Of a stretch of DNA of 64,000 bases, positions 1-64,000 are shown piece by piece. Every line of letters begins with the position of its first letter. Within the stretch, counting starts at the first letter, position 1. Below the pieces are notes generated by a model, which did no database searches, was not told the origin of the DNA, and was given only the letters and a program-made list of their open reading frames with translations. Source of the stretch: Clostridia bacterium (GTDB lineage: Bacteria; Bacillota; Clostridia; UMGS1883); the NCBI GenBank assembly GCA_017411435.1, contig JAFQQD010000014.1:20783-84782 (forward strand), read 5' to 3'. Made by a program: the position numbers and the translations under genes.

Positions 1-1
1 A

Positions 2-532
2 AAAGCAAGCGAAGGTATCAACGACCCCAAGGTAGCCGAAATTGCTCTCCGTGCTGCAAAAGAGGCTATGAATGTTGTTCGTGACGAAAACAAGATTCTT
101 CCCCTTAAGGAAGGTACAAAGGCGCTCTTTGTATATCAGATTAACCCCGTTCACGAAAGAACAAATACTCAGAGTTGTAATCCTGCAACTCCCTGGCTTG
201 AAATGCTCAAGTATTCTGACGATGTATTCTGCGTGGAAGCAAAGATGAGCTACCCCGAGGAAGACAGAAAGAGAGTATACGAAAGACTTGATGAAGCAGA
301 TGTTATCATCGTGACAAACTACTTTGACAGAAGAAATCCCGACAGCGGTAACAGCTTTGTTAAGGAGCTTCACGAAAAGTCCGGTAAGCCCGTTATCGTT
401 GTAACAAACTCTCCCTATCAGTTCACAATTCTTGATGAGTACAAGACAGTTATCTGTACATACAGCTCTTCAGTTGAAAGCTTCAAGGTACTTGCAAATA
501 CTATCTTCAAAGGTGATGGTAATGTCAGATAA
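2..532 (+). CDS. GH3-family glycoside hydrolase (beta-N-acetylhexosaminidase-like), C-terminal part; 5'-truncated by the window
   Basis: Frame open from base 2 (KASEGINDPKVAEIALRAAKEAMNVVRDENKILPL). The 'v.d...lLPL' and 'pvivv.nsPY' patterns are typical of GH3 C-terminal domains. Confidence 0.7.
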   Translation, partial: KASEGINDPKVAEIALRAAKEAMNVVRDENKILPLKEGTKALFVYQINPVHERTNTQSCNPATPWLEMLKYSDDVFCVEAKMSYPEEDRKRVYERLDEADVIIVTNYFDRRNPDSGNSFVKELHEKSGKPVIVVTNSPYQFTILDEYKTVICTYSSSVESFKVLANTIFKGDGNVR

Positions 533-1337
533 GAAGTTTTTCATCGGTGTTGACTCTGACGGTACAGCGTTTGACAGTATGACCATAAAGCATACTGACT
601 CCTTCATCCCCGCTATGTTTGAGGTGTGGGGACTTCAGGGTATCCGCGCGAGAGTTACCGAAATTGAACAGTATATCAATCTTTATTCAAAGGACAGGGG
701 GGTAAACCGCTTCCCCGGACTTCTGATGACATTTGAAAAAATGATTGAAGAGGGTATCTTTGATAAAGATGTAAGTGACCTTGATGCATTCGTAAAATCC
801 GGCAGAGGTTTTTCAACCAAAGCTCTTGAAGATTTTATCGCGGAAACAGGAAGCGAATTCTTAAAGGAAGTTCTCGCGTGGAATAATCTCTCAGACGAAC
901 TCTTTGCGAAAAACTGTAAGGATATTCAGCCATTCAAATTTGTAAAGGAATCACTTTCAAAAGCGCAGGATAAAGCCATAGTCGGTGTTATTTCCTCCGC
1001 TACAAAGGAAGGCCTTGAAACCGACTGGAAAGGCGGCGGTATCGCGCAGTACGCATCGGTTATCCTCGGTAAGGAAAACGGAAGCAAAAAGGAGCAGTTA
1101 AAATCAGAAGCTGACGGCAAGTACGATAAGGAAAAAATCCTTATGATTGGCGATGCTATCGGAGATTTAGAGGCTTCAAAAAGCATAGGCGCACTTTTCT
1201 ACCCCATTATCGCAGGCGAGGAAGAGGCATCATGGGAAAAGTTTTATAACGAAGCCCTTGATATCTTCTTTGACGGTAAATATGCAGGCGAATACGAAAA
1301 GTCGCTCATTGACGCATTTTATAAAAGGTTTGAATAA
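522..1337 (+). CDS. HAD-superfamily hydrolase/phosphatase
   Basis: DSDGT motif I, MIGDAIGD motif IV. Likely start ATG 522 after aaggtga, overlapping the upstream stop. Confidence 0.85.
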   Translation: MSDKKFFIGVDSDGTAFDSMTIKHTDSFIPAMFEVWGLQGIRARVTEIEQYINLYSKDRGVNRFPGLLMTFEKMIEEGIFDKDVSDLDAFVKSGRGFSTKALEDFIAETGSEFLKEVLAWNNLSDELFAKNCKDIQPFKFVKESLSKAQDKAIVGVISSATKEGLETDWKGGGIAQYASVILGKENGSKKEQLKSEADGKYDKEKILMIGDAIGDLEASKSIGALFYPIIAGEEEASWEKFYNEALDIFFDGKYAGEYEKSLIDAFYKRFE

Positions 1338-1341
1338 CAGA

Positions 1342-1376
1342 AAGAGGAAATCCTATTTCAGGGGTTTCCTCTTTTT
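1342..1376 (+). terminator. Rho-independent terminator
   Basis: aagaggaaatcct...ggggtttcctct stem followed by a T-tract after the HAD gene. Confidence 0.75.
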
Positions 1377-1503
1377 ATCTGTATTGATTCTATGCAATAT
1401 TTTGGTGTCTTGCGATAATATTTTAGGTTGACACACCATGAAAAAGTTTTATAATAAAATTAAAGGAAACTACAGACAAAAGGTCTTAAAAGGAGTGCTT
1501 AAA

Positions 1504-3561
1504 ATGCCCCATTATTCAAAAAATGCAGAAATTTTTGCATGGATGCCCCTTCTGGGATTTGACAAGGACAAAAGGGACAAGGGTGTAGGTCAGCTTGTAA
1601 AAAGAATGGGATTTACCCCCCATGCAGTGTCAGTTTTTCTGTGCCATCCTGATATAGTTCATCATCATGATGGTGTAAAAAAGGTGCGTCAGCTCCCTCC
1701 TGACAACTGCTCCTATCACGCTAACCCTTATAATGAGGAGCGCCGCCGCCAGGACTGGACGAACAAGGACTTAAAGTGCCTTGCAGACAACCTCAGGAAA
1801 AAGGGGATTGAGTCATACCTTGGAATTATGGGCATTGACTTTTTCAATGCGCATCATCAGGAATGGCTCTATGACCATACTGAACTGAAAGCACATTTGC
1901 GTAATATAAAATGGTCGCTTAATGTTCTCAAACGGTTTAAGGATGGTACTTATTACGAGGACTTTTTCATAGATAAGCTCTGTCAGACTCTTTCGGATTA
2001 TGGCTTTGACGGAGTGCATGTTACCGATAATTTCTGCCCCAGCGGAGGCGGATGCAATGAGTTTTCCTGCGATATGGTGGGGCAGTTTTATGACTATCTG
2101 GGACAGGATATGCCAGATGAATTAAAAGCACTGAACGATGAAAGTGAGGAGCATATAAATCTGCGCGGAGACTGGATTTATAAAAATGTGCGTAAAGAGT
2201 GGATTGAATTTTTTGCGTGGCGTTGGGAGCAGTTCTGGAAGAAAATCTGTGACAGACTTCATGCTATCGGCAAGAAAGCATTCGTTCTCGGCTCATATTG
2301 CACAGATCCCTTTGCAACCCTTTTCTTAAAGGGTGTTGACCTTCGCCGTATTGTAAATGCGGGCGTTGACTACCTTATGACAAATGCCTATGCAAATGCA
2401 TCAACTATGAGGCATGCAGGCCGTCCGTGGTCTTATTATGAACATTCTTCAATTTGCTTACTTATTGATGCACATACCGATAAGGGTAAGAAACTGCAGA
2501 TGCTTGGTGTAAAGGATGTCAGCGAGGAATGGGATGTTCTTCACCACGCACCAACATTGCTTGAGCGTGATATCACATATATGTCAGGCTATCACAGGCA
2601 GACAGAGAAGGAATATAAGCACAGCCTTGACGGATTTCTTGTGTGCCTTTCAGACGGAATCTATGCCGATGAATGGGAATGGCTCCGTCAGCGGTTTGAT
2701 GTAGGATTCAAGGATTCTCCCGAAAAATATATTTCCCCGTCACTTGTCTGGTCAGATACGGCGCACTATGCAATTCTTCCCGAATACCTGAAGACACGCC
2801 GTTACACTGCGCATAAGTGGATGAGTGCACTTGACTGGGAGGGCGCAAACACCGGCTCTGTTGTAAGAAGCGAAAATATAAATGAAAACAGCGGTGACCT
2901 TTTTGTCCCCAATTTCGATTTGCTTTCTGAGGAGGAGCAGAAGTTCCTTGCCGCATACAAGGGCGGAAGCGTTATTGCAACTGCATCAAAGATGGGAGAT
3001 TTTTCTCCTGAAAAGCTGGGCATAAATCCCGATATTTATTTTGAGGACCACGATACACCGTTTATAAATATGGCGTTTGCCTATAATATGGATATTAACG
3101 ATAAAAGGGCTATTTTAGATTTGGTGCGCGAGGATGATGATACCCCTGTTATAGAGGATGTTACAAAGGTTGACGACAGTATCAACACCGTAAGCACTCA
3201 GCTTTCTTATCAGAAGGTTTCAAGCGGTTTTCGGAAAGCCCTTGCAAAGCTTCTTAAAAACAACACCGAAAAGATTTTTGAGGCAAGCCATCCCGTGATT
3301 GCTATGAAAATGAAGGACGGAGCATTGCGCGTATATGTTATGAACAATGACCGTTTGCGCTACGCTCCTGCGACAATTACTGTAAAAAACGGCGATATTG
3401 AAAAAGTAAATGTTGTCAGCAAATTCCCCGTCCTTCCGGTGAAGTTCTCCGATGAAAAGGTATTTTCTTTCCAGGCGCAGGATTATCCGGGTGAGGAACA
3501 CACTTTCCGCGTGCTTACACCTCAGGGCGGTGTTTCGGTTGTTGACATCTATCTTAAGTAA
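1504..3561 (+). CDS. Hypothetical protein, probable glycoside-hydrolase-like TIM barrel
   Basis: Long ORF with RBS aaggag before ATG 1504. YGFDGVHVTDNF and W/F-rich helix resemble uncharacterised GH-like barrels; sugar-locus context. Confidence 0.5.
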   Translation: MPHYSKNAEIFAWMPLLGFDKDKRDKGVGQLVKRMGFTPHAVSVFLCHPDIVHHHDGVKKVRQLPPDNCSYHANPYNEERRRQDWTNKDLKCLADNLRKKGIESYLGIMGIDFFNAHHQEWLYDHTELKAHLRNIKWSLNVLKRFKDGTYYEDFFIDKLCQTLSDYGFDGVHVTDNFCPSGGGCNEFSCDMVGQFYDYLGQDMPDELKALNDESEEHINLRGDWIYKNVRKEWIEFFAWRWEQFWKKICDRLHAIGKKAFVLGSYCTDPFATLFLKGVDLRRIVNAGVDYLMTNAYANASTMRHAGRPWSYYEHSSICLLIDAHTDKGKKLQMLGVKDVSEEWDVLHHAPTLLERDITYMSGYHRQTEKEYKHSLDGFLVCLSDGIYADEWEWLRQRFDVGFKDSPEKYISPSLVWSDTAHYAILPEYLKTRRYTAHKWMSALDWEGANTGSVVRSENINENSGDLFVPNFDLLSEEEQKFLAAYKGGSVIATASKMGDFSPEKLGINPDIYFEDHDTPFINMAFAYNMDINDKRAILDLVREDDDTPVIEDVTKVDDSINTVSTQLSYQKVSSGFRKALAKLLKNNTEKIFEASHPVIAMKMKDGALRVYVMNNDRLRYAPATITVKNGDIEKVNVVSKFPVLPVKFSDEKVFSFQAQDYPGEEHTFRVLTPQGGVSVVDIYLK

Positions 3562-3575
3562 AGGGGACCTTTCTC

Positions 3576-4478
3576 GTGATAGAGCGCAAATTACTTGAAA
3601 AACTTGAATTTGAAAGTGAAGATATTGATTATATCATTAAGTGCGACAAACGGTATGGAAGCAAGATTTCTCCTCTTTCTTCAGAGTTTATGAAGAGTGA
3701 AAAATCAGAAAATGAGAGAAGAGCATTTTCTTCCGAGCTGGTACAAAAGGCAGTAGATACCGCACCCGATTTTGATAATCCTTATATTTTAAGACTTTTA
3801 TTCTGGCTTTATTGCATCCCGTATGCAAAAGAGCATTATAAAAAGAAAAACATAAGTGAAGAAATCTTTTTTGATACAATGAAGGACCTTTCCTGTAAAA
3901 CGCACGAGTGTAAAGAAGTATTTGGAAAGACAGGCATTTACTATCCGTATTTTTACCTGCATTTTGGGTGCGTATATTTTGCTCTCGGCCGTCTTCAGTT
4001 CTGTATTGATACATACGCTCACGACACATACTCATCAGGCGGATATGTTATAAATAAAGGAGACCGCATATATTCCTGCCACATACCTTCAGGGGACAGG
4101 CTGACAGAGGAAAAATGTATGCAGTCGCTTCAAAGAGCATATGAGTTCTTTAAGCCTGAACTTAAAGGAAATATTCTTCCCGTTATATGTACTTCATGGC
4201 TCTTGTACCCTCCTTACATAGAGCGCGTTTTTCCCAAGGGCTCGAATATGGAGAAGTTTGCAAAATTATTCGACATAACGGGGCAGTACGAAACCGGTAG
4301 AAGATTTACCGAATGTGAGAGGATTTTCGGTGTTGCTTTTGAGGGTAGCACAGAAAATTTCCCGTGTGATAATTCCCTCAGAAGAAATATGATTGAGTAT
4401 ATGAATTCAGGAAGACTTTCAGGGCATGGTATAGGGATAATTTTATATGACGGCATAAAAAGAGAAATAGTAAGATAA
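3576..4478 (+). CDS. Acyltransferase-domain (DUF5596/GNAT-like) protein
   Basis: LGRLQF, HIPSG and CTSWLL motifs; GTG start after ggggac. Confidence 0.75.
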   Translation: MIERKLLEKLEFESEDIDYIIKCDKRYGSKISPLSSEFMKSEKSENERRAFSSELVQKAVDTAPDFDNPYILRLLFWLYCIPYAKEHYKKKNISEEIFFDTMKDLSCKTHECKEVFGKTGIYYPYFYLHFGCVYFALGRLQFCIDTYAHDTYSSGGYVINKGDRIYSCHIPSGDRLTEEKCMQSLQRAYEFFKPELKGNILPVICTSWLLYPPYIERVFPKGSNMEKFAKLFDITGQYETGRRFTECERIFGVAFEGSTENFPCDNSLRRNMIEYMNSGRLSGHGIGIILYDGIKREIVR

Positions 4479-4494
4479 AATTTGAGGTTGAGTG

Positions 4495-4523
4495 TTGAAA
4501 ATTGCTGGTTAAGATGTTATAAT
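4495..4523 (+). promoter_or_regulatory. Sigma-A promoter of cupin gene
   Basis: TTGAAA-17 bp-TATAAT with extended TG. Confidence 0.65.
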
Positions 4524-4544
4524 AGCTCTGTAAGAGGTGATTGT

Positions 4545-4889
4545 ATGTATAAGAAAATCGAGCAGTGTAACACAGATATAAAATACAACAATATAGGCAA
4601 GGAAAAAATGTTTATGACTGACCTTGCGGATTTTGATATCAAGGATGAGCGTGTAAGGCTTTTTTCTCTCGTACAGGTAAAACCGGGCGAGGAAGTGGAG
4701 TACCATATGCATGTCGGCGAGAGTGAAAATTATGTAATTCTTGCAGGAAAAGGCCTTTACAACGATAACGGAAACAAGGTTGAACTTGAAGCAGGTATGG
4801 TGACATATACTCCATCGGGACAGGGACATTCCTTCAAAAATACCGGCGATGAAATGCTTGTTTTTGTTGCTATGATTCTTGCTGATTAA
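4545..4889 (+). CDS. Cupin-domain protein
   Basis: H-x-H-x4-E (HMHVGESE) and G-x5-P-x-G-x-x-H motifs; RBS gaggtg. Confidence 0.9.
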   Translation: MYKKIEQCNTDIKYNNIGKEKMFMTDLADFDIKDERVRLFSLVQVKPGEEVEYHMHVGESENYVILAGKGLYNDNGNKVELEAGMVTYTPSGQGHSFKNTGDEMLVFVAMILAD

Positions 4890-4936
4890 AATATTTTCGT
4901 CTTAACAGGGTATACTACCTGTGAGGTGATTTTATT

Positions 4937-5065
4937 ATGAAAAAAGATAAAGAGGCCGGAAAGGAAAAAACTGCAACAAATAATCAGTGGATATCTACAG
5001 GTCTGGTCCGCCCGACAGATAAAAAAGTCAGAAAAGACGGCCCCGGCGGAGAAGACGCAAAATAG
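4937..5065 (+). CDS. Small 42-aa protein (not in ORF track)
   Basis: RBS gaggtg; MKKDKEAGKEKTATNNQWISTGLVRPTDKKVRKDGPGGEDAK; followed by a terminator. Confidence 0.55.
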   Translation: MKKDKEAGKEKTATNNQWISTGLVRPTDKKVRKDGPGGEDAK

Positions 5066-5101
5066 AGAGTTTTGTTACATCAAAAAGGAGAAATCGATTA
5101 A

Positions 5102-5379
5102 AGCGGCGTTCACATAGGGATTATTTGTCCAAAAATAGTGATTTTGGCGTATAACTGCGTTAAAAATGCTTGTAATCCGTCAGGATAACTTCACATTTTT
5201 GCCTTGTTCTACATCCAAACTTACTATTTTTTTAGATGCTTCGCAGTTTTAGAATAGAGATTTTTCGTTTAAGACAAGAAACAAAAATGGCGGAATACTT
5301 GCGTATTTCGCCGTTTTTTTGCGTAGTATTAACGGAAAAGATCAGTCTAAAACCAATTCATCCCTATATGAACGCCGCT
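5102..5379. mobile_element. MITE-like element (278 bp) inside a terminator hairpin
   Basis: Terminal inverted repeats agcggcgttca(c/t)atagggat (19/20). Flanks aaaaaggagaaatcgatt / aatcggtttctcctttttt rebuild a terminator. Confidence 0.6.
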
Positions 5380-5401
5380 AATCGGTTTCTCCTTTTTTTC
5401 T

Positions 5402-5494
5402 GTATACGAAATTGAGTGTTTTTATCGCGAGCGACATTTGTTGGTTTTAAGTTTGGTTGAGACGCGAAATGGGTGAAGCGGCGCGCTTCTTTTT
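5402..5494. repeat. ~93-bp dispersed repeat, inverted copy of 37772-37864
   Basis: Manual alignment gives about 13 mismatches in 93 bp with no gaps. Confidence 0.8.
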
Positions 5495-5581
5495 AAGTTT
5501 ATCTGTCTTAATCCTAGGTTTCGGGACAGAGATTTCGTTGAAAAAGAGTTTCAAAAATTCCATATAGTTATGATAATTCCA

Positions 5582-5610
5582 TTTACTTGAAGAAGACAGT
5601 TATGTATAAT
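5582..5610 (+). promoter_or_regulatory. Putative sigma-A promoter of the cit-like operon
   Basis: TTTACT-17 bp-TATAAT upstream of citD. Confidence 0.5.
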
Positions 5611-5740
5611 AAAATAGATATAATTAAGAGCCAAATATCAAACTGACATCGAAATCTGAAGCATTGGAATACTAATGCGAATATATCTATATCTCAAAAA
5701 AAGAATTATTTAATAAATTTGACAGAAAGGTGTGTTGTGA

Positions 5741-6037
5741 ATGGAAATCAAACAGGCCGCAATGGTCGGAACACTGGAATCCAGTGATATCCAGATCAGT
5801 ATTTCGCCTAATCCCTCTAAGGGAATCAGTATCGAGCTGCAAAGCGTTGTAAAAGCTCAGTTCGGCGATGCTATTGTTGCAACTATGACTGAGGTTTTGG
5901 AGTCTTTCGGCATTAAAGACGCAATTGTAAACGCTGTGGACAGAGGTGCGCTGGAATGGATTATCCGCGCCAGAATGCAATCTGCTTGCTGCAAAGCCAC
6001 CGGAACACGATTTGACTGGAAGGGGGAGGACAAATAA
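5741..6037 (+). CDS. citD: Citrate lyase acyl-carrier protein (gamma subunit)-like
   Basis: GTLESSD prosthetic-group serine motif; D(R/K)GAL motif. Confidence 0.92.
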   Translation: MEIKQAAMVGTLESSDIQISISPNPSKGISIELQSVVKAQFGDAIVATMTEVLESFGIKDAIVNAVDRGALEWIIRARMQSACCKATGTRFDWKGEDK

Positions 6038-6936
6038 TGCAGACAGCCAAACTTAAAAGAACCTCTCTTTATGTCAGCGGCGCAAGTCCGATTAATATGA
6101 TTCAGGCTGCATTTTATAATGAAGACTGTCTTGTTTACGACCTGGAGGATTCAGTTCCCAATTCGGAAAAGGACGATGCGAGACTCGTTGTGTACAACAC
6201 AGTCCGCTATCACAGACCTGCTAACAAGTATGTTATTATCCGTGTAAACGGCATTTATTCTGAGTACATAGACGAAGATCTGGAGGCAGCCGTTCGCGCA
6301 AATCCCGATGCAATCCGTATTCCCAAGGTGGAATATAAGGAAGAGGTTATCCGTATTTGCCAGCGTATTACCGAAATTGAAAAAGCCGCAGGTATGCAGG
6401 TCGGCAAAATTGAGGTCTGGTGTAATATCGAATCATACCTTGGACTTATCAATGCGTACGAAATTGCAACCGCAGACGAGCGTGTTGTTGCATTGGCACT
6501 CGGTGCAGAGGACTTTACTGCAAGTATGAAGTCTCACCGTACAAAAGAAGGCCTTGAAATATTCTATGCCCGTAACGCACTTCTTACCGCTTGCCGCCAT
6601 GCAGGTGTTGAAGCAATCGATGCGGTATTCTCCGATATCAACGACCTGGAAGGTCTTAAAGAAGATACAGCTCTTACCCGTAACTTGGGTTTTGACGGAA
6701 AAACCTGTGTTCATCCCAGACAGATCGATGTCGTTAATTCTTTCTTCACTCCCAGCAAAAAGGAAATAAAGTACGCACTTCGTGTTCTTCAGGCAGTTGA
6801 AGAAGGAAAGAAACAGAAAAAAGGTGCTGTTACACTCGATGGCAGCATGATAGATAAACCCATGGAGCTTCGTGCAAGAACAACTCTTGCTCAGGCAGAA
6901 GCTGCCGGAATTAATGTAGAGGAGGAGTTACTATGA
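6037..6936 (+). CDS. citE: Citryl-CoA/ACP lyase (beta subunit), CitE/HpcH family
   Basis: DLEDSV, IRVNG, PKVE, GAED, GFDGKTCVHPRQI, DGSMIDKP motifs. Confidence 0.9.
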   Translation: MQTAKLKRTSLYVSGASPINMIQAAFYNEDCLVYDLEDSVPNSEKDDARLVVYNTVRYHRPANKYVIIRVNGIYSEYIDEDLEAAVRANPDAIRIPKVEYKEEVIRICQRITEIEKAAGMQVGKIEVWCNIESYLGLINAYEIATADERVVALALGAEDFTASMKSHRTKEGLEIFYARNALLTACRHAGVEAIDAVFSDINDLEGLKEDTALTRNLGFDGKTCVHPRQIDVVNSFFTPSKKEIKYALRVLQAVEEGKKQKKGAVTLDGSMIDKPMELRARTTLAQAEAAGINVEEELL

Positions 6937-8495
6937 TTAATGCAGTAGGTAGAGAGCTGCCGGAAAAAATCGGCGATTACATAGTAAAGCCTTATGCCGG
7001 AGCAAAAGAGACAATTGATGCAGAAAAGACTGTAGCATCACGCAGGAAGCCTTCTAAGCGTGCTGTAAATGGAACGAAACTTATGCCCGACCTAAAAGAG
7101 GCAATAAAGAAAACAGGCCTTCGTGACGGAATGACAATTTCTTTCCATCACTGTTTCCGAGAAGGCGATTATATAATCGGTCTTGTGCTTTCAGCAATTA
7201 AGGAGCTTGGTATCAAGGGACTTCGTTTTGCTCCCAGTGCGGTTGTAAATATTAAAAATCCCTCTATTGTGGATTTCGTTAAAGACGGTACGATTAACCG
7301 TATTCAGGCAAGCGGTATCCGTGGAGAACTCGGCGATGCAGTAGTTGAAGGACTCGAACTTGCTGAGCCTGTTATACTCCGTCCGCACGGTGCCCGTCCT
7401 CACACTATCGAAACGGGCGACCTTTCAATAGATGTGGCATTCATCGGTGCATCTGCAGCGGATGACTTCGGTAACTGTACCGGACAGGTTGGTCCCAATG
7501 CCTGCGGTTCTCTTGGTTATTCATTTATTGATGCAACCTGTGCCGAAAATGTAGTGGTAATTACTGACAATCTCGTTCCCTATCCCTGTGTGCCCATCTC
7601 AATTTCACAGATGTATGTAGATTATGTGGTAAAGGTTGATCAGATTGGCGATTCAGCAAAGATTGGCGCAGGTGCTGCCCGCAGAACAAAGAATCCGCGT
7701 GACCTTCTGATTGCACAGCGTGCAGCAGATGTTATGGCAGCAAGCCGCCTCTTCAAGGACGGATATTCATTCCAGACAGGCGCAGGTGCAATAAGTATTG
7801 CTTGTACAGACTTCCTGGCTGAACACACGGAAAAAGCAGGAATCGTGGCAAGCTATGCTCTTGGCGGAATGACCGCTAATATAGTTGAAATGCATAAAAA
7901 GGGACTTGTAAATACTCTTTTATGCTCACAGTCTTTTGACGCTGTAGCGGCAAGGGCTATTGTAGAAAACCCCAACATCATTGAAATTGACAATTCAATG
8001 TACGCCAATATGTTTAACAAGAGTTGCGCTCTTGATAAACTCAATTTCGGTGTTTTAGGAGCACTTGAAATCGATGTGGATTTCAATATCAATATCTTAA
8101 CCGGTTCAAACGGTGAGATGATGTCAGGCATCGGCGGAGGTCCCGATGTTGCAGACGGTGCAGATATTTCTATCGTAACACTTCCCATCGTCCGCGGACG
8201 AATTCCCTCTGTAGTAGACAGGGTATTTACCTGCTGTACACCCGGTTCTTCAGTAGCAGTTGTTGTTACCGAAGCGGGCATAGCGCTTAACCCCAAGCAT
8301 AAAAGTTACGAGATGCTCAAGGAAGACCTTCAGAAGGCAGGAATTAAAACAGTATCTATTGAAGAACTTTTGAAAATTGCCTACTCACTTACAGGTGTAC
8401 CCAAGCCCATCGAGACAACTGACAAAATCACCTGTATCGTAGAATACCGTGACGGAACAGTAATCGATGTTATTCGAGAGATTAAAAGAGATTAA
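6933..8495 (+). CDS. citF: Citrate lyase alpha subunit (CoA/ACP transferase)
   Basis: MINAVGRELP N-terminus, GMTISFHHCFREGD, EYRDGTVIDVI C-terminus. Confidence 0.92.
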   Translation: MINAVGRELPEKIGDYIVKPYAGAKETIDAEKTVASRRKPSKRAVNGTKLMPDLKEAIKKTGLRDGMTISFHHCFREGDYIIGLVLSAIKELGIKGLRFAPSAVVNIKNPSIVDFVKDGTINRIQASGIRGELGDAVVEGLELAEPVILRPHGARPHTIETGDLSIDVAFIGASAADDFGNCTGQVGPNACGSLGYSFIDATCAENVVVITDNLVPYPCVPISISQMYVDYVVKVDQIGDSAKIGAGAARRTKNPRDLLIAQRAADVMAASRLFKDGYSFQTGAGAISIACTDFLAEHTEKAGIVASYALGGMTANIVEMHKKGLVNTLLCSQSFDAVAARAIVENPNIIEIDNSMYANMFNKSCALDKLNFGVLGALEIDVDFNINILTGSNGEMMSGIGGGPDVADGADISIVTLPIVRGRIPSVVDRVFTCCTPGSSVAVVVTEAGIALNPKHKSYEMLKEDLQKAGIKTVSIEELLKIAYSLTGVPKPIETTDKITCIVEYRDGTVIDVIREIKRD

Positions 8496-8536
8496 TTAAA
8501 TAAAAATAAAAAATCAAAATTCAGGAGGAAAATGTA

Positions 8537-9442
8537 ATGAACACAATGGAAGAAACAAGAAAATTTTTAGAGACACTCGGTCAGCCCGGAGGAGACCTTT
8601 ATAATCTCCCCGATTCAGAAAAGCGCTTTGACGACGGTTGTCAGTATCGTTTTGAGGTTCCCGGAATTCAGAGCCCCAGCGTTATGAAAGCACTTCTTGA
8701 AGAAGTTGACAGACTTGGCTTCTACATCCACCGCGTAACACAGACAAAGGGTATCTGGACACTTTCAGACGAAGATATCCAGGGTATGGTTGCACTCGCA
8801 AAAGAATATCAGGTAGAACTCGTACTCGCAGTTGGTCCCCGTGCTACAACAGATACAAGTGCATCTGTTAAGAGCCCCGAAGGCGTAAGAATGGGCTACC
8901 GTCTCCGCGGTCAGGACCAGGTAGTAAGAGCAATCGAAGATGTACGCCGTGCAGCTCGTCTTGGCGCTCGTACATTCCTTATCTATGATGAAGGTTGTCT
9001 CTGGGCACTTGGTAAGGCTCGTGAAGCAGGTCTTCTTCCCGAAGATTGTAAGTTCAAGATGTCTGCTCACTCAGGTCACGGCAACCCCTGTAGTGCAAAG
9101 CTCCTTCAGGATATCGGTGCTGACTCATTCAATATCGTGCGTGACTATCAGCTTCAGCATCTTGCAGCAGTTCGTAGCGCTATCGACATTCCGATTGACT
9201 GTCATACAGAAAACCCCACATCTTCAGGTGGTTTCATCCGTCACTACGAAGTTCCCGAAATGATTCGTGTTGCATCTCCCATCTATCTTAAGACAGGTGG
9301 CTCAGTTGCACAGACACACAGCTGGGATTCTACAGAAGCAGATGCTAAGAAGCGTGCTAAGCAGGTTATGCTCGTTAAGCGTGTAATTGATTCTTACTAT
9401 CCCGAAGCAACATACTCACCCAAGGGATCAATCAAGCACTAA
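8537..9442 (+). CDS. U32-peptidase-like TIM-barrel protein of unknown function
   Basis: RFEVPG, IHRVTQTKGI, DEG, ID.HTE and P(I)YLKTG pattern recalls proteins annotated 'peptidase U32'; strong RBS aggagg. Confidence 0.55.
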   Translation: MNTMEETRKFLETLGQPGGDLYNLPDSEKRFDDGCQYRFEVPGIQSPSVMKALLEEVDRLGFYIHRVTQTKGIWTLSDEDIQGMVALAKEYQVELVLAVGPRATTDTSASVKSPEGVRMGYRLRGQDQVVRAIEDVRRAARLGARTFLIYDEGCLWALGKAREAGLLPEDCKFKMSAHSGHGNPCSAKLLQDIGADSFNIVRDYQLQHLAAVRSAIDIPIDCHTENPTSSGGFIRHYEVPEMIRVASPIYLKTGGSVAQTHSWDSTEADAKKRAKQVMLVKRVIDSYYPEATYSPKGSIKH

Positions 9443-9467
9443 TCTCTCAAAGAAAGGGATACATATT

Positions 9468-9977
9468 ATGGAAACAAGAACAATAACAGCACCCTTTACT
9501 GATGAGGTGTTAAGTTCACTCAAGGTGGGGGATATCGTAAATGTGTCCGGCATAATCTATGCCGGACGCGATGCGGTGCTTCCCAAAATCGTTGATATGA
9601 TTGAAAAAGACACTCTCAAAGATACTGATATCAACCTTGAAGGCAGTGTGATTTTCCACACTGCAGTAAGTCCCGCAGGTGTAGGCCCCACATCAAGCAA
9701 CAAGCTTGAAATTGAAGGTACTATGCCCGAACTTACAAAAGCAGGTATCAGAATGCATTTAGGTAAAGGTGCACTTAAAAAAGAAACAGTAGAAATGTTT
9801 AATGAGTACAATGCCGTTTATGCGGTTATCGCTCCCGTTACAGCACTTCTTAACAGCAAGGTTAAGGCAAAGCGCTGTGTTGCTCATCCTGAGCTTGGTA
9901 TGGAAGCATTCTACGAACTGCAGGTGGAGGAATTCCCCTGCATCATCGCAGCCGCTCACGGCGAAAGTATGTTTTAA
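9468..9977 (+). CDS. Fe-S hydro-lyase beta subunit (fumarate hydratase/tartrate dehydratase C-terminal family)
   Basis: L.VGD.V..SG...GRD, GPTSS and LGMEA motifs. Confidence 0.88.
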   Translation: METRTITAPFTDEVLSSLKVGDIVNVSGIIYAGRDAVLPKIVDMIEKDTLKDTDINLEGSVIFHTAVSPAGVGPTSSNKLEIEGTMPELTKAGIRMHLGKGALKKETVEMFNEYNAVYAVIAPVTALLNSKVKAKRCVAHPELGMEAFYELQVEEFPCIIAAAHGESMF

Positions 9978-9987
9978 GGGGGTTAGT

Positions 9988-10848
9988 ATGATGACTTTTG
10001 ACTATAATGAAGTAGTTGCAAAGGTAGCAGATACTTTAGTTCGAGCAGGCTCTACCTTCAGCGAAGATAAGAAAGACGCTTATCGCCGTGCTATCGCATC
10101 GGAGGAACTCCCCCGTGCAAAATGGAATCTTGAAACAATTCTTGAAAATGCAGAGGTTGCTCAATGTAACCGCAGCCCCTTGTGTGACGATACAGGTATA
10201 CCTCATGTGTTTATTGAGGTTGGTCCTAACCGCGCAGTAACAGGTGCTCTCCTTTCTGCAATTCAGGAAGGCGTTCGTGAAGGCCTTCGCACTCTTCCCG
10301 GTCGTCCCATGGCTATTATGGGCAATGACAAGGAAAGAATTGATATGAGTGGAGGTATCAGCCCAGACAGTGATGCACTTGACACAGCACCCTTCCTCAT
10401 CAAAGAGGTTGAGGAAGATGTACTTCGCGTTCATGTACTGATGCTCGGCGGTGGTCCTGCTATCCGCGGTATCACACACCGTATTTTCCACAAGCATAGC
10501 ATGGATGTTGTGCTTGACGAAATTGTTAACCGTACCAAGGATGCTACCAAACTTCTCGGTTGTACACCCTGCGCAGTTGCAGTTGGTGTAGGCCGTTCTC
10601 AGTACGAAGCTACTGCTCTTATGATGGAAGCAATGGTTTACGGAGATTTTGGTAAGCAAAGTGATATGGAACAGTACATTACTGATGAGGTTAATAAGAC
10701 CGATGTAGGTCCTCTTGGACTTAACGGTAAGACAACAGTTCTTGCAACCTTTATGAAGGTTGGCCCTCAGAGAGCAAGCGGTGTGCGTGTAGTGGCAATC
10801 CGTCCCGGATGCTGCTTCGAGCCCCGTATTGCAAGCGTAGAACTTTAA
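9988..10848 (+). CDS. Fe-S hydro-lyase alpha subunit (fumarate hydratase/tartrate dehydratase N-terminal family)
   Basis: PLCDDTG, GCTP, VGPLGLNGKTT, terminal GCC Fe-S ligands. Confidence 0.88.
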   Translation: MMTFDYNEVVAKVADTLVRAGSTFSEDKKDAYRRAIASEELPRAKWNLETILENAEVAQCNRSPLCDDTGIPHVFIEVGPNRAVTGALLSAIQEGVREGLRTLPGRPMAIMGNDKERIDMSGGISPDSDALDTAPFLIKEVEEDVLRVHVLMLGGGPAIRGITHRIFHKHSMDVVLDEIVNRTKDATKLLGCTPCAVAVGVGRSQYEATALMMEAMVYGDFGKQSDMEQYITDEVNKTDVGPLGLNGKTTVLATFMKVGPQRASGVRVVAIRPGCCFEPRIASVEL

Positions 10849-10877
10849 TCTGTTATAAAATTAAGGAGAGTTTAGTA

Positions 10878-11996
10878 ATGAGCAATGAATTCAAACCCAT
10901 GAAATTCGGCTGCGGCAGATATATTCAGGCTCCCGGTGCTCTTGAAGTTGTCGGCAGAGAGGCTTCTATGCTGAAAAGCAAAAAGGCTCTTATTGTCGGC
11001 GGTAAGAACGCACTTGATTCTACAGGTGCAAAAATGGAAAAGAGCCTTAAGGATGCAGGTGTTGAGCCCGTATTCTACACAATGACATCTGACTGTACAT
11101 ACGAAACACTTGATTATCTTCAGAATACACTTATTCCTCAGGAAAAGGCTGACCTCGTAATCGGCTCAGGCGGTGGTAAGGTTATTGATATGGCTAAGGC
11201 TTCAGGTAAGTGCAGCGGTCTTCCCGTCCTCAATGTTCCTTCATCTGTTGCAACATTCAACTGCTGGTCAGCGATGAGCGTTATGTACACTCCTGACCAC
11301 AAGCCGATTGACAGAATCTGGCACGCATCCGAGATTGACGGTGTTATCATCGATACTCAGGTTATTGCAGATGCACCTGTTAAACTGTTTGCTTCAGGTA
11401 TGGCTGATGCTTTTGCAAAGTATATCGAAACAGGCTTCATGGATGAGTCCTATACTGTAAACAACACCCCTGCAGGTATGTATACATCTAAAGTTATGGC
11501 AGGTACAACTAACGAAATCATCTTAAACCGTGGCGAAAAGGCTTTCCGTGACTGTATCGAGCACAAGGTTACAGATGACCTTGATGCCTGCGTTTTCGCA
11601 AATGTAGCTACAACTGCTATTGCTGCGGCTGTTAACTACAGCAATCATTCTTTGATTCAGAGCGGTAACGGCAAGGGTGCTACTTTTGCTCACGCTCTCT
11701 ATTACGCTTGTAAGGCAAAGTATACTGAAGAAACAAGCAACTGGCTTCACGGCGAAATCGTTGGTCTTGGCTGTCAGGCATCTATGTATGCTTATGAGCG
11801 CGGTGAATATGAAACAAAGAACTTTGCACGCTTCATGAAGGCTATCGGACAGCCTATGAGCCTTAAGGAATTAGGTCTTGACACAAGTGATAAGGGCATT
11901 AAAGAGCTTGTTGACTGCATGATGGTTGTCTGGGGTAAGCGTCCCGAGGCGCAGCGGCCCATCATCTATGATGCATTGCAGAAAATTAAAGGATAA
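10878..11996 (+). CDS. Glycerol-dehydrogenase-like metal-dependent alcohol dehydrogenase
   Basis: GGGKVID, DAFAKY.E, AHAL and LHGEIV motifs. Confidence 0.85.
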   Translation: MSNEFKPMKFGCGRYIQAPGALEVVGREASMLKSKKALIVGGKNALDSTGAKMEKSLKDAGVEPVFYTMTSDCTYETLDYLQNTLIPQEKADLVIGSGGGKVIDMAKASGKCSGLPVLNVPSSVATFNCWSAMSVMYTPDHKPIDRIWHASEIDGVIIDTQVIADAPVKLFASGMADAFAKYIETGFMDESYTVNNTPAGMYTSKVMAGTTNEIILNRGEKAFRDCIEHKVTDDLDACVFANVATTAIAAAVNYSNHSLIQSGNGKGATFAHALYYACKAKYTEETSNWLHGEIVGLGCQASMYAYERGEYETKNFARFMKAIGQPMSLKELGLDTSDKGIKELVDCMMVVWGKRPEAQRPIIYDALQKIKG

Positions 11997-12040
11997 TTCA
12001 AGGGGCTTTATGCCCCTTGAATTATAAAGGAGATATGTGT

Positions 12041-13384
12041 ATGAACCTTTCAGATACATTTATACATACACTTTACACATTAAAAGAAGGTCCTATCCCG
12101 AATGAGGTAAAGGAGGAGGCAAGAAAATGCCTTCTTGACGAAGTAGGTGCCATGCTCGTAGGAGCAAAAGAGATTAAGGAGCGTCTCTCCTCTTATCTTT
12201 CTATGTTCTCAGGAAACGATGCGACAGCAGTCGGACTTGGGTGTAAGGCATCGCTTCAGAATGCGGCGCTCGTTAACGGAATAAGCGGCCACGCTTATGA
12301 CTTTGATGACGGTCACCGTTTTTCAACCGTTCATCTCGGTTCTTCCATAATTCCGGCAGTACTCGCTGTGGCTGAAAAAGAAAACCTGGTTATGGATGAT
12401 GTTCTTCGCGGCATTATAATCGGCTACGAAGCCGCTATCCGTATGGGTAACTGTATTCAGCCGGGACACCGAGGGAGAGGATTTCACGCTTCCGGCACAG
12501 TAGGAACTATCGGCGCGGCTATGGGTGTAGCGGCACTTCTTGATTTTGACAGACAGCAGTTCAAAACTGCACTCTCTGCAGCCTGCACAAGTGCCGGCGG
12601 AATCCTTGAAATGCAGGTAGGCCGCTCGACATTAAAGCCTTTTAATATCGGCCGTGCAACGCATGACGGTATTACTGCAGCCCTTGCTGCAAAGGCAGGC
12701 TTTGTAGGTCCCGATGAACCTCTTGAAGGGGAGTTCGGCTTCTTCAGAGCGTACAGTGATACCTGCAAACCCGAAGTGCTTTCACTGGAAAACAATAAAA
12801 ACTATAACATCTGCGGATGTTATCATAAACCCTATGCTTCGTGCAGACATACACACGGCCCCGTATTTGCGGCTATCCGAGCAGCAGAGGACAACAATGT
12901 AAACTGGCGTGATATAGAAAACATTACTGTAGATATGTATGCTCAGGGTGTTAACGGTCACGACCACACAGATATTCCCAGCATAGTTTCGGGAAAAATG
13001 TCGACTCCGTACTGTATTGCTATGGCACTTGTTACCGGTAAAATAGGAATTTCTTCCTATACGGAAGAGGCTCTTAATGACCCCGACATTCTATCCCTTA
13101 CTAAAAAGGTTACAGTTAACGCGGACGAGGAAATCACATCATGGGTACCTAAAAAGCGTGCCGCAAGAGTGAGCGTTACTCTTAAAAACAAGCAAACCTT
13201 TACTTTCCAGGCAGATTATGCCCTCGGCGAGCCGGAGCTTCCCATGTCAATAGAAGATTTCTGCTCAAAGACTACCGAACTTGGAATGTCTGCAGGAAAA
13301 ACAGAAGACGAAATGAAGAAAATTATCGATATGATTCTCACATTTGACGGAAATGTTGCAGAACTCATGAAAACATTAGCATAA
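12041..13384 (+). CDS. MmgE/PrpD family protein
   Basis: NG..GH.YDFDDGH, H.G..IIPA, GFH..GT.G and KPYASCRHTH motifs. Confidence 0.9.
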   Translation: MNLSDTFIHTLYTLKEGPIPNEVKEEARKCLLDEVGAMLVGAKEIKERLSSYLSMFSGNDATAVGLGCKASLQNAALVNGISGHAYDFDDGHRFSTVHLGSSIIPAVLAVAEKENLVMDDVLRGIIIGYEAAIRMGNCIQPGHRGRGFHASGTVGTIGAAMGVAALLDFDRQQFKTALSAACTSAGGILEMQVGRSTLKPFNIGRATHDGITAALAAKAGFVGPDEPLEGEFGFFRAYSDTCKPEVLSLENNKNYNICGCYHKPYASCRHTHGPVFAAIRAAEDNNVNWRDIENITVDMYAQGVNGHDHTDIPSIVSGKMSTPYCIAMALVTGKIGISSYTEEALNDPDILSLTKKVTVNADEEITSWVPKKRAARVSVTLKNKQTFTFQADYALGEPELPMSIEDFCSKTTELGMSAGKTEDEMKKIIDMILTFDGNVAELMKTLA

Positions 13385-13416
13385 ATCATTTTATACTGAA
13401 ATCCAGAGGTGAAAAT

Positions 13417-14994
13417 ATGGATCTTATTCGTAAACTTGTCAGCGCAGATGAAGAGTATCTGCGTGACGAATCTAAAAAAGTAGGTTTTGCCGAAACCATC
13501 TCTTTCCCCGAAAATCACGAGCAGGTAAGAGAAATTATGGCACAGCTTTATAAAGACGGAACATCTGTTACCGTTCAGGGTAGCCGTACAGGTCTTGCAT
13601 CAGCGGCAGTACCCTTCGGAGGTCACATACTCAACACATCAAGAATGGACAAGGTTCTCGGCATGCGTGAGAAGGACGGTCATTTTTACATCACCGTTCA
13701 GCCCGGCGTAATCCTTCAGAAGCTGAACAAGGCTATCGCTGCGCGTGCCTTTGATACAAGTGCTTGGGATGAAGCATCTCAGGCTGCATTTGAAGCATTC
13801 GGCAAGGCTCCCGTTCAGATGTTTACTCCCGACCCCACCGAAAGCACAGCAGCAATCGGCGGTATGGTAGCTTGTAACGCATCAGGTGCGAAAAGCTATC
13901 ACTACGGCGCGACAAGAGGTCACATTCAGGCGCTTCGCGGTGTACTTGCAAACGGTGAGAGCATTTGTATAAAGAGAGGCGAAATTTTCGCAAAAGGTCT
14001 TGACCTTGCTCTTACTACTGAAGAAGGAAATACCATCAATGTAAAACTTCCCACTTACAAGATGCCCAACTGCAAAAACGCATCAGGTTACTACTGCGCA
14101 CCCGATATGGATGCAATTGACCTTATGATTGGCAGTGACGGTACACTTGCTGTTTTAACTGAAATTGAAATATCACTGCTTCCCGTTCCTGCACTCAGTT
14201 GGGGTGTAAGTACTTTCTTTGAGGCAGAATCACAGGCAGCAAAGTACACAAAACTTGCAAAACAAATCGCAAATGGTATTGTTGCTATCGAATACTTTGA
14301 TGCTTGCGCACTTGATATTCTTCGTAAGCAGAAGGCGGAAAACACCGCTTTTGCAGGACTTCCGTTCCTTCCTGAATCTTACGGCTGTGCAGTATATACA
14401 GAGCTTCATTGCGATAACGAGGACCAGGCATACGAACTTCTCGAATCACTCAGCAAATATTGCACCCAGGCAGGTGGCAACCCCGAAATGACATGGGTGG
14501 CTACAAGCGACAGCGACCGTGATATGTTGCACTTCTTCCGCCATGCGGTTCCCGAAAGTGTAAATATGCAGGTAGAACGCACAAAGCGTACATACCCTGA
14601 AGTTACAAAGGTTGGCGGCGACCTTGCCGTTCCCGATGAATACTTTGAAGAACTTCTCAAAATTTATGATACTACTTTGGAAGAAGAAGGTCTCTTGCAC
14701 GCTGCATGGGGACATATTGGTGACAACCATATCCATGTAAATATTCTTCCCCGTGATATGGATGAATACAGCCGCGGAAAAGCGCTTCTTGCCAAATGGG
14801 CAGGCGAAGTCTCCCGTATGGGTGGCGCAGTTAGTGCCGAACACGGTGTAGGTAAACTCAAGGCACCCTTCCTCGAAGTTATGTACGGAAAAGAACACAT
14901 CAGCGAAATGGCTGCATTGAAGGCTGTATTTGACCCGAAATGCATGCTCGGAAGAGGAAATCTCTTTGCACCGCAAGAGGAGGTAAAAGCATGA
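13417..14994 (+). CDS. FAD-linked 2-hydroxyacid oxidoreductase (GlcD/LctD family)
   Basis: PDPT..TA.IGG..A.NASG, GSDGTL, GHIGDNHIH and SAEHGVGK motifs. Confidence 0.9.
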   Translation: MDLIRKLVSADEEYLRDESKKVGFAETISFPENHEQVREIMAQLYKDGTSVTVQGSRTGLASAAVPFGGHILNTSRMDKVLGMREKDGHFYITVQPGVILQKLNKAIAARAFDTSAWDEASQAAFEAFGKAPVQMFTPDPTESTAAIGGMVACNASGAKSYHYGATRGHIQALRGVLANGESICIKRGEIFAKGLDLALTTEEGNTINVKLPTYKMPNCKNASGYYCAPDMDAIDLMIGSDGTLAVLTEIEISLLPVPALSWGVSTFFEAESQAAKYTKLAKQIANGIVAIEYFDACALDILRKQKAENTAFAGLPFLPESYGCAVYTELHCDNEDQAYELLESLSKYCTQAGGNPEMTWVATSDSDRDMLHFFRHAVPESVNMQVERTKRTYPEVTKVGGDLAVPDEYFEELLKIYDTTLEEEGLLHAAWGHIGDNHIHVNILPRDMDEYSRGKALLAKWAGEVSRMGGAVSAEHGVGKLKAPFLEVMYGKEHISEMAALKAVFDPKCMLGRGNLFAPQEEVKA

Positions 14995-15782
14995 AAATAA
15001 TCGTTTGTATGAAACAGGTTCCTGCTGCTGCTACGGCAAGCATTGACCCGCTTACAAAAACTATCGTGCGTACAGGCCGTAATGCAGTAACAAATCCTTT
15101 TGACCTTTATGCGCTGCAGACTGCACTCGATATTAAAGAAGGTGTAGGCGGAACTCTTACCGCTATTACTATGGGTATTCCTGCCGCACAGAAGGTTCTT
15201 CGCGATGCTATCAGCCGTGGTGCTGACGATGGAGCAATTCTTTCTGACCGTGCTTTTGCCGGTGCAGATACGCTCGCAACATCATACGCTATTTCGCTCG
15301 GTATTGAAAAACTCGGCGGAGCAGACCTTGTTGTTTGCGGTAAGATGGCAGTTGACGGTGATACAGCCCAGATTGGTCCTGAACTTGCTCAGCATCTGGG
15401 TATTTCACATGTTTCTGATGTAACTGAAATCCTTGAAATGGCAGAGGACCACCTTGTAGTACGCCGTGTATGGGATGATATAGACCAGGAGCTTTATCTT
15501 CCGCTTCCTGCGCTTATCACAGTTGCAAAGGGAGTAAATCTTCCCAAGCTTCCCACAATCCCCGGTATGCTTCGCGGCCGCGTGGCAGAAATCCCCACAT
15601 TCACCGCAGAAGATTTAGGTGCAGATATTGCCCGTTGCGGACTCAAGGGTTCTCCCACACAGGTTGTTCGCACATTTACACCCCCGGTGCGCGGTGAAGC
15701 ACAGGAAATTGAAGGTAATGAAACACAGCAGGCTGCAAAGCTGGCTCAGATTATCAGGGAGGTGCTCCATGGAGAGGATTAA
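14991..15782 (+). CDS. etfB: Electron transfer flavoprotein beta subunit
   Basis: VCMKQVP, NPFD, GADTLATS, DGDTAQIGP, GLKGSPT motifs. Confidence 0.95.
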   Translation: MKIIVCMKQVPAAATASIDPLTKTIVRTGRNAVTNPFDLYALQTALDIKEGVGGTLTAITMGIPAAQKVLRDAISRGADDGAILSDRAFAGADTLATSYAISLGIEKLGGADLVVCGKMAVDGDTAQIGPELAQHLGISHVSDVTEILEMAEDHLVVRRVWDDIDQELYLPLPALITVAKGVNLPKLPTIPGMLRGRVAEIPTFTAEDLGADIARCGLKGSPTQVVRTFTPPVRGEAQEIEGNETQQAAKLAQIIREVLHGED

Positions 15783-16752
15783 AAAAGGTGCCCTTTGGGT
15801 ATTTTGTGAAGTTCAGGCAAATGAACTCTTGCCTGTAGGCTTACAGCTTCTTGGCAGAGGTAAGACATTGGCTGAGGAAAGCAACCGTCCCCTTTACGCA
15901 GTAGTGCTCGGTAAAATTCCGCAGGAAAGCGTAAAACTTCTGCATGCAAGCGGAGCAGATGAGGTTATAATGAGCGTTGGCGCGGCTCTCGAAGAAAAAC
16001 TTGAAAAGCCTTATGCTGACAGTTTAATTGCTCTTGCAAAGCAGTTTGAACCCGACATTTTATTAGTTGGCGCAACTCCTTTTGGACGCGCTTTTGCACC
16101 GAGAGTAGCAGCAGCACTTCAGACTGGTCTTACAGCAGACTGTACAGAACTCAGCATTGAAGAAGAAAGCGGACTTTTACTTCAGACCCGTCCTGCATTC
16201 GGCGGTAATATGATGGCTACTATCCGCACTGCAACAAGCCGTCCTCAGATGGCTACTGCGCGTCCTGGAGTATTACCCCTTCCCGAACCAATGGAAGTGG
16301 AAGACCGTGACCCCGTGATTATTGAGGATAACGGTGAACTCAGCGTAGTGAAGCTCCTCAAGGAAACTGCTATAGAGCGTGGCGCAGATATCAGCCAGAG
16401 CAAAATTATCGTTGCCGCAGGCCGCGGTATCGGTCAGAAGAAAAATCTTAAACTTGTACAGGCACTTGCAGATAAACTCGGCGGTGCTGTTGGATCAACC
16501 CGTCCTTTGGTAGATATGGGCTTTTGTCCCTACAGCAGCCAGATTGGTCAGACAGGCTACAGCGTAGCACCCGACCTTCTTATCTGCTGTGGTATTTCAG
16601 GTGCAGTTCAGCATCTGGCAGGTATCGGCGGAGCAAAGACTGTTATCGCTATCAATACCGACCCCAAAGCTCCTATCTTTGCAGTAGCAGATTACAAAAT
16701 TGTTGGCGACTGTGTCAGCGTTCTTGAAAATTTAATTAAAGCTTTGGATTAA
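15769..16752 (+). CDS. etfA: Electron transfer flavoprotein alpha subunit
   Basis: TRPAFGG, QIGQTG, GISGAVQH.AG, AINTDP.API motifs; start ATG 15769 after ggaggt. Confidence 0.95.
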   Translation: MERIKKGALWVFCEVQANELLPVGLQLLGRGKTLAEESNRPLYAVVLGKIPQESVKLLHASGADEVIMSVGAALEEKLEKPYADSLIALAKQFEPDILLVGATPFGRAFAPRVAAALQTGLTADCTELSIEEESGLLLQTRPAFGGNMMATIRTATSRPQMATARPGVLPLPEPMEVEDRDPVIIEDNGELSVVKLLKETAIERGADISQSKIIVAAGRGIGQKKNLKLVQALADKLGGAVGSTRPLVDMGFCPYSSQIGQTGYSVAPDLLICCGISGAVQHLAGIGGAKTVIAINTDPKAPIFAVADYKIVGDCVSVLENLIKALD

Positions 16753-16766
16753 AATCAAGTTAATAC

Positions 16767-16799
16767 AAAAGGAGGCACTATTGGATGTTGCCTCCTTTT
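16767..16799 (+). terminator. Rho-independent terminator ending the catabolic operon
   Basis: aaaaggaggca...tgcctcctttt. Confidence 0.8.
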
Positions 16800-16921
16800 G
16801 CTTGCTTTGTGTTTTTTGAAAAAGGAATAAATTCCCAAAGTAAAAAATTATAACAAATTATTGAAAAAAATGTCGATTTATAGTAAAATCAAGGCAGAAG
16901 TATTTTCGGGAGGAAAACAAA

Positions 16922-17986
16922 ATGAAAAAAGCATCAAGTGTAATAGCGTTATTTTTAACTGCAGTTTTAATCCTTTCAGCTTGTCAGACGAAAAAGACAT
17001 CTGAAAATGGGAAAATCACGAAAGACCCAGTAAAAAAGGAAACTGTGACAGAACAGAAAGTGCCCAAGGCCGAAGAAAAGGAAAAAGACCCTGAAATAGA
17101 AGCATTTTTCGATAAATATGTAAACTCAAAAAAACGCCCGATTGCCGTAATGATTGATAATGATAACGAGCAGGCAAGACCGCAGGCAGGACTTGACGAT
17201 GCATATCTTATATACGAGATGGTAATTGAAGGCGGAGCCACAAGATTTATGGCATTTTTCAAAGATGCTGCTACTGAAAAAATCGGACCTGTCCGTTCTT
17301 CAAGACATTATTTCCTTGACTATGCACTTGAAAACGATGCCATATATACGCACTTTGGATGGAGCCCCAGGGCAATGACGGACATTCCTGCTCTTGGTGT
17401 AAATAACATCAATGGAATTATAGCAGGCGATGACAGCATTTTCTGGCGTGAAAGGAAATTCAAGGGAGATTGGCACAGCGCATTTACAAGCATTGAAAAA
17501 ATAAATTCAATGGCAGATAAAAAGAAGTATCAAAAGGAAACTGCGCACGCAAATTCTATTAACTATTCAAAAGAGTATCTTGATATGAAGACAGAAAGTG
17601 TCGCAAATACTGTAAGTCTTGCTTATTCCTATCACTATACTACAGGCTATACCTACGATACTGAAACAAAGCTTTACGAAAAAACTATAAACGGAAAGCC
17701 TCACACTATGCAAAACGGGAAAACAGTGAAGGTTAAAAATATCATAGTTCAGTTTATTACGGACACTTCGCTTGGTGACGGAAGTGCCAGACGAAACATA
17801 AACACAGCAGGCAGCGGAAAGGGATACTACATAACGGATGGCTGTTGTAAGAGCATAACATGGTCGAAAGACTCCCGAACTGCAAACACAATCTACAAGG
17901 ATGCAGATGGAAACACTCTTTCTGTTAATCCCGGTAAAACAATTATAAATATCATCAGCCCCAGTGCTAAAATAACAATGAAATAA
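16922..17986 (+). CDS. DUF3048 (YerB-like) lipoprotein
   Basis: Lipobox LSAC; RPIAVMIDN...ARPQAGL, EGGATR, GPVRSSR motifs. Confidence 0.9.
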   Translation: MKKASSVIALFLTAVLILSACQTKKTSENGKITKDPVKKETVTEQKVPKAEEKEKDPEIEAFFDKYVNSKKRPIAVMIDNDNEQARPQAGLDDAYLIYEMVIEGGATRFMAFFKDAATEKIGPVRSSRHYFLDYALENDAIYTHFGWSPRAMTDIPALGVNNINGIIAGDDSIFWRERKFKGDWHSAFTSIEKINSMADKKKYQKETAHANSINYSKEYLDMKTESVANTVSLAYSYHYTTGYTYDTETKLYEKTINGKPHTMQNGKTVKVKNIIVQFITDTSLGDGSARRNINTAGSGKGYYITDGCCKSITWSKDSRTANTIYKDADGNTLSVNPGKTIINIISPSAKITMK

Positions 17987-18014
17987 AAAGAAAGAGGATG
18001 CCCCGTCATCCTCT

Positions 18015-18399
18015 CAGCGTGTCGATAAACCTATCGGCATGCTGGCAGACGAGGAAAAAGGAAGGTAAATTTGTTCAACACGCACTCGTAGGCGCACGAG
18101 GGTGCGGTAGAGGGCGTGTTGGACGAAAGCAAGCAAAAACCCTGAAAATTGCAATTTTCAGGGTCTTTTATAACATAGGAAATTGCGCGCGAAAAGTGCG
18201 CAATAGGCTTGTTTCAAACAAGCGTACCGACCTGCCCCCAAGAGTGGGGGTCAGGGGGTTGATGCGTTAAGAACGCTTTTTTATTATGTGGCTAATGGTG
18301 TCTTTTGTTCTTTTATAAGTTTATCGAAAATTTCCAAGCGCTGAAAAAATATTTATTATTTATTTTTGCTTGCATTTGACCGACTTTTTCGACAGTCTG
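18015..18399. mobile_element. Non-autonomous IS1182-like element with 22-bp target duplication of a terminator
   Basis: Direct repeat agaggatgccccgtcatcctct at 17993-18014 and 18400-18421. Imperfect terminal inverted repeats cagcgtgtcgataaa / tttttcgacagtctg; no transposase ORF. Confidence 0.7.
18168..18284. repeat. 117-bp structured repeat, identical to 37903-38019
   Basis: Base-by-base identical on manual comparison; three hairpins. Confidence 0.9.
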
Positions 18400-18453
18400 A
18401 GAGGATGCCCCGTCATCCTCTTTCTTTTTGCTCTGCGCAATTTAATCAAGTCA

Positions 18454-19257
18454 CTATCCCAGCATTACATCAAGCAGCATCATAACAGCAAATCCCAGTA
18501 TAATTCCCATCGTTGAAAAATAGGGTTCTTTTTCCTGATTTTTCTGACATTCGGGAATGAGCTCGTGTACGGCAACTAAAATCATCGCACCTGCGGCAAA
18601 CGACAGGGCATAAGGCAAAATGGTTTCTACATAAACAACCATCCACGCTCCGATTACACCGGCAATCGGCTCAACCATTCCCGATGCCTGACCGAGAAAA
18701 AAGCTTTTTCTCCTTGAATATCCTTCCCTCCTCAGAGGAAGAGAAACCGCCGCCCCCTCAGGGAAATTCTGAAGACCAATCCCTACGGCTACAGTGATTG
18801 CACCCATAAGTGCCTCGGGGGTAAAGGCTCCGTTTCCGAGAACTCCGAAAGCAACTCCAACTGCAAGCCCCTCGGGAATATTATGAAGAGTAATAGAAAG
18901 AATAAGCATTATAATTCGGCTTATTTTTTCGTTTGATTTACCCTGTATACTGTTTGCTCTTTTTCTTGTAAAAGAGACTATTTTATCTGAACCCCACATA
19001 AAAAGAGCTCCGAGCAAAAAGCCTGTTGTAGCTACAAGATATGCAGGTAATTTTGACGAAATCTGTGCGCGCTCTATTGCTGGAGCAAGCAGCGACCAGA
19101 AACTTGCGGCTATCATAACTCCCGAAGCGAAACCGAGCATGAGATTAAGATATTTTGCTTTAGGAGATTTGAAGAAAACGACCATTGCACTGCCGAGCGC
19201 AGTCACAAACCATGTGCCGAGCGTGGCAAATAGTGCCATCAAGACAAATTCATCCAT
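18454..19257 (-). CDS. ZIP-family metal transporter
   Basis: LHNIPEGLAVG and LQNFPEG motifs; hydrophobic helices; start ATG 19257 after ggaggtg. Confidence 0.92.
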   Translation of the reverse strand: MDEFVLMALFATLGTWFVTALGSAMVVFFKSPKAKYLNLMLGFASGVMIAASFWSLLAPAIERAQISSKLPAYLVATTGFLLGALFMWGSDKIVSFTRKRANSIQGKSNEKISRIIMLILSITLHNIPEGLAVGVAFGVLGNGAFTPEALMGAITVAVGIGLQNFPEGAAVSLPLRREGYSRRKSFFLGQASGMVEPIAGVIGAWMVVYVETILPYALSFAAGAMILVAVHELIPECQKNQEKEPYFSTMGIILGFAVMMLLDVMLG

Positions 19258-19343
19258 AATACACCTCCACTTTACATTATATTTTGGGCGGAGGAAACTG
19301 TGAATGTAAAGTGAAATTTGAGAAATATGACAATTCAAAGTGG

Positions 19344-19372
19344 TTGACGGAGAGAAAACAATATAGTATAAT
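19344..19372 (+). promoter_or_regulatory. Sigma-A promoter of nagB
   Basis: TTGACG-17 bp-TATAAT. Confidence 0.75.
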
Positions 19373-19405
19373 ACTAATAGAATTTTCAGTTGGAGGTAAA
19401 AAATT

Positions 19406-20137
19406 ATGTTTCATACAAGATTTATTGTGGCAGAAAATGCGCAGGAGGCAGGCGCTCTTGCGGCAGATATTTTTGAAAACCTTATAAATGTAAAGCCTGC
19501 GTGTGTATTAGGCCTTGCAACAGGTTCATCACCGCTTCCTATTTATGCCGAGCTTATAAAGCGCGAAAAAGAAGGAAAGATTGACTTTTCCCGTGTTCGT
19601 TCAGTAAATCTTGACGAATATAAGGGCCTTGCTCCCGACCACGAGCAGAGCTACCGCTACTTTATGCAGGAAAATCTTTTTAATCATATTTCAATCAAGC
19701 CCGAAAACACGACCGTTCCCGATGGCCTCGCAACAGATGTTGATGCTATGTGTAAGGCGTACGAGGAAAGAATCGAAGAATGGGGCGGAATAGACCTGCA
19801 GCTTCTCGGCATAGGACATGACGGTCATATCGCATTCAATGAGCCGGAAGACCACTTCCCCAAGATGACTCATGAAGTAAAGCTTACCGAAATGACCATT
19901 GAAGCTAATAAACGCTTTTTCAATTCTGCTGACGAAGTTCCCAAGAGTGCATTTACAATGGGTATCGGCACAATTATGAATGCAAAAAAGATTGTTATGA
20001 TTGTTACAGGTGCAGGCAAGAAGGAAATCCTTAAGAAATCTTTCTGGGGCAATGTTGACCCACAGGTTCCTGCTTCAATTCTTCAACTGCATCCTGATGT
20101 AACAGTTGTTTGTGATAAAGACGCATACCCTTTCTAA
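19406..20137 (+). CDS. nagB: Glucosamine-6-phosphate deaminase
   Basis: LGLATGSSP, NLDEY, GHIAFNEP, PASILQLH motifs. Confidence 0.96.
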   Translation: MFHTRFIVAENAQEAGALAADIFENLINVKPACVLGLATGSSPLPIYAELIKREKEGKIDFSRVRSVNLDEYKGLAPDHEQSYRYFMQENLFNHISIKPENTTVPDGLATDVDAMCKAYEERIEEWGGIDLQLLGIGHDGHIAFNEPEDHFPKMTHEVKLTEMTIEANKRFFNSADEVPKSAFTMGIGTIMNAKKIVMIVTGAGKKEILKKSFWGNVDPQVPASILQLHPDVTVVCDKDAYPF

Positions 20138-20173
20138 TAAGCACGATTAAATAGTGCGCCACAACTAACTAAA

Positions 20174-20214
20174 TAAAAGAAGTACGAAATACTAGCGTAT
20201 TTCGTACTTCTTTT
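20174..20214. terminator. Bidirectional terminator between convergent genes
   Basis: taaaagaagtacgaaatac-tagc-gtatttcgtacttcttttat palindrome. Confidence 0.8.
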
Positions 20215-20215
20215 A

Positions 20216-21070
20216 TTATCTTATATCTTCAACGACTCTTTCCGGAGGAGAAAGAAGCTGCTCAGGATTAGCAAGTATTCTCTTAAGCTTACGGAAAGCC
20301 GTTGCATAGTAATGACCGTCACAAATTCTGTCATCACACATAATTGTAATATCAATTACACGGCGCTTTTTAGTTTCGCCGTTCTTGTCGAGATAATACT
20401 CGGTTCTTTTTGCACCCATTGCAATAAACATGGGAAGGTTGCCGAAATCATACAAATGGTGGAAAACAGGTGGCATACCGAGTGACCCCATATTGGTTAT
20501 AAACAAAGAGCCATGGAACGGGGAAAGCTTTGTAAGAAATCTCGGAAGCAATCCGAAATAATCAAGAACCTTGAGAAATGAAACGGTTGTGCGAAGAATA
20601 ATTCGAGGAAGCTTCATAAGCCATCTCACAGCAAAGTCCATATTGTTGTGGTCGCCTTCAGCCTTGTTTTTTTCAATTTCACTGCTAAGTGTTTCATAGA
20701 TATCGGATAAAGCATTTTGTGGGGAGGCTTCAAGCTTAACAATGGTCTCAGGGGCGTTTAATTTGAGCTGCTTTTTAATAACCATGCAAATTTCAATACC
20801 GTTGCGAGCGTAAACGCGCTGACCGCGGATAAATCGGTTTATACCCGGAAGCTGCGAAACCAGACGGACATATGCCGCCATAAAAACATGTATCATACCG
20901 AGTGACTCCATACCGTTTGCTCTTTGCTCACAGATGAGCTGCTCGATTTTTTCAATATCTATTGTTGCAGAAAAACTGTTTGCAGCACCAACTCTGCTAT
21001 TCATTATGAATGGCGATACCGCATCCATAGGCATACCGCTTTTAATTCGTCTTCCTTCTTTTTTTCTCAT
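20216..21070 (-). CDS. Stand-alone 2-oxoacid dehydrogenase E2-like acyltransferase catalytic domain
   Basis: ITNMGSLG and D(D)RICDG motifs; no lipoyl domain. Confidence 0.8.
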   Translation of the reverse strand: MRKKEGRRIKSGMPMDAVSPFIMNSRVGAANSFSATIDIEKIEQLICEQRANGMESLGMIHVFMAAYVRLVSQLPGINRFIRGQRVYARNGIEICMVIKKQLKLNAPETIVKLEASPQNALSDIYETLSSEIEKNKAEGDHNNMDFAVRWLMKLPRIILRTTVSFLKVLDYFGLLPRFLTKLSPFHGSLFITNMGSLGMPPVFHHLYDFGNLPMFIAMGAKRTEYYLDKNGETKKRRVIDITIMCDDRICDGHYYATAFRKLKRILANPEQLLSPPERVVEDIR

Positions 21071-21168
21071 TATAACAACACCCCATTTTATTACATTTTA
21101 TCATAAATTACATCAAAATTCAAGAAAAAGTAATAAACTGTTCAAAATGTTTTTTTAATTATAAAATG

Positions 21169-21197
21169 TTTACTTTAAGATAATGATATGTTATAAT
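21169..21197 (+). promoter_or_regulatory. Sigma-A promoter of fprA-rubredoxin
   Basis: TTTACT-17 bp-TATAAT with extended TG. Confidence 0.6.
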
Positions 21198-21221
21198 AAA
21201 TCTGTTTAAGGAGGTAATAAT

Positions 21222-22373
21222 ATGTATGTTTCAAACGATATCAAATATATAGGTGTAAACGACCACGATATAGATTTGTTCGAAGGACAGTATGTGGTGC
21301 CGAACGGAATGTCCTATAACTCATACGCAATAATTGATAAAAAAATTGCAATAATGGATACTGTTGATGCACGCTTTACTGATGAGTGGCTTGATAATAT
21401 AAAAAACACTCTTGGTGAAAAAAGCCCTGACTATCTTGTCGTGCAGCACATGGAACCTGACCATTCGGCAAATATTGTCAGTTTTGTAAATGCCTATCCT
21501 GAAGCAAAGATTGTTTCTTCCTCAAAGGCATTTGTGATGATGAAACAATTTTTCGGTATAGATTTTAAGGACAAGCAGATAGTAGTAGGAGAAGGGGATA
21601 CTCTTTCTCTAGGTACGCACAATCTTACTTTTGTAACAGCGCCCATGGTTCACTGGCCTGAAGTAATCGTTACTTACGATGACAAGGATAAGGTGCTTTT
21701 CTCTGCAGACGGATTTGGTAAATTCGGAGCTCTTGACATTGAGGAAGACTGGGCGTGTGAGGCAAGACGCTACTATATCGGAATTGTAGGTAAATACGGT
21801 GCACAGGTGCAGGCTCTTCTTAAAAAGGCGGCATCACTTGACATTAAAAAAATCTGTCCTTTGCACGGACCTGTGCTTAGTGAGGATTTGGGCTATTATA
21901 TAAATCTTTATGACATCTGGTCAAGCTATAAAACCGAGAGCGAAGGTGTTGTAATCGCCTATACATCCGTTTACGGAAACACGAAAAAGGCAGTCAGGAT
22001 TCTTCAACTTGTACTTGAAGAAATGGGAATGAAGGTAGCTGTGAATGACCTTGCCCGCTGCGATATGGCGGAAGCCGTTGAAGACGCTTTCAGATACGGG
22101 AAAATAGTTCTTGCGACAACAACATATAATAACGATATATTCCCGTTTATGCGCGAGTTTATAAATCATCTGACCGAGCGTAATTTCCAGAATAAGACAG
22201 TTGCACTTATTGAAAACGGTTCATGGGCACCGACTGCAGCAAATACCATGAAGAAAATGCTTGAAAACTGTAAGAACATTACATTTACAGATTCAACGGT
22301 GAAGATTATGTCAGCGCTCAGCGAAGAAAATGAAGAACAGCTTGTTTCGCTTGCGAAAGAACTGTTAAAATAA
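21222..22373 (+). CDS. fprA: Flavodiiron protein (FprA family)
   Basis: HMEPDH, HWPE, SADGFG, PLHGP metallo-beta-lactamase ligands plus flavodoxin domain (YTSVYGNT). Confidence 0.95.
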   Translation: MYVSNDIKYIGVNDHDIDLFEGQYVVPNGMSYNSYAIIDKKIAIMDTVDARFTDEWLDNIKNTLGEKSPDYLVVQHMEPDHSANIVSFVNAYPEAKIVSSSKAFVMMKQFFGIDFKDKQIVVGEGDTLSLGTHNLTFVTAPMVHWPEVIVTYDDKDKVLFSADGFGKFGALDIEEDWACEARRYYIGIVGKYGAQVQALLKKAASLDIKKICPLHGPVLSEDLGYYINLYDIWSSYKTESEGVVIAYTSVYGNTKKAVRILQLVLEEMGMKVAVNDLARCDMAEAVEDAFRYGKIVLATTTYNNDIFPFMREFINHLTERNFQNKTVALIENGSWAPTAANTMKKMLENCKNITFTDSTVKIMSALSEENEEQLVSLAKELLK

Positions 22374-22404
22374 AAATTATTTATATTAGAAGGAGAAAAT
22401 TATT

Positions 22405-22563
22405 ATGAAAAAGTATGTATGCGATGTTTGTGGATGGGTTTATGATGAAGAAGCAGGCTCTCCCGAAAACGGAATCGAAGCAGGTACAAAGTTCGAAGAC
22501 CTGCCTGACGATTTTGTCTGCCCCCTTTGCGGAGTAGGTAAGGAAAGCTTCAGCGAAGAGTAA
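22405..22563 (+). CDS. Rubredoxin (not in ORF track)
   Basis: [14 protein letters not shown]...[13 protein letters not shown], two CxxC motifs; RBS aaggag. Confidence 0.95.
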
Positions 22564-22842
22564 GTAACCGAAAGAGAGTAATCCGAACCTGCCTAAAATG
22601 GCGAAATTTCGGTATCTTTCGGCTTGTCATCCTTGCAAGGCATCAAGCCTTGCTTCCTCTTCCGCACCAAAATCTACTCAAAATTTCATCCGTTTTAGGT
22701 CGATGGAATTTTTAGAGAGCAGATTTTTGATTGCGGAAGGCAAAAACACAGGTAATCCTGACGGATTACCGAGTATTTTAACACATCGGAAGCGAAAATC
22801 CGCCTCTAAAAATCAGAGTTCGGATTATTCCCTTTCGGTTAC
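22564..22842. mobile_element. MITE-like element (279 bp)
   Basis: 25-bp terminal inverted repeats gtaaccgaaag(a/g)ga(g/a)taatccgaac (23/25). Internal 15-mer atcctgacggattac shared, inverted, with the element at 5102. Confidence 0.6.
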
Positions 22843-22888
22843 AAATACGGGAGACAACTCCCGTATTTTACATAAAGGGTTGTTTGTT

Positions 22889-23641
22889 ATGCAAATGGTA
22901 TTACTCACAGCGCTCGGCGTTGGCGGAGCTACTGTCATAGGCGCGATAATAGGCTTTTTATTTAAGTCAGTATCGCATAAATTTTCGGATATAGTTCTTT
23001 CTTTTGCGGCAGGAATAATGCTTTCTGCTGCAGTTTTGGGACTTATCGTTCCGTCTCTTGAATACGGCGGAAGATACGGGCTGTTTATAACAGTTTCAGG
23101 AATTTTTGTGGGTGCAATATGCCTTAATATGGTGGACAAGCTGGTTCCTCATCTTCACAAGCTTGTTGGAAGCGATATTGAAGAACACCCAAATGCAGAT
23201 TTAAGTAAGATACTCCTTTTTGTTATGGCGATTGCCATACACAACCTTCCCGAGGGGATTGCGGCAGGAGTAGGATTTGGCTCAGGCGATGTCTCTCAGG
23301 CACTTTTAATCGCAGGCGGTATTGCCCTGCAGAACATTCCTGAAGGTATGGTAATTATTGCCCCGATGCTTGCGGCAGGTGTAAGTCCTTCGAAAACATT
23401 TATCTGTGCTATGCTCACAGGTGTTGTGGAAGTGATAGGAACACTGATTGGCTATTTTGCAGTAAGCATTTCTGTTATTGTTTTGCCGTTTGCTCTTGCA
23501 TTTGCAGGCGGGACAATGCTTTATGTAATAAGTGACGAAATGATTCCCGAAACACATGCTCACGGTAACGAACGCGGGGCGACCTACGCACTTCTGGTAG
23601 GTTTTTGCGTCATGCTCATAAGTGATGTGCTTTTAGGTTAG
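22889..23641 (+). CDS. ZIP-family metal transporter
   Basis: IHNLPEG and LQNIPEG motifs. The upstream in-frame extension lies in the MITE; likely start ATG 22889. Confidence 0.9.
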   Translation: MQMVLLTALGVGGATVIGAIIGFLFKSVSHKFSDIVLSFAAGIMLSAAVLGLIVPSLEYGGRYGLFITVSGIFVGAICLNMVDKLVPHLHKLVGSDIEEHPNADLSKILLFVMAIAIHNLPEGIAAGVGFGSGDVSQALLIAGGIALQNIPEGMVIIAPMLAAGVSPSKTFICAMLTGVVEVIGTLIGYFAVSISVIVLPFALAFAGGTMLYVISDEMIPETHAHGNERGATYALLVGFCVMLISDVLLG

Positions 23642-23649
23642 GTGATAAA

Positions 23650-24999
23650 ATGTACGCTCAGGACTCTTTTGAAAAAGTGAATAAAATCGCAAACCTTGTA
23701 AAAGAGCAGGGCGGCACAGCTTATTTTGTTGGCGGATTCGTCCGCGACAGACTGCTTGAAAAAGAAAACAAGGACATTGATATTGAGGTGCACGGAATCA
23801 GTCCCGACACGCTTGAAAAAATACTCGACAGCGTAGGAAATCGTATGGAAATCGGCAAAAGTTTTGGCGTGTATAGTCTTTGTGGGACAAACATCGATAT
23901 TGCTATGCCCCGGAAAGAAACCGCCACCGGAACGGGACACCGTGATTTCAAGATAGATGTTGAGCCTTTCATCGGCACTCAGAATGCCGCAAGAAGGCGT
24001 GATTTTACGATAAATTCCATTATGCAGGATATACTCACGGGAGAAATTGTTGACCACTTTGGCGGACAAAAGGATTTGCGCGAAGGAATACTTCGTCATG
24101 TGAATAGCGACTCCTTCTCCGAAGATCCCTTAAGAGTTTTGAGGGCGGCGCAGTTTGCGGCAAGGTTCAATCTTGAAATAGCGCCTGAAACGCTTGCTCT
24201 CTGTAAGGGAATTGATATCAGCACTCTCTCATCGGAAAGGGTTTTGGAAGAGCTAAAAAAGGCTCTGCTCAAGGCAGAAAAACCGTCAGTCTTCTTTGAA
24301 ACTCTTAAAAAAATGAATAAACTTTCCCCTTGGTTTAGTGAGGTAGAAAAGCTCATAGGAGTACCGCAGAGCACCATTTATCATAAAGAGGGCGATGTTT
24401 ATACTCATACAATGATGGTGCTCGATGAGGCAGCAAAAATGCAAAATACTGCACAGGAACCCTTTTACTTTATGCTTTCGGCGCTTGTGCACGATTTTGG
24501 AAAAATTAATTCTACCAGTTTTTATAATGGAAATTACCACGCAACAGGGCACGAAGAAGCAGGCGTATTTATTGCAGGGGAGTTCCTTCGAAAAATTACA
24601 AATGAAAGCGCTCTTATAAGCTATGTGCTGAATATGACTGCACTTCATACAAAGCCCCGTATGATTGTCGATGATAATTCCTCGGTAAAAGCATCAAATA
24701 AAATGTTTGATACTTCTGAAAATCCGCGTGACCTTATAAAACTTTCGCTGTGTGACGGTCTGGGAAAAATTCCCCGCAAACCGATAGCACACGCAGAAGC
24801 ATTTTTAATTAAACGACTTGAAATTTACAATGAATATATGGCGCGTCCGTATGTAACGGGACAGGACCTCATAAATGCAGGTATGTCCCCAGGAAAAGAG
24901 TTTTCAGAGCTTCTTTCCTACGCTCACAAGATGCGTCTTGCAGGAATAATGAAAGAGACGGCTCTTTCTATGGTGATGGCAGAGGCAAGGAAAAAGTAA
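23650..24999 (+). CDS. tRNA nucleotidyltransferase (CCA-adding family) with HD domain
   Basis: VGG.VRD, DID, RRDFTIN, EDPLRVLRA and HDFGK motifs. Confidence 0.9.
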   Translation: MYAQDSFEKVNKIANLVKEQGGTAYFVGGFVRDRLLEKENKDIDIEVHGISPDTLEKILDSVGNRMEIGKSFGVYSLCGTNIDIAMPRKETATGTGHRDFKIDVEPFIGTQNAARRRDFTINSIMQDILTGEIVDHFGGQKDLREGILRHVNSDSFSEDPLRVLRAAQFAARFNLEIAPETLALCKGIDISTLSSERVLEELKKALLKAEKPSVFFETLKKMNKLSPWFSEVEKLIGVPQSTIYHKEGDVYTHTMMVLDEAAKMQNTAQEPFYFMLSALVHDFGKINSTSFYNGNYHATGHEEAGVFIAGEFLRKITNESALISYVLNMTALHTKPRMIVDDNSSVKASNKMFDTSENPRDLIKLSLCDGLGKIPRKPIAHAEAFLIKRLEIYNEYMARPYVTGQDLINAGMSPGKEFSELLSYAHKMRLAGIMKETALSMVMAEARKK

Positions 25000-25129
25000 T
25001 TCAATTTTCCCTATTTCTTATACTATTTTCCAATACGGTTGATAAGGCGAAAACTTCGTTATATAATAAAATAGCATGATAGTAGTGATGTAATTGCGCT
25101 TATTTTTTATAAAAGGGAGAGGAAGTTTT

Positions 25130-26371
25130 ATGGTATTTGGAAATGTAATGGTAGGGCAGTCGGGCGGTCCGACAGCGGTTATCAATTCAAGTCTTGCAGG
25201 TGTTTTTCAAACAGCCCGAGACAGTGGTTGTAAAAAAATTTACGGAATGGTAAACGGTATTGAGGGCCTTTATTATGGCAACTATGTTGATGTGTCAGAC
25301 TATATCAAGACTAACCTTGATATAGAACTACTGAAAAGAACTCCGGCATCATTTTTAGGCACCTGCAGATATAAGCTCCCATGTGTTGATTCCAACGCAG
25401 AAGTTTACGAAAAAATATTCGAAACATTGAAAAAACTCGACATTAAGTATTTTTTCTATATCGGCGGAAACGACTCAATGGATACCATAATGAAACTCTC
25501 GCATTATGCAGAAAATATCGGCTCTGACATCCGTTTTATCGGTATACCAAAAACTATTGATAACGACCTTGATATGACAGACCATACTCCAGGATACGGC
25601 TCTGCGGCTAAATATATTGCCACAGCAATAAAAGAAATTATATGCGATGCCAATACATATATCACAGACTCTATAACAGTTGTCGAAATTATGGGTAGAA
25701 ATGCAGGATGGCTTACAGCGGCATCATCACTTTCAAAATGCGAAGACTGTGAAGGACCTGACCTTATTTATCTTCCTGAGCGCACATTTGACCACGATGC
25801 ATTTTTGAATAAAGTTAATGAAATCAAAAAACGAAAAAAAGTCGTGACAATCGCCGTATCGGAAGGCGTCAAAATGAAAGACGGAAGATATGTCTGCGAA
25901 GCTAATAAGAGAAATACGGTTACGGACTCGTTCGGCCATAAGCTTCTTGGCGGTACAGCGATGTATCTTTCAGACTTCCTTATGGAAAATACGGGTATAA
26001 AGTCAAGAGGTATTGTTTTTTCAACTCTACAGCGATGTGCATCACATATGGTGTCGCGCTGCGATATATCAGAGGCGTATATGGCAGGTGCCGATGCGGT
26101 AGTTTCTGCACTTGACGGCGAAACAGGAAAGATGATAGTTTTTAACCGTGTTTCAAACACCCCATATTCTATTGCAACAGGTCTTATCAATATAGATAAA
26201 ATTGCAAATAAAGAAAAATGTGTGCCTGACAGCATGATAAATAGTGACGGCATAGGAGTAACAAAGGAATTTTATGATTACGCCCGACCGCTTATAATAG
26301 GCGAACTGCCTCCTTTCATTGTTGACGGTCTACCGAGACATTTGCGTTTGCAGGATAAAAAATTCGAGTGA
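25130..26371 (+). CDS. 6-phosphofructokinase, probably PPi-dependent
   Basis: GQSGGPT, GGNDS (Asp typical of PPi type), PKTIDND, MGRNAG motifs. Confidence 0.9.
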   Translation: MVFGNVMVGQSGGPTAVINSSLAGVFQTARDSGCKKIYGMVNGIEGLYYGNYVDVSDYIKTNLDIELLKRTPASFLGTCRYKLPCVDSNAEVYEKIFETLKKLDIKYFFYIGGNDSMDTIMKLSHYAENIGSDIRFIGIPKTIDNDLDMTDHTPGYGSAAKYIATAIKEIICDANTYITDSITVVEIMGRNAGWLTAASSLSKCEDCEGPDLIYLPERTFDHDAFLNKVNEIKKRKKVVTIAVSEGVKMKDGRYVCEANKRNTVTDSFGHKLLGGTAMYLSDFLMENTGIKSRGIVFSTLQRCASHMVSRCDISEAYMAGADAVVSALDGETGKMIVFNRVSNTPYSIATGLINIDKIANKEKCVPDSMINSDGIGVTKEFYDYARPLIIGELPPFIVDGLPRHLRLQDKKFE

Positions 26372-26417
26372 CAGCTTGCGGAATATAAATTTGCTAAAGA
26401 GGAGAATTACAAAAAAC

Positions 26418-27293
26418 ATGAAGAAATCCTATTTTTATGCAGGAGTATCAATCTTTTGCTGGTCAACTGTAGCAACTACCTGTAAACTGCTTCTGGGCGA
26501 AATCAACAGCGCTCAACTTTTGTGGATGAATTCCTTGATTGCCGGATTATTTCTGCTTATCGTAAATATATGCAATGGGAATTTCAGAATACACAGACAA
26601 TATAAGATAAAAGACTATCTGATTATGGCGGCTATTGGCCTTCCCGGAACATTTTTTTATTATATTTTCTATTATTCCGGAACAGATATTTTGCCAGCGT
26701 CTCAGGCATTTGTCATTAATTATCTGTGGCCTATTATGAGTGTGTTATTTGCGTGTATCATTTTAAGAGAAAGATTGACTTTAAGAAAAATAGTGGCAAT
26801 TATTATCTCTTTCTTAGGCGTTGCTATTGTAATAGGAAACTCAATAAAGGGTTTCGATACTAAGACATTGCTCGGTGCGATATATTGTATATTAGGCGCT
26901 GTATCTTATGGCGTTTTTACTGCGCTCAACCAGAAAATGAATTATAATAAAACTATGACATTGATGGTAAGCTACTTTGCTACCTTTATAATTACAACTG
27001 TTATGAATTATATAAATTCCGATTTGTTCCTTGCAAAATTCGGGCAGATGGCAGGATTTTTGTGGAACGGAATATTTGCAGTAGCGATAGCGAATTTGTG
27101 CTGGGTGACTGCACTTAAAAAAGGGGAGACGGCAAAAATATCAAATCTTGCATACATAACTCCGTTTGTTTCAAGTGTGTGGACAGCCGTCTTCCTGAAA
27201 GAAAAAACAACTGTAAATTTGATTGCAGGATTATTGGTTATTATACTGGGCATCTTTATTCAGATGAAAGATAGTGACAAGAAAAAGGTATAA
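26418..27293 (+). CDS. DMT/EamA family transporter
   Basis: About 10 hydrophobic segments, INYLWP, LKE motifs, two-repeat architecture. Confidence 0.88.
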   Translation: MKKSYFYAGVSIFCWSTVATTCKLLLGEINSAQLLWMNSLIAGLFLLIVNICNGNFRIHRQYKIKDYLIMAAIGLPGTFFYYIFYYSGTDILPASQAFVINYLWPIMSVLFACIILRERLTLRKIVAIIISFLGVAIVIGNSIKGFDTKTLLGAIYCILGAVSYGVFTALNQKMNYNKTMTLMVSYFATFIITTVMNYINSDLFLAKFGQMAGFLWNGIFAVAIANLCWVTALKKGETAKISNLAYITPFVSSVWTAVFLKEKTTVNLIAGLLVIILGIFIQMKDSDKKKV

Positions 27294-27310
27294 TGAAAGG
27301 AGAAAACAAA

Positions 27311-28153
27311 ATGAGAGTACTAATGATAGGCGCCCATCAGGACGATAATGAGTTTGAATCAGGAGGACTTGCCTCAAAACTTATTAAAAACGGACATACC
27401 GTACAGTTTTTGAGTATGTGCAACGGTTGCGGAGGGCATCATAAATTAAGCCCGAAGAAGATATCAAAGCGCAGAGCAAAAGAATCTGCCGAGGTTGCAA
27501 AGCTTCTTGGTATAAAGTATGATATTTGGAATAACAATGACTGTAATCTTGTTGCAGATCTTAAAACAAGAAAGCGCACAATACGCTATATAAGAGAGTT
27601 TAATCCTGATCTTATTATAACTCACAGAACTGTTGACTATATGCCCGACCATCGTGCGACTGCACAGCTTGTGCAGGATGCATCATATCTGCTCACTGTC
27701 CCCAATGAATGTGCAGATGTGCCGGCAATGCGCTTTATGCCCGTTATCATGTGCAGTGAGGACAAATTTACAAATCCGGTATTCAGACCCGACTTAGTTG
27801 TTGATATTGATAGTGAAGTGGATGTCAAGCTCCAGATTGCAAATATCAATGTGTCTCAGGTTTATGAGTGGCTTCCTTATACATATGGTGAAGAAGTTCC
27901 CGAGGGTAAGGAGGAGCGCTTCCGTTGGCTTTGCGGTATGGAAGTAACATCTGATACAACAGATGAAGAAATTATGTCAGCAGGCAGAGGTTATGCTATT
28001 CGCTATGCAAAGCCTGCAGCTCGCCACAGACAAAGGCTCATTGAACTTTACGGCGAAGAGCGAGGCAGCAAAATCCGTTTTGCTGAGGCTTATGAGATAA
28101 GCGAATACGGAAGCCCAATGACAGAAGAAATGAGAAAAGAATTGCTTAAGTAG
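27311..28153 (+). CDS. PIG-L/LmbE family deacetylase
   Basis: AHQDDNE and DY.PDH motifs. Confidence 0.9.
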   Translation: MRVLMIGAHQDDNEFESGGLASKLIKNGHTVQFLSMCNGCGGHHKLSPKKISKRRAKESAEVAKLLGIKYDIWNNNDCNLVADLKTRKRTIRYIREFNPDLIITHRTVDYMPDHRATAQLVQDASYLLTVPNECADVPAMRFMPVIMCSEDKFTNPVFRPDLVVDIDSEVDVKLQIANINVSQVYEWLPYTYGEEVPEGKEERFRWLCGMEVTSDTTDEEIMSAGRGYAIRYAKPAARHRQRLIELYGEERGSKIRFAEAYEISEYGSPMTEEMRKELLK

Positions 28154-28163
28154 AGGGAAAATT

Positions 28164-29537
28164 ATGCTGAAGAAATGGTTTGGACCAACCGATATGACAA
28201 CAGGAAGTCCATGGAAAAAGATACTGATGTTTACAATGCCGATGATTATCGGAAACATTGCTCAGCAGCTTTACAGCACTGTTGACAGTATTGTTGTAGG
28301 AAAATATGTAGGCGATAATGCACTTGCCGCAGTGGGTAGCTCTATGCCAATTCTTAATATGCTTCTGGTACTTTTTATCGGTATATCAGTAGGCGCAAAT
28401 ATTATGGCGGCACAGTATTTCGGTGCACAAAGCCGTGAGAAGCTCTCACACGCTATCGGTACTTGTATTACTGTTACTGCGATTGCGTGTGTTGCGCTCA
28501 TAATTGTGGCAACACCTTTTATAAGGCCGATACTTATTGCATTAAATACGCCCGACTCAATTCTTGACTGGTGTGCAGATTACCTTACAATATCTCTTGT
28601 CGGAATTGCAGGTATGGCATACTACAATATTTTAAGTGGTATTATCCGCGGTATGGGAGATTCCGTTTCAGCACTTTTATATCTGCTTGTTGCAACTGTT
28701 GTAAATATTGTATTGGATATTTATTTTGTAGCAGGGCTTAATATGGGTGTAGCAGGTGTTGCACTTGCTACCGTTATTGCACAGATTATTTCCTCAGTGC
28801 TCTGCTTTATAAAGCTTTCCAGAATGAGGCAGAATTTCGATTTTGGAACAAAATATCTTGCTCCTAAGCGCATATATGTGAAAACACTAATAAAGCTTGG
28901 ACTTCCGTCAGGTATTACGCAGATGATAATGTCCTCTGCAATGATAGTTGTTCAATCTCTTACAAATCAGTTTGGTGAGCTTTTTATTGCCGCAAATGTC
29001 GTTATTATGCGTGTTGACGGATTTGCAATGATGCCAAACCTTTCTTTCGGTACGGCGATGAGCACCTACGCGGGACAGAATGTCGGCGCAAATCGCTACG
29101 ACAGGGTAAAGGAAGGCGCAAAGCAGGGACTTATTATAGCGGTTACGACTGCTACACTTATAACGATTCTTATTCTTATTTTCGGCAAGTCACTTATGCA
29201 TATGTTTACCAAAACGCCCGAACTTGTGAATATGAGCTATGACCTTATGAAAATCCTCGCCGTAGGATATATCGCGATGGCAGTCACGCAAAGTCTTTCC
29301 GGAGTTATGCGCGGCGCAGGCGATACGGTAAGTCCTATGTGGATTTCGCTTATTACCACAATCGGACTTCGCGTTCCGCTGGCATATCTGATTTCCTATC
29401 TCACAAGAACGCCCGAGCTTCCTTATGGTATAAAAGAGTGTATACAGATTTCGCTCGTTACAGCCTGGATTATAGGCGCTGTTGTAACTACGATTTTCTA
29501 TGTAAGAGGAAAATGGAGAAGTAAAGCAATAAAATAA
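28164..29537 (+). CDS. MATE family efflux transporter
   Basis: DMTTG.P, QQLYS.VD, RG.GDS, GVAG.ALAT motifs. Confidence 0.95.
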   Translation: MLKKWFGPTDMTTGSPWKKILMFTMPMIIGNIAQQLYSTVDSIVVGKYVGDNALAAVGSSMPILNMLLVLFIGISVGANIMAAQYFGAQSREKLSHAIGTCITVTAIACVALIIVATPFIRPILIALNTPDSILDWCADYLTISLVGIAGMAYYNILSGIIRGMGDSVSALLYLLVATVVNIVLDIYFVAGLNMGVAGVALATVIAQIISSVLCFIKLSRMRQNFDFGTKYLAPKRIYVKTLIKLGLPSGITQMIMSSAMIVVQSLTNQFGELFIAANVVIMRVDGFAMMPNLSFGTAMSTYAGQNVGANRYDRVKEGAKQGLIIAVTTATLITILILIFGKSLMHMFTKTPELVNMSYDLMKILAVGYIAMAVTQSLSGVMRGAGDTVSPMWISLITTIGLRVPLAYLISYLTRTPELPYGIKECIQISLVTAWIIGAVVTTIFYVRGKWRSKAIK

Positions 29538-29551
29538 AAGGGGAGAAAACA

Positions 29552-30625
29552 ATGGCAAAAAGTCTTGAAGCAATTGATAAGAATTTTAAAGTAGAAAAAA
29601 AAATAAAGCGTGAAGGTGTCAAATTTTACGACATTGAGCAGGAACCTTTTGAAATACACGGTGTATACAAGGAAAATGGAAAATTCCGCCGTATGCCTGA
29701 AAAGGTCGCAATCAGCACAAAAAATGACGGCGTAATTGCACTTCATTCAAACACTGCAGGCGGACGAATTCGTTTCCGTACTGACAGTCCCTATGTTGCA
29801 ATCAGTGTAAAACTTTGCGACGCGCTTCGCGATATGGGTAAATTTTCAGTTACAGGTGCACTCGGCCTTGATATGTACGTAAATTACGGCGATGGCGAAG
29901 GAGATGTGTATCAGCACACTTTTGTTGCTCCTCCGGATCTTGAAAACGGCTATGAATCATTAAAAGGCGAATTCAAGGATGATAATATGCGCGATATAAC
30001 AGTAAACTTTCCTCTTTACAGTGGGGTTGAAAAGCTTTATATCGGCCTTGACGAAAACGCAAATCTTGAAAAAGCCGCTCCCTATATTGATAAGAAGCCT
30101 ATCGTATATTACGGCTCTTCTATCACACAGGGAGGATGCGCGTCGCGTGCAGGAAACAGTTATCAGGGCTTTATTTCAAGAAGATTTAATTGCGACTACA
30201 TAAATCTGGGATTTTCGGGTAGCGCAAGGGCGGAAGATGAAATGGCGGAATATATCTCAAATCTTGATATGTCAATTTTCGTTTTTGACTATGAGCATAA
30301 TGCACCTACTATTGAATATCTCAGAGAAACTCATCAGAAGATGTTTAATAAAGTAAGAGCAAAGCACCCAGCTCTCCCCATAATCATAATGACATCTCCG
30401 CGCTATATTCAGCCTCCCCAGAGAGAAATATGGTGCGATGTCGTAAAGGAAACCTACGAAAAAGCCGTTGCTGCAGGTGACAAGAATGTTTACTTCCTTG
30501 ACGGTAAAGATTTGATGGCACTGTGCAAAAACGAAGGCACGATTGACAAAACTCATCCCAATGACCTTGGCTTCTTTGCAATAGCATCTGCAGTAGGTGA
30601 CATTATTGAAAAAATCTGGAAGTGA
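29552..30625 (+). CDS. SGNH/GDSL hydrolase
   Basis: YGSSITQG, NLGFSG, D.THP.D.G blocks. Confidence 0.9.
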   Translation: MAKSLEAIDKNFKVEKKIKREGVKFYDIEQEPFEIHGVYKENGKFRRMPEKVAISTKNDGVIALHSNTAGGRIRFRTDSPYVAISVKLCDALRDMGKFSVTGALGLDMYVNYGDGEGDVYQHTFVAPPDLENGYESLKGEFKDDNMRDITVNFPLYSGVEKLYIGLDENANLEKAAPYIDKKPIVYYGSSITQGGCASRAGNSYQGFISRRFNCDYINLGFSGSARAEDEMAEYISNLDMSIFVFDYEHNAPTIEYLRETHQKMFNKVRAKHPALPIIIMTSPRYIQPPQREIWCDVVKETYEKAVAAGDKNVYFLDGKDLMALCKNEGTIDKTHPNDLGFFAIASAVGDIIEKIWK

Positions 30626-30742
30626 TGATGGAGCAATTATCACAACTGTTTTCTACACAATGGAAAAACGGACAGAAAAGCAAGTTTTGAAGGCTTCTAG
30701 CTGTATCATAGGTTTATTATAGTAAAAAGAGGAGATTCTATT

Positions 30743-33319
30743 ATGAAAAAGAAAATCTCATTATTGATTTGTTTAGTGATGATTATGCAGCTTTTTTCAG
30801 CAGGGTTTGCAAGTGCTGCAAAAATAGGAACAAAGACCATCACTTCAAAAGGCGCATGCGTAATGGACTTTGAAACCGGAGAGGTTTATTACGAGTTTAA
30901 CGGAAATAAGGCGCGCGTTCCTGCAAGTATGACTAAAATCATGAATGTTTACTTGATTTATGAGGCACTTGAAAATGGTCTTATAACACTTGACACAGTA
31001 GTCCCCATTAGTAAAAATGTTTATGAAAAATCCCGAAATTCTGTTTATCAGAGTGTGTTACCGCTTTACTATAATAAGACATATACAGTCGACCAGATGC
31101 TTGATGTCATCGTGGTATATTCAGCAAGTGGTGCTGCTGTCGCAATGGCAGAACTTCTCGGTGGCGGAAGCGAGGCGGAATTCGTAAAGAAAATGAATGC
31201 AAAAGCAACCGAGCTTGGCGTGGACGCATACTATAAGGACAGTTGCGGTATTGCAACGAACGAAATCACACCTATCGGTATGGCTAAACTTGCAAGACAG
31301 ATAATAAAGGATTACCCCGATATTCTCAAAAGAAGCAGCCAGAAATCAGTAAAATTCCACGGAAATACATACAAGACTACAAATCATCTCCTTGACACAT
31401 ACTATTATGAAGGTGCAGACGGACTCAAGACAGGAACAACTTCTCAGGCAGGTTACTGTTTCTGTGGTACCGCGGTAAGAAACGGCAGAAGAATGATTTC
31501 TGTAACTATGTCTTCGGCAAGTACCGGACAGAGGTTTGTAGACACTGCAACGCTTCTTGATTATGGATTTGAACAGGCAGAAAAGAGGGCGGCAGCACAA
31601 CCTTCAATTGATGAAATACTGGAAAAAAACAACAGTATCTACTATACTGATATAAGAACTTTCATTAACGAAAATGAAGTTCCTACATTCCTGTATGACG
31701 GTGTAAAAACTCATCCTGTAATTATTGCGGAAGATCTCGCAAGGTACGGATTTGATGTAACCTATGATGAGAAGGCAAAGATGCTGCTTATCAAACACAA
31801 CCCAAATAAGAAACCTCATCCGATAGATATGAGTTACTACCGTGGCAAAAACGGAGAAAAAGCATATTCAATCATTCCCGAGCGTTTAGATGTTGTAGTA
31901 TCTGCAGGTGAACTTGACTATTTCCTTACAGATGTTTACAATGTAAACGGATATATTTGCATATCTGTTGATGAACTTAAAAAAATGTATAATTTCGAGT
32001 GGAAAGACAGCGAAAGAGCATCATATATCTCTCCGGGTCAAAACAGTGCATCGTCACAAATTACAGTTTCAGGTGAAGCGCGTGCAATTCTTCCCAATGG
32101 AGAGGAGCTTACATCAGGCAGCGCATATATAATGGACTTTGAATCCGGGAAAGAGCTTTACAGTTTCAATGCGGATACTCAGAAAGCCGTTGCATCAATT
32201 GCAAAAATGATGTCAATATATGTAATTCTCGATGCTGTTAAAAACGGCGAAATAGCACTTGATACAGTTGTTCCTATAAGTGAAAATGTTTATAATCTCT
32301 CTCGCGTGGAAGATTATAAAATGATGGTTAATCTCGAATACGATGAAGTATATACCGTTGATGAAATGATAGATATGATTATCATTGATTCTGCAGCGGC
32401 TTGTGTTACTGCAGTGGCAGAACTTATTTCTGGCAGTGAAGAAGAATTCGTAAAGAGAATGAATAAAAAAGCAGAGGAAATAGGAATCGGTTCAGTATTT
32501 TATAATGGCACAGGCGTTTGCCTTAACCCTGCAGTTGACAAGGAAAATCTCATGAGTGCACGAGAAGTTGCAATCATGACAAAGAAAATGATTGAAGATT
32601 ATCCCGATGTTCTTGAAAGAACAAAGGAAGCTTCAGTAGTATTCCACGGCAAGACATATTACAACCTTAATAAGATGTTTACAGACTACTACTACGAAGG
32701 TGCAGACGGCTTCAAAAATGGTATGACACCCGCATCAGGATACTGTATGTGCGGTACTGCAATCCGCGATGGAAAACGCGTAATAACTGTAACTCTTCCT
32801 TCAAATTCAAACGAAGCACGCTTCACAGATACTGCAAAGATGTTTGATTACGGATTCACCGTATTGGGCGTAGAGATAACAAACGATAAAAATGAAAATC
32901 CCAATGAGCCTGTATATAAGGACGGCGAGGATGTAAAAATAAACATAGACGGAAATTATGAAATGAACTTTGCCGTTCAAAAACCTGTAATTATAGATGG
33001 CAGAGCGATGATTCCCGTTCGTGAGCTTCTTGAAACTCTTGAAAAGAAAGTGGATTGGAACGATGAAACAAAACAGGCAATAATAAGCGATGAGGCAACA
33101 ACAGTTAAGCTTTCCGCAGGAAATAATATTATGATTAAGGAAGTAAAAAATCCCTTAAGCGGGGAAGTTACTTTTGAAAATGTAAAACTCGAAGTGGCAC
33201 CTGTTATTGTAAATGGAAGAATCCTTCTTCCCATTCGCGCTGTAGTTGAGGCTTTTGGAATGGCAGTAATCTGGGAAGAAGATACAAGAACAATCCTTAT
33301 AATCGCCGGCGTTTGCTAA
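30743..33319 (+). CDS. Secreted D-Ala-D-Ala carboxypeptidase with two S11 domains and a C-terminal copper-amine-oxidase-N (stalk) domain
   Basis: Signal peptide; ASMTK...KTG and ASIAK...KNG; C-terminal P.I.DGR..IP.R repeats. Confidence 0.85.
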   Translation: MKKKISLLICLVMIMQLFSAGFASAAKIGTKTITSKGACVMDFETGEVYYEFNGNKARVPASMTKIMNVYLIYEALENGLITLDTVVPISKNVYEKSRNSVYQSVLPLYYNKTYTVDQMLDVIVVYSASGAAVAMAELLGGGSEAEFVKKMNAKATELGVDAYYKDSCGIATNEITPIGMAKLARQIIKDYPDILKRSSQKSVKFHGNTYKTTNHLLDTYYYEGADGLKTGTTSQAGYCFCGTAVRNGRRMISVTMSSASTGQRFVDTATLLDYGFEQAEKRAAAQPSIDEILEKNNSIYYTDIRTFINENEVPTFLYDGVKTHPVIIAEDLARYGFDVTYDEKAKMLLIKHNPNKKPHPIDMSYYRGKNGEKAYSIIPERLDVVVSAGELDYFLTDVYNVNGYICISVDELKKMYNFEWKDSERASYISPGQNSASSQITVSGEARAILPNGEELTSGSAYIMDFESGKELYSFNADTQKAVASIAKMMSIYVILDAVKNGEIALDTVVPISENVYNLSRVEDYKMMVNLEYDEVYTVDEMIDMIIIDSAAACVTAVAELISGSEEEFVKRMNKKAEEIGIGSVFYNGTGVCLNPAVDKENLMSAREVAIMTKKMIEDYPDVLERTKEASVVFHGKTYYNLNKMFTDYYYEGADGFKNGMTPASGYCMCGTAIRDGKRVITVTLPSNSNEARFTDTAKMFDYGFTVLGVEITNDKNENPNEPVYKDGEDVKINIDGNYEMNFAVQKPVIIDGRAMIPVRELLETLEKKVDWNDETKQAIISDEATTVKLSAGNNIMIKEVKNPLSGEVTFENVKLEVAPVIVNGRILLPIRAVVEAFGMAVIWEEDTRTILIIAGVC

Positions 33320-33426
33320 TTGATAGAAAAATCCGGAAATAATGATGTGCAATACATATTTATCACTGAGAAGTGCACAATAGCTTTGAGAGAAAAACTC
33401 TCGAATTAAAAAAAGGAGCGATAAAT

Positions 33427-33543
33427 ATGTCAGAACAGAACAAGAAAAATCAGGAGCAGAAGAATCAGAACCAGAACCAGAATCAGAAGGAAAATAAAAA
33501 CGAAAAAAAGAATTCTGAAAACAACAACATTCGTTTTAACTAA
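33427..33543 (+). CDS. Small 38-aa Asn/Gln/Lys-rich protein (not in ORF track)
   Basis: RBS aaggag; MSEQNKKNQEQKNQNQNQNQKENKNEKKNSENNNIRFN; own terminator. Confidence 0.6.
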   Translation: MSEQNKKNQEQKNQNQNQNQKENKNEKKNSENNNIRFN

Positions 33544-33545
33544 CA

Positions 33546-33578
33546 AAAAACGCTGTGGCAATTGCCACAGCGTTTTTT
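33546..33578 (+). terminator. Rho-independent terminator
   Basis: aaaaacgctgtggc-aatt-gccacagcgtttttt. Confidence 0.85.
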
Positions 33579-33666
33579 CTTAAGTATCTTGCTTTTTGAT
33601 TCTTTTTGAGGTAAAATAATAGTAATATATAATGGTACATTAAAAATATTTTATCAGAGGTGTATT

Positions 33667-35310
33667 ATGAGTTACAGAAAAGAATATGAAAAATGGCTCG
33701 CATCAGACAAGGTAACAGACGAAATAAAGGCAGAGCTCCGCGCCCTTGACGAAAAAGAAATCGAAGACAGATTTTACAAGGAACTTGAATTCGGTACAGC
33801 AGGACTTCGCGGAATTATGGGTGCAGGTATAAACCGTATGAATGACTATACGGTAAGACGCGTTACTCAGGGACTTGCTTTTGAAATCCTTGAATCAGGC
33901 GTGGAAAACGAGGGTGTTGTTATCGGGTACGATTCCAGAAACAACTCGGCTTCATTCGCTCTTGAATGTGCAAAGGTGCTTTGTGCCAACGGTATCAAGA
34001 CATATCTTTTTGATTCTCTTCGCCCTACTCCTGAACTTTCATTTGCACTTCGCCACCTTCGTTGTGCGCGCGGTATAGTAATTACTGCAAGCCACAATCC
34101 CAAGGAATATAATGGTTATAAGGTTTACGGAGAAGACGGCGGTCAGCTTCCTCCCGAGGTTGCAGATATAATCGTAGGATATATTGAAAAAACGGATATT
34201 TTCGAAGATATAAAAATGACACAGACTCCCGATTACATATCTATCGGGGAGGATTTAGACCGTGCATATATTGATGCCGTTAAAGAGCAGTCGCTCGGCA
34301 TCAAAATCCCCGAAGATTTCAAGGTTGTCTACACACCGCTTCACGGTAGCGGTAATAAACTTGTGCGCCGTGTTCTTGACGAAATTGGTGTAAAAAATGT
34401 TTTTGTTGTTCCCGAACAGGAAAAACCCGATGGAAATTTCCCCACCGTGAAGAGCCCCAATCCCGAAAATGCTGAGGCATTTACTCTTGCTATAGAGTAC
34501 GCCAAAGAGCAAAATGCAGACATTATCTTCGGAACAGACCCTGACAGTGACAGAATCGGTGTTGTCGTAAGAAAAGCTGACGGAACTTTTGCAGTTCTCA
34601 CGGGAAATCAGACAGGCGCGCTTCTTTGCGAATTTATTTTAAGAACAAAAAAGGCAGACGGAACACTTCCCAAAGAGGGTGCAGTTATAAAGACAATTGT
34701 TACAACGGAAATGATTCGTGCTATTGCCGACAGCTTTTCTATGGAAACAATTGATGTGCTTACGGGATTCAAATTTATCGGCGAGAAGATAAAAGAATTT
34801 GAGGCAGAGGGTAAGTTTGACAAATATCTCTTCGGCCTTGAAGAAAGCTATGGGTACCTCAAGGGTAGCTACGCGCGTGATAAGGATGCAGTCGTTGCAT
34901 CTATGCTCGTTGCTCAGCTTGCCGCTGATCTTAAGCTTCAGGGCAAGACTCTTTATGACGGACTTATTGAGCTTTATGAAAAGTATGGATACTTCCTCGA
35001 ATCCCTTGAAACAAAAACTCTCACCGGTATTGAGGGCGTAGAACAGATTAAAGCAATTATGAAAAAATTCAGGGAAGAGAAGCTTCCTCTCGATATCGAA
35101 AAGATGCTTGACTACAGTAAAGGTGTAGACGGACTTCCCAAGAGTGATGTCCTTAAATATTTCCTCGCGGACGGAAGCTGGTTTGCAGTTCGCCCCTCAG
35201 GTACCGAGCCTAAGATTAAGTTCTACTTCGGTGTGTGCGGGAAAACTCAGGCGGAAGCCCAGGCAAAAATGGATTCTTTCAAGAAAAATGTAATGTCATT
35301 TGCCGGCTAA
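33667..35310 (+). CDS. pgm: Phosphoglucomutase/phosphomannomutase
   Basis: FGTAGLRG, TASHNP, DPDSDR, GLEES and RPSGTEPK motifs; promoter TTGCTT-17-TAAAAT at 33589-33617. Confidence 0.95.
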   Translation: MSYRKEYEKWLASDKVTDEIKAELRALDEKEIEDRFYKELEFGTAGLRGIMGAGINRMNDYTVRRVTQGLAFEILESGVENEGVVIGYDSRNNSASFALECAKVLCANGIKTYLFDSLRPTPELSFALRHLRCARGIVITASHNPKEYNGYKVYGEDGGQLPPEVADIIVGYIEKTDIFEDIKMTQTPDYISIGEDLDRAYIDAVKEQSLGIKIPEDFKVVYTPLHGSGNKLVRRVLDEIGVKNVFVVPEQEKPDGNFPTVKSPNPENAEAFTLAIEYAKEQNADIIFGTDPDSDRIGVVVRKADGTFAVLTGNQTGALLCEFILRTKKADGTLPKEGAVIKTIVTTEMIRAIADSFSMETIDVLTGFKFIGEKIKEFEAEGKFDKYLFGLEESYGYLKGSYARDKDAVVASMLVAQLAADLKLQGKTLYDGLIELYEKYGYFLESLETKTLTGIEGVEQIKAIMKKFREEKLPLDIEKMLDYSKGVDGLPKSDVLKYFLADGSWFAVRPSGTEPKIKFYFGVCGKTQAEAQAKMDSFKKNVMSFAG

Positions 35311-35325
35311 TATGGAGATGAACTA

Positions 35326-37116
35326 ATGAGAAAAATATTTTCAGTATTACTTATCCTTGCGATGTTGATGTCTTGCATACCGGCAGGAGCATACTATTCG
35401 TACGGGAAAGACCTTGACTTTACTGATATGGACTACACCCATTGGGGCTACTACTATATAAAAGACTGCGTGAATAGCGGAATAATGAAGGGCACGAGTG
35501 ATACTACTTTCTCTCCCGATTCCACAATAAGCGTTGCGGAAATTATTACCATTGCAGTAAGGCTTGCAGGAATAAAAACCGTATCTTCAGGAGAAAACTG
35601 GTATGACGGAGCGGTAAACGCAGCTGTTCATAGCGGCATTATAAAAGAAGGTCAGTTTGACAGCTTTACAAGAGAGGCAAGCCGTGCCGAGGTTGCAGGT
35701 ATGCTTGGCGTAGTAAAGCCTGAAAGCTCATACAAAGCCATAAACAATATATATGCAATATATGATGTCAATGAAATGACACCATATTGCGGTGAAATAT
35801 ATAAACTCTACCGCGCAGGAATACTGACAGGCAGCGGAAATAGTGCTGCTTTCAAGCCTTATGAAAATATAACCCGTGCAGAGACTGCGGCACTTGTAGC
35901 AAGACTTCTTGACGAAGGTCAGCGCAGAAACTTTACCATTGTTGAAAGCCCTTCTGACTATACGGTTAAGACCACAGACAAGAGGCTCAACATCGGCGGA
36001 GTATACGGTTACGGAATAGTTGAAATCGGCGGAAAGTATTTTATAATGCCTGAACTTTTCAAGGCTACTCATGGAGAAGTTAACGGCAGAATTTTAACTT
36101 TCAACAAAGAAAGCAAGGATTATTATCTTGACATTAAGAAAGGCTATCCCGATGATGTTGCTTATGCAATTGACTATTCCTTTGCAATGCCGTCAGGACT
36201 TGTAATGGGAACTGCAGAGCTTGCCCCCGAAATACTTTATTTCAACTACAAAACGGCGTGTTATAACAGCCTTTATACAATTGACGGTAAATTCCATCTG
36301 GTAAGCCTTGAGGCAATAGGCGCATATGAAGAAGGAAACGATTTTGTACTGCCTGTAGAAAGATACGCATCAGTTATACATAAGGAAGTAGATATGGTGG
36401 GAAATGCTCTTGCATCTCTTCAGCGCGCAAATGCAAAGGATACCGCCCGTGCAATACATGACTATATCGTAAACACCATCACTTATGACCCGACAGTTAT
36501 GGCGTATTCAGGAATAACGCAGGCAAAACTTGACGAGGTGCAGTCAGCAAAAGAATCCGCAGAGGCAACATATAATTTTGATAACAATATAACCCTTGCT
36601 TCAAAATACGGAGTTTGCCATAATTACGCACTTCTTATTAATGAAATGTATTTACGAAGCGGAATTCCCTGCTTTTATGTAGCGGGCGAAACATCAGGCA
36701 GCTACGGACTTGAAGGCCATGCGTGGAATATGGTATATGTAAACGGAGAGTGGCTCTTTGTTGATTCTACTTGGGATGACCCCGTATCAAAAAAGCCCCA
36801 GCTCAGCCATTCTTACTTTTTAGTTGGCGTGGAGACTATGGCAAGAAGCCGTATATGGGACGGCTATCCCATGCCAGAAGAATATGACCCCGAATGGGAA
36901 AAAATTGACCCCAATAATATAACAAGTGCAGATATGTACAGAAAATGCCTTGTAGCACAGATTGCAATGGGTAAAACAAACTTCAGCCTTCGTCCTGTGA
37001 AATCGGGCGCCTACGGCGGAAATATGAGTGCGTATTTGTATTCGGAAAGCTATTTCTGGTCGATGAGCTGTCGCTACAACAGTAAAACAGGCGCATATGA
37101 TTATGTGGTTGAGTGA
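35326..37116 (+). CDS. S-layer homology + transglutaminase-like domain protein
   Basis: Signal peptide, SLH repeats (FTD..HW, ITRAE), GVCHNYA / HAWN / VDSTWD catalytic triad. Confidence 0.88.
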   Translation: MRKIFSVLLILAMLMSCIPAGAYYSYGKDLDFTDMDYTHWGYYYIKDCVNSGIMKGTSDTTFSPDSTISVAEIITIAVRLAGIKTVSSGENWYDGAVNAAVHSGIIKEGQFDSFTREASRAEVAGMLGVVKPESSYKAINNIYAIYDVNEMTPYCGEIYKLYRAGILTGSGNSAAFKPYENITRAETAALVARLLDEGQRRNFTIVESPSDYTVKTTDKRLNIGGVYGYGIVEIGGKYFIMPELFKATHGEVNGRILTFNKESKDYYLDIKKGYPDDVAYAIDYSFAMPSGLVMGTAELAPEILYFNYKTACYNSLYTIDGKFHLVSLEAIGAYEEGNDFVLPVERYASVIHKEVDMVGNALASLQRANAKDTARAIHDYIVNTITYDPTVMAYSGITQAKLDEVQSAKESAEATYNFDNNITLASKYGVCHNYALLINEMYLRSGIPCFYVAGETSGSYGLEGHAWNMVYVNGEWLFVDSTWDDPVSKKPQLSHSYFLVGVETMARSRIWDGYPMPEEYDPEWEKIDPNNITSADMYRKCLVAQIAMGKTNFSLRPVKSGAYGGNMSAYLYSESYFWSMSCRYNSKTGAYDYVVE

Positions 37117-37117
37117 T

Positions 37118-37813
37118 ATGAAGATAATTGCACATATTAAAACCCCCTTTCGTGAAAAATTCGGAATTCCCAGGCAAAGCGGACTTCTGGACACAGAAGG
37201 GCAGATAATTTTTGAAAAGGAATACCGTGTGCGTGAGGCTTTTCGGGGACTTGAGGACTATTCACATATATGGATCTTGTGGAATTTTTCCGAGCATAAT
37301 GAAAACGAGTGGTCGCCAACTGTACGCCCTCCGCTTCTTGGCGGAAATAAGCGTATGGGCGTATTTGCAACTCGCTCTCCTTTTCGTCCTAATCCGATAG
37401 GATTATCTTGCGTTAAACTTGAAAAAATAGAATACACAAGGGATTTTGGTCCCGTGCTTCATATAAGTGGAGCCGATTTAATGGATGGCACTCCTATCTA
37501 TGACATCAAGCCGTATCTTGCATACGCTGATTCATTTCCCAATGCGATATGCGGATTTACCAAAAATCTTTCCGAAAGGAAAATTGATGTCAGGGTAGAA
37601 ACAGATTTATCTGATAAAATTCCTCAGAAAACGAAAGAGGAAATTATAAAAGTCCTTTCGCATAACCCGACACCGTCTTATAAGGGCGAAGGAAAAACCT
37701 ATAAAATGAAATACGCAGATTACGATATTTCGTTTGAAATCAGGGAAAGTATTTTATATATAACAGACATAAAAAATAAGCGTGCCGCTTCACCCATTTC
37801 GCGTCCCAACTGA
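37118..37813 (+). CDS. tsaA: tRNA t6A37 N6-methyltransferase TrmO/TsaA
   Basis: KFGIPRQ, GVFATRSPFRPNPIG, DGTPIYDIKPY motifs. Confidence 0.93.
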   Translation: MKIIAHIKTPFREKFGIPRQSGLLDTEGQIIFEKEYRVREAFRGLEDYSHIWILWNFSEHNENEWSPTVRPPLLGGNKRMGVFATRSPFRPNPIGLSCVKLEKIEYTRDFGPVLHISGADLMDGTPIYDIKPYLAYADSFPNAICGFTKNLSERKIDVRVETDLSDKIPQKTKEEIIKVLSHNPTPSYKGEGKTYKMKYADYDISFEIRESILYITDIKNKRAASPISRPN

Positions 37814-37864
37814 GCTTAAAGCCAACATATGTTGCTCGCGATAAAAACACGCAAATTCCTAAAC
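37772..37864. repeat. ~93-bp dispersed repeat (copy 2), overlaps the tsaA 3' end
   Basis: Inverted copy of 5402-5494. Confidence 0.8.
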
Positions 37865-37867
37865 GGT

Positions 37868-37899
37868 AAAAAACGCCTCGAATCACTTCGAGGCGTTTT
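37868..37899. terminator. Bidirectional terminator
   Basis: aaaaaacgcctcgaa-tcac-ttcgaggcgtttt. Confidence 0.8.
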
Positions 37900-37902
37900 C
37901 TC

Positions 37903-38019
37903 TTATAACATAGGAAATTGCGCGCGAAAAGTGCGCAATAGGCTTGTTTCAAACAAGCGTACCGACCTGCCCCCAAGAGTGGGGGTCAGGGGGTTGATGC
38001 GTTAAGAACGCTTTTTTAT
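37903..38019. repeat. 117-bp structured repeat (copy 2)
   Basis: Identical to 18168-18284. Confidence 0.9.
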
Positions 38020-38561
38020 AAATTTTTTGTAAGCACCGACAAAAACTCGGAATAAAGTGACTGCGGGTCGTTTTTGAATGCGGCACACATTTTTTTTGCC
38101 ATAAGCTCATCACTTACGGAAATGGAAACATTGAACATATCAAAGTTCCCTTCGGAAATTCCAAGTGATACCAGATATTCAATATCGTTTACTTTTTTGT
38201 AGTCGGCCTTTACGCTGAGTGCGTTTTTAAGGTCCTTAATCTTTATTTTGATTGCGCGCATAAGCCGTTCACGGACTGTTTTGGGAATCCTGTCGCTGAA
38301 GAATCCCAACGCCTGAGTACCCTTTTCTGTAAGAGAATAGAATCTGTCATTGTTCTCGACATAGTAGGTTACGAGTTCCTCTTCTTCAAGTTCGCCCATC
38401 TGATGTTGTAAATCAAAGTAGTTTACAAACGGTTCAAGCGAAAGAGTGTCCACGATGAAGGAATTGGGAACAGGCATTTTGAAGTTGTCAATAATAAACA
38501 GAGCGATTAGCTTTACATCTACTTTTTCGTCAAAGCTGTAATCCAAAGAAAACCCTCCCAA
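38016..38561 (-). CDS. DUF4364 family winged-helix protein
   Basis: KLI.L, NYF.LQ..L.EL, Y.LT.KG..AL..F and C..FK..P..Y pattern. Confidence 0.8.
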   Translation of the reverse strand: MGGFSLDYSFDEKVDVKLIALFIIDNFKMPVPNSFIVDTLSLEPFVNYFDLQHQMGELEEEELVTYYVENNDRFYSLTEKGTQALGFFSDRIPKTVRERLMRAIKIKIKDLKNALSVKADYKKVNDIEYLVSLGISEGNFDMFNVSISVSDELMAKKMCAAFKNDPQSLYSEFLSVLTKNL

Positions 38562-38590
38562 TGACTTTCTATCTTCAAAGACGCAAAGAT

Positions 38591-39487
38591 TTATTGCGCA
38601 TTATCATCCTCAGGCACAGGTACTGCGCCGGTTAACATTTCTTCTTCGAGGTTTATAAGCTCGCCATCCTCACCAATAACGAGTGAAGGAGATTCTGTAA
38701 GAGATGGAAATGCTCTTACAGCAATGAAATCAACTATCGCAAGGGTAAGGAATACAACTGCGGTCTCGAAAAATACACTTATGAAGAAAATCATAAAGAA
38801 TACCGAGAACGATGTAAGCTCAACGCCTGACTTTGAATAATGCATGATGAAATCATATATAGGATAGTCAATAAATACCTTGTATATGAGTGACATCAGA
38901 ATAATATTAACAAATGCAGAGACTACAAACCTTACCATAAAAGATTTAACAAGAAGATCCGTATAGAAACCACGGAAACGCGTTCCGAACCACATAGTTT
39001 TATTTCTGTACAGAATCCAGCCGTGCAAAAATCCTGCAACTGCGGCACCTATAACATAACCTATAAAGAAACCGTGACCTGAAACTATCATTCTTACAAT
39101 ACAGCATAGTGTTACGCTGATACAGCAGATAACGGGACCGTAGAAGAAACCGAGCAGTGCATTTACAATGATGTCAAGATTTGTTGTTATGTACTGAACA
39201 ACCTTTTGATTGTAGAACTCAAATTCAACAGTTCCTGCAACGCCTAAAAGAATGTATACAGCGATAAGCAGGAAAATAACAATGATAGTAGCAGGGGAAC
39301 GGAAATGATAAACAGAGCTGGCAAGCATAGTTTTGCAGTTTTCCCAATACTCTTTAATTCTTGCGGCAATCATTTCACGGCGACTTGAAAATTCAACAAA
39401 TTCCTCATCAAAAAAATCGTCATCCGACTCAAAGTAGGGAAGAGGCGCCATATTAGGGTCGAACAAGTTTTTATCGTTGTTGCTCAT
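38591..39487 (-). CDS. ECF transporter S-component-like membrane protein (FolT-like) with acidic extensions
   Basis: About 6 TM helices with 'ALLG.FYGP', 'GFFIGY' and 'AGFLHGWILY' patterns. Confidence 0.6.
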   Translation of the reverse strand: MSNNDKNLFDPNMAPLPYFESDDDFFDEEFVEFSSRREMIAARIKEYWENCKTMLASSVYHFRSPATIIVIFLLIAVYILLGVAGTVEFEFYNQKVVQYITTNLDIIVNALLGFFYGPVICCISVTLCCIVRMIVSGHGFFIGYVIGAAVAGFLHGWILYRNKTMWFGTRFRGFYTDLLVKSFMVRFVVSAFVNIILMSLIYKVFIDYPIYDFIMHYSKSGVELTSFSVFFMIFFISVFFETAVVFLTLAIVDFIAVRAFPSLTESPSLVIGEDGELINLEEEMLTGAVPVPEDDNAQ

Positions 39488-39573
39488 AAAAAACTCCATT
39501 CCGCCTTTGAGGCAAAAATTATTATATATAAATACATTATAACTTATTTATATAATATTTTCAATACATTTTT

Positions 39574-40203
39574 TCAAACTCCCATTTTTTTGCAAATGGG
39601 ATTACACGGACAAGAGCTGCACTTCGGATTTCTTGCTGTACAAAACGCTCTGCCGTGCAAAACAAGGCGATGGCAAAAATCACTGTGTTTTTCACGCGGT
39701 AAAAGGTTTTCGGTGTCTTTCTCAACGCGTGTAGGCTCGGTCTCTTTTGTAAGTCCAACGCGTTTTAATATCCTTTTTGCGTGGGTGTCGATAACCATTC
39801 CGCCTTTGCCGAAAATATCACCAAGAACAAGATTTGCAGTTTTCCTGCCAACTCCTGCAAGTGAGAGCAAATCCTCCATATTATCAGGAACTTCTCCGCC
39901 AAAATCCGAGGCGATTCTTCTGCAACACTCAATAATGTTTTTAGCCTTGTTGTGATAAAACCCCGTTGATTTTATATCTTTTTCAAGTTCTTCCAGGTCA
40001 GCGCTCGCAAAAGCATTTACATCGGGGTACTTGGGGAACAGTGTCTTTGTTACTATGTTAACACGCGCATCAGTACATTGCGCTGAGAGCATTGTTGCAA
40101 TAAGAAGCTGAATGGGGGTTTCATATTCAAGAGAGCATATTCCTTCAGGATAAAGCTCTTTTAATATATCAAAAAAGGCCTGCGCCCGTTCCTTTCTTCG
40201 CAT
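39574..40203 (-). CDS. nth: Endonuclease III
   Basis: LSAQCTD, HhH GVGRKTA, IDTH, C-x6-C-x2-C-x5-C cluster. Confidence 0.96.
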   Translation of the reverse strand: MRRKERAQAFFDILKELYPEGICSLEYETPIQLLIATMLSAQCTDARVNIVTKTLFPKYPDVNAFASADLEELEKDIKSTGFYHNKAKNIIECCRRIASDFGGEVPDNMEDLLSLAGVGRKTANLVLGDIFGKGGMVIDTHAKRILKRVGLTKETEPTRVEKDTENLLPREKHSDFCHRLVLHGRAFCTARNPKCSSCPCNPICKKMGV

Positions 40204-40301
40204 AAAATCACCTCGATCATATTTTAACATAAAACACTTGTTTTTGAAAGAAAAAATTTGTATAATGTATGTAATGGATATTTATGAAAGGAAGAGTAAA
40301 G

Positions 40302-41558
40302 ATGCGCAGTCCGTTGGCAGACAGAATACGGCCCCAATCGCTTTTGGATGTTGTTGGTCAGAAACACATTCTTTCCGAGGGGAAAATTCTTTACAACATA
40401 ATACAAAGCGGCGACATCCCCAATATGATTTTCTATGGGCCTTCAGGCACGGGAAAAACAACTGTTGCCAATATTGCCGCTAAAAATGCGGGAAAGCCTC
40501 TTTATAAGCTCAATGCAACCAATGCGTCTGTTTCTGATATTAAGGCAATGCTTCAGGAAGCAGAAACAATGCTCGGTGCAGACGGGGTGATACTCTATCT
40601 TGACGAGATTCAGAATTTCAATAAAAAGCAGCAGCAGTCACTCCTCGAATGTATTGAAAACGGCAAGGTAACACTTATAGCGTCAACTACCGAAAATCCG
40701 TATTTTTATATATATAATGCGATACTTTCGCGCTCTACCGTATTTGAATTTTACGGCGTTGAAACAGGCGAAATAAAAACCGCTCTTTACAGGGCCAAGG
40801 AAAAACTTGACTTCCCCATTGTTCTCGAGGAGGATGCGGCAGAGCATATTGCAGCCACGGCCTGCGGAGATGTGCGCAAGGCGCTTAACGCCCTTGAAGT
40901 AGCCGTAATGGCAACTGCGCCTGACGAAAATCAGAATGTTACAATAACGCTTAATATTGCAGAGGCAGTAACGATGAAAAAGGCGTTCCGCCACGACCGT
41001 GACGGAGACAGCCATTACGATGTATTGAGTGCATTCCAGAAATCTGTCCGCGGCAGCGACCCTGACGGAGCACTTCATTACCTTGCACGACTTGTAAGTG
41101 CAGGCGATTTGCAAAGTATATGCCGCAGAATACTTGTCATGGCGGCGGAGGATATCGGTCTTGCATATCCTAACGCGATTGTAATCACTAAATCCTGTGT
41201 GGATGCGGCACTTCAGCTCGGCTTTCCTGAGGCACGGATACCCCTTGCCGAAGCAGTCGTAATGCTTGCAACTGCGCCCAAATCAAACAGCGCAATCTGT
41301 GCAATTGATGCGGCTCTTTCCGATATTGAAAGCGGAAAGATGGGCGATATCCCTGCTCATTTGAAGGATGCTCATTACAGCGGTGCGAAAAAACTCGGTC
41401 ACGGCATAGACTATAAATATCCGCACGCGTATCCCAACCACTATGTAAAACAGCAGTATCTTCCCGATACGCTTAAAAACAAAAAATACTATATTTACGG
41501 AGACAGTAAACTCGAACAGCAGACAAAAGCCTACTGGGACAGTATTAAAGAGAAATAA
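40302..41558 (+). CDS. rarA: Replication-associated recombination protein A
   Basis: PLADRIRP, Walker A GPSGTGKT, SAFQKS.RGSD, EDIGLA motifs. Confidence 0.95.
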   Translation: MRSPLADRIRPQSLLDVVGQKHILSEGKILYNIIQSGDIPNMIFYGPSGTGKTTVANIAAKNAGKPLYKLNATNASVSDIKAMLQEAETMLGADGVILYLDEIQNFNKKQQQSLLECIENGKVTLIASTTENPYFYIYNAILSRSTVFEFYGVETGEIKTALYRAKEKLDFPIVLEEDAAEHIAATACGDVRKALNALEVAVMATAPDENQNVTITLNIAEAVTMKKAFRHDRDGDSHYDVLSAFQKSVRGSDPDGALHYLARLVSAGDLQSICRRILVMAAEDIGLAYPNAIVITKSCVDAALQLGFPEARIPLAEAVVMLATAPKSNSAICAIDAALSDIESGKMGDIPAHLKDAHYSGAKKLGHGIDYKYPHAYPNHYVKQQYLPDTLKNKKYYIYGDSKLEQQTKAYWDSIKEK

Positions 41559-41864
41559 AAAATGACGAGGAGTTAGAGGCGTGCTCTAAAGTAATGTCGG
41601 TAAGCGTCAAGCGGTGTAACTACTGAAGTTGCACCGCTTGACCTTATGAAAGGAAAGAAACTTGTTTGAAAGCAGTATGCCGCTATGGTAAACAGAAAAG
41701 AATTTGCAAGAAATGACACGATGAAAGATATTTATACTAAGCGTTGTGTTTGCAGCCGCGCCGAAGATTCAAGAAGATTTGCTGTGAAACAGAATAAGCC
41801 CGAACATACAAGCGAAAATCAGCTTGCATATTCGGGCTTAATTTGTATCTTAAAATCCGCACAT

Positions 41865-41893
41865 TTGTCAAAAAGAAATTATTGGAATATACT
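41865..41893 (+). promoter_or_regulatory. Putative sigma-A promoter of the recombinase
   Basis: TTGTCA-17 bp-TATACT. Confidence 0.55.
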
Positions 41894-41975
41894 ATGTGAA
41901 GCAAATCTTTGACAGCTTCACGGATATACTTTATGAAAATGGTAGAATATATACAGAAGAAAGGAAGTTGTTAAA

Positions 41976-42827
41976 ATGAAATTATTAACCAAGGAACTAA
42001 TTCAGAAATTCAAAATTTATTTAATCAATGAAGAAAAAGCGGAAGCGACCATTGAGAAATATATGCGAGATATATGCGCATTTATGGAGTGGATTTGCGA
42101 GAAGGAAGTGTGCAAGGAGTATGTTTTGCATTACAAAAAAGAACTTATAGAAAAATATGCTCCAGCAAGTGTAAATTCGATGCTTTCGTCACTCAATGCA
42201 TTTTTTGCTTACAATGAATGGTATGAACTCAGAGTAAAATCCATTAAAATTCAAAAGCAAATATTTAGTGCTAAAGAGAAGGAACTTACAAAAGCGGAAT
42301 ATGAAAGGCTTATCAATGCCGCAAAGAGTAAAAACAACAAAAGATTATATTATCTAATGCAGACTATTTGTTCCTGTGGCCTGAGAGTATCGGAATTGAA
42401 ATTCATTACAACAGATGCCGTAAGGCGTGGACAAGCAACAATTAACTGCAAGGGAAAGATGAGAATTGTTATTTTGCCAAAACAGCTTTGCAAAATGCTC
42501 GCAGTTTATATGAAAGAAAACAATGTAAAAAGCGGCTCCGTGTTTGTAAGCAAAAACGGAAGACCGCTTAACAGGTCAAATATATGGTCTGATATGAAAA
42601 AACTCTGTGAATCTGCCGGAGTTTCCAAAGATAAGGTATTCCCTCATAATCTCAGACATCTTTTTGCAAGAACATATTACTCTCTTCAAAAAGATATAGT
42701 AAGACTAGCTGACATCTTGGGTCATTCAAGCGTAAATACTACGAGAATATATACTATGGAAAGTGGAGATGTTCACAGAAAGCAAATTCAAAAACTAGGG
42801 TTACTCCTGTGTAATAATACATTATAA
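41976..42827 (+). CDS. Tyrosine recombinase (Xer-like, no arm-binding domain); probable invertase
   Basis: Complete catalytic set GLRVSE, KGK, HNLRH, LGH, TTRIY; 283 aa. Confidence 0.93.
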   Translation: MKLLTKELIQKFKIYLINEEKAEATIEKYMRDICAFMEWICEKEVCKEYVLHYKKELIEKYAPASVNSMLSSLNAFFAYNEWYELRVKSIKIQKQIFSAKEKELTKAEYERLINAAKSKNNKRLYYLMQTICSCGLRVSELKFITTDAVRRGQATINCKGKMRIVILPKQLCKMLAVYMKENNVKSGSVFVSKNGRPLNRSNIWSDMKKLCESAGVSKDKVFPHNLRHLFARTYYSLQKDIVRLADILGHSSVNTTRIYTMESGDVHRKQIQKLGLLLCNNTL

Positions 42828-42849
42828 CATAATTTGTATTATGTTATAA
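42822..42849 (+). other. Recombination site L (dif-like 11-6-11)
   Basis: ttataacataa-tttgta-ttatgttataa; perfectly palindromic arms. Confidence 0.85.
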
Positions 42850-42882
42850 CATCACAGACACTAAACCTAATTATACAGTATT

Positions 42883-42911
42883 ATTATAGCATGCAAAGGT
42901 AGAAAAGTCAA
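42883..42911 (-). promoter_or_regulatory. Invertible sigma-A promoter, pointing leftward (OFF orientation for the surface operon)
   Basis: Minus strand TTGACT-17 bp-TATAAT with extended -10 TG, between the two inverted sites. Confidence 0.8.
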
Positions 42912-42975
42912 TGATTTGCAATTAATTTACATAATTTTATATTTCTTTCGGATATTTGAACAAAAATAGACAACG

Positions 42976-43022
42976 AAAAATAGGCCAATGTAATAATTTC
43001 TGACAACATTGGTCTTTTTTTC
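42976..43022. terminator. Terminator-like hairpin inside the invertible segment
   Basis: aaaaa-taggccaatgt...acattggtct-ttttttt. Confidence 0.55.
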
Positions 43023-43072
43023 GTGTGCAAATTGACACATATGCCCTATACAAGGAAAATATATCAATAACT

Positions 43073-43100
43073 ACACTACATAATACAAATTATGTAGTAA
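43073..43100 (-). other. Recombination site R (dif-like 11-6-11), inverted relative to site L
   Basis: acactacataa-tacaaa-ttatgtagtaa; spacer is the reverse complement of the site L spacer. Confidence 0.85.
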
Positions 43101-43234
43101 CTGTCAGTGGATAAAACTATGTATATAAAATTAAAAAAGCAAAGGGGGTTAAACCATGGAAAGGCTTGATAGTAGCTAGTTATTCTTATCATGGAAACTC
43201 AACAAGTAAGACATTTAGAAAGGAACATGCAAAC

Positions 43235-46200
43235 ATGAAATCTAAAAAAATTATAGCTTGGATATTGTTTATGGCAATGCTTGTTACAATGATACCAAGC
43301 TCACTTGTCTTTGCGGCAACAGATGGTGCCGCTGTACTGTCAACTGCTTCGATGACTAGAGATGCTATTGAGGCAGTTACAGGAAAAGGTTTCAAAGTAG
43401 AAAATGGTACAGATTTTCCGCTTTTGAACAACAAAAATGCTGGAATGTTTGATTCTTCGGTTACAGATATTACATATTTTAGAAGAACACAGGACATTAT
43501 TATCAAAGCTGAGTCTGCAGATGGACAATTTTACGATGCAGATGGTAATGTACCTGAAGGTACTTTAAAAATTGCCTACAAAGATGTTTCAGGAAATTTA
43601 CTTAAATTGGACGAAACTAACGGATTTGAATTAAGAGAATTAAAAGCAGGTGAAGATGCTTGGATAGAAATTCATCCAAATCCTTCAATTTGTGATGCCC
43701 AAGTTACAATTTATAATCTTGGTAAATTTTGGACAGAGGCAGAGCCAGAAGATAAATTCAAATTGACAGCATCTGAAATTGCTACAGCTGATCATATTAT
43801 TACAGCACATTTATTTAATGCGATTGGTGATCAGTTCGCAGGTTACATTTCGATTAAAGCGGTAGATAGCAACGGGAAAGTACACGAAACAGATTATCCG
43901 GTTGTTGCTGATGGTCAGTATCCTTCTTCAAATATTTCTACTGTTACGACAAGACATAATTACGGCGAATACAATGTTGGAACTTTACCTACAGTGGAAG
44001 ACACTTTTATTGCAAGTACCGATTTTGAAGAAGCGTTTGATTACGAAAAGTATTCCGATGATGCAGGTAATACTATGCATCCTTATGTAAGCTTAAGACA
44101 TCCGGAAGTTAATAAAGCTGATTTAAAAAAAGCTTTGCAACATGCAGACGAAACTGTATGGACGATGAATGACGTTACAATCGAATCTATTACAGTTTTA
44201 GATGAAGAAGTTACTTCTGGAATTGCCGACGTTAAATACTATATTGATAATATTCAGGATGTAGATAAGATTGATGTTGAAGTGGCTCACACAAGTACAT
44301 CGGTAAATATTACTGATGATTTGGCATATGATGCAAGTTTAAAACAGTGGAATTATACTACACCTATCACAATTTCTGATGAAGGCATGACAATCTTAAC
44401 ACTTGTGATTGAAGACAACGCAGGGCTTGTTAAGACAAACAGATATTATTTCTTTATTGACAAGGAAGCTCCCGTAGCAAAGTTTAATCTTGTTGAATTA
44501 AATAAGAATGTTAAGAGCGATGTTTCGTTATTTACTGTTGCTGATGTAGTAACAAACAGACAACAGGCAATAAATATGGAAGCTAGCACTGATAATAAAG
44601 TTGCAGGTGTTACTTTTGTTTCTGAATTACGCGCAAAAGATGATGCAGGTGATAAGGTTATCATAACAAACGATAAAAAGTATCAGTACCGCTTACTTGC
44701 AACTAAAGTTGGCGAGGTTGCAAAAGATACAGATGGTGACGGTGACAACGATGTTCCGGCAGATTATACCGACGTTGTTGTTGACAAAAAAGGAAATGAT
44801 TTAAGCGGTTGGAAAGTTTGGACCGGCGAAACAGAAACCCCTGTTATAGATAAAGAATTTGATGGTATTGTTCAGGTGCGTGTTCAGGATAGAGCAGGTA
44901 ACTGGTCTTCTATCGTTTCAACAACAAGCGATGGAAAAGAAACAATAATTACAGATAACACTAACCCTGTAATTGATGTTAAAGAGTATGCTCTTAACTC
45001 AAATGCTGATACAAGCGGCAATACCGCAGATGAAATTATTAATGGTACTGCTACAGATATCTTGGTACACAGTGGCGAAACTGAAGAAACCAAGGGTGAA
45101 ATTGAAAACGAAGTTATTCATACAACCACAGGCGATGAAGCTCCTTGGATTAATGATTCTGCAGTATTAGAAGTAAAGATTACTGATGAGGATCTTGTTA
45201 ACGCAATCCGTTCATCCGGTCTTAACAAAGGTCAGATTAATGTAAAAGCAGAATTCAACGCCGAAAATGAGAACAAAAAGATTAAAATCTGGAACAAAAA
45301 TGGTGTTGATAAGAAGAATATTGATGATTCTTTCAACCTTACAGAAGATTATATTTTCGGAACAGAGACTGATAAAGATTTAACATTCTATGTTGAATAC
45401 GAAGGAACTGGTGTTGTTGATATCACTGTTTCTGTTAAAGACCAGGCTGATGTAAATGATGCTGATGTTTTCTCATCAATTTATAAGACTCAGCTTCGAG
45501 TTGATAAAATTAATCCTTACATTATATATAAGGGATACGATATCACAGATGATGCCGAGAAAGATTTATTGAAAGCAAACAACGAAAAAGTTGATTACGA
45601 AGTTCGTAATATGCCCTGGGGACCAAACAGTCAGGTTCTTGAAGTTGTTGTGAAAGATGATGATATCACTCCGGTACAGTCAAAAACTAAAAATATAAAA
45701 TTCAACGCTGACAAAGCATTAGATTTGTATAAGTTTAACGGTGATAAATTTACAAAAGTTAAAACTTGTGGCGCAGGCAGTAATAACATCGTATTACTTG
45801 GTAATTGCGAAGAGCTTCCTAATGAAAAGTATGAAGCTAATGTTGGTTATAAGTTCTATCTCGTATATGAAGGTACAGGTGTTGCAAAGGTTGAATTCTT
45901 TGCAGATGATTCAGCTAAAGAGCCTAATGTAAGGGATTATCCTTCTATCGCAACAGCTGCCGATGCAGAACCCGTATTGTACGATGCAATGCTTCGCGTT
46001 GATAAAATCAACCCTGAAATTAAAAATGTTACTCTTGTTCAAACATCTGATGATGTAAATGACAGTATTTCTTTATTTACAATTAATAAGACAGATGATG
46101 TTGAAGTTAACACAAGAAAGAAAATGAAGGTAATATTTGAAATTGTTGATAACAATTCTGCAAATGATGTTCTGGATGGAGCGAATAGTGAACAGTCTGG

Positions 46201-49200
46201 CGTTAACATTCAGGACGAATATCTTGATACAGATTTAATCGATGTTTGCGGTAAATATGTTGTTAATGATAAGGAACATCTATATGAAAATGTGGATGAT
46301 CCCACATATGTAACAAATGGTGCAAATGATATAGCGGCAGATCCTCATATTGATTTCATTCTTATCCCTGCCGAAATAGGTGTTGTTGACAGTAAGGTTG
46401 GTGGCAAGTTCTTAGTTGAACTTCCAGTAAAGACAGATAATGACAGTATAAAAAAATGGGTCGATGACAGTATTGCTAAATGGGAAGAAGAAAAAATTTC
46501 TGTTACATGGCAGAATGCATCATGGGAAGATGGTGGAATTGTTATTCCCAATGAATTTCAGGGTGCAATCGTTCTTAGAACAATTGACCGTGTAGGTAAT
46601 ATAGATTATTCAAAACCTATCACATTTGTTGCAGAATCAAGAGAAGCTATAATTGAATTCAATCCACAGGCAGGCTTTATCTATTCACAGAACAACTACG
46701 GTTGGTCAAAACGTAACAATGATTATGTTGAAATTCGTGTGAAAGATAATAATGAAACAGCAGTTGCTGATGCATGGATTGAAAACGTATTCATCAAAGT
46801 TACTGACTTTGAAGGTAATGAAATGGATGCAGAATTTGCATACACTTTAGATGGCACAACCGCTGTAAATGTTTCAAAATATAATTATAAAGCATTAGCA
46901 GATAGCGGGAAATACCATGTTGATTATGGATATGATGTTATCGATGGTAAAGGACTGGTCGAAACAACAATTCGTGATGAAGAAGGTTATATTCATCTCG
47001 GTTATGTAAAAGTATCTGAAAGTGCAAAGATTGAGGTTACTATCTTTGATAAAGCAAAAGCAAACGATGTCGAATACACAGGCAATAAAACGACTGCCAC
47101 ATGGATCACACGATTTGATCGCACCGCTCCAATAATTGGTGAATTTAGCTTGGAAAAATTAGATTCAGATGGTTATTCATTAGTATTGCAGGCGGACGAT
47201 GCTGAATCAGGTATGGCTCCTGCTATTACAGATAGCGAATACAACAATTATAAAGCAGAAAATATTCCAAATAATATTTTTGGCACAGAAACATCATATT
47301 TATATAATGTAAAAAATGACGTTGATGAAGAAGTTGTAAGATTTAATAGCGGAGTATTTAACCAAGGACAGTATGAACTTCCCGGTTTGCAGTATGCTCT
47401 TCTTGAAGAAGGAGATACACTTGAAGATATTGAACCTTGGGAATTTGAAAAAGATCCCAACGGACAGATTGATAAAGTTGACGCATTTGATGATAATGGT
47501 TACCACAGAGGAAAATTTGGCAAAACGCTTGTATGGCATAACTATAAGGATGCTATGACAAAAGTTGTTGATGGAGATTTTAATGGCTACATCGTTGTTA
47601 GAGCAATTGACAGAGCAGGTAACATAACAGTAATGGGTTATGCTCCAACACTTGACGTTACAGCAGATGATGCTTGGAAAAATGAAACACAATATATTAA
47701 TGTTAAAGCACTTGATATCAGTGGGGATACTGTTAACAAAGTAGAATATTATGGTAACAATGGATTGCTGTATCCTGAAGGAGCGAAAAGAGATATAACA
47801 ACAGAAGCTCTCAGCGGTGAAGGTGCATTTGTTGAAGTGGTTGAGGAAGGTATAACAAAGGTTATCGTAAGAGCCTCTAAATCATATGCTGATGAAAAAG
47901 CAATTACTCTTGGTGAAAGCGGATTGAGAAATGATATCTGGGAAGGCAATCTTATTCTTGGCAATCCTACAGCTACAGGATATGAAGATTGGAAATATCA
48001 GATTACTGATGTTAAGATTGATAAAACTGCTCCTACATTTAACTTTGAACTTAAAGGTGATACAGCAACCGAGAAAGATAAAAAGTTAACAGAGACAGAT
48101 GTAGCAGTTGGTCCAATCACAATTAACATAGTAGATGCAAATGATCCTACTCCCAACAAAGATGATGACACAATGTCTCATATTGCATCAGGAATTAAAA
48201 CTGTCGATGGAATGGAAATTATTGAATGGTGTGCGATTCCTGAAGGTTCTGAGGAGGAAATTTGGAAGAACTATAACGAGGATGGCGGCGAAGTTGATTT
48301 TGCAAACTTTACAGGAACAATAAAGATTCGTGTGACTGATAATGCCGGCAACGTAACGGAAAAATCACAAAGAATTAAAATTGACAGTGCATTGCCGATT
48401 ATCAGTATTTTAAAATCTCATAATGAAAAGTGTAGTCATGAACCTGTAGATGTGTTTGTAACAGTATCTGAAAGTGTTGAGTTTTCTGATGTGAAAAAGG
48501 TTGAATATACAATTACACATCCAGTTTGCGTTAAGGAAGAGTGCACCACAGAAGATTGTCCTTTGGAAGATCATCGCAAGGAAACAGGTAGTCTTCCGTT
48601 GACAGGTGGTACAATTTCTGTTGACAGAGAAGGTATAACAACAATTAAAGTAACTGCTTATAATAAAGCAAATGTTCCTTCAGAACCAGCAGAAACAAAT
48701 GTAATTATTCATTATGAAGATTTAGCTGTTCCAAGCCTTACAACAGTAGAGGATAAAACAATTAAATCAGGCGACTGGATATTTGATAATACAACAACCG
48801 CAATTACTGGTGTAGTGAATGTTAAATATCCGATAAGTGATACACTTAGTGATGTTGATAATAGTCGCATGGTTTACTATTCATTAAATGGTAGCACTTG
48901 GGAGAAAGTTGTAGATAATAGAATTACAGGCTTAACCGCTGGTGCAAATACTATTAGACTTCAGGCACGTTGTGAAAATTGCATTTGCGAAAGTGATGTA
49001 GTTACATACGTTGTTAATTATCACAATCCAGAAGAGATGCCCAACATTTCCGTAACTTATGATGATAACGAATCTTCAAATTGGCAGAAAGAAGCAGCTG
49101 TTGTCTCAATTGCTGCAAACCGCGGCGAATCTCCTGCAGAAATTCAGTCAATTTCTTATGAGCTTGGTTCTGGTTCTGCCACACTTCCTAAGTATTATTT

Positions 49201-50797
49201 AGGAAAAGACGGTGGTAATATAGTAATCCAGGAAGAAGGAATATGGAATATTAAGAAAATTATCATCACCATGGAATCTGGCGTTGAGTATATTGTTGTT
49301 GACGAGGCACCTGATTTCTATAACAAACTTGAAGTTTATGTGGATCAGGAACCTTCTGGTACTACAATTGCTAAAATAGATAGAACTGCGCCAAAGGTTG
49401 AACCCGGTGCATTCAAACTGGTAGATACTGAAGAGAAAGCATTAACCCTGTTCGGCATGGAAGATGTTAAGAGCGATAAACAGCTTAAACTAGAAATTGA
49501 CAAAAACAAAATCTCAGACAATTGCACAACAGAAAAAAGTTCTCTTGGATATTACTATGCAGTTGTTCCGAATGGAGCTGCAGGATATAACTGGAAGTCT
49601 GCTGAAAATGGCGATGTTATTATAACAGAAGCATTTGAAGGAACAGTTCTTTTCAAGGTTGTTGACTTAGCAAATAATGAGACCATTGTTTCTCAGACAG
49701 TAATTACAGAAGGAAACAAACCTGAAGTTTCATTAACATATTCCATGGGATGGTCAACAGAAGCCGTAGCTATTACAGTAGATGTTTTTGACAGCGGTGT
49801 AACTTCTGGAATCAGCGACATCCATTATGTATTAAAGGACAAAAACGGAAATATACTTCCCGGTTATGATGGATATGTTATTGCAAGTGAGGGCGTCAAT
49901 AATTGGGCAAAACTCAATACAAGAGGCGGACAGATACTTATTAATGAAGAGGGTGAATACCAGTTAGAGGTAACAGCTATAGATAATCTTGGTAATGAAA
50001 GCACCATGCAGACAGTAGATATCAAAATAGACAAAACCGCTCCTTCATACTCAGGTTCTGTCACACTCAGCTTGTTCAACATCCACACAATCAATAACTG
50101 GGACGATATTCATGACGGTTGGACATACAACCATCCTGTAAGCATTTCGGGTATTAATGACAGTATTTCCGGAATTAAGGATATCAAAATCAAGGTAACA
50201 ACTGAAAGCGGTGTTACTAACGAAACAACACTTAATGCAAGTCAGACCGGCACATCATTCTCTACAGACGGTAAGTATGATTTGACAATTACTGATAACG
50301 CAGGAAATGTAAGAAATATCAGTTTTGTAATCGACAAAGATTTAGAAAATGTAATCAATGTTGTAGGTGTAGATGAATTTGGTAAGGTAAATGTTGCTGT
50401 AACAGACGGTGATGATATGCTTACATTCTACAGCATGGAAGATGAAAGCGATGCAGTAGAAACTAAGATGCATAAAACCGGTGTTACAGATCAGCTTTGG
50501 GATGGCAGAACCGGTGTTAGATACATCTACGGTAGGGATGATGCAGGCAAGACAACTAATAAATTGCATGTGATTGTTGCACCAAGTAACAACTATGAAA
50601 TCACACTTTCAAGCTTGATGGAAACAGAGAGCGCTGCGACACCTAACAGATACTTAAACATTGATGCTGACGGTGAAAGTGTAACAATAAAGAAGACCGC
50701 AGAACTTTTCAATACTAATATCAATAAAAATATTTTTGCCGGATCAATCGTTGAAATCAACGAAGATGGCGTATACTCAATTACAACCAACGACTAA
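43235..50797 (+). CDS. Giant (~2,520 aa) secreted Ig-like repeat surface protein/adhesin
   Basis: RBS gaaagga, Sec signal peptide, many 'D.AGN...ID(K/R)..P' beta-sandwich repeats; no SLH, LPXTG or TM anchor at the C-terminus. Confidence 0.85.
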   Translation: MKSKKIIAWILFMAMLVTMIPSSLVFAATDGAAVLSTASMTRDAIEAVTGKGFKVENGTDFPLLNNKNAGMFDSSVTDITYFRRTQDIIIKAESADGQFYDADGNVPEGTLKIAYKDVSGNLLKLDETNGFELRELKAGEDAWIEIHPNPSICDAQVTIYNLGKFWTEAEPEDKFKLTASEIATADHIITAHLFNAIGDQFAGYISIKAVDSNGKVHETDYPVVADGQYPSSNISTVTTRHNYGEYNVGTLPTVEDTFIASTDFEEAFDYEKYSDDAGNTMHPYVSLRHPEVNKADLKKALQHADETVWTMNDVTIESITVLDEEVTSGIADVKYYIDNIQDVDKIDVEVAHTSTSVNITDDLAYDASLKQWNYTTPITISDEGMTILTLVIEDNAGLVKTNRYYFFIDKEAPVAKFNLVELNKNVKSDVSLFTVADVVTNRQQAINMEASTDNKVAGVTFVSELRAKDDAGDKVIITNDKKYQYRLLATKVGEVAKDTDGDGDNDVPADYTDVVVDKKGNDLSGWKVWTGETETPVIDKEFDGIVQVRVQDRAGNWSSIVSTTSDGKETIITDNTNPVIDVKEYALNSNADTSGNTADEIINGTATDILVHSGETEETKGEIENEVIHTTTGDEAPWINDSAVLEVKITDEDLVNAIRSSGLNKGQINVKAEFNAENENKKIKIWNKNGVDKKNIDDSFNLTEDYIFGTETDKDLTFYVEYEGTGVVDITVSVKDQADVNDADVFSSIYKTQLRVDKINPYIIYKGYDITDDAEKDLLKANNEKVDYEVRNMPWGPNSQVLEVVVKDDDITPVQSKTKNIKFNADKALDLYKFNGDKFTKVKTCGAGSNNIVLLGNCEELPNEKYEANVGYKFYLVYEGTGVAKVEFFADDSAKEPNVRDYPSIATAADAEPVLYDAMLRVDKINPEIKNVTLVQTSDDVNDSISLFTINKTDDVEVNTRKKMKVIFEIVDNNSANDVLDGANSEQSGVNIQDEYLDTDLIDVCGKYVVNDKEHLYENVDDPTYVTNGANDIAADPHIDFILIPAEIGVVDSKVGGKFLVELPVKTDNDSIKKWVDDSIAKWEEEKISVTWQNASWEDGGIVIPNEFQGAIVLRTIDRVGNIDYSKPITFVAESREAIIEFNPQAGFIYSQNNYGWSKRNNDYVEIRVKDNNETAVADAWIENVFIKVTDFEGNEMDAEFAYTLDGTTAVNVSKYNYKALADSGKYHVDYGYDVIDGKGLVETTIRDEEGYIHLGYVKVSESAKIEVTIFDKAKANDVEYTGNKTTATWITRFDRTAPIIGEFSLEKLDSDGYSLVLQADDAESGMAPAITDSEYNNYKAENIPNNIFGTETSYLYNVKNDVDEEVVRFNSGVFNQGQYELPGLQYALLEEGDTLEDIEPWEFEKDPNGQIDKVDAFDDNGYHRGKFGKTLVWHNYKDAMTKVVDGDFNGYIVVRAIDRAGNITVMGYAPTLDVTADDAWKNETQYINVKALDISGDTVNKVEYYGNNGLLYPEGAKRDITTEALSGEGAFVEVVEEGITKVIVRASKSYADEKAITLGESGLRNDIWEGNLILGNPTATGYEDWKYQITDVKIDKTAPTFNFELKGDTATEKDKKLTETDVAVGPITINIVDANDPTPNKDDDTMSHIASGIKTVDGMEIIEWCAIPEGSEEEIWKNYNEDGGEVDFANFTGTIKIRVTDNAGNVTEKSQRIKIDSALPIISILKSHNEKCSHEPVDVFVTVSESVEFSDVKKVEYTITHPVCVKEECTTEDCPLEDHRKETGSLPLTGGTISVDREGITTIKVTAYNKANVPSEPAETNVIIHYEDLAVPSLTTVEDKTIKSGDWIFDNTTTAITGVVNVKYPISDTLSDVDNSRMVYYSLNGSTWEKVVDNRITGLTAGANTIRLQARCENCICESDVVTYVVNYHNPEEMPNISVTYDDNESSNWQKEAAVVSIAANRGESPAEIQSISYELGSGSATLPKYYLGKDGGNIVIQEEGIWNIKKIIITMESGVEYIVVDEAPDFYNKLEVYVDQEPSGTTIAKIDRTAPKVEPGAFKLVDTEEKALTLFGMEDVKSDKQLKLEIDKNKISDNCTTEKSSLGYYYAVVPNGAAGYNWKSAENGDVIITEAFEGTVLFKVVDLANNETIVSQTVITEGNKPEVSLTYSMGWSTEAVAITVDVFDSGVTSGISDIHYVLKDKNGNILPGYDGYVIASEGVNNWAKLNTRGGQILINEEGEYQLEVTAIDNLGNESTMQTVDIKIDKTAPSYSGSVTLSLFNIHTINNWDDIHDGWTYNHPVSISGINDSISGIKDIKIKVTTESGVTNETTLNASQTGTSFSTDGKYDLTITDNAGNVRNISFVIDKDLENVINVVGVDEFGKVNVAVTDGDDMLTFYSMEDESDAVETKMHKTGVTDQLWDGRTGVRYIYGRDDAGKTTNKLHVIVAPSNNYEITLSSLMETESAATPNRYLNIDADGESVTIKKTAELFNTNINKNIFAGSIVEINEDGVYSITTND

Positions 50798-50812
50798 TAA
50801 AAAACACTTACA

Positions 50813-50838
50813 CTGTGGGCGACTGTTGTCGCCCACAG
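50813..50838 (+). other. Intergenic hairpin without T-tract (possible mRNA stabiliser or attenuator)
   Basis: ctgtgggcgac-tgtt-gtcgcccacag. Confidence 0.5.
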
Positions 50839-50866
50839 CAGAAGTGTTTAGGAAAGGACAGATACT

Positions 50867-52279
50867 ATGAAAAAAATTATTTCCTGCATTCTTGCAGTTA
50901 CAATGCTATGTTGCAGTGCTGTCGCTTTTGCTGACGAAAAAGAGGTTGTAATTGATACTGAAGTACCTGTATTTGATGACCTTTCAGATAATACAAGTTA
51001 TAAAAACAGCAAAGATGTATATATCGCTGATTTGAGCCCAGTTCACTATATTGTGTTAAGAAAAGACAACAGTAAAAGTACGACATTTCAATTTACCAAT
51101 TCACAAGACGAGCTAATAACAAAAACCTTTAATGGGTATAGCGAAATTGGTAAAGACCACAATATTTCTTGTGCAGATGAGTTTATAAAGATCTATTCAG
51201 CCACAAGTGCTGGTTCGTATATGGTCTATGCAACTGATATATACGGGCATGACATTGCTGTCAGATTCACTATCAAATCCAGTTCTGATGGAGATTCTGG
51301 CGGCGGCGGAGGCAGCGGAGGTGGAGACAACACTCCCATTAAAATCAGACAGCCGTACGCCAACGGAGAACCTGAGAATACAAGAGGAAATCTTATAGCA
51401 GGTGAAAAAATAAAATTAAGCTCCGATACGGGAAATGTTAAAATATATTACACAACCGATGGAACGACACCAACAAGTAAAAGCAACCTTTATAATAGTG
51501 AAAAAGGAATTATCCTGACAGAAGGCCAAATATTAAAAGCAATTGCTATCAAAAAAGAAATGTCAAGCGATATTTCCGAATGGAAATGTATTGTTGCTCC
51601 AACAGAAAAACCGCAGATAGGTGATTCTGTTGTTAAAGGTGCATTGGAAACAGAAGACCATATTGTGTATATGACCGGTTATCCGGATGAAACATTTGGT
51701 CCAAATAAAAATATGACTCGTGCAGAAGTAGCAACAATGTTTGCGCGGCTTATGAAAGAAAAAATGGATGCCGATGCCGTATATGAATCTTCATTTGCGG
51801 ATGTTACTCCTGATGCATGGTATTATAACTATGTTGGTTATATGGAAAAATTCGGAATTATTACCGGTTATGAAGATGGAACATTCCGACCTCAAAACAC
51901 TATAACAAGAGCTGAATTTGTAACAATGGCAAGTCGTTTTGCAACTATAAGCCAAGAATATGAGTGCGACTTTACAGATGTTACAACCAAGCACTGGGCA
52001 TATGAATATATTGCATTTGCTGCAGAAAATGGATGGGTTGGAGGCTACGAAGACAATACTTTCAGAGCTGATAATACTATCACAAGAGCAGAAGTTGTAA
52101 CAATTGTAAATAATATGCTTGTCAGAAGTGCTGACGAATCTTATGTAAACCCAAACAAAGCATCACTTACATTGTTTGCTGATGTAGACGCGACACATTG
52201 GGCTTATTATGACATCATTGAGGCAACAAACGAGCATACTTATTCTGTAAGTGGTAACAAAGAAAAATGGAATGAGTAA
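50867..52279 (+). CDS. Secreted protein with Ig-like domain, Fn3-associated/CHB_HEX_C domain and 3 C-terminal SLH domains
   Basis: Signal peptide, G-rich linker, IYYTTDGTTP, GY.D.TF.P...ITRAE repeats. Confidence 0.9.
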   Translation: MKKIISCILAVTMLCCSAVAFADEKEVVIDTEVPVFDDLSDNTSYKNSKDVYIADLSPVHYIVLRKDNSKSTTFQFTNSQDELITKTFNGYSEIGKDHNISCADEFIKIYSATSAGSYMVYATDIYGHDIAVRFTIKSSSDGDSGGGGGSGGGDNTPIKIRQPYANGEPENTRGNLIAGEKIKLSSDTGNVKIYYTTDGTTPTSKSNLYNSEKGIILTEGQILKAIAIKKEMSSDISEWKCIVAPTEKPQIGDSVVKGALETEDHIVYMTGYPDETFGPNKNMTRAEVATMFARLMKEKMDADAVYESSFADVTPDAWYYNYVGYMEKFGIITGYEDGTFRPQNTITRAEFVTMASRFATISQEYECDFTDVTTKHWAYEYIAFAAENGWVGGYEDNTFRADNTITRAEVVTIVNNMLVRSADESYVNPNKASLTLFADVDATHWAYYDIIEATNEHTYSVSGNKEKWNE

Positions 52280-52291
52280 GGTGATTTTTGT

Positions 52292-52936
52292 TTGAAAAAA
52301 AGTTATTTTAAGTTAATAACTGTCTTGATATGCTTGTTAGTTGTGACAAACGGCACTCTAACAAAGGCGAAAGGATGGCCTTTGTACACAGATGTTGATG
52401 GGGATTTCTGGGCGTATGACGCAATTAAATACTCTACTGACAGACAATGGTTTAGTGGGTATTCCGACGGAAATTTTTTGCCAGACAAACTTATTACACG
52501 CGCAGAAGCGGCGAAAGTTTTAGCTGTGTATGAATATAGAAATCGTGAGTATCCGTCTATAAGCAGTTTTACAGATGTTAGTATAGATATGTGGTATGCA
52601 CCATATATCGAGGCTACAGATGATTTGTTTCCAAATGTGTCTCCCGGCTGCGCATTTAGGCCGAATGATTTCATGACAAGAGAGGATACGGTATATGCCA
52701 TTGTAAATGCAGCCAGACTTAACAATAAGGTTAAGTATGTTGATGTTTCCGTGGTAGATAGTTTTTGCGATAGTAGTACGGTAGAGCAGTTGTTGAAACC
52801 TTATATTGCTATAGGTATACAGACATCTTTAATATCAGGATACAGTGATGGGACATTTTGCCCCAAAAAACCTCTTACGCGTGCTGAATTTGCAACTCTT
52901 TTGTATAGAGCTGCGAATATCAGCAAGCTAGACTAA
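52292..52936 (+). CDS. SLH-domain-only protein
   Basis: TTG start after aaggtga; three SLH repeats (ITRAE, MTRED, LTRAE). Confidence 0.85.
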   Translation: MKKSYFKLITVLICLLVVTNGTLTKAKGWPLYTDVDGDFWAYDAIKYSTDRQWFSGYSDGNFLPDKLITRAEAAKVLAVYEYRNREYPSISSFTDVSIDMWYAPYIEATDDLFPNVSPGCAFRPNDFMTREDTVYAIVNAARLNNKVKYVDVSVVDSFCDSSTVEQLLKPYIAIGIQTSLISGYSDGTFCPKKPLTRAEFATLLYRAANISKLD

Positions 52937-52978
52937 GATTGTGACCATGTATGAATTAATTAGGAAAGGAAGATTTAC

Positions 52979-54928
52979 ATGAAAAAGTTATTTTGCTTAA
53001 TTACTGCAGTAATATTGGCAGTTTCTATGTCAGTAACATCACTTGCAGCACCGACTTATGGTTCTGAATGGGATGGCTACTATCAAGTTGCTCCAACAAG
53101 ATTTTCAGATGTACCTTCGACACATTGGGCGTACAACGCCATTATGCAGGTATATCAGAAGAACTGGTTTAGCGGATATCCTGACGGTTCCTTCAGACCT
53201 AATGCTTCTATCACAAGAGCAGAAGCACTTAAAGTTTTCGTTGTATTTTTAGGCCTCGATTATCAGAGTGTTGATTTATCAAATCTTTCATATTCTGATA
53301 TATCTGCCAGCGACTGGTATGCAGCATATGTTGAAGCAGGAAAGGATCTTTTCCCTGTGCATACAACAATTCAGGGAAAAACACCCTTCAATCCCAATAT
53401 GCCTGTAACAAGAGAAGATACAATCTACGCACTTGTAAAGGCTCTTGGTTGCGATGTTGATGTGAAATATCCTGACCAGTCTGTGCTTAATATGTTTAGC
53501 GACAAATCAAGTATTTCCGGTTCAATTAAAGACGAATTTGCAATTGCTCTTACCGAAGGCTTGGTATCAGGTTTCCCGGATGGAACAATCCGCGCACAGG
53601 CAGCTCTTACAAGAGCGGAATTTGCAACACTTCTTCTTCGTGGTACAGAACACGGATTCCATGATAGATATCAGGCTAAAATTTCTACTGTAACCGTTAC
53701 ACCTGCAAACAACACTGAAATGACAGTAGGTGAAACAATTACATTATCAGCAAGAGCAACATATACTGACGGAACAAATCAACCATATACTTCCTTGTCA
53801 CCATATGATGCTAGCGGAAATGGCGTTGTATCTGTAAATGGAACAAAAATTACAGCCCTCAAAGAAGGTAAAGCTGAAATTAAGTATAATGATTCTTACC
53901 TCAAGAACGAAACTTTGACAATTATCGTTAAGAATCCTACAGACGCTCCTGTAGTTAAGGTTACAGGCTATGATGAAATCACAGAAGAAGAAAGCATGAC
54001 TGTTAGCGGAACTGTTACAGATAAGAACGGCAGCGTTGATTTAACATGTAACGGTAAGGATGTTTCTGTGAATTCTGATGGCAGCTTCAAAACAACAGTT
54101 GCACTTAAGGTTGGCAGAAATGAAATCAAGTTTGTTGCTACAAACATTTACGGACTTGAGACAGAAAAGACTATTGTTATAGAAAGAGAAAAAGCCGAAG
54201 AAGAAAAGCCTGTTGTTCCCACTGATGATGGGAAGAAGGAAGAAGACGATAAAAAAACTCCCTCATCTTCCACAACTGTAAGTGGTGAAGACGGAACTCC
54301 TTATTTAACATTTGATAAGGAAACAGGAACAATTACAAAATGTGGAACAAGTGCTGCTGATATCGAAATCCCTGAAAAAATCGAAGGTGTAAATGTATAT
54401 AACATCGGTGAAGGAGCTTTTGCAGATTGCACATATCTTGAGAGCATTGAATTCCCTTCAACCTTAAAAAGCATAAAAGCAGATGCATTTAGTGGTTGTA
54501 TCCGTCTTGTTGAAGTTGAAATCCCCGAAGGTGTTACATCAATTGGTGCAGGCGCATTTTACGGTTGTGTATCTTTAACAGATGTAATCATTCCCGAAGG
54601 CGTTAAGAAAATTGCTGATGAAACATTTTTTGGTTGCAAGAGACTGGTAAATATTTCACTTCCCGAAGGACTTAGAACAATCAGCGCAAGCGCATTTGAT
54701 GGTTGCAAGAGCTTAACAGAAATCGAACTTCCCGAATCCACAACTAAAATTGAAAATGGAGCATTTACTGATTGTGGTAGTCTTAAAAAGATTGTAATTC
54801 CTGACAGTGTAACATCAATTGCTGATGATGCATTTAATGGTTGTAATGCAATTACAATATATGCTTCTGTCAATTCATATGCAATAGAATATGCAAAAGA
54901 AAAAGGTATCGCTTGGGAAATCATCTAA
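52979..54928 (+). CDS. SLH x3 + Ig-like + BspA-type leucine-rich repeat protein
   Basis: SLH motifs; C-terminal 'I...AF..C..L..I.IP' TpLRR repeats. Confidence 0.92.
   Translation: MKKLFCLITAVILAVSMSVTSLAAPTYGSEWDGYYQVAPTRFSDVPSTHWAYNAIMQVYQKNWFSGYPDGSFRPNASITRAEALKVFVVFLGLDYQSVDLSNLSYSDISASDWYAAYVEAGKDLFPVHTTIQGKTPFNPNMPVTREDTIYALVKALGCDVDVKYPDQSVLNMFSDKSSISGSIKDEFAIALTEGLVSGFPDGTIRAQAALTRAEFATLLLRGTEHGFHDRYQAKISTVTVTPANNTEMTVGETITLSARATYTDGTNQPYTSLSPYDASGNGVVSVNGTKITALKEGKAEIKYNDSYLKNETLTIIVKNPTDAPVVKVTGYDEITEEESMTVSGTVTDKNGSVDLTCNGKDVSVNSDGSFKTTVALKVGRNEIKFVATNIYGLETEKTIVIEREKAEEEKPVVPTDDGKKEEDDKKTPSSSTTVSGEDGTPYLTFDKETGTITKCGTSAADIEIPEKIEGVNVYNIGEGAFADCTYLESIEFPSTLKSIKADAFSGCIRLVEVEIPEGVTSIGAGAFYGCVSLTDVIIPEGVKKIADETFFGCKRLVNISLPEGLRTISASAFDGCKSLTEIELPESTTKIENGAFTDCGSLKKIVIPDSVTSIADDAFNGCNAITIYASVNSYAIEYAKEKGIAWEII
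53159..53950 (+). repeat. ~790-bp paralogous block (copy 1), collinear with 55183-55974
   Basis: Long identical DNA stretches at constant offset 2024. Confidence 0.85.
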
Positions 54929-54945
54929 AATATATAAATGATATG

Positions 54946-54973
54946 AAAAGGCGGCATACTCTGCCGCCTTTTC
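54946..54973 (+). terminator. Hairpin/terminator between the LRR and VWA genes
   Basis: gaaaaggcggca-tactc-tgccgccttttc. Confidence 0.65.
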
Positions 54974-54996
54974 AAAAGTAGAAAGGAGTGCTGAAT

Positions 54997-57114
54997 ATGA
55001 AATGTAAAGCAAAGAAAATTATAACCCTATTGCTTACTGTAACAATGCTTTTATCAACAGTAAATGTATTTGCATTGGAATATGGTGCAGAATGGGGCGG
55101 GTATGTTGATGTAGACACACAAAAGTATTCAGATGTACCGCGTTCCCATTGGGCGCATGATGCTATTGTAAGAGCAAGTGAAAAGAACTGGTTTAGCGGA
55201 TATCCTGACGGTTCCTTCAGACCTAATGCCTCTATCACAAGGGCTGAAGCACTTAAAGTTTTCGTTGTATTCTTAGGCCTCGATTATCAGAGTGTTGACC
55301 TGTCAGATCTTTCATACAGTGATATATCTACCAGTGACTGGTACGCACCCTATGTTGAAGCAGGAAAGGACCTTTTCCCTTCACATACAACAATCCAGGG
55401 CAAAACCCCCTTCAATCCTAATATGCCTGTGACAAGAGAAGATACAATCTACGCGCTTGTAAAGGCTCTTGGTTGCGATGTTGATGTAAAATATACTGAC
55501 CAGTCTGTACTTAATATGTTCAGTGATGCCAACAGTATTTCAGGCAACATTAAATCAATATTCTCAATTGCATTGATGCATGAACTTGTATCCGGTTTCC
55601 CGGATGGAACAATCCGTGCACAGGCGGCTCTTACAAGAGCGGAATTTGCAACACTTCTTCTTCGTGGTACAGAACATGGATTCCACGACAAATATGAAGC
55701 TAAAATATCAAAAGTAACTGTTTTTCCCGCATCACCGGTAGAAATTGAAATTGGTGAAAGTGTTACACTCTCGGCAAATGCAACATATACGGATGGAACA
55801 GTTAAACCATATACAAGTCTTCAGCCTTATGATGCTGAAAACAACAGTGTTATATCTTTAGAAGGAACAACAATCACTGGACTTAAAGAAGGAACAACAA
55901 CAATTAAGTACAATGATTCATACCTTAAAAAAGACAGTTTGACAGTCATCGTTAAGAAACCTACAGATGCTCCTAAAATAAAGGTTACAGATTATCCCGA
56001 CACAACTGATGAAAGCAGAGTAACAATTTCCGGTGCTGTTATAGATAAAAATGTTGCAACTGTTGACTTTACATGCAATAGTAAAGATATTTTGTTAAAT
56101 GCTGACGGAAGCTTTAGCACAATCGTATCACTGAAGCCAGGTGTAAACACTATTAAATTTACAGCAGTCAATGAATATAATATGTCTGCTGAAAAAACAA
56201 TAGAAATTACAAGAACAAGTGCACCGAGTATTTTCATCACAAAATACAAAGAACGCACTACTGCTTCAAAAACAACTGTTGAAGGTATAATTACAGACGG
56301 TGATCTTTCTACAGTAAAACTTTCATGCAACGGTGCAGATATAAGTATGAATGCAGATGGTAGCTTTGCTACAGAAGTTAACCTGAAAATGGGCAAAAAT
56401 CCTTTTACATTTGCTGCAACAAATCAATATGGAAAAACAGCACAGCAGGCGATAGAAATTACACGATATGAAATTGAAGATTCAGGGAAAATTGAGGATA
56501 AACCTGATGTAGAAAAAACTGAAGGTAAGGTTGAACTTGTTTTTGTAATTGATGCAACAGGTTCTATGTGGGATGAAATCGGAAATGTTAAAACAAATAT
56601 CAGCGAATTTGCAAAATATTTGGAAGAAGAAGGCGTAGACCTCAAAATGAGCGTAGTTGAATACAGGGATATTACCTGTGGTGAGCCAACTAAAGTTCAT
56701 AAATACTCCGGTAGTACATGGCACACAGATTCAGAAAGCTTGATATCCACATTAGCGTCTATTGGTGCTTCAGGCGGTGGAGATAATCCCGAAAGCGTTC
56801 TTGATGGATTTGGTCATGTTTTAGATAACAGACATATGGATTGGTCAGATGATGCATTTAAGTTTGCTGTTCTTCTTACAGATGCAGACTATAAGACAGA
56901 AAATACATACAGCTATAGCAGCTTAGAAGAAATTGCAAATGAACTTGCAGCGGTAAGAATGACTACTTCTGTAATCACATCAACATCCCTTTTTGACACC
57001 TACAATGTTTTGAATAGTAAAACAGGTGGTTTGCAAATTGATATAACATCAGACTTTGATAAGGCTTTATCAGACTTGGCTGATAAAATTACTGGTAGAT
57101 CTTTGAGAGACTAA
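54997..57114 (+). CDS. SLH x3 + Ig-like repeats + von Willebrand A domain protein
   Basis: SLH block as in 52979; MIDAS FVIDATGSM, GGGD.PE, LLTDA. Confidence 0.92.
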   Translation: MKCKAKKIITLLLTVTMLLSTVNVFALEYGAEWGGYVDVDTQKYSDVPRSHWAHDAIVRASEKNWFSGYPDGSFRPNASITRAEALKVFVVFLGLDYQSVDLSDLSYSDISTSDWYAPYVEAGKDLFPSHTTIQGKTPFNPNMPVTREDTIYALVKALGCDVDVKYTDQSVLNMFSDANSISGNIKSIFSIALMHELVSGFPDGTIRAQAALTRAEFATLLLRGTEHGFHDKYEAKISKVTVFPASPVEIEIGESVTLSANATYTDGTVKPYTSLQPYDAENNSVISLEGTTITGLKEGTTTIKYNDSYLKKDSLTVIVKKPTDAPKIKVTDYPDTTDESRVTISGAVIDKNVATVDFTCNSKDILLNADGSFSTIVSLKPGVNTIKFTAVNEYNMSAEKTIEITRTSAPSIFITKYKERTTASKTTVEGIITDGDLSTVKLSCNGADISMNADGSFATEVNLKMGKNPFTFAATNQYGKTAQQAIEITRYEIEDSGKIEDKPDVEKTEGKVELVFVIDATGSMWDEIGNVKTNISEFAKYLEEEGVDLKMSVVEYRDITCGEPTKVHKYSGSTWHTDSESLISTLASIGASGGGDNPESVLDGFGHVLDNRHMDWSDDAFKFAVLLTDADYKTENTYSYSSLEEIANELAAVRMTTSVITSTSLFDTYNVLNSKTGGLQIDITSDFDKALSDLADKITGRSLRD

Positions 57115-57171
57115 AATCACTGTGGTTGCTTCATTCATTTGGAGCAACCACACTTTATCATGAGGTACATA

Positions 57172-58587
57172 ATGAAAAAAATTTTTGTAACCCTTATATT
57201 TTTTATTTGCACTATTATTTGCATTAGCGTTAATGCAGAAAATGAAAGCAATGGTTATATTGTAAAAGTGAAAGAAGATTCGATTTCATTAATGTGCGTT
57301 ACTGATGAAATCACACATATAAGCGATAATCTATACCGTGCAGATAATCTAAATGACTTATATAGCGTTATACCTGCAGATTATATTGAAACTATTTTCC
57401 CTGATTACAAATTTGAATTATTTGACTTAGATTATCCGGATATAACCAGCGATATAGAATTTGATTCTCAATGGTATCTAGATAAAATTAATGCTGATTC
57501 TATCAGAAAAAAGGGCCTGTCAGGGGAAGGCGTGAAAATTGCTGTAATTGATAGCGGAATAAATTTTTCACACCCCGATTTTAATCAATCAAATATTTTA
57601 CAAGGATATAACTGCACTTTTGGCGCAGAAGATATAAACGATTATAACGACAATGTGGGGCACGGAACGATGGTTGCAGGCATCATTGCAGCCCAAACAG
57701 ACAATGAACTTGATATTGCAGGGATAGCAAGCAATACTCAAATTATTCCTATAAAAATAACAGACACAAATTCTCTAAATATTTCGAGTATATTTTTGGG
57801 ATTGGAAAAAGCATTAGAAACAGATTGCGATATAATTAATATGAGTTTTGGAGGGGCAATAACCGATGAAGAAGCTCTATCTGTTTTGAAAAGTTATATA
57901 GATAAAGCAGAAGAAAAAGGCATTATTGTTGTTGCTGCGGTTGGAAACAGTGGTCATACTGATAATGTTATGAATTATCCTGCCGGTTTTGACAATGTTA
58001 TTGGTGTTGGTTCTGTAGATGAGGATTTAACATCATCGTATTTTTCTCAAAAAAATGAAAGCGTGTTCATATCTGCTCCGGGTAATAATATTGTATCACT
58101 GTTCAAGAATAATTCTACAACAACAGGATTGGGAACATCGTTATCTGCACCTATTGTTACTGCGGTTATATCGATTATAAAAGAGGTTCGCCCGGAGTGT
58201 ACATTGCAGGAAATAAAAGAATTACTAAAAAATACTTCTTTGGATTGTGGAGCTAAAGGTTACGACACAAGCTATGGATATGGCGTATTAAACTTAGAGG
58301 GAATTGTTGAAGAAATAAGTGGTGATATACCGGAATTTATTGTTTCACAGGGTATTATAAATGCTAAAAAAAGAGTACATATACATAACAATTCTTCAAA
58401 AAACATATTAGCAAATGCCTTTTTTGCTTCATACGGAGACAATAATTGCTTGGAAAATATGGAGATCATTGAAAATATCAATCTAATTGATGGCGTAACT
58501 AATATTATTAACGAAAAAACTTATGGAAGCTTTTTCGTGTGGGACAAAAACCTCCGACCATATACAAAGAAGTATTCAATAAAATAA
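57172..58587 (+). CDS. Secreted subtilisin-like (S8) serine protease
   Basis: IAVIDSG, HGTMVAG, AAVGN, GTSLSAP catalytic motifs; signal peptide. Confidence 0.93.
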   Translation: MKKIFVTLIFFICTIICISVNAENESNGYIVKVKEDSISLMCVTDEITHISDNLYRADNLNDLYSVIPADYIETIFPDYKFELFDLDYPDITSDIEFDSQWYLDKINADSIRKKGLSGEGVKIAVIDSGINFSHPDFNQSNILQGYNCTFGAEDINDYNDNVGHGTMVAGIIAAQTDNELDIAGIASNTQIIPIKITDTNSLNISSIFLGLEKALETDCDIINMSFGGAITDEEALSVLKSYIDKAEEKGIIVVAAVGNSGHTDNVMNYPAGFDNVIGVGSVDEDLTSSYFSQKNESVFISAPGNNIVSLFKNNSTTTGLGTSLSAPIVTAVISIIKEVRPECTLQEIKELLKNTSLDCGAKGYDTSYGYGVLNLEGIVEEISGDIPEFIVSQGIINAKKRVHIHNNSSKNILANAFFASYGDNNCLENMEIIENINLIDGVTNIINEKTYGSFFVWDKNLRPYTKKYSIK

Positions 58588-58596
58588 TGTAAATTT

Positions 58597-58637
58597 AAAG
58601 GTCATAACTTGCCTTCAAAGCAAGCTATGACCTTTTT
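58597..58637. terminator. Bidirectional terminator at the right end of the island
   Basis: aaaggtcataacttgc...gcaagctatgacctttt. Confidence 0.75.
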
Positions 58638-59482
58638 TATAATTTCAATATTTTATCTTTATACTTCATCACTGTCGCATAGCCGATATCATACATTTCC
58701 TGAATTTTCTCAGGCCTTCTCTCCGTGCGTTTCCACCCTGAAGTATCTTCCTCAGGTGCAATCAGTATGATTTTGCCTTCTTTTTCAAGCTCTAATAGTT
58801 CATGATGTCTGTCGTTATACATTTCTGTACGCGTTTCAAGTGCCCTTTTAAGCCCCTCATACTTTCTGTACAAAAATCCGCTTATGCCCAATCCTGCTTC
58901 CTTGCTCTTTATGTAACTGCGCTCTCTCGTAATGATTACAACGGTTTTGTCACAGCCTTCATCAAGCGCTTTGCGGAAGGGGATAGGCTCAGTGATGCCG
59001 CCATCCATATAAAGTTCCCCGCCAATTTCAACGGGCTGGAACATTATCGGAAGTGCGCAGCTTGCCACAACAACTTTCCATTCCTTATCATCGCTTGTAA
59101 CAGGATGGTATTCACACTTACCCGTTTTGATGTTGGTAAGCGCAGCCAGAACCTTGCAACCCGATTTGTCAAACGCTTCCTTATCAAAAGGGATAAGTTT
59201 GTTGGGAAGTTCGCCAAAAACAAAATCCACATTGTAATAACTGCGCTTTTTAGGGTTTATAAGATGGCGGAATCCCATATATCTTTTGTCGTTTAAGTAT
59301 TCAAGACCAATTTTAAGACCGCGTCCGCGCTGATTTGACACAAACGAAACCCCGTTTGCAATACCTGCCGATGTGCCGACAAGTAAATCAGCCTTAAAAC
59401 CTATGTCGATGAGAGCATCAAGTGCACCTACGGTAAAATAACCGCGGCTTGCACCACCCTCTAAAACAAGACCTGTTTTCAT
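58637..59482 (-). CDS. Patatin-like phospholipase family protein
   Basis: LEGGASRG, GTSAG, DGG motifs. Confidence 0.92.
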   Translation of the reverse strand: MKTGLVLEGGASRGYFTVGALDALIDIGFKADLLVGTSAGIANGVSFVSNQRGRGLKIGLEYLNDKRYMGFRHLINPKKRSYYNVDFVFGELPNKLIPFDKEAFDKSGCKVLAALTNIKTGKCEYHPVTSDDKEWKVVVASCALPIMFQPVEIGGELYMDGGITEPIPFRKALDEGCDKTVVIITRERSYIKSKEAGLGISGFLYRKYEGLKRALETRTEMYNDRHHELLELEKEGKIILIAPEEDTSGWKRTERRPEKIQEMYDIGYATVMKYKDKILKL

Positions 59483-59496
59483 AATAATCTGCCTCT

Positions 59497-60366
59497 TTAT
59501 AAATTCTTCAAATCTTCTCTGATTTGTTCGGTTAATTTTTCTAAGTTTTCAAATTTAATCTCGGGACGGATAAATTTGATGAATTCAATTTTTATTTTCT
59601 TTCCGTACAAATTGCCTTCAAAATCAGGAATATATGTTTCCGTACGGACCGATTTATCACAAACCGTGGGGTTTGTGCCTGCATTTGTAATGGCATCATA
59701 ACATTTAGCGTCTACTGTAACAAGTGTTTTGTAAACACCGTTTTTAAGCTGTGCGGCTTTATCGTCAAAAAACACATTCGCGGTAGGGAACCCAATCTTT
59801 CTGCCAAGCTTTTTACCCTCAGAGACGGTTCCTTCTATAAAGAAGTTTCTGCCTAAAAGATTGTTTGCAAGAGATATTTCACCCTCGGCTAAAAGTCCTC
59901 TTATCCGGCTTGAGGATATGCTCTCTCCGTTATACATCTGGCAGGGAGCAACCAAGACCTCAAACCCGTGGCGTTTGCCCTCTTTCATCAGTAAATCCGT
60001 ATCTCCGCGCCCATTTTTGCCGAATCGGTAGTTGTATCCGCATACGGCATATTTTATATTATATTTCCCCACAAGAATTTTTTCTATAAATACTTCGGGC
60101 TCCACAGAAAGAAGCGCTTTATCTGTTGGCAGAAATTCTGCCTTGGCTCCAAGTGAGGTTATGATAGCCTCTTTTTCCGCATTGCTTGTCAGATAGCACA
60201 TATGGTTACCTGAAAGTATCTCGAGCGGTGATTTATCAAAGCTCAGCGCGATGGGGATAAGGTTATTCAGTTCTGCATAGCGTACGGCACTTTCAATGAT
60301 TTTTTGATGCGCTATATGAACACCATCAAAAAATCCAAGTGCTATTGCACTGCCCTTTCCTATCAT
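59497..60366 (-). CDS. ribF: Riboflavin kinase/FAD synthetase
   Basis: GFFDGVHIAH, ISSSRIR, GFPTAN motifs. Confidence 0.95.
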   Translation of the reverse strand: MIGKGSAIALGFFDGVHIAHQKIIESAVRYAELNNLIPIALSFDKSPLEILSGNHMCYLTSNAEKEAIITSLGAKAEFLPTDKALLSVEPEVFIEKILVGKYNIKYAVCGYNYRFGKNGRGDTDLLMKEGKRHGFEVLVAPCQMYNGESISSSRIRGLLAEGEISLANNLLGRNFFIEGTVSEGKKLGRKIGFPTANVFFDDKAAQLKNGVYKTLVTVDAKCYDAITNAGTNPTVCDKSVRTETYIPDFEGNLYGKKIKIEFIKFIRPEIKFENLEKLTEQIREDLKNL

Positions 60367-61265
60367 TTATAAAACCCCTTTATAAGCTTCAAACATTCGC
60401 GCCCGTTCTCCTCTTGTGACATAGCCGCCATGGAAAGAGCGATAAATTCGCCGTTCTCGTCATATAGAAGGTAAAACTTGCCCTGCTCTTTACCGCGGTA
60501 GAATATAGAAACTCCATTCTTGACGCGGTCTGCACGCTTTTTATCGAGATAGATTTTATCGTATTCTTTGAAAAATGAGTCGAGAGGTAAAAGCGCCTTA
60601 TGAGCCTCTCCCTTTTCGGAAAGAACATTAAGCTCTTCCGGAGTAATTGAGTTTTCAATTGTAAAATCCCCCGATGAAGTTCTTTCAAGCTCGCTTATAC
60701 ACGCACCACAGCCGAGAGCATCACCGATATCGCTTGCAAGTGTGCGTATATATGTACCCTTACTGCAATGCACATCTATTGTGATATAGGGGAGGTCGAT
60801 TGAAATAATATCAATGGAAAATACAGTTATATCACGCGGCTCGCGCTTTATATCAATTCCCTGGCGCGCAAGTGTGTAAAGACGCTGTCCGTTTACCTGA
60901 ATTGCGCTGTACATAGGCGGTATTTGCGAAATATTGCCGACAAATTTTTTGACAGCGTTTTTAATTTCGTCCTCGGTAACATTTACTTCATTTTTTTCAA
61001 GGACAGTCCCTGACATATCAAGAGTGTCGGTCCTTGTGCCGAGAAGAACTTTTGCGCGGTAGCGCTTATCCTCGGCTGTCAGAAACTCTGCCGCCCTTGT
61101 AGCCGTTCCTACAAGAATAGGCAGAACACCACTTGCATCGGGGTCGAGAGTTCCCGTATGACCAACCTTTTTCATATTAAGTGCACGCCTCACAATACCC
61201 ACGCATCTGTGCGAAGATATTCCAATCGGCTTATTAAGAATTATAATTCCACTGTATTCTTTCAT
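60363..61265 (-). CDS. truB: tRNA pseudouridine(55) synthase
   Basis: KVGHTGTLDP, QIPPMYSA, CSKGTYIR motifs. Confidence 0.97.
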   Translation of the reverse strand: MKEYSGIIILNKPIGISSHRCVGIVRRALNMKKVGHTGTLDPDASGVLPILVGTATRAAEFLTAEDKRYRAKVLLGTRTDTLDMSGTVLEKNEVNVTEDEIKNAVKKFVGNISQIPPMYSAIQVNGQRLYTLARQGIDIKREPRDITVFSIDIISIDLPYITIDVHCSKGTYIRTLASDIGDALGCGACISELERTSSGDFTIENSITPEELNVLSEKGEAHKALLPLDSFFKEYDKIYLDKKRADRVKNGVSIFYRGKEQGKFYLLYDENGEFIALSMAAMSQEENGRECLKLIKGFYK

Positions 61266-62221
61266 AATTTCTCCAGTTCTTCAACGAGGGCTTTTTCAGC
61301 ATCGTCTATTGAAGAGTTAGTAAATGTACAACCTGCTGCCTTTTTGTGACCGCCGCCACCGAATTTTCGTGCAACAGGTTCAATATTGTAATCTCCGAGA
61401 CTGCGAAGGCTTACGCGGATATCTCCCTCTGGAAGTTCCTTTAAGAATGCGCTTATCATAACGCCGTCTATACTTCTTGGGATTTGTGCAAGTGCTTCAG
61501 TATCACTACGCTTGGCACCGTGTTTTTCCATAATTTCGTTTGTTATTTTTGCAGTCGCGATTTTGCCATCCTTATATAACTTAATAGAGTTAATAAGCTC
61601 TGCCTGAAGGCGGAGTTGTGTGATGGAGTTTCTTTCATAAAGCATACTGCAAAGATATGTTGTGTTAATTCCCGTTTCGTAAAGCTCAATCAGAATTTCG
61701 TATGTGCGGCGGTTAACCGATGCATACTGGAATGAACCCGTATCAGACGACATTGCACAGTAAAGATATTGGGCAATGTCTTTTGTTATCTCGAAACCAC
61801 CCTCGGCAAGAAATTCATATATAAGCTCGCCAGTTGAACTGCGCGAGGGTTCAATATGACTTATTTTCGCAAATTCTCCATTTGGATGATGGTGGTCAAT
61901 ACAAACTGTATTTTCTTTTCCTTCAAAAAACTGTCCCCAACTGCCTATTCTGTCGCTGTTTCCGACATCTAACGCACAGTAGCACTCGTAATCGGGCGCA
62001 TATGCTTCTTCTGTGAATGTAATTACATCTGTTTCAAGGAAAGAGAGATGCCTTGAAAGCTCTTTTTCTGTAAAAACATCTGCCTTGATACCACTCTGAC
62101 GAAGAGCACAACGAAGTGCCATAGCACTGCCGATACAGTCCCAGTCGGGATTTTCGTGAACGAAAATTGCAACACTTTTACTTTTTTTAATTTGAGCGAT
62201 TACTTCTTTCATCTGCCTCAA
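61262..62221 (-). CDS. nrnA: DHH family oligoribonuclease/PAP phosphatase NrnA
   Basis: H.NPD.D, IDHH, SDTG.F, GGGH..AAG motifs; conserved position between rbfA and truB. Confidence 0.9.
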   Translation of the reverse strand: MRQMKEVIAQIKKSKSVAIFVHENPDWDCIGSAMALRCALRQSGIKADVFTEKELSRHLSFLETDVITFTEEAYAPDYECYCALDVGNSDRIGSWGQFFEGKENTVCIDHHHPNGEFAKISHIEPSRSSTGELIYEFLAEGGFEITKDIAQYLYCAMSSDTGSFQYASVNRRTYEILIELYETGINTTYLCSMLYERNSITQLRLQAELINSIKLYKDGKIATAKITNEIMEKHGAKRSDTEALAQIPRSIDGVMISAFLKELPEGDIRVSLRSLGDYNIEPVARKFGGGGHKKAAGCTFTNSSIDDAEKALVEELEKL

Positions 62222-62562
62222 TCCTTACTTATATCGTTAAGAAGTTTGTTGATGTGTGCGCCATACTCAATTGATGTATCAAGTTCAAAAGAAAATTCAG
62301 GCACACAGCGAAGTTTGATGCGACCGCCAATCTCACGGCGAACAAAGCCTGCCGCCTGTGAAAGCGCCTTTATAGCATCCTTCTTTTCCTCATCTGTTCC
62401 CATAATGCTGATATATGCCTTTGCATAACTCAAATCGTTTGTGACATTTACATTTACAACGCTTGTCATCATGGGAATTCTGGGGTCCTTGAGGTCACGG
62501 ATGACACTCGAGAGCTCCTTTTTTATTTCTTCTGAAATTCTGTCAGTTCTCTTAAAAGACAT
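62218..62562 (-). CDS. rbfA: 30S ribosome-binding factor A
   Basis: KDPR, DLSYAK.Y, GF.R..IG.R..LR..PE..F..D motifs. Confidence 0.96.
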   Translation of the reverse strand: MSFKRTDRISEEIKKELSSVIRDLKDPRIPMMTSVVNVNVTNDLSYAKAYISIMGTDEEKKDAIKALSQAAGFVRREIGGRIKLRCVPEFSFELDTSIEYGAHINKLLNDISKD

Positions 62563-62639
62563 ACTGTTTCCCTTCTTTCAAAAATAAGTAAATGGAGTTT
62601 TTACCCATTTACTTATTTTATCTTCGTTTCGTAAATTTA

Positions 62640-64000
62640 TTAGCGAGCGACTTCTTCCATTACAAAGCACTCTACATTGTCGCCTTCTTTGATGTCGTTA
62701 AAGCGGACAAAGCCCATACCACATTCGTAGCCGCTTGCCACTTCCTTGACATCGTCCTTAAAGCGCTTGAGTGAATCAAGTTCGCCCTCGTGGATTACGA
62801 TACCGTCACGAACGATTCTTACGCTGCAGTTACGCTGAATCTTGCCGTCAGTAACATAACAGCCACCGATTGTACCAACCCCGCTTACTTTGAAGGTCTG
62901 ACGGATTTCAGCATGACCGATAACAGCTTCGCGGAATGTAGGTGCAAGCATACCCTTCATAGCGGCTTCAATCTCTTCGATAGCTTCGTAGATTACGCGG
63001 TACATACGCATATCGACCTTGTTAAGTTCAGCTGCATTTCTGCCACCGACATCGGGACGAACATTAAAGCCTACGATAATTGCATTTGATGCAGATGCAA
63101 GTGTTACATCACTTTCAGTAATAGCACCTACAGCACCGTGAATAACGCGTACGCGTACTTCTTCATTTGAAATCTTTTCAAGGCTCTGTCTTACAGCCTC
63201 AACACTACCCTGAACATCGGCCTTAACGATAATATTAAGGTCTTTTACATCGCCCTCCTGAATCTGGCTGAAGAGGTCTTCAAGGTTAACGCGCTGTCTT
63301 TGTTTGTTAGCCTCATCCTTAATTTTCTGTTTTCTTGTTTCAACGACATGGCGTGCAGCACGCTCATCTTCTACTACGAAGAAGGGATCGCCACCGTCAG
63401 GAGTTTCGCTGAGTCCTACAATTTCGACCGGAGTAGAGGGAAGTGCTTCTTTAATCTTCTTTCCGCGGTCATCAACCATTGCTCTGACACGACCTACTGC
63501 AGTACCTGTTACGATGATATCACCCTGTTTGAGAGTACCGTTCTGAACAAGAACTGTTGCAACGGGACCGCGACCTTTATCAAGTTTAGCCTCGATAACA
63601 GTACCTCTTGCTTTACGGTTGGGGTTAGCCTTAAGCTCCTTAACCTCTGCAGTAAGGAGTACCATTTCGAGAAGTGAATCAATATTCATGCGCTGTTTAG
63701 CACTTACTTCAACACAGATTACATCGCCGCCCCATTCTTCGGGAACAAGACCGTGTTCGGTAAGTTCCTGCTTAACTCTGTCGGGGTTAGCGCCTTCCTT
63801 ATCAATCTTGTTGATTGCAACGATAATGCTTACTTCAGCAGCCTTTGCGTGGTTAATAGCCTCAATAGTCTGGGGCATGATACCGTCATCTGCCGCAACA
63901 ACAAGAATTGCAATATCTGTAACAAGAGCACCGCGGGCACGCATTGCAGTAAATGCTTCGTGACCTGGTGTATCAAGGAATGCAATCTGATTGCCATTGA
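62640..64000 (-). CDS. infB: Translation initiation factor IF-2; start lies beyond the window end
   Basis: [30 protein letters not shown] motifs. Confidence 0.98.

Follow-up and report, generated by a model that had tools for sequence, protein, structure and literature searches.

A probable invertible promoter switch with dif-like sites beside a Xer-like recombinase gene in a Clostridia bacterium and its relatives

Between a tyrosine recombinase gene and the gene for a giant protein, a Clostridia bacterium carries two short palindromes that enclose a promoter-like sequence, and we asked whether the segment between them is an invertible switch for the giant gene and, if so, which enzyme would turn it. 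Promoter inversion as a means of phase variation has been studied in depth in Bacteroides, E. coli, C. difficile, and mycoplasmas; to our knowledge, it has hardly been looked at in uncultured Clostridia (Monoglobaceae, Oscillospiraceae, Congzhengia, Feifaniaceae, and their relatives), which are frequent inhabitants of the guts of animals and humans. Our analysis of a 64,000-nucleotide stretch of this genome (the window) and of related loci indicates that the locus is, with high probability, a fimS-type invertible promoter switch (inverton) with a 257-bp segment and the adjacent Xer-like recombinase as the likely catalyst. Coordinates are collected in Table 1.

Table 1. Features of the switch locus and of the gene row behind it (window coordinates)
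Feature	Position	Strand	Remarks
Bidirectional terminator-like hairpin between MgsA-type ATPase gene and recombinase gene	41795..41840		19-pair stem, minus strand
Candidate recombinase promoter TTGTCA-17-TATACT	41865..41893	+	10/12, consensus match only
Recombinase gene	41976..42827	+	283-aa Xer-like tyrosine recombinase, intact; stop codon within L site
L (proximal) site ttataacataa-TTTGTA-ttatgttataa	42822-42849		11-6-11, spacer TTTGTA
Predicted invertible segment	42833..43089		257 bp spacer to spacer; orthologous segments inverted between species
Extended -10 sigma-A-type promoter TTGACT-17-TGcTATAAT (predicted)	42911..42883	-	11/12 plus TG
Hairpin GGCCAATGT...ACATTGGTC	42973..43024		A-run before, T7 run after
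R (distal) site acactacataa-TACAAA-ttatgtagtaa	43073-43100		11-6-11, spacer TACAAA
Leader, R site to start codon	43101..43234	+	almost invariant compared with orthologue L068
Mini-ORF MERLDSS*, 7 codons, in leader	43156-43179	+	preceded by AAAGGGGG
Giant gene	43235..50797	+	2520 aa, signal-peptide-like N-terminus, weak Ig-like domain matches
GC-rich hairpin just 3' of giant gene	50811..50840		13 pairs; no plus-strand T-run
Five more same-strand genes after giant gene	50867..58587	+	domain matches
Terminator-like hairpin between genes 4 and 5 of the row	54944-54974		fold prediction

Recombinase, sites, and promoter at the locus

A sequence-only reading of the locus had described an intact 283-aa tyrosine recombinase, two 28-bp sites with reverse-complementary spacers, a near-consensus extended sigma-A promoter on the minus strand facing away from a downstream gene of about 2,520 aa, and that gene itself, and we found each of these in the sequence. 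The recombinase passes the curated cut-off for Pfam Phage_integrase (PF00589; 106.5 bits against a cut-off of 27.1, E = 1.7e-30, residues 103-261) and thus belongs to the tyrosine recombinase superfamily; a SAM-like N-terminal domain was also matched. Residues R137, K159/K161, H224, R227, H250, and Y259 are invariant in 16 of 16 family members, and we take these to be the catalytic R, K, H-x-x-R, H/W, and Y. By score, the protein falls outside the housekeeping XerC/XerD families: its best NCBIfam matches are the XerA and XerD models, all below their cut-offs (XerA, 141.4 bits against 220; XerD TIGR02225, 132.1 against 329.6; XerC TIGR02224, 115.6 against 335.15), and its nearest solved structures are likewise XerA and XerD. 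The NCBIfam models named "tyrosine-type DNA invertase" were absent among its matches at E <= 1e-10.

The two sites bound a short segment in inverted orientation. The arms of the L site form a perfect palindrome, and its 18-bp core, ACATAA-TTTGTA-TTATGT, occurs in exactly two copies in the window, one per strand (42827-42844 and 43078-43095), with a third match carrying 3 mismatches; the shuffled window gave a mean of 0.15 core matches and reached three in 0 of 100 shuffles. An inverted-repeat search reported the same pair (23 nt, 91% complementary, 233 nt apart), and across the whole 2.0-Mb assembly the pattern ACATAA-N6-TTATGT is found only four times, as the L/R pair and as a second pair on another contig, C20.

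The promoter inside the segment, identified as a consensus match, is predicted to point at the recombinase gene at present, which would be the OFF state. The only other promoter-like site scoring 11/12 in 41700-43500 lies at 43277..43250 on the minus strand and is without the TG. Following inversion, the -35 element is predicted near 43011 and the transcription start near 43046, about 189 nt before ATG 43235, in keeping with the roughly 200 bp suggested earlier. Behind the promoter, the hairpin at 42973..43024 looks in fold prediction like a bidirectional terminator that would block read-through from the recombinase gene in both orientations, and a GACCnnT...AnnGGTC hairpin occupies the same position in the 14 related segments inspected (of 69). 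A weaker plus-strand promoter-like site, TTGACA-17-GAAAAT at 43032-43060, could allow some expression in the OFF form; it is not kept in the orthologue L068, where the switch and leader are 92% identical to those of the window but the recombinase protein only 82%.

With a ribosome-binding site (AGAAAGGAA) preceding ATG 43235, the 2520-aa gene is the predicted target most directly under switch control. Among the five genes that follow it, four encode SLH-domain wall-anchored proteins of 470, 214, 649 (LRR_5), and 708 aa (VWA), and the remaining one encodes a 482-aa S8 subtilase. The hairpins at 50811..50840 (strong) and 54944-54974 argue against one simple transcript of the six-gene surface operon proposed earlier, and the former could be a 3' end or an attenuation point.

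Segment orientation in relatives and metagenomes

Homologues of the recombinase (E <= 1e-40) were present in 27 of the 41 genomes searched, this genome counted. When we fetched 30 of these loci, 26 had at least two CATAA-N6-TTATG sites after the recombinase stop codon, and the first and last spacers were reverse complements in all 26, although the spacers vary between loci. A wider set of 80 loci, 70 of which had at least 400 nt of flank, gave the same picture, with at least two sites in 62 of 70 and reverse-complementary spacers in 61 of these 62 (30 distinct spacers); no recognisable site pair was seen in the other 8 of 70 and 4 of 30 loci. Absence of paired inverted sites at homologous recombinases had been named in advance as grounds for giving up the switch, and these counts speak for the switch. 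A strong segment promoter (score 11.5 or more) was found in 57 of the 62 loci, and in the 62 the promoter points toward the recombinase in 44 and toward the target gene in 18.

At least 592 tblastn-confirmed relatives of the recombinase carry the family peptide patterns, and hundreds of uncultured gut Clostridia carry the same design. The genes behind it encode giant secreted proteins, SLH-cohesin anchors, or TetR-type regulators. It is also present in records under the names Monoglobus pectinilyticus and Subdoligranulum variabile, with the linkage of recombinase and sites kept down to 51% protein identity. Since a Pusillibacter homologue (46% identical) has no CATAA/TTATG sites, the design is not general to all homologues.

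Comparison of sister species places the inversion exactly between the sites. Among ten loci pairs compared, four were in opposite orientation (L009 vs L012, L013 vs L029, L030 vs L009, and L011 vs L029), and in all four the recombinase gene and downstream flank align in the same direction and the segment between the sites aligns reversed (72-78% identity over 189-326 nt). Both orientations therefore occur in nature for the family, in a ratio of 44 OFF to 18 ON and as plus-minus-plus alignments.

For the window locus itself, we examined contigs (Logan) from four metagenome runs, X1 to X4. The likely source runs, X1 and X2, contain only the assembled orientation across the switch, and so the earlier description of a locus captured OFF is right for the majority form, with the promoter facing away from the giant gene in the assembly and in these contigs. 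One X4 contig aligns from 43078 onward and is preceded by TGTGATGTTATA, the reverse complement of window positions 42845-42856, which is unique in the window and matches the predicted flipped R junction; this is the only flipped-state evidence for this exact locus, and it consists of 12 loose letters in a single contig from a run in which an L068-like relative is present as well. Contigs from X3 and X4 stop at 42844, where the sequence shared by the two forms runs out. An exact 28-mer taken from the conserved leader had 0 matches in the metagenome contigs. A DNA search of the genus (39 genomes, this one included) returned a single orthologue, in G046; it is colinear and hence in the OFF state, and no closer orthologue in the flipped state was found. 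The search for a flipped allele in related genomes, which the sequence-only reading had recommended, succeeded among family loci but not at the genus orthologue.

Run X3 also contained a contig joining 42848 to 43074 with a 22-letter side, and contig ends at 42826 and 43095 that continue into unrelated sequence. Their probable source is a switch of the same spacer in another organism, and we did not use them as evidence. A 247-nt X3 contig (42831-43077) resembles a lone segment, but its ends are off the expected branch points at 42827 and 43095, and we give it little weight.

It could be argued that the palindromes are static, as terminators or regulator operators, with no inversion and with the promoter merely making antisense RNA against the recombinase gene. 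Both sites are indeed hairpin-capable, the L site coincides with the 3' end of the recombinase gene, a natural place for a terminator, and X1 and X2 show one orientation only. Static loops, however, need no reverse complementarity, which the spacers maintain through at least 30 variants in 61 of 62 and 26 of 26 loci; the palindrome stems are AT-rich and without a T-run, the X4 contig shows the flipped junction, and the sister alignments, with both segment orientations flipped exactly at the sites, nearly refute a static reading, which we consider highly improbable. Together, the co-varying spacers, the two promoter orientations across genomes, and the segment inverted between the sites in sisters strongly support the inversion switch that had been proposed.

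The acting enzyme and the variety of spacers

A second locus in the same genome, on contig C20 (L001), is built in the same way. Its recombinase shares 70% identity with that of the window, its sites (ACATAA-TCGAAA-TTATGT and ACATAA-TTTCGA-TTATGT) are 262 bp apart, and its promoter reads TTGACA-17-TGcTATACT. The C20 target is a 2334-aa secreted protein unrelated to the giant protein of the window; kinship of the two was rejected, the best match (E = 0.18) lying in the signal peptides. The genome additionally encodes an XerD-like protein (314 bits against the cut-off of 329.6) and an XerC-like protein, and thus the switch recombinases are extra paralogues.

These housekeeping proteins, or the paralogue from the other locus, might perform or share the inversion of a switch that is itself real. 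The sites have the 11-6-11 layout and the CATAA-N6-TTATG core of classical dif sites, as tabulated in an excerpt of PMC2731167, and housekeeping Xer proteins might therefore act on them. Moreover, the arms are near-identical across paralogous loci (consensus aCCACATAAT...ATTATGTGGt). Tight linkage of a recombinase and its sites is the usual mark of a cognate pair, and here the proximal site directly follows the recombinase gene in 26 of 30 and 62 of 70 loci. Sites are absent from two relatives whose recombinase is truncated, to 264 aa and 269 aa (L005/L065 and L039). On this evidence, we regard inversion by, or shared with, the other Xer proteins as unlikely, and adjacency by itself suggests that the neighbouring recombinase is a dedicated invertase.

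The dif-like core also raises the thought that a Xer-dependent mobile module (IMEX/pdif type) is present, with the palindromes as its dif or attachment sites and a recombinase for dimer resolution or integration/excision instead of gene control. Extracts of PMC5357621 describe XerS-type systems that likewise keep the recombinase gene beside its site, and extracts of PMC9947245 describe pdif modules bounded by Xer sites. The module here is only about 230 bp, with a promoter and a terminator but no gene; inverted sites lead to inversion, not excision; and a genome has at least two of these loci, each ahead of surface-protein genes, and not a single dif per replicon. A phage or plasmid origin was rejected, since phage matches are at most 44% identical and the best "plasmid" matches are chromosome pieces with nusG, secE, and rpmG. 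We give a mobile module almost no credence.

For the invertible switch, we propose that the recombinase, or possibly another cellular Xer protein, would bind the two sites as dimers and exchange strands inside the 6-bp central regions; since these are reverse complements, the outcome would be inversion of the 257-bp segment. When OFF, the promoter would fire away from the 2520-aa gene and antisense into the recombinase gene, the RNA presumably ending at the hairpin at 41795..41840, and the terminator would stop read-through from the recombinase gene. When ON, transcription would start upstream of the giant gene and drive it, possibly along with the SLH-protein and subtilase genes behind it. 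Which enzyme acts, whether the promoter is active, how antisense RNA affects the recombinase, and how far the transcript extends are inferences.

Heterospecific lox and FRT sites have the same arms and different centres, and only matching centres should recombine. Those variants are engineered, whereas natural ones occur here, with 36 distinct proximal spacers among 69 loci. Of the 10 genomes that contain more than one locus, none has the same spacer twice (17 within-genome pairs). Insulation between switches might be a function of spacer variety. Chance identity is about 0.08 per pair (a hand estimate from frequencies) and zero identical pairs would be expected about one-quarter of the time, and so the within-genome difference is not significant and descent of paralogues would explain it too. 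We advance only tentatively, as a possibility on the doubtful side, that a Xer-derived invertase family combines heterospecific sites with OFF-state antisense control of the recombinase. Dif-type arms would have been kept and the central four bases diversified into dozens of variants, a natural heterospecific set, such that switches with near-identical arms could share one chromosome without cross-recombination; antisense transcription through the recombinase gene in the OFF state could make the control of switching depend on orientation and account for the excess of OFF loci, roughly 70:30, in assemblies.

Known switches and what the family may mean

In E. coli, fimS is a promoter segment of about 300 bp between inverted repeats that is flipped by the adjacently encoded FimB and FimE to turn type 1 fimbriae ON or OFF, with 9-bp repeats and flanking half-sites, two recombinases of differing directional bias, and IHF/Lrp. 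The window locus resembles it in its short promoter segment between inverted sites, its neighbouring tyrosine recombinase, and its surface target, but has dif-like 11-6-11 palindromes, one adjacent Xer-like recombinase, and a built-in terminator. In C. difficile, cwpV is switched by a terminator that forms in its leader and not by promoter orientation. Passages of PMC2784873 and PMC5903667 describe RecV inverting short segments upstream of cell-wall and surface genes to give phase variation, and those of PMC5903667 present it as a master recombinase for several distant sites. The likeness lies in a tyrosine recombinase of Clostridia acting on surface-gene switches (cwpV, flagellar, and other Cdi); unlike with RecV, every switch of the window family comes with a separate recombinase gene next to it and a spacer of its own.

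According to part of PMC2268961, Mycoplasma agalactiae Xer1 is a Xer-like recombinase encoded beside the vpma surface genes and essential for their switching inversions; vsa, vsp, and mpl are related mycoplasma systems. The window recombinase is likened to Xer1 by description, not by sequence, and vpma moves one promoter among several genes through inversions between sites in the gene family, whereas the window locus has a small promoter cassette before one fixed gene row. Among XerC/XerD-dif and the single-recombinase XerS, XerH, and XerA systems, the window recombinase has its nearest models and structures in XerA and XerD, but it scores 132-141 bits against cut-offs of 220-330; each locus carries a pair of inverted sites, a genome has several such loci, and the outcome is inversion instead of the dimer resolution of Xer-dif.

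This kind of switch is known from fim, Mycoplasma Xer1, and C. difficile RecV; what appears to be new is a large family with dif-like arms and diversified centres. We found no description of it in the literature searched, including portions of PMC11602134 and PMC5903667; supplements or subscription-journal papers, such as the PhaseFinder paper (Science 2019), may list it.

The family has a simple signature, a recombinase stop codon followed by CATAA-N6-TTATG twice with reverse-complement centres, and since the switch is recognisable by sequence alone, metagenomes already at hand could be scored for its orientation. With their conserved arms, the many natural centre variants could supply sets of orthogonal recombination sites for engineering, and the Monoglobus pectinilyticus and Subdoligranulum variabile records may open a route to experiments. 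Altogether, the design predicts that the cell surface of these Clostridia would be heterogeneous within a clone, and such heterogeneity matters for how susceptible the cells are to phages, how they adhere to plant fibre or mucus, and how the immune system recognises them.

Sites, promoter and recombinase at the window locus

The sequence-only reading had described two sites with reverse-complement spacers following a 283-aa tyrosine recombinase and a near-consensus minus-strand promoter between them, and we confirmed each of these features in the sequence at those positions (see table). The 6-bp centres of the proximal L and distal R sites are exact reverse complements, the arms of the L site are perfect reverse complements of each other, and the stop codon of the recombinase ORF falls within the L site. 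The window contains exactly two copies of an 18-bp core common to both sites, one per strand, and a third match carries 3 mismatches; shuffled sequence gave a mean of 0.15 matches, and 0 of 100 shuffles gave three. Across the whole 2.0-Mb assembly of the source genome, G000 (75 contigs, 42% G+C), ACATAA-N6-TTATGT occurs only 4 times. Classical dif sites, as tabulated in PMC2731167, have inner arms CATAA/TTATG around a 6-bp centre, in an 11-6-11 layout (PMC5357621); the window sites have the same inner arms and 6-bp centre, and "dif-like" is, by sequence, a fair description of them.

Positions of features at the window locus and at the second switch locus (L001, on contig C20 of the source genome)
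Feature	Position	Strand	Character	Basis
Tyrosine recombinase, 283 aa	41976-42827	+	PF00589 1.7e-30; SAM-like N-terminal domain	ORF call
Proximal L site, 28 bp	42822-42849		ttataacataa-TTTGTA-ttatgttataa	sequence
Distal R site	43073-43100		acactacataa-TACAAA-ttatgtagtaa	sequence
Candidate promoter	42911..42883	-	TTGACT-17-TGcTATAAT	consensus score 11/12 plus TG
Hairpin behind promoter	42973-43024		A-run before, T7 after	repeat search
Weaker promoter-like site	43032-43060	+	TTGACA-17-GAAAAT, inside segment	consensus match
GC-rich hairpin, 13 pairs	50811-50840		directly past giant gene	
GC-rich hairpin, genes 4/5	54944-54974		GGCGGCA...TGCCGCC-TTTT; short T-run on coding strand	
C20 switch locus	L001 547-9153		recombinase through giant secreted-protein gene	
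C20 recombinase, 280 aa	L001 8311-9153	-	70% identical to window recombinase	
C20 sites	L001 about 8273-8300 and 8011-8038		centres TTTCGA and TCGAAA	
C20 candidate promoter	between C20 sites		TTGACA-17-TGcTATACT, facing recombinase gene	

Within the 1.8 kb scanned, the only other 11/12 promoter match lies at 43277..43250 on the minus strand and has no TG, and a consensus scan of 43100-43235 found no plus-strand promoter-like sites. When the flipped form was computed, the predicted promoter would have its -35 at 43011 and its start near 43046, which leaves about 189 nt of leader. The hairpin behind the promoter is read as a predicted bidirectional terminator, which would shield the target from recombinase-gene transcription in either orientation, and a GACCnnT...AnnGGTC hairpin was seen at the equivalent place in the 14 related segments inspected (of 69). 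Of 69 related loci, 30 have the -10 element 39-40 nt from the site core and 18 have it 27-29 nt away, two classes that differ by about one helical turn.

Switch and leader share 92% identity with those of the orthologous locus L068, compared to 82% between the recombinase proteins, which argues that the non-coding part is under strong constraint. The leader at 43101-43180 is almost invariant between the window species and the L068 species. A mini-ORF of 7 codons (43156-43179, MERLDSS*) lies in the giant-gene leader behind a strong AAAGGGGG ribosome-binding site and is conserved in L068 as MERFDSS*.

Among NCBIfam models, the window recombinase is nearest to XerA, XerD, and XerC, with scores far under their cut-offs, and among solved structures it is closest to archaeal XerA and E. 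coli XerD. Since G000 possesses a separate XerD-like gene (314 bits, above the PRK00283 subfamily cut-off) as well as an XerC-like gene, the switch recombinases are extra paralogues. By its linkage to the segment, the adjoining recombinase is the probable flipping enzyme.

Paired sites and segment orientation among relatives

Paired inverted sites beside homologous recombinases had been proposed as a check on the switch, and we found them in each of two surveys. In a set of 41 genomes (G000 and 40 relatives), 27 hold recombinase homologues at E <= 1e-40, and of 30 loci retrieved, 26 carry two or more exact CATAA-N6-TTATG sites, while L022, L027, and L031 have a single site and L005 has none. 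In nearly all 26 loci the first site is no more than about 25 bp from the stop codon (the exception being L013, at +72), and the last follows it by 220-340 bp. The outermost centres of a locus are reverse complements of each other in 26/26, though the centres vary between loci. A scan of a species-representative genome collection with the family alignment gave at least 598 matching stretches, at least 592 of them tblastn-confirmed. The best 80 of these at least 592 relatives are all uncultured Clostridia MAGs from animal and human guts, with titles including Monoglobaceae, Oscillospiraceae, Congzhengia, Feifaniaceae, and others. After 10 of the best 80 with less than 400 nt of downstream flank were set aside, 70 were counted, of which 62 have two or more sites, 8 have fewer, and 13 have at least three; this set partly overlaps the 41-genome loci, and the two counts are not independent. 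Among these 62, the centres are reverse complements in 61 (the exception being L126) and take 30 distinct forms, and 57 segments contain a promoter match of at least 11.5 on our own scale, typically TTGACA-17-TGnTATAAT.

Pooling gave 69 non-identical two-site loci, with the site consensus aCCACATAAT-NNNN-ATTATGTGGt and 36 distinct proximal centres. In at least 94% of these loci the centre begins with T and ends with A, which leaves four bases truly free. Ten genomes have more than one locus, and in each of them the centres are all different (17 pairs); since chance, roughly estimated, would give this about a quarter of the time, we regard it as a lead rather than a result. The family recombinases of L005/L065 (genome G008) and L039 (genome G022) are C-terminally truncated, at 264 and 269 aa, and end in ...RIYTMEAV; these loci are without recognisable downstream sites and may be decayed or locked.

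When related genomes and MAGs were searched for the flipped allele, both orientations were found. The promoter faces the recombinase gene versus the downstream gene in 19 versus 7 of 26 loci, 23 versus 9 of 32 loci, and 44 versus 18 of 62 loci from the best 80 of at least 592. Ten pairs were compared, four of them of opposite orientation, and in 4/4 of the latter the recombinase gene and downstream flank are colinear while the stretch between the sites aligns reversed, as in L009 versus L012 (78% identity, 284 nt) and L013 versus L029 (73% identity, 326 nt). All four reachable arrangements are represented among three-site loci (one proximal and two distal sites, or two and one, with the promoter either way), as would be expected if either copy of a doubled site can serve for inversion.

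Many related switches have a doubled site on one side, its copies 32-41 bp apart (L006, L008, L018, L021, L028, L040, L087, L088, L092, L093, L107, L112, L118, L129, L133, L139, L140, and L146), and L133 and L139 have four sites each. Upstream of its recombinase gene, L068 carries a relic segment copy (690-1000; half-site, hairpin, and promoter-like part), which is opposite in orientation to the live segment and precedes a 179-aa gene; the CCFFGHRKI motif of this gene recurs in genes downstream of the switch in L061, L065, and L066.

A second probable switch, outlying homologues and metagenome contigs

The remaining two ACATAA-N6-TTATGT matches of G000 lie 262 bp apart on contig C20, and their centres are reverse complements of each other. 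The cargo gene there encodes a secreted protein of 2334 aa, which has a weak Peptidase_M26_N match and no similarity to the 2520-aa protein of the window. One design is thus present twice in G000, each time with its own centres and cargo. A third, degenerate site (L001 about 7833-7850; centre TCGAAG, one mismatch in an arm) is found 187 nt past the distal site. It is oriented like the proximal site and is contained in an ORF of 95 aa that separates the switch from the giant gene; a second, nested inversion might be possible through this site.

Homologues 51% identical to the window recombinase are found at L151 (NZ_OY725740.1, labelled Monoglobus pectinilyticus) and L152 (OY725857.1, labelled Subdoligranulum variabile), both with the layout of the window switch and both OFF, with the promoter facing the recombinase gene. 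The 335-kb M. pectinilyticus record carries nusG, secE, and rpmG and is thus a chromosome piece despite its "plasmid" label, and the S. variabile record, likewise labelled plasmid, has 4 annotated features, none in the stretch. The switch layout is absent from a Pusillibacter homologue of 46% identity.

Fourteen gut-metagenome runs from nine studies, none of them of RNA, contain part of the window, and we examined them as contigs. The locus had been described as captured OFF, which agrees with runs X1 and X2, the possible sources, where a single contig crosses 42644-44200 with zero differences, making the assembled orientation the predominant one in these contigs. In runs X3 and X4, contigs terminate at 42844, the last base common to both orientations, and in an X4 contig aligning from 43078, the preceding twelve letters are the reverse complement of 42845-42856, a 12-mer unique within the window. 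These letters match the distal junction predicted for the flipped form and provide thin but specific evidence for it. Since an L068-like relative with the same letters at the junction is also in X4, the flipped molecule may belong to either organism.

Cargo genes and relation to known inversion systems

Six genes lie downstream of the switch, all on the same strand and with gaps of 12-69 nt. The first encodes the 2520-aa protein, which has a signal-peptide-like start and weak Ig-like matches, and the others encode four SLH-domain proteins (one with LRR_5, one with VWA) and an S8 subtilase. Since strong hairpins stand after the giant gene and between genes 4 and 5, a single six-gene transcript is possible at most. 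In related loci, a TetR-type regulator of about 187 aa is often first after the switch (4/4 tested), an SLH-plus-cohesin protein is an alternative first gene (2/2 tested), and an ORF of at least 879 aa is among the first two ORFs of at least 150 aa in 18/38 loci.

Promoter inversion by tyrosine recombinases is of a known kind, with examples such as fim of E. coli and Bacteroides systems. Inversion by such enzymes is also known for Xer1 at the Mycoplasma agalactiae vpma locus (PMC2268961) and RecV of C. difficile (PMC2784873, PMC5903667). In the open full-text literature covered, with the two surveys PMC11602134 and PMC5903667 among it, we found no description of this recombinase family and no report of a Clostridia promoter bounded by inverted dif-like sites. 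The co-varying reverse-complement centres, the occurrence of both orientations in relatives, and the reversal of the segment between the sites in all four opposite pairs support the inversion-switch interpretation. Altogether, we consider it very likely that the window locus works as an inversion switch controlling the giant surface-protein gene.
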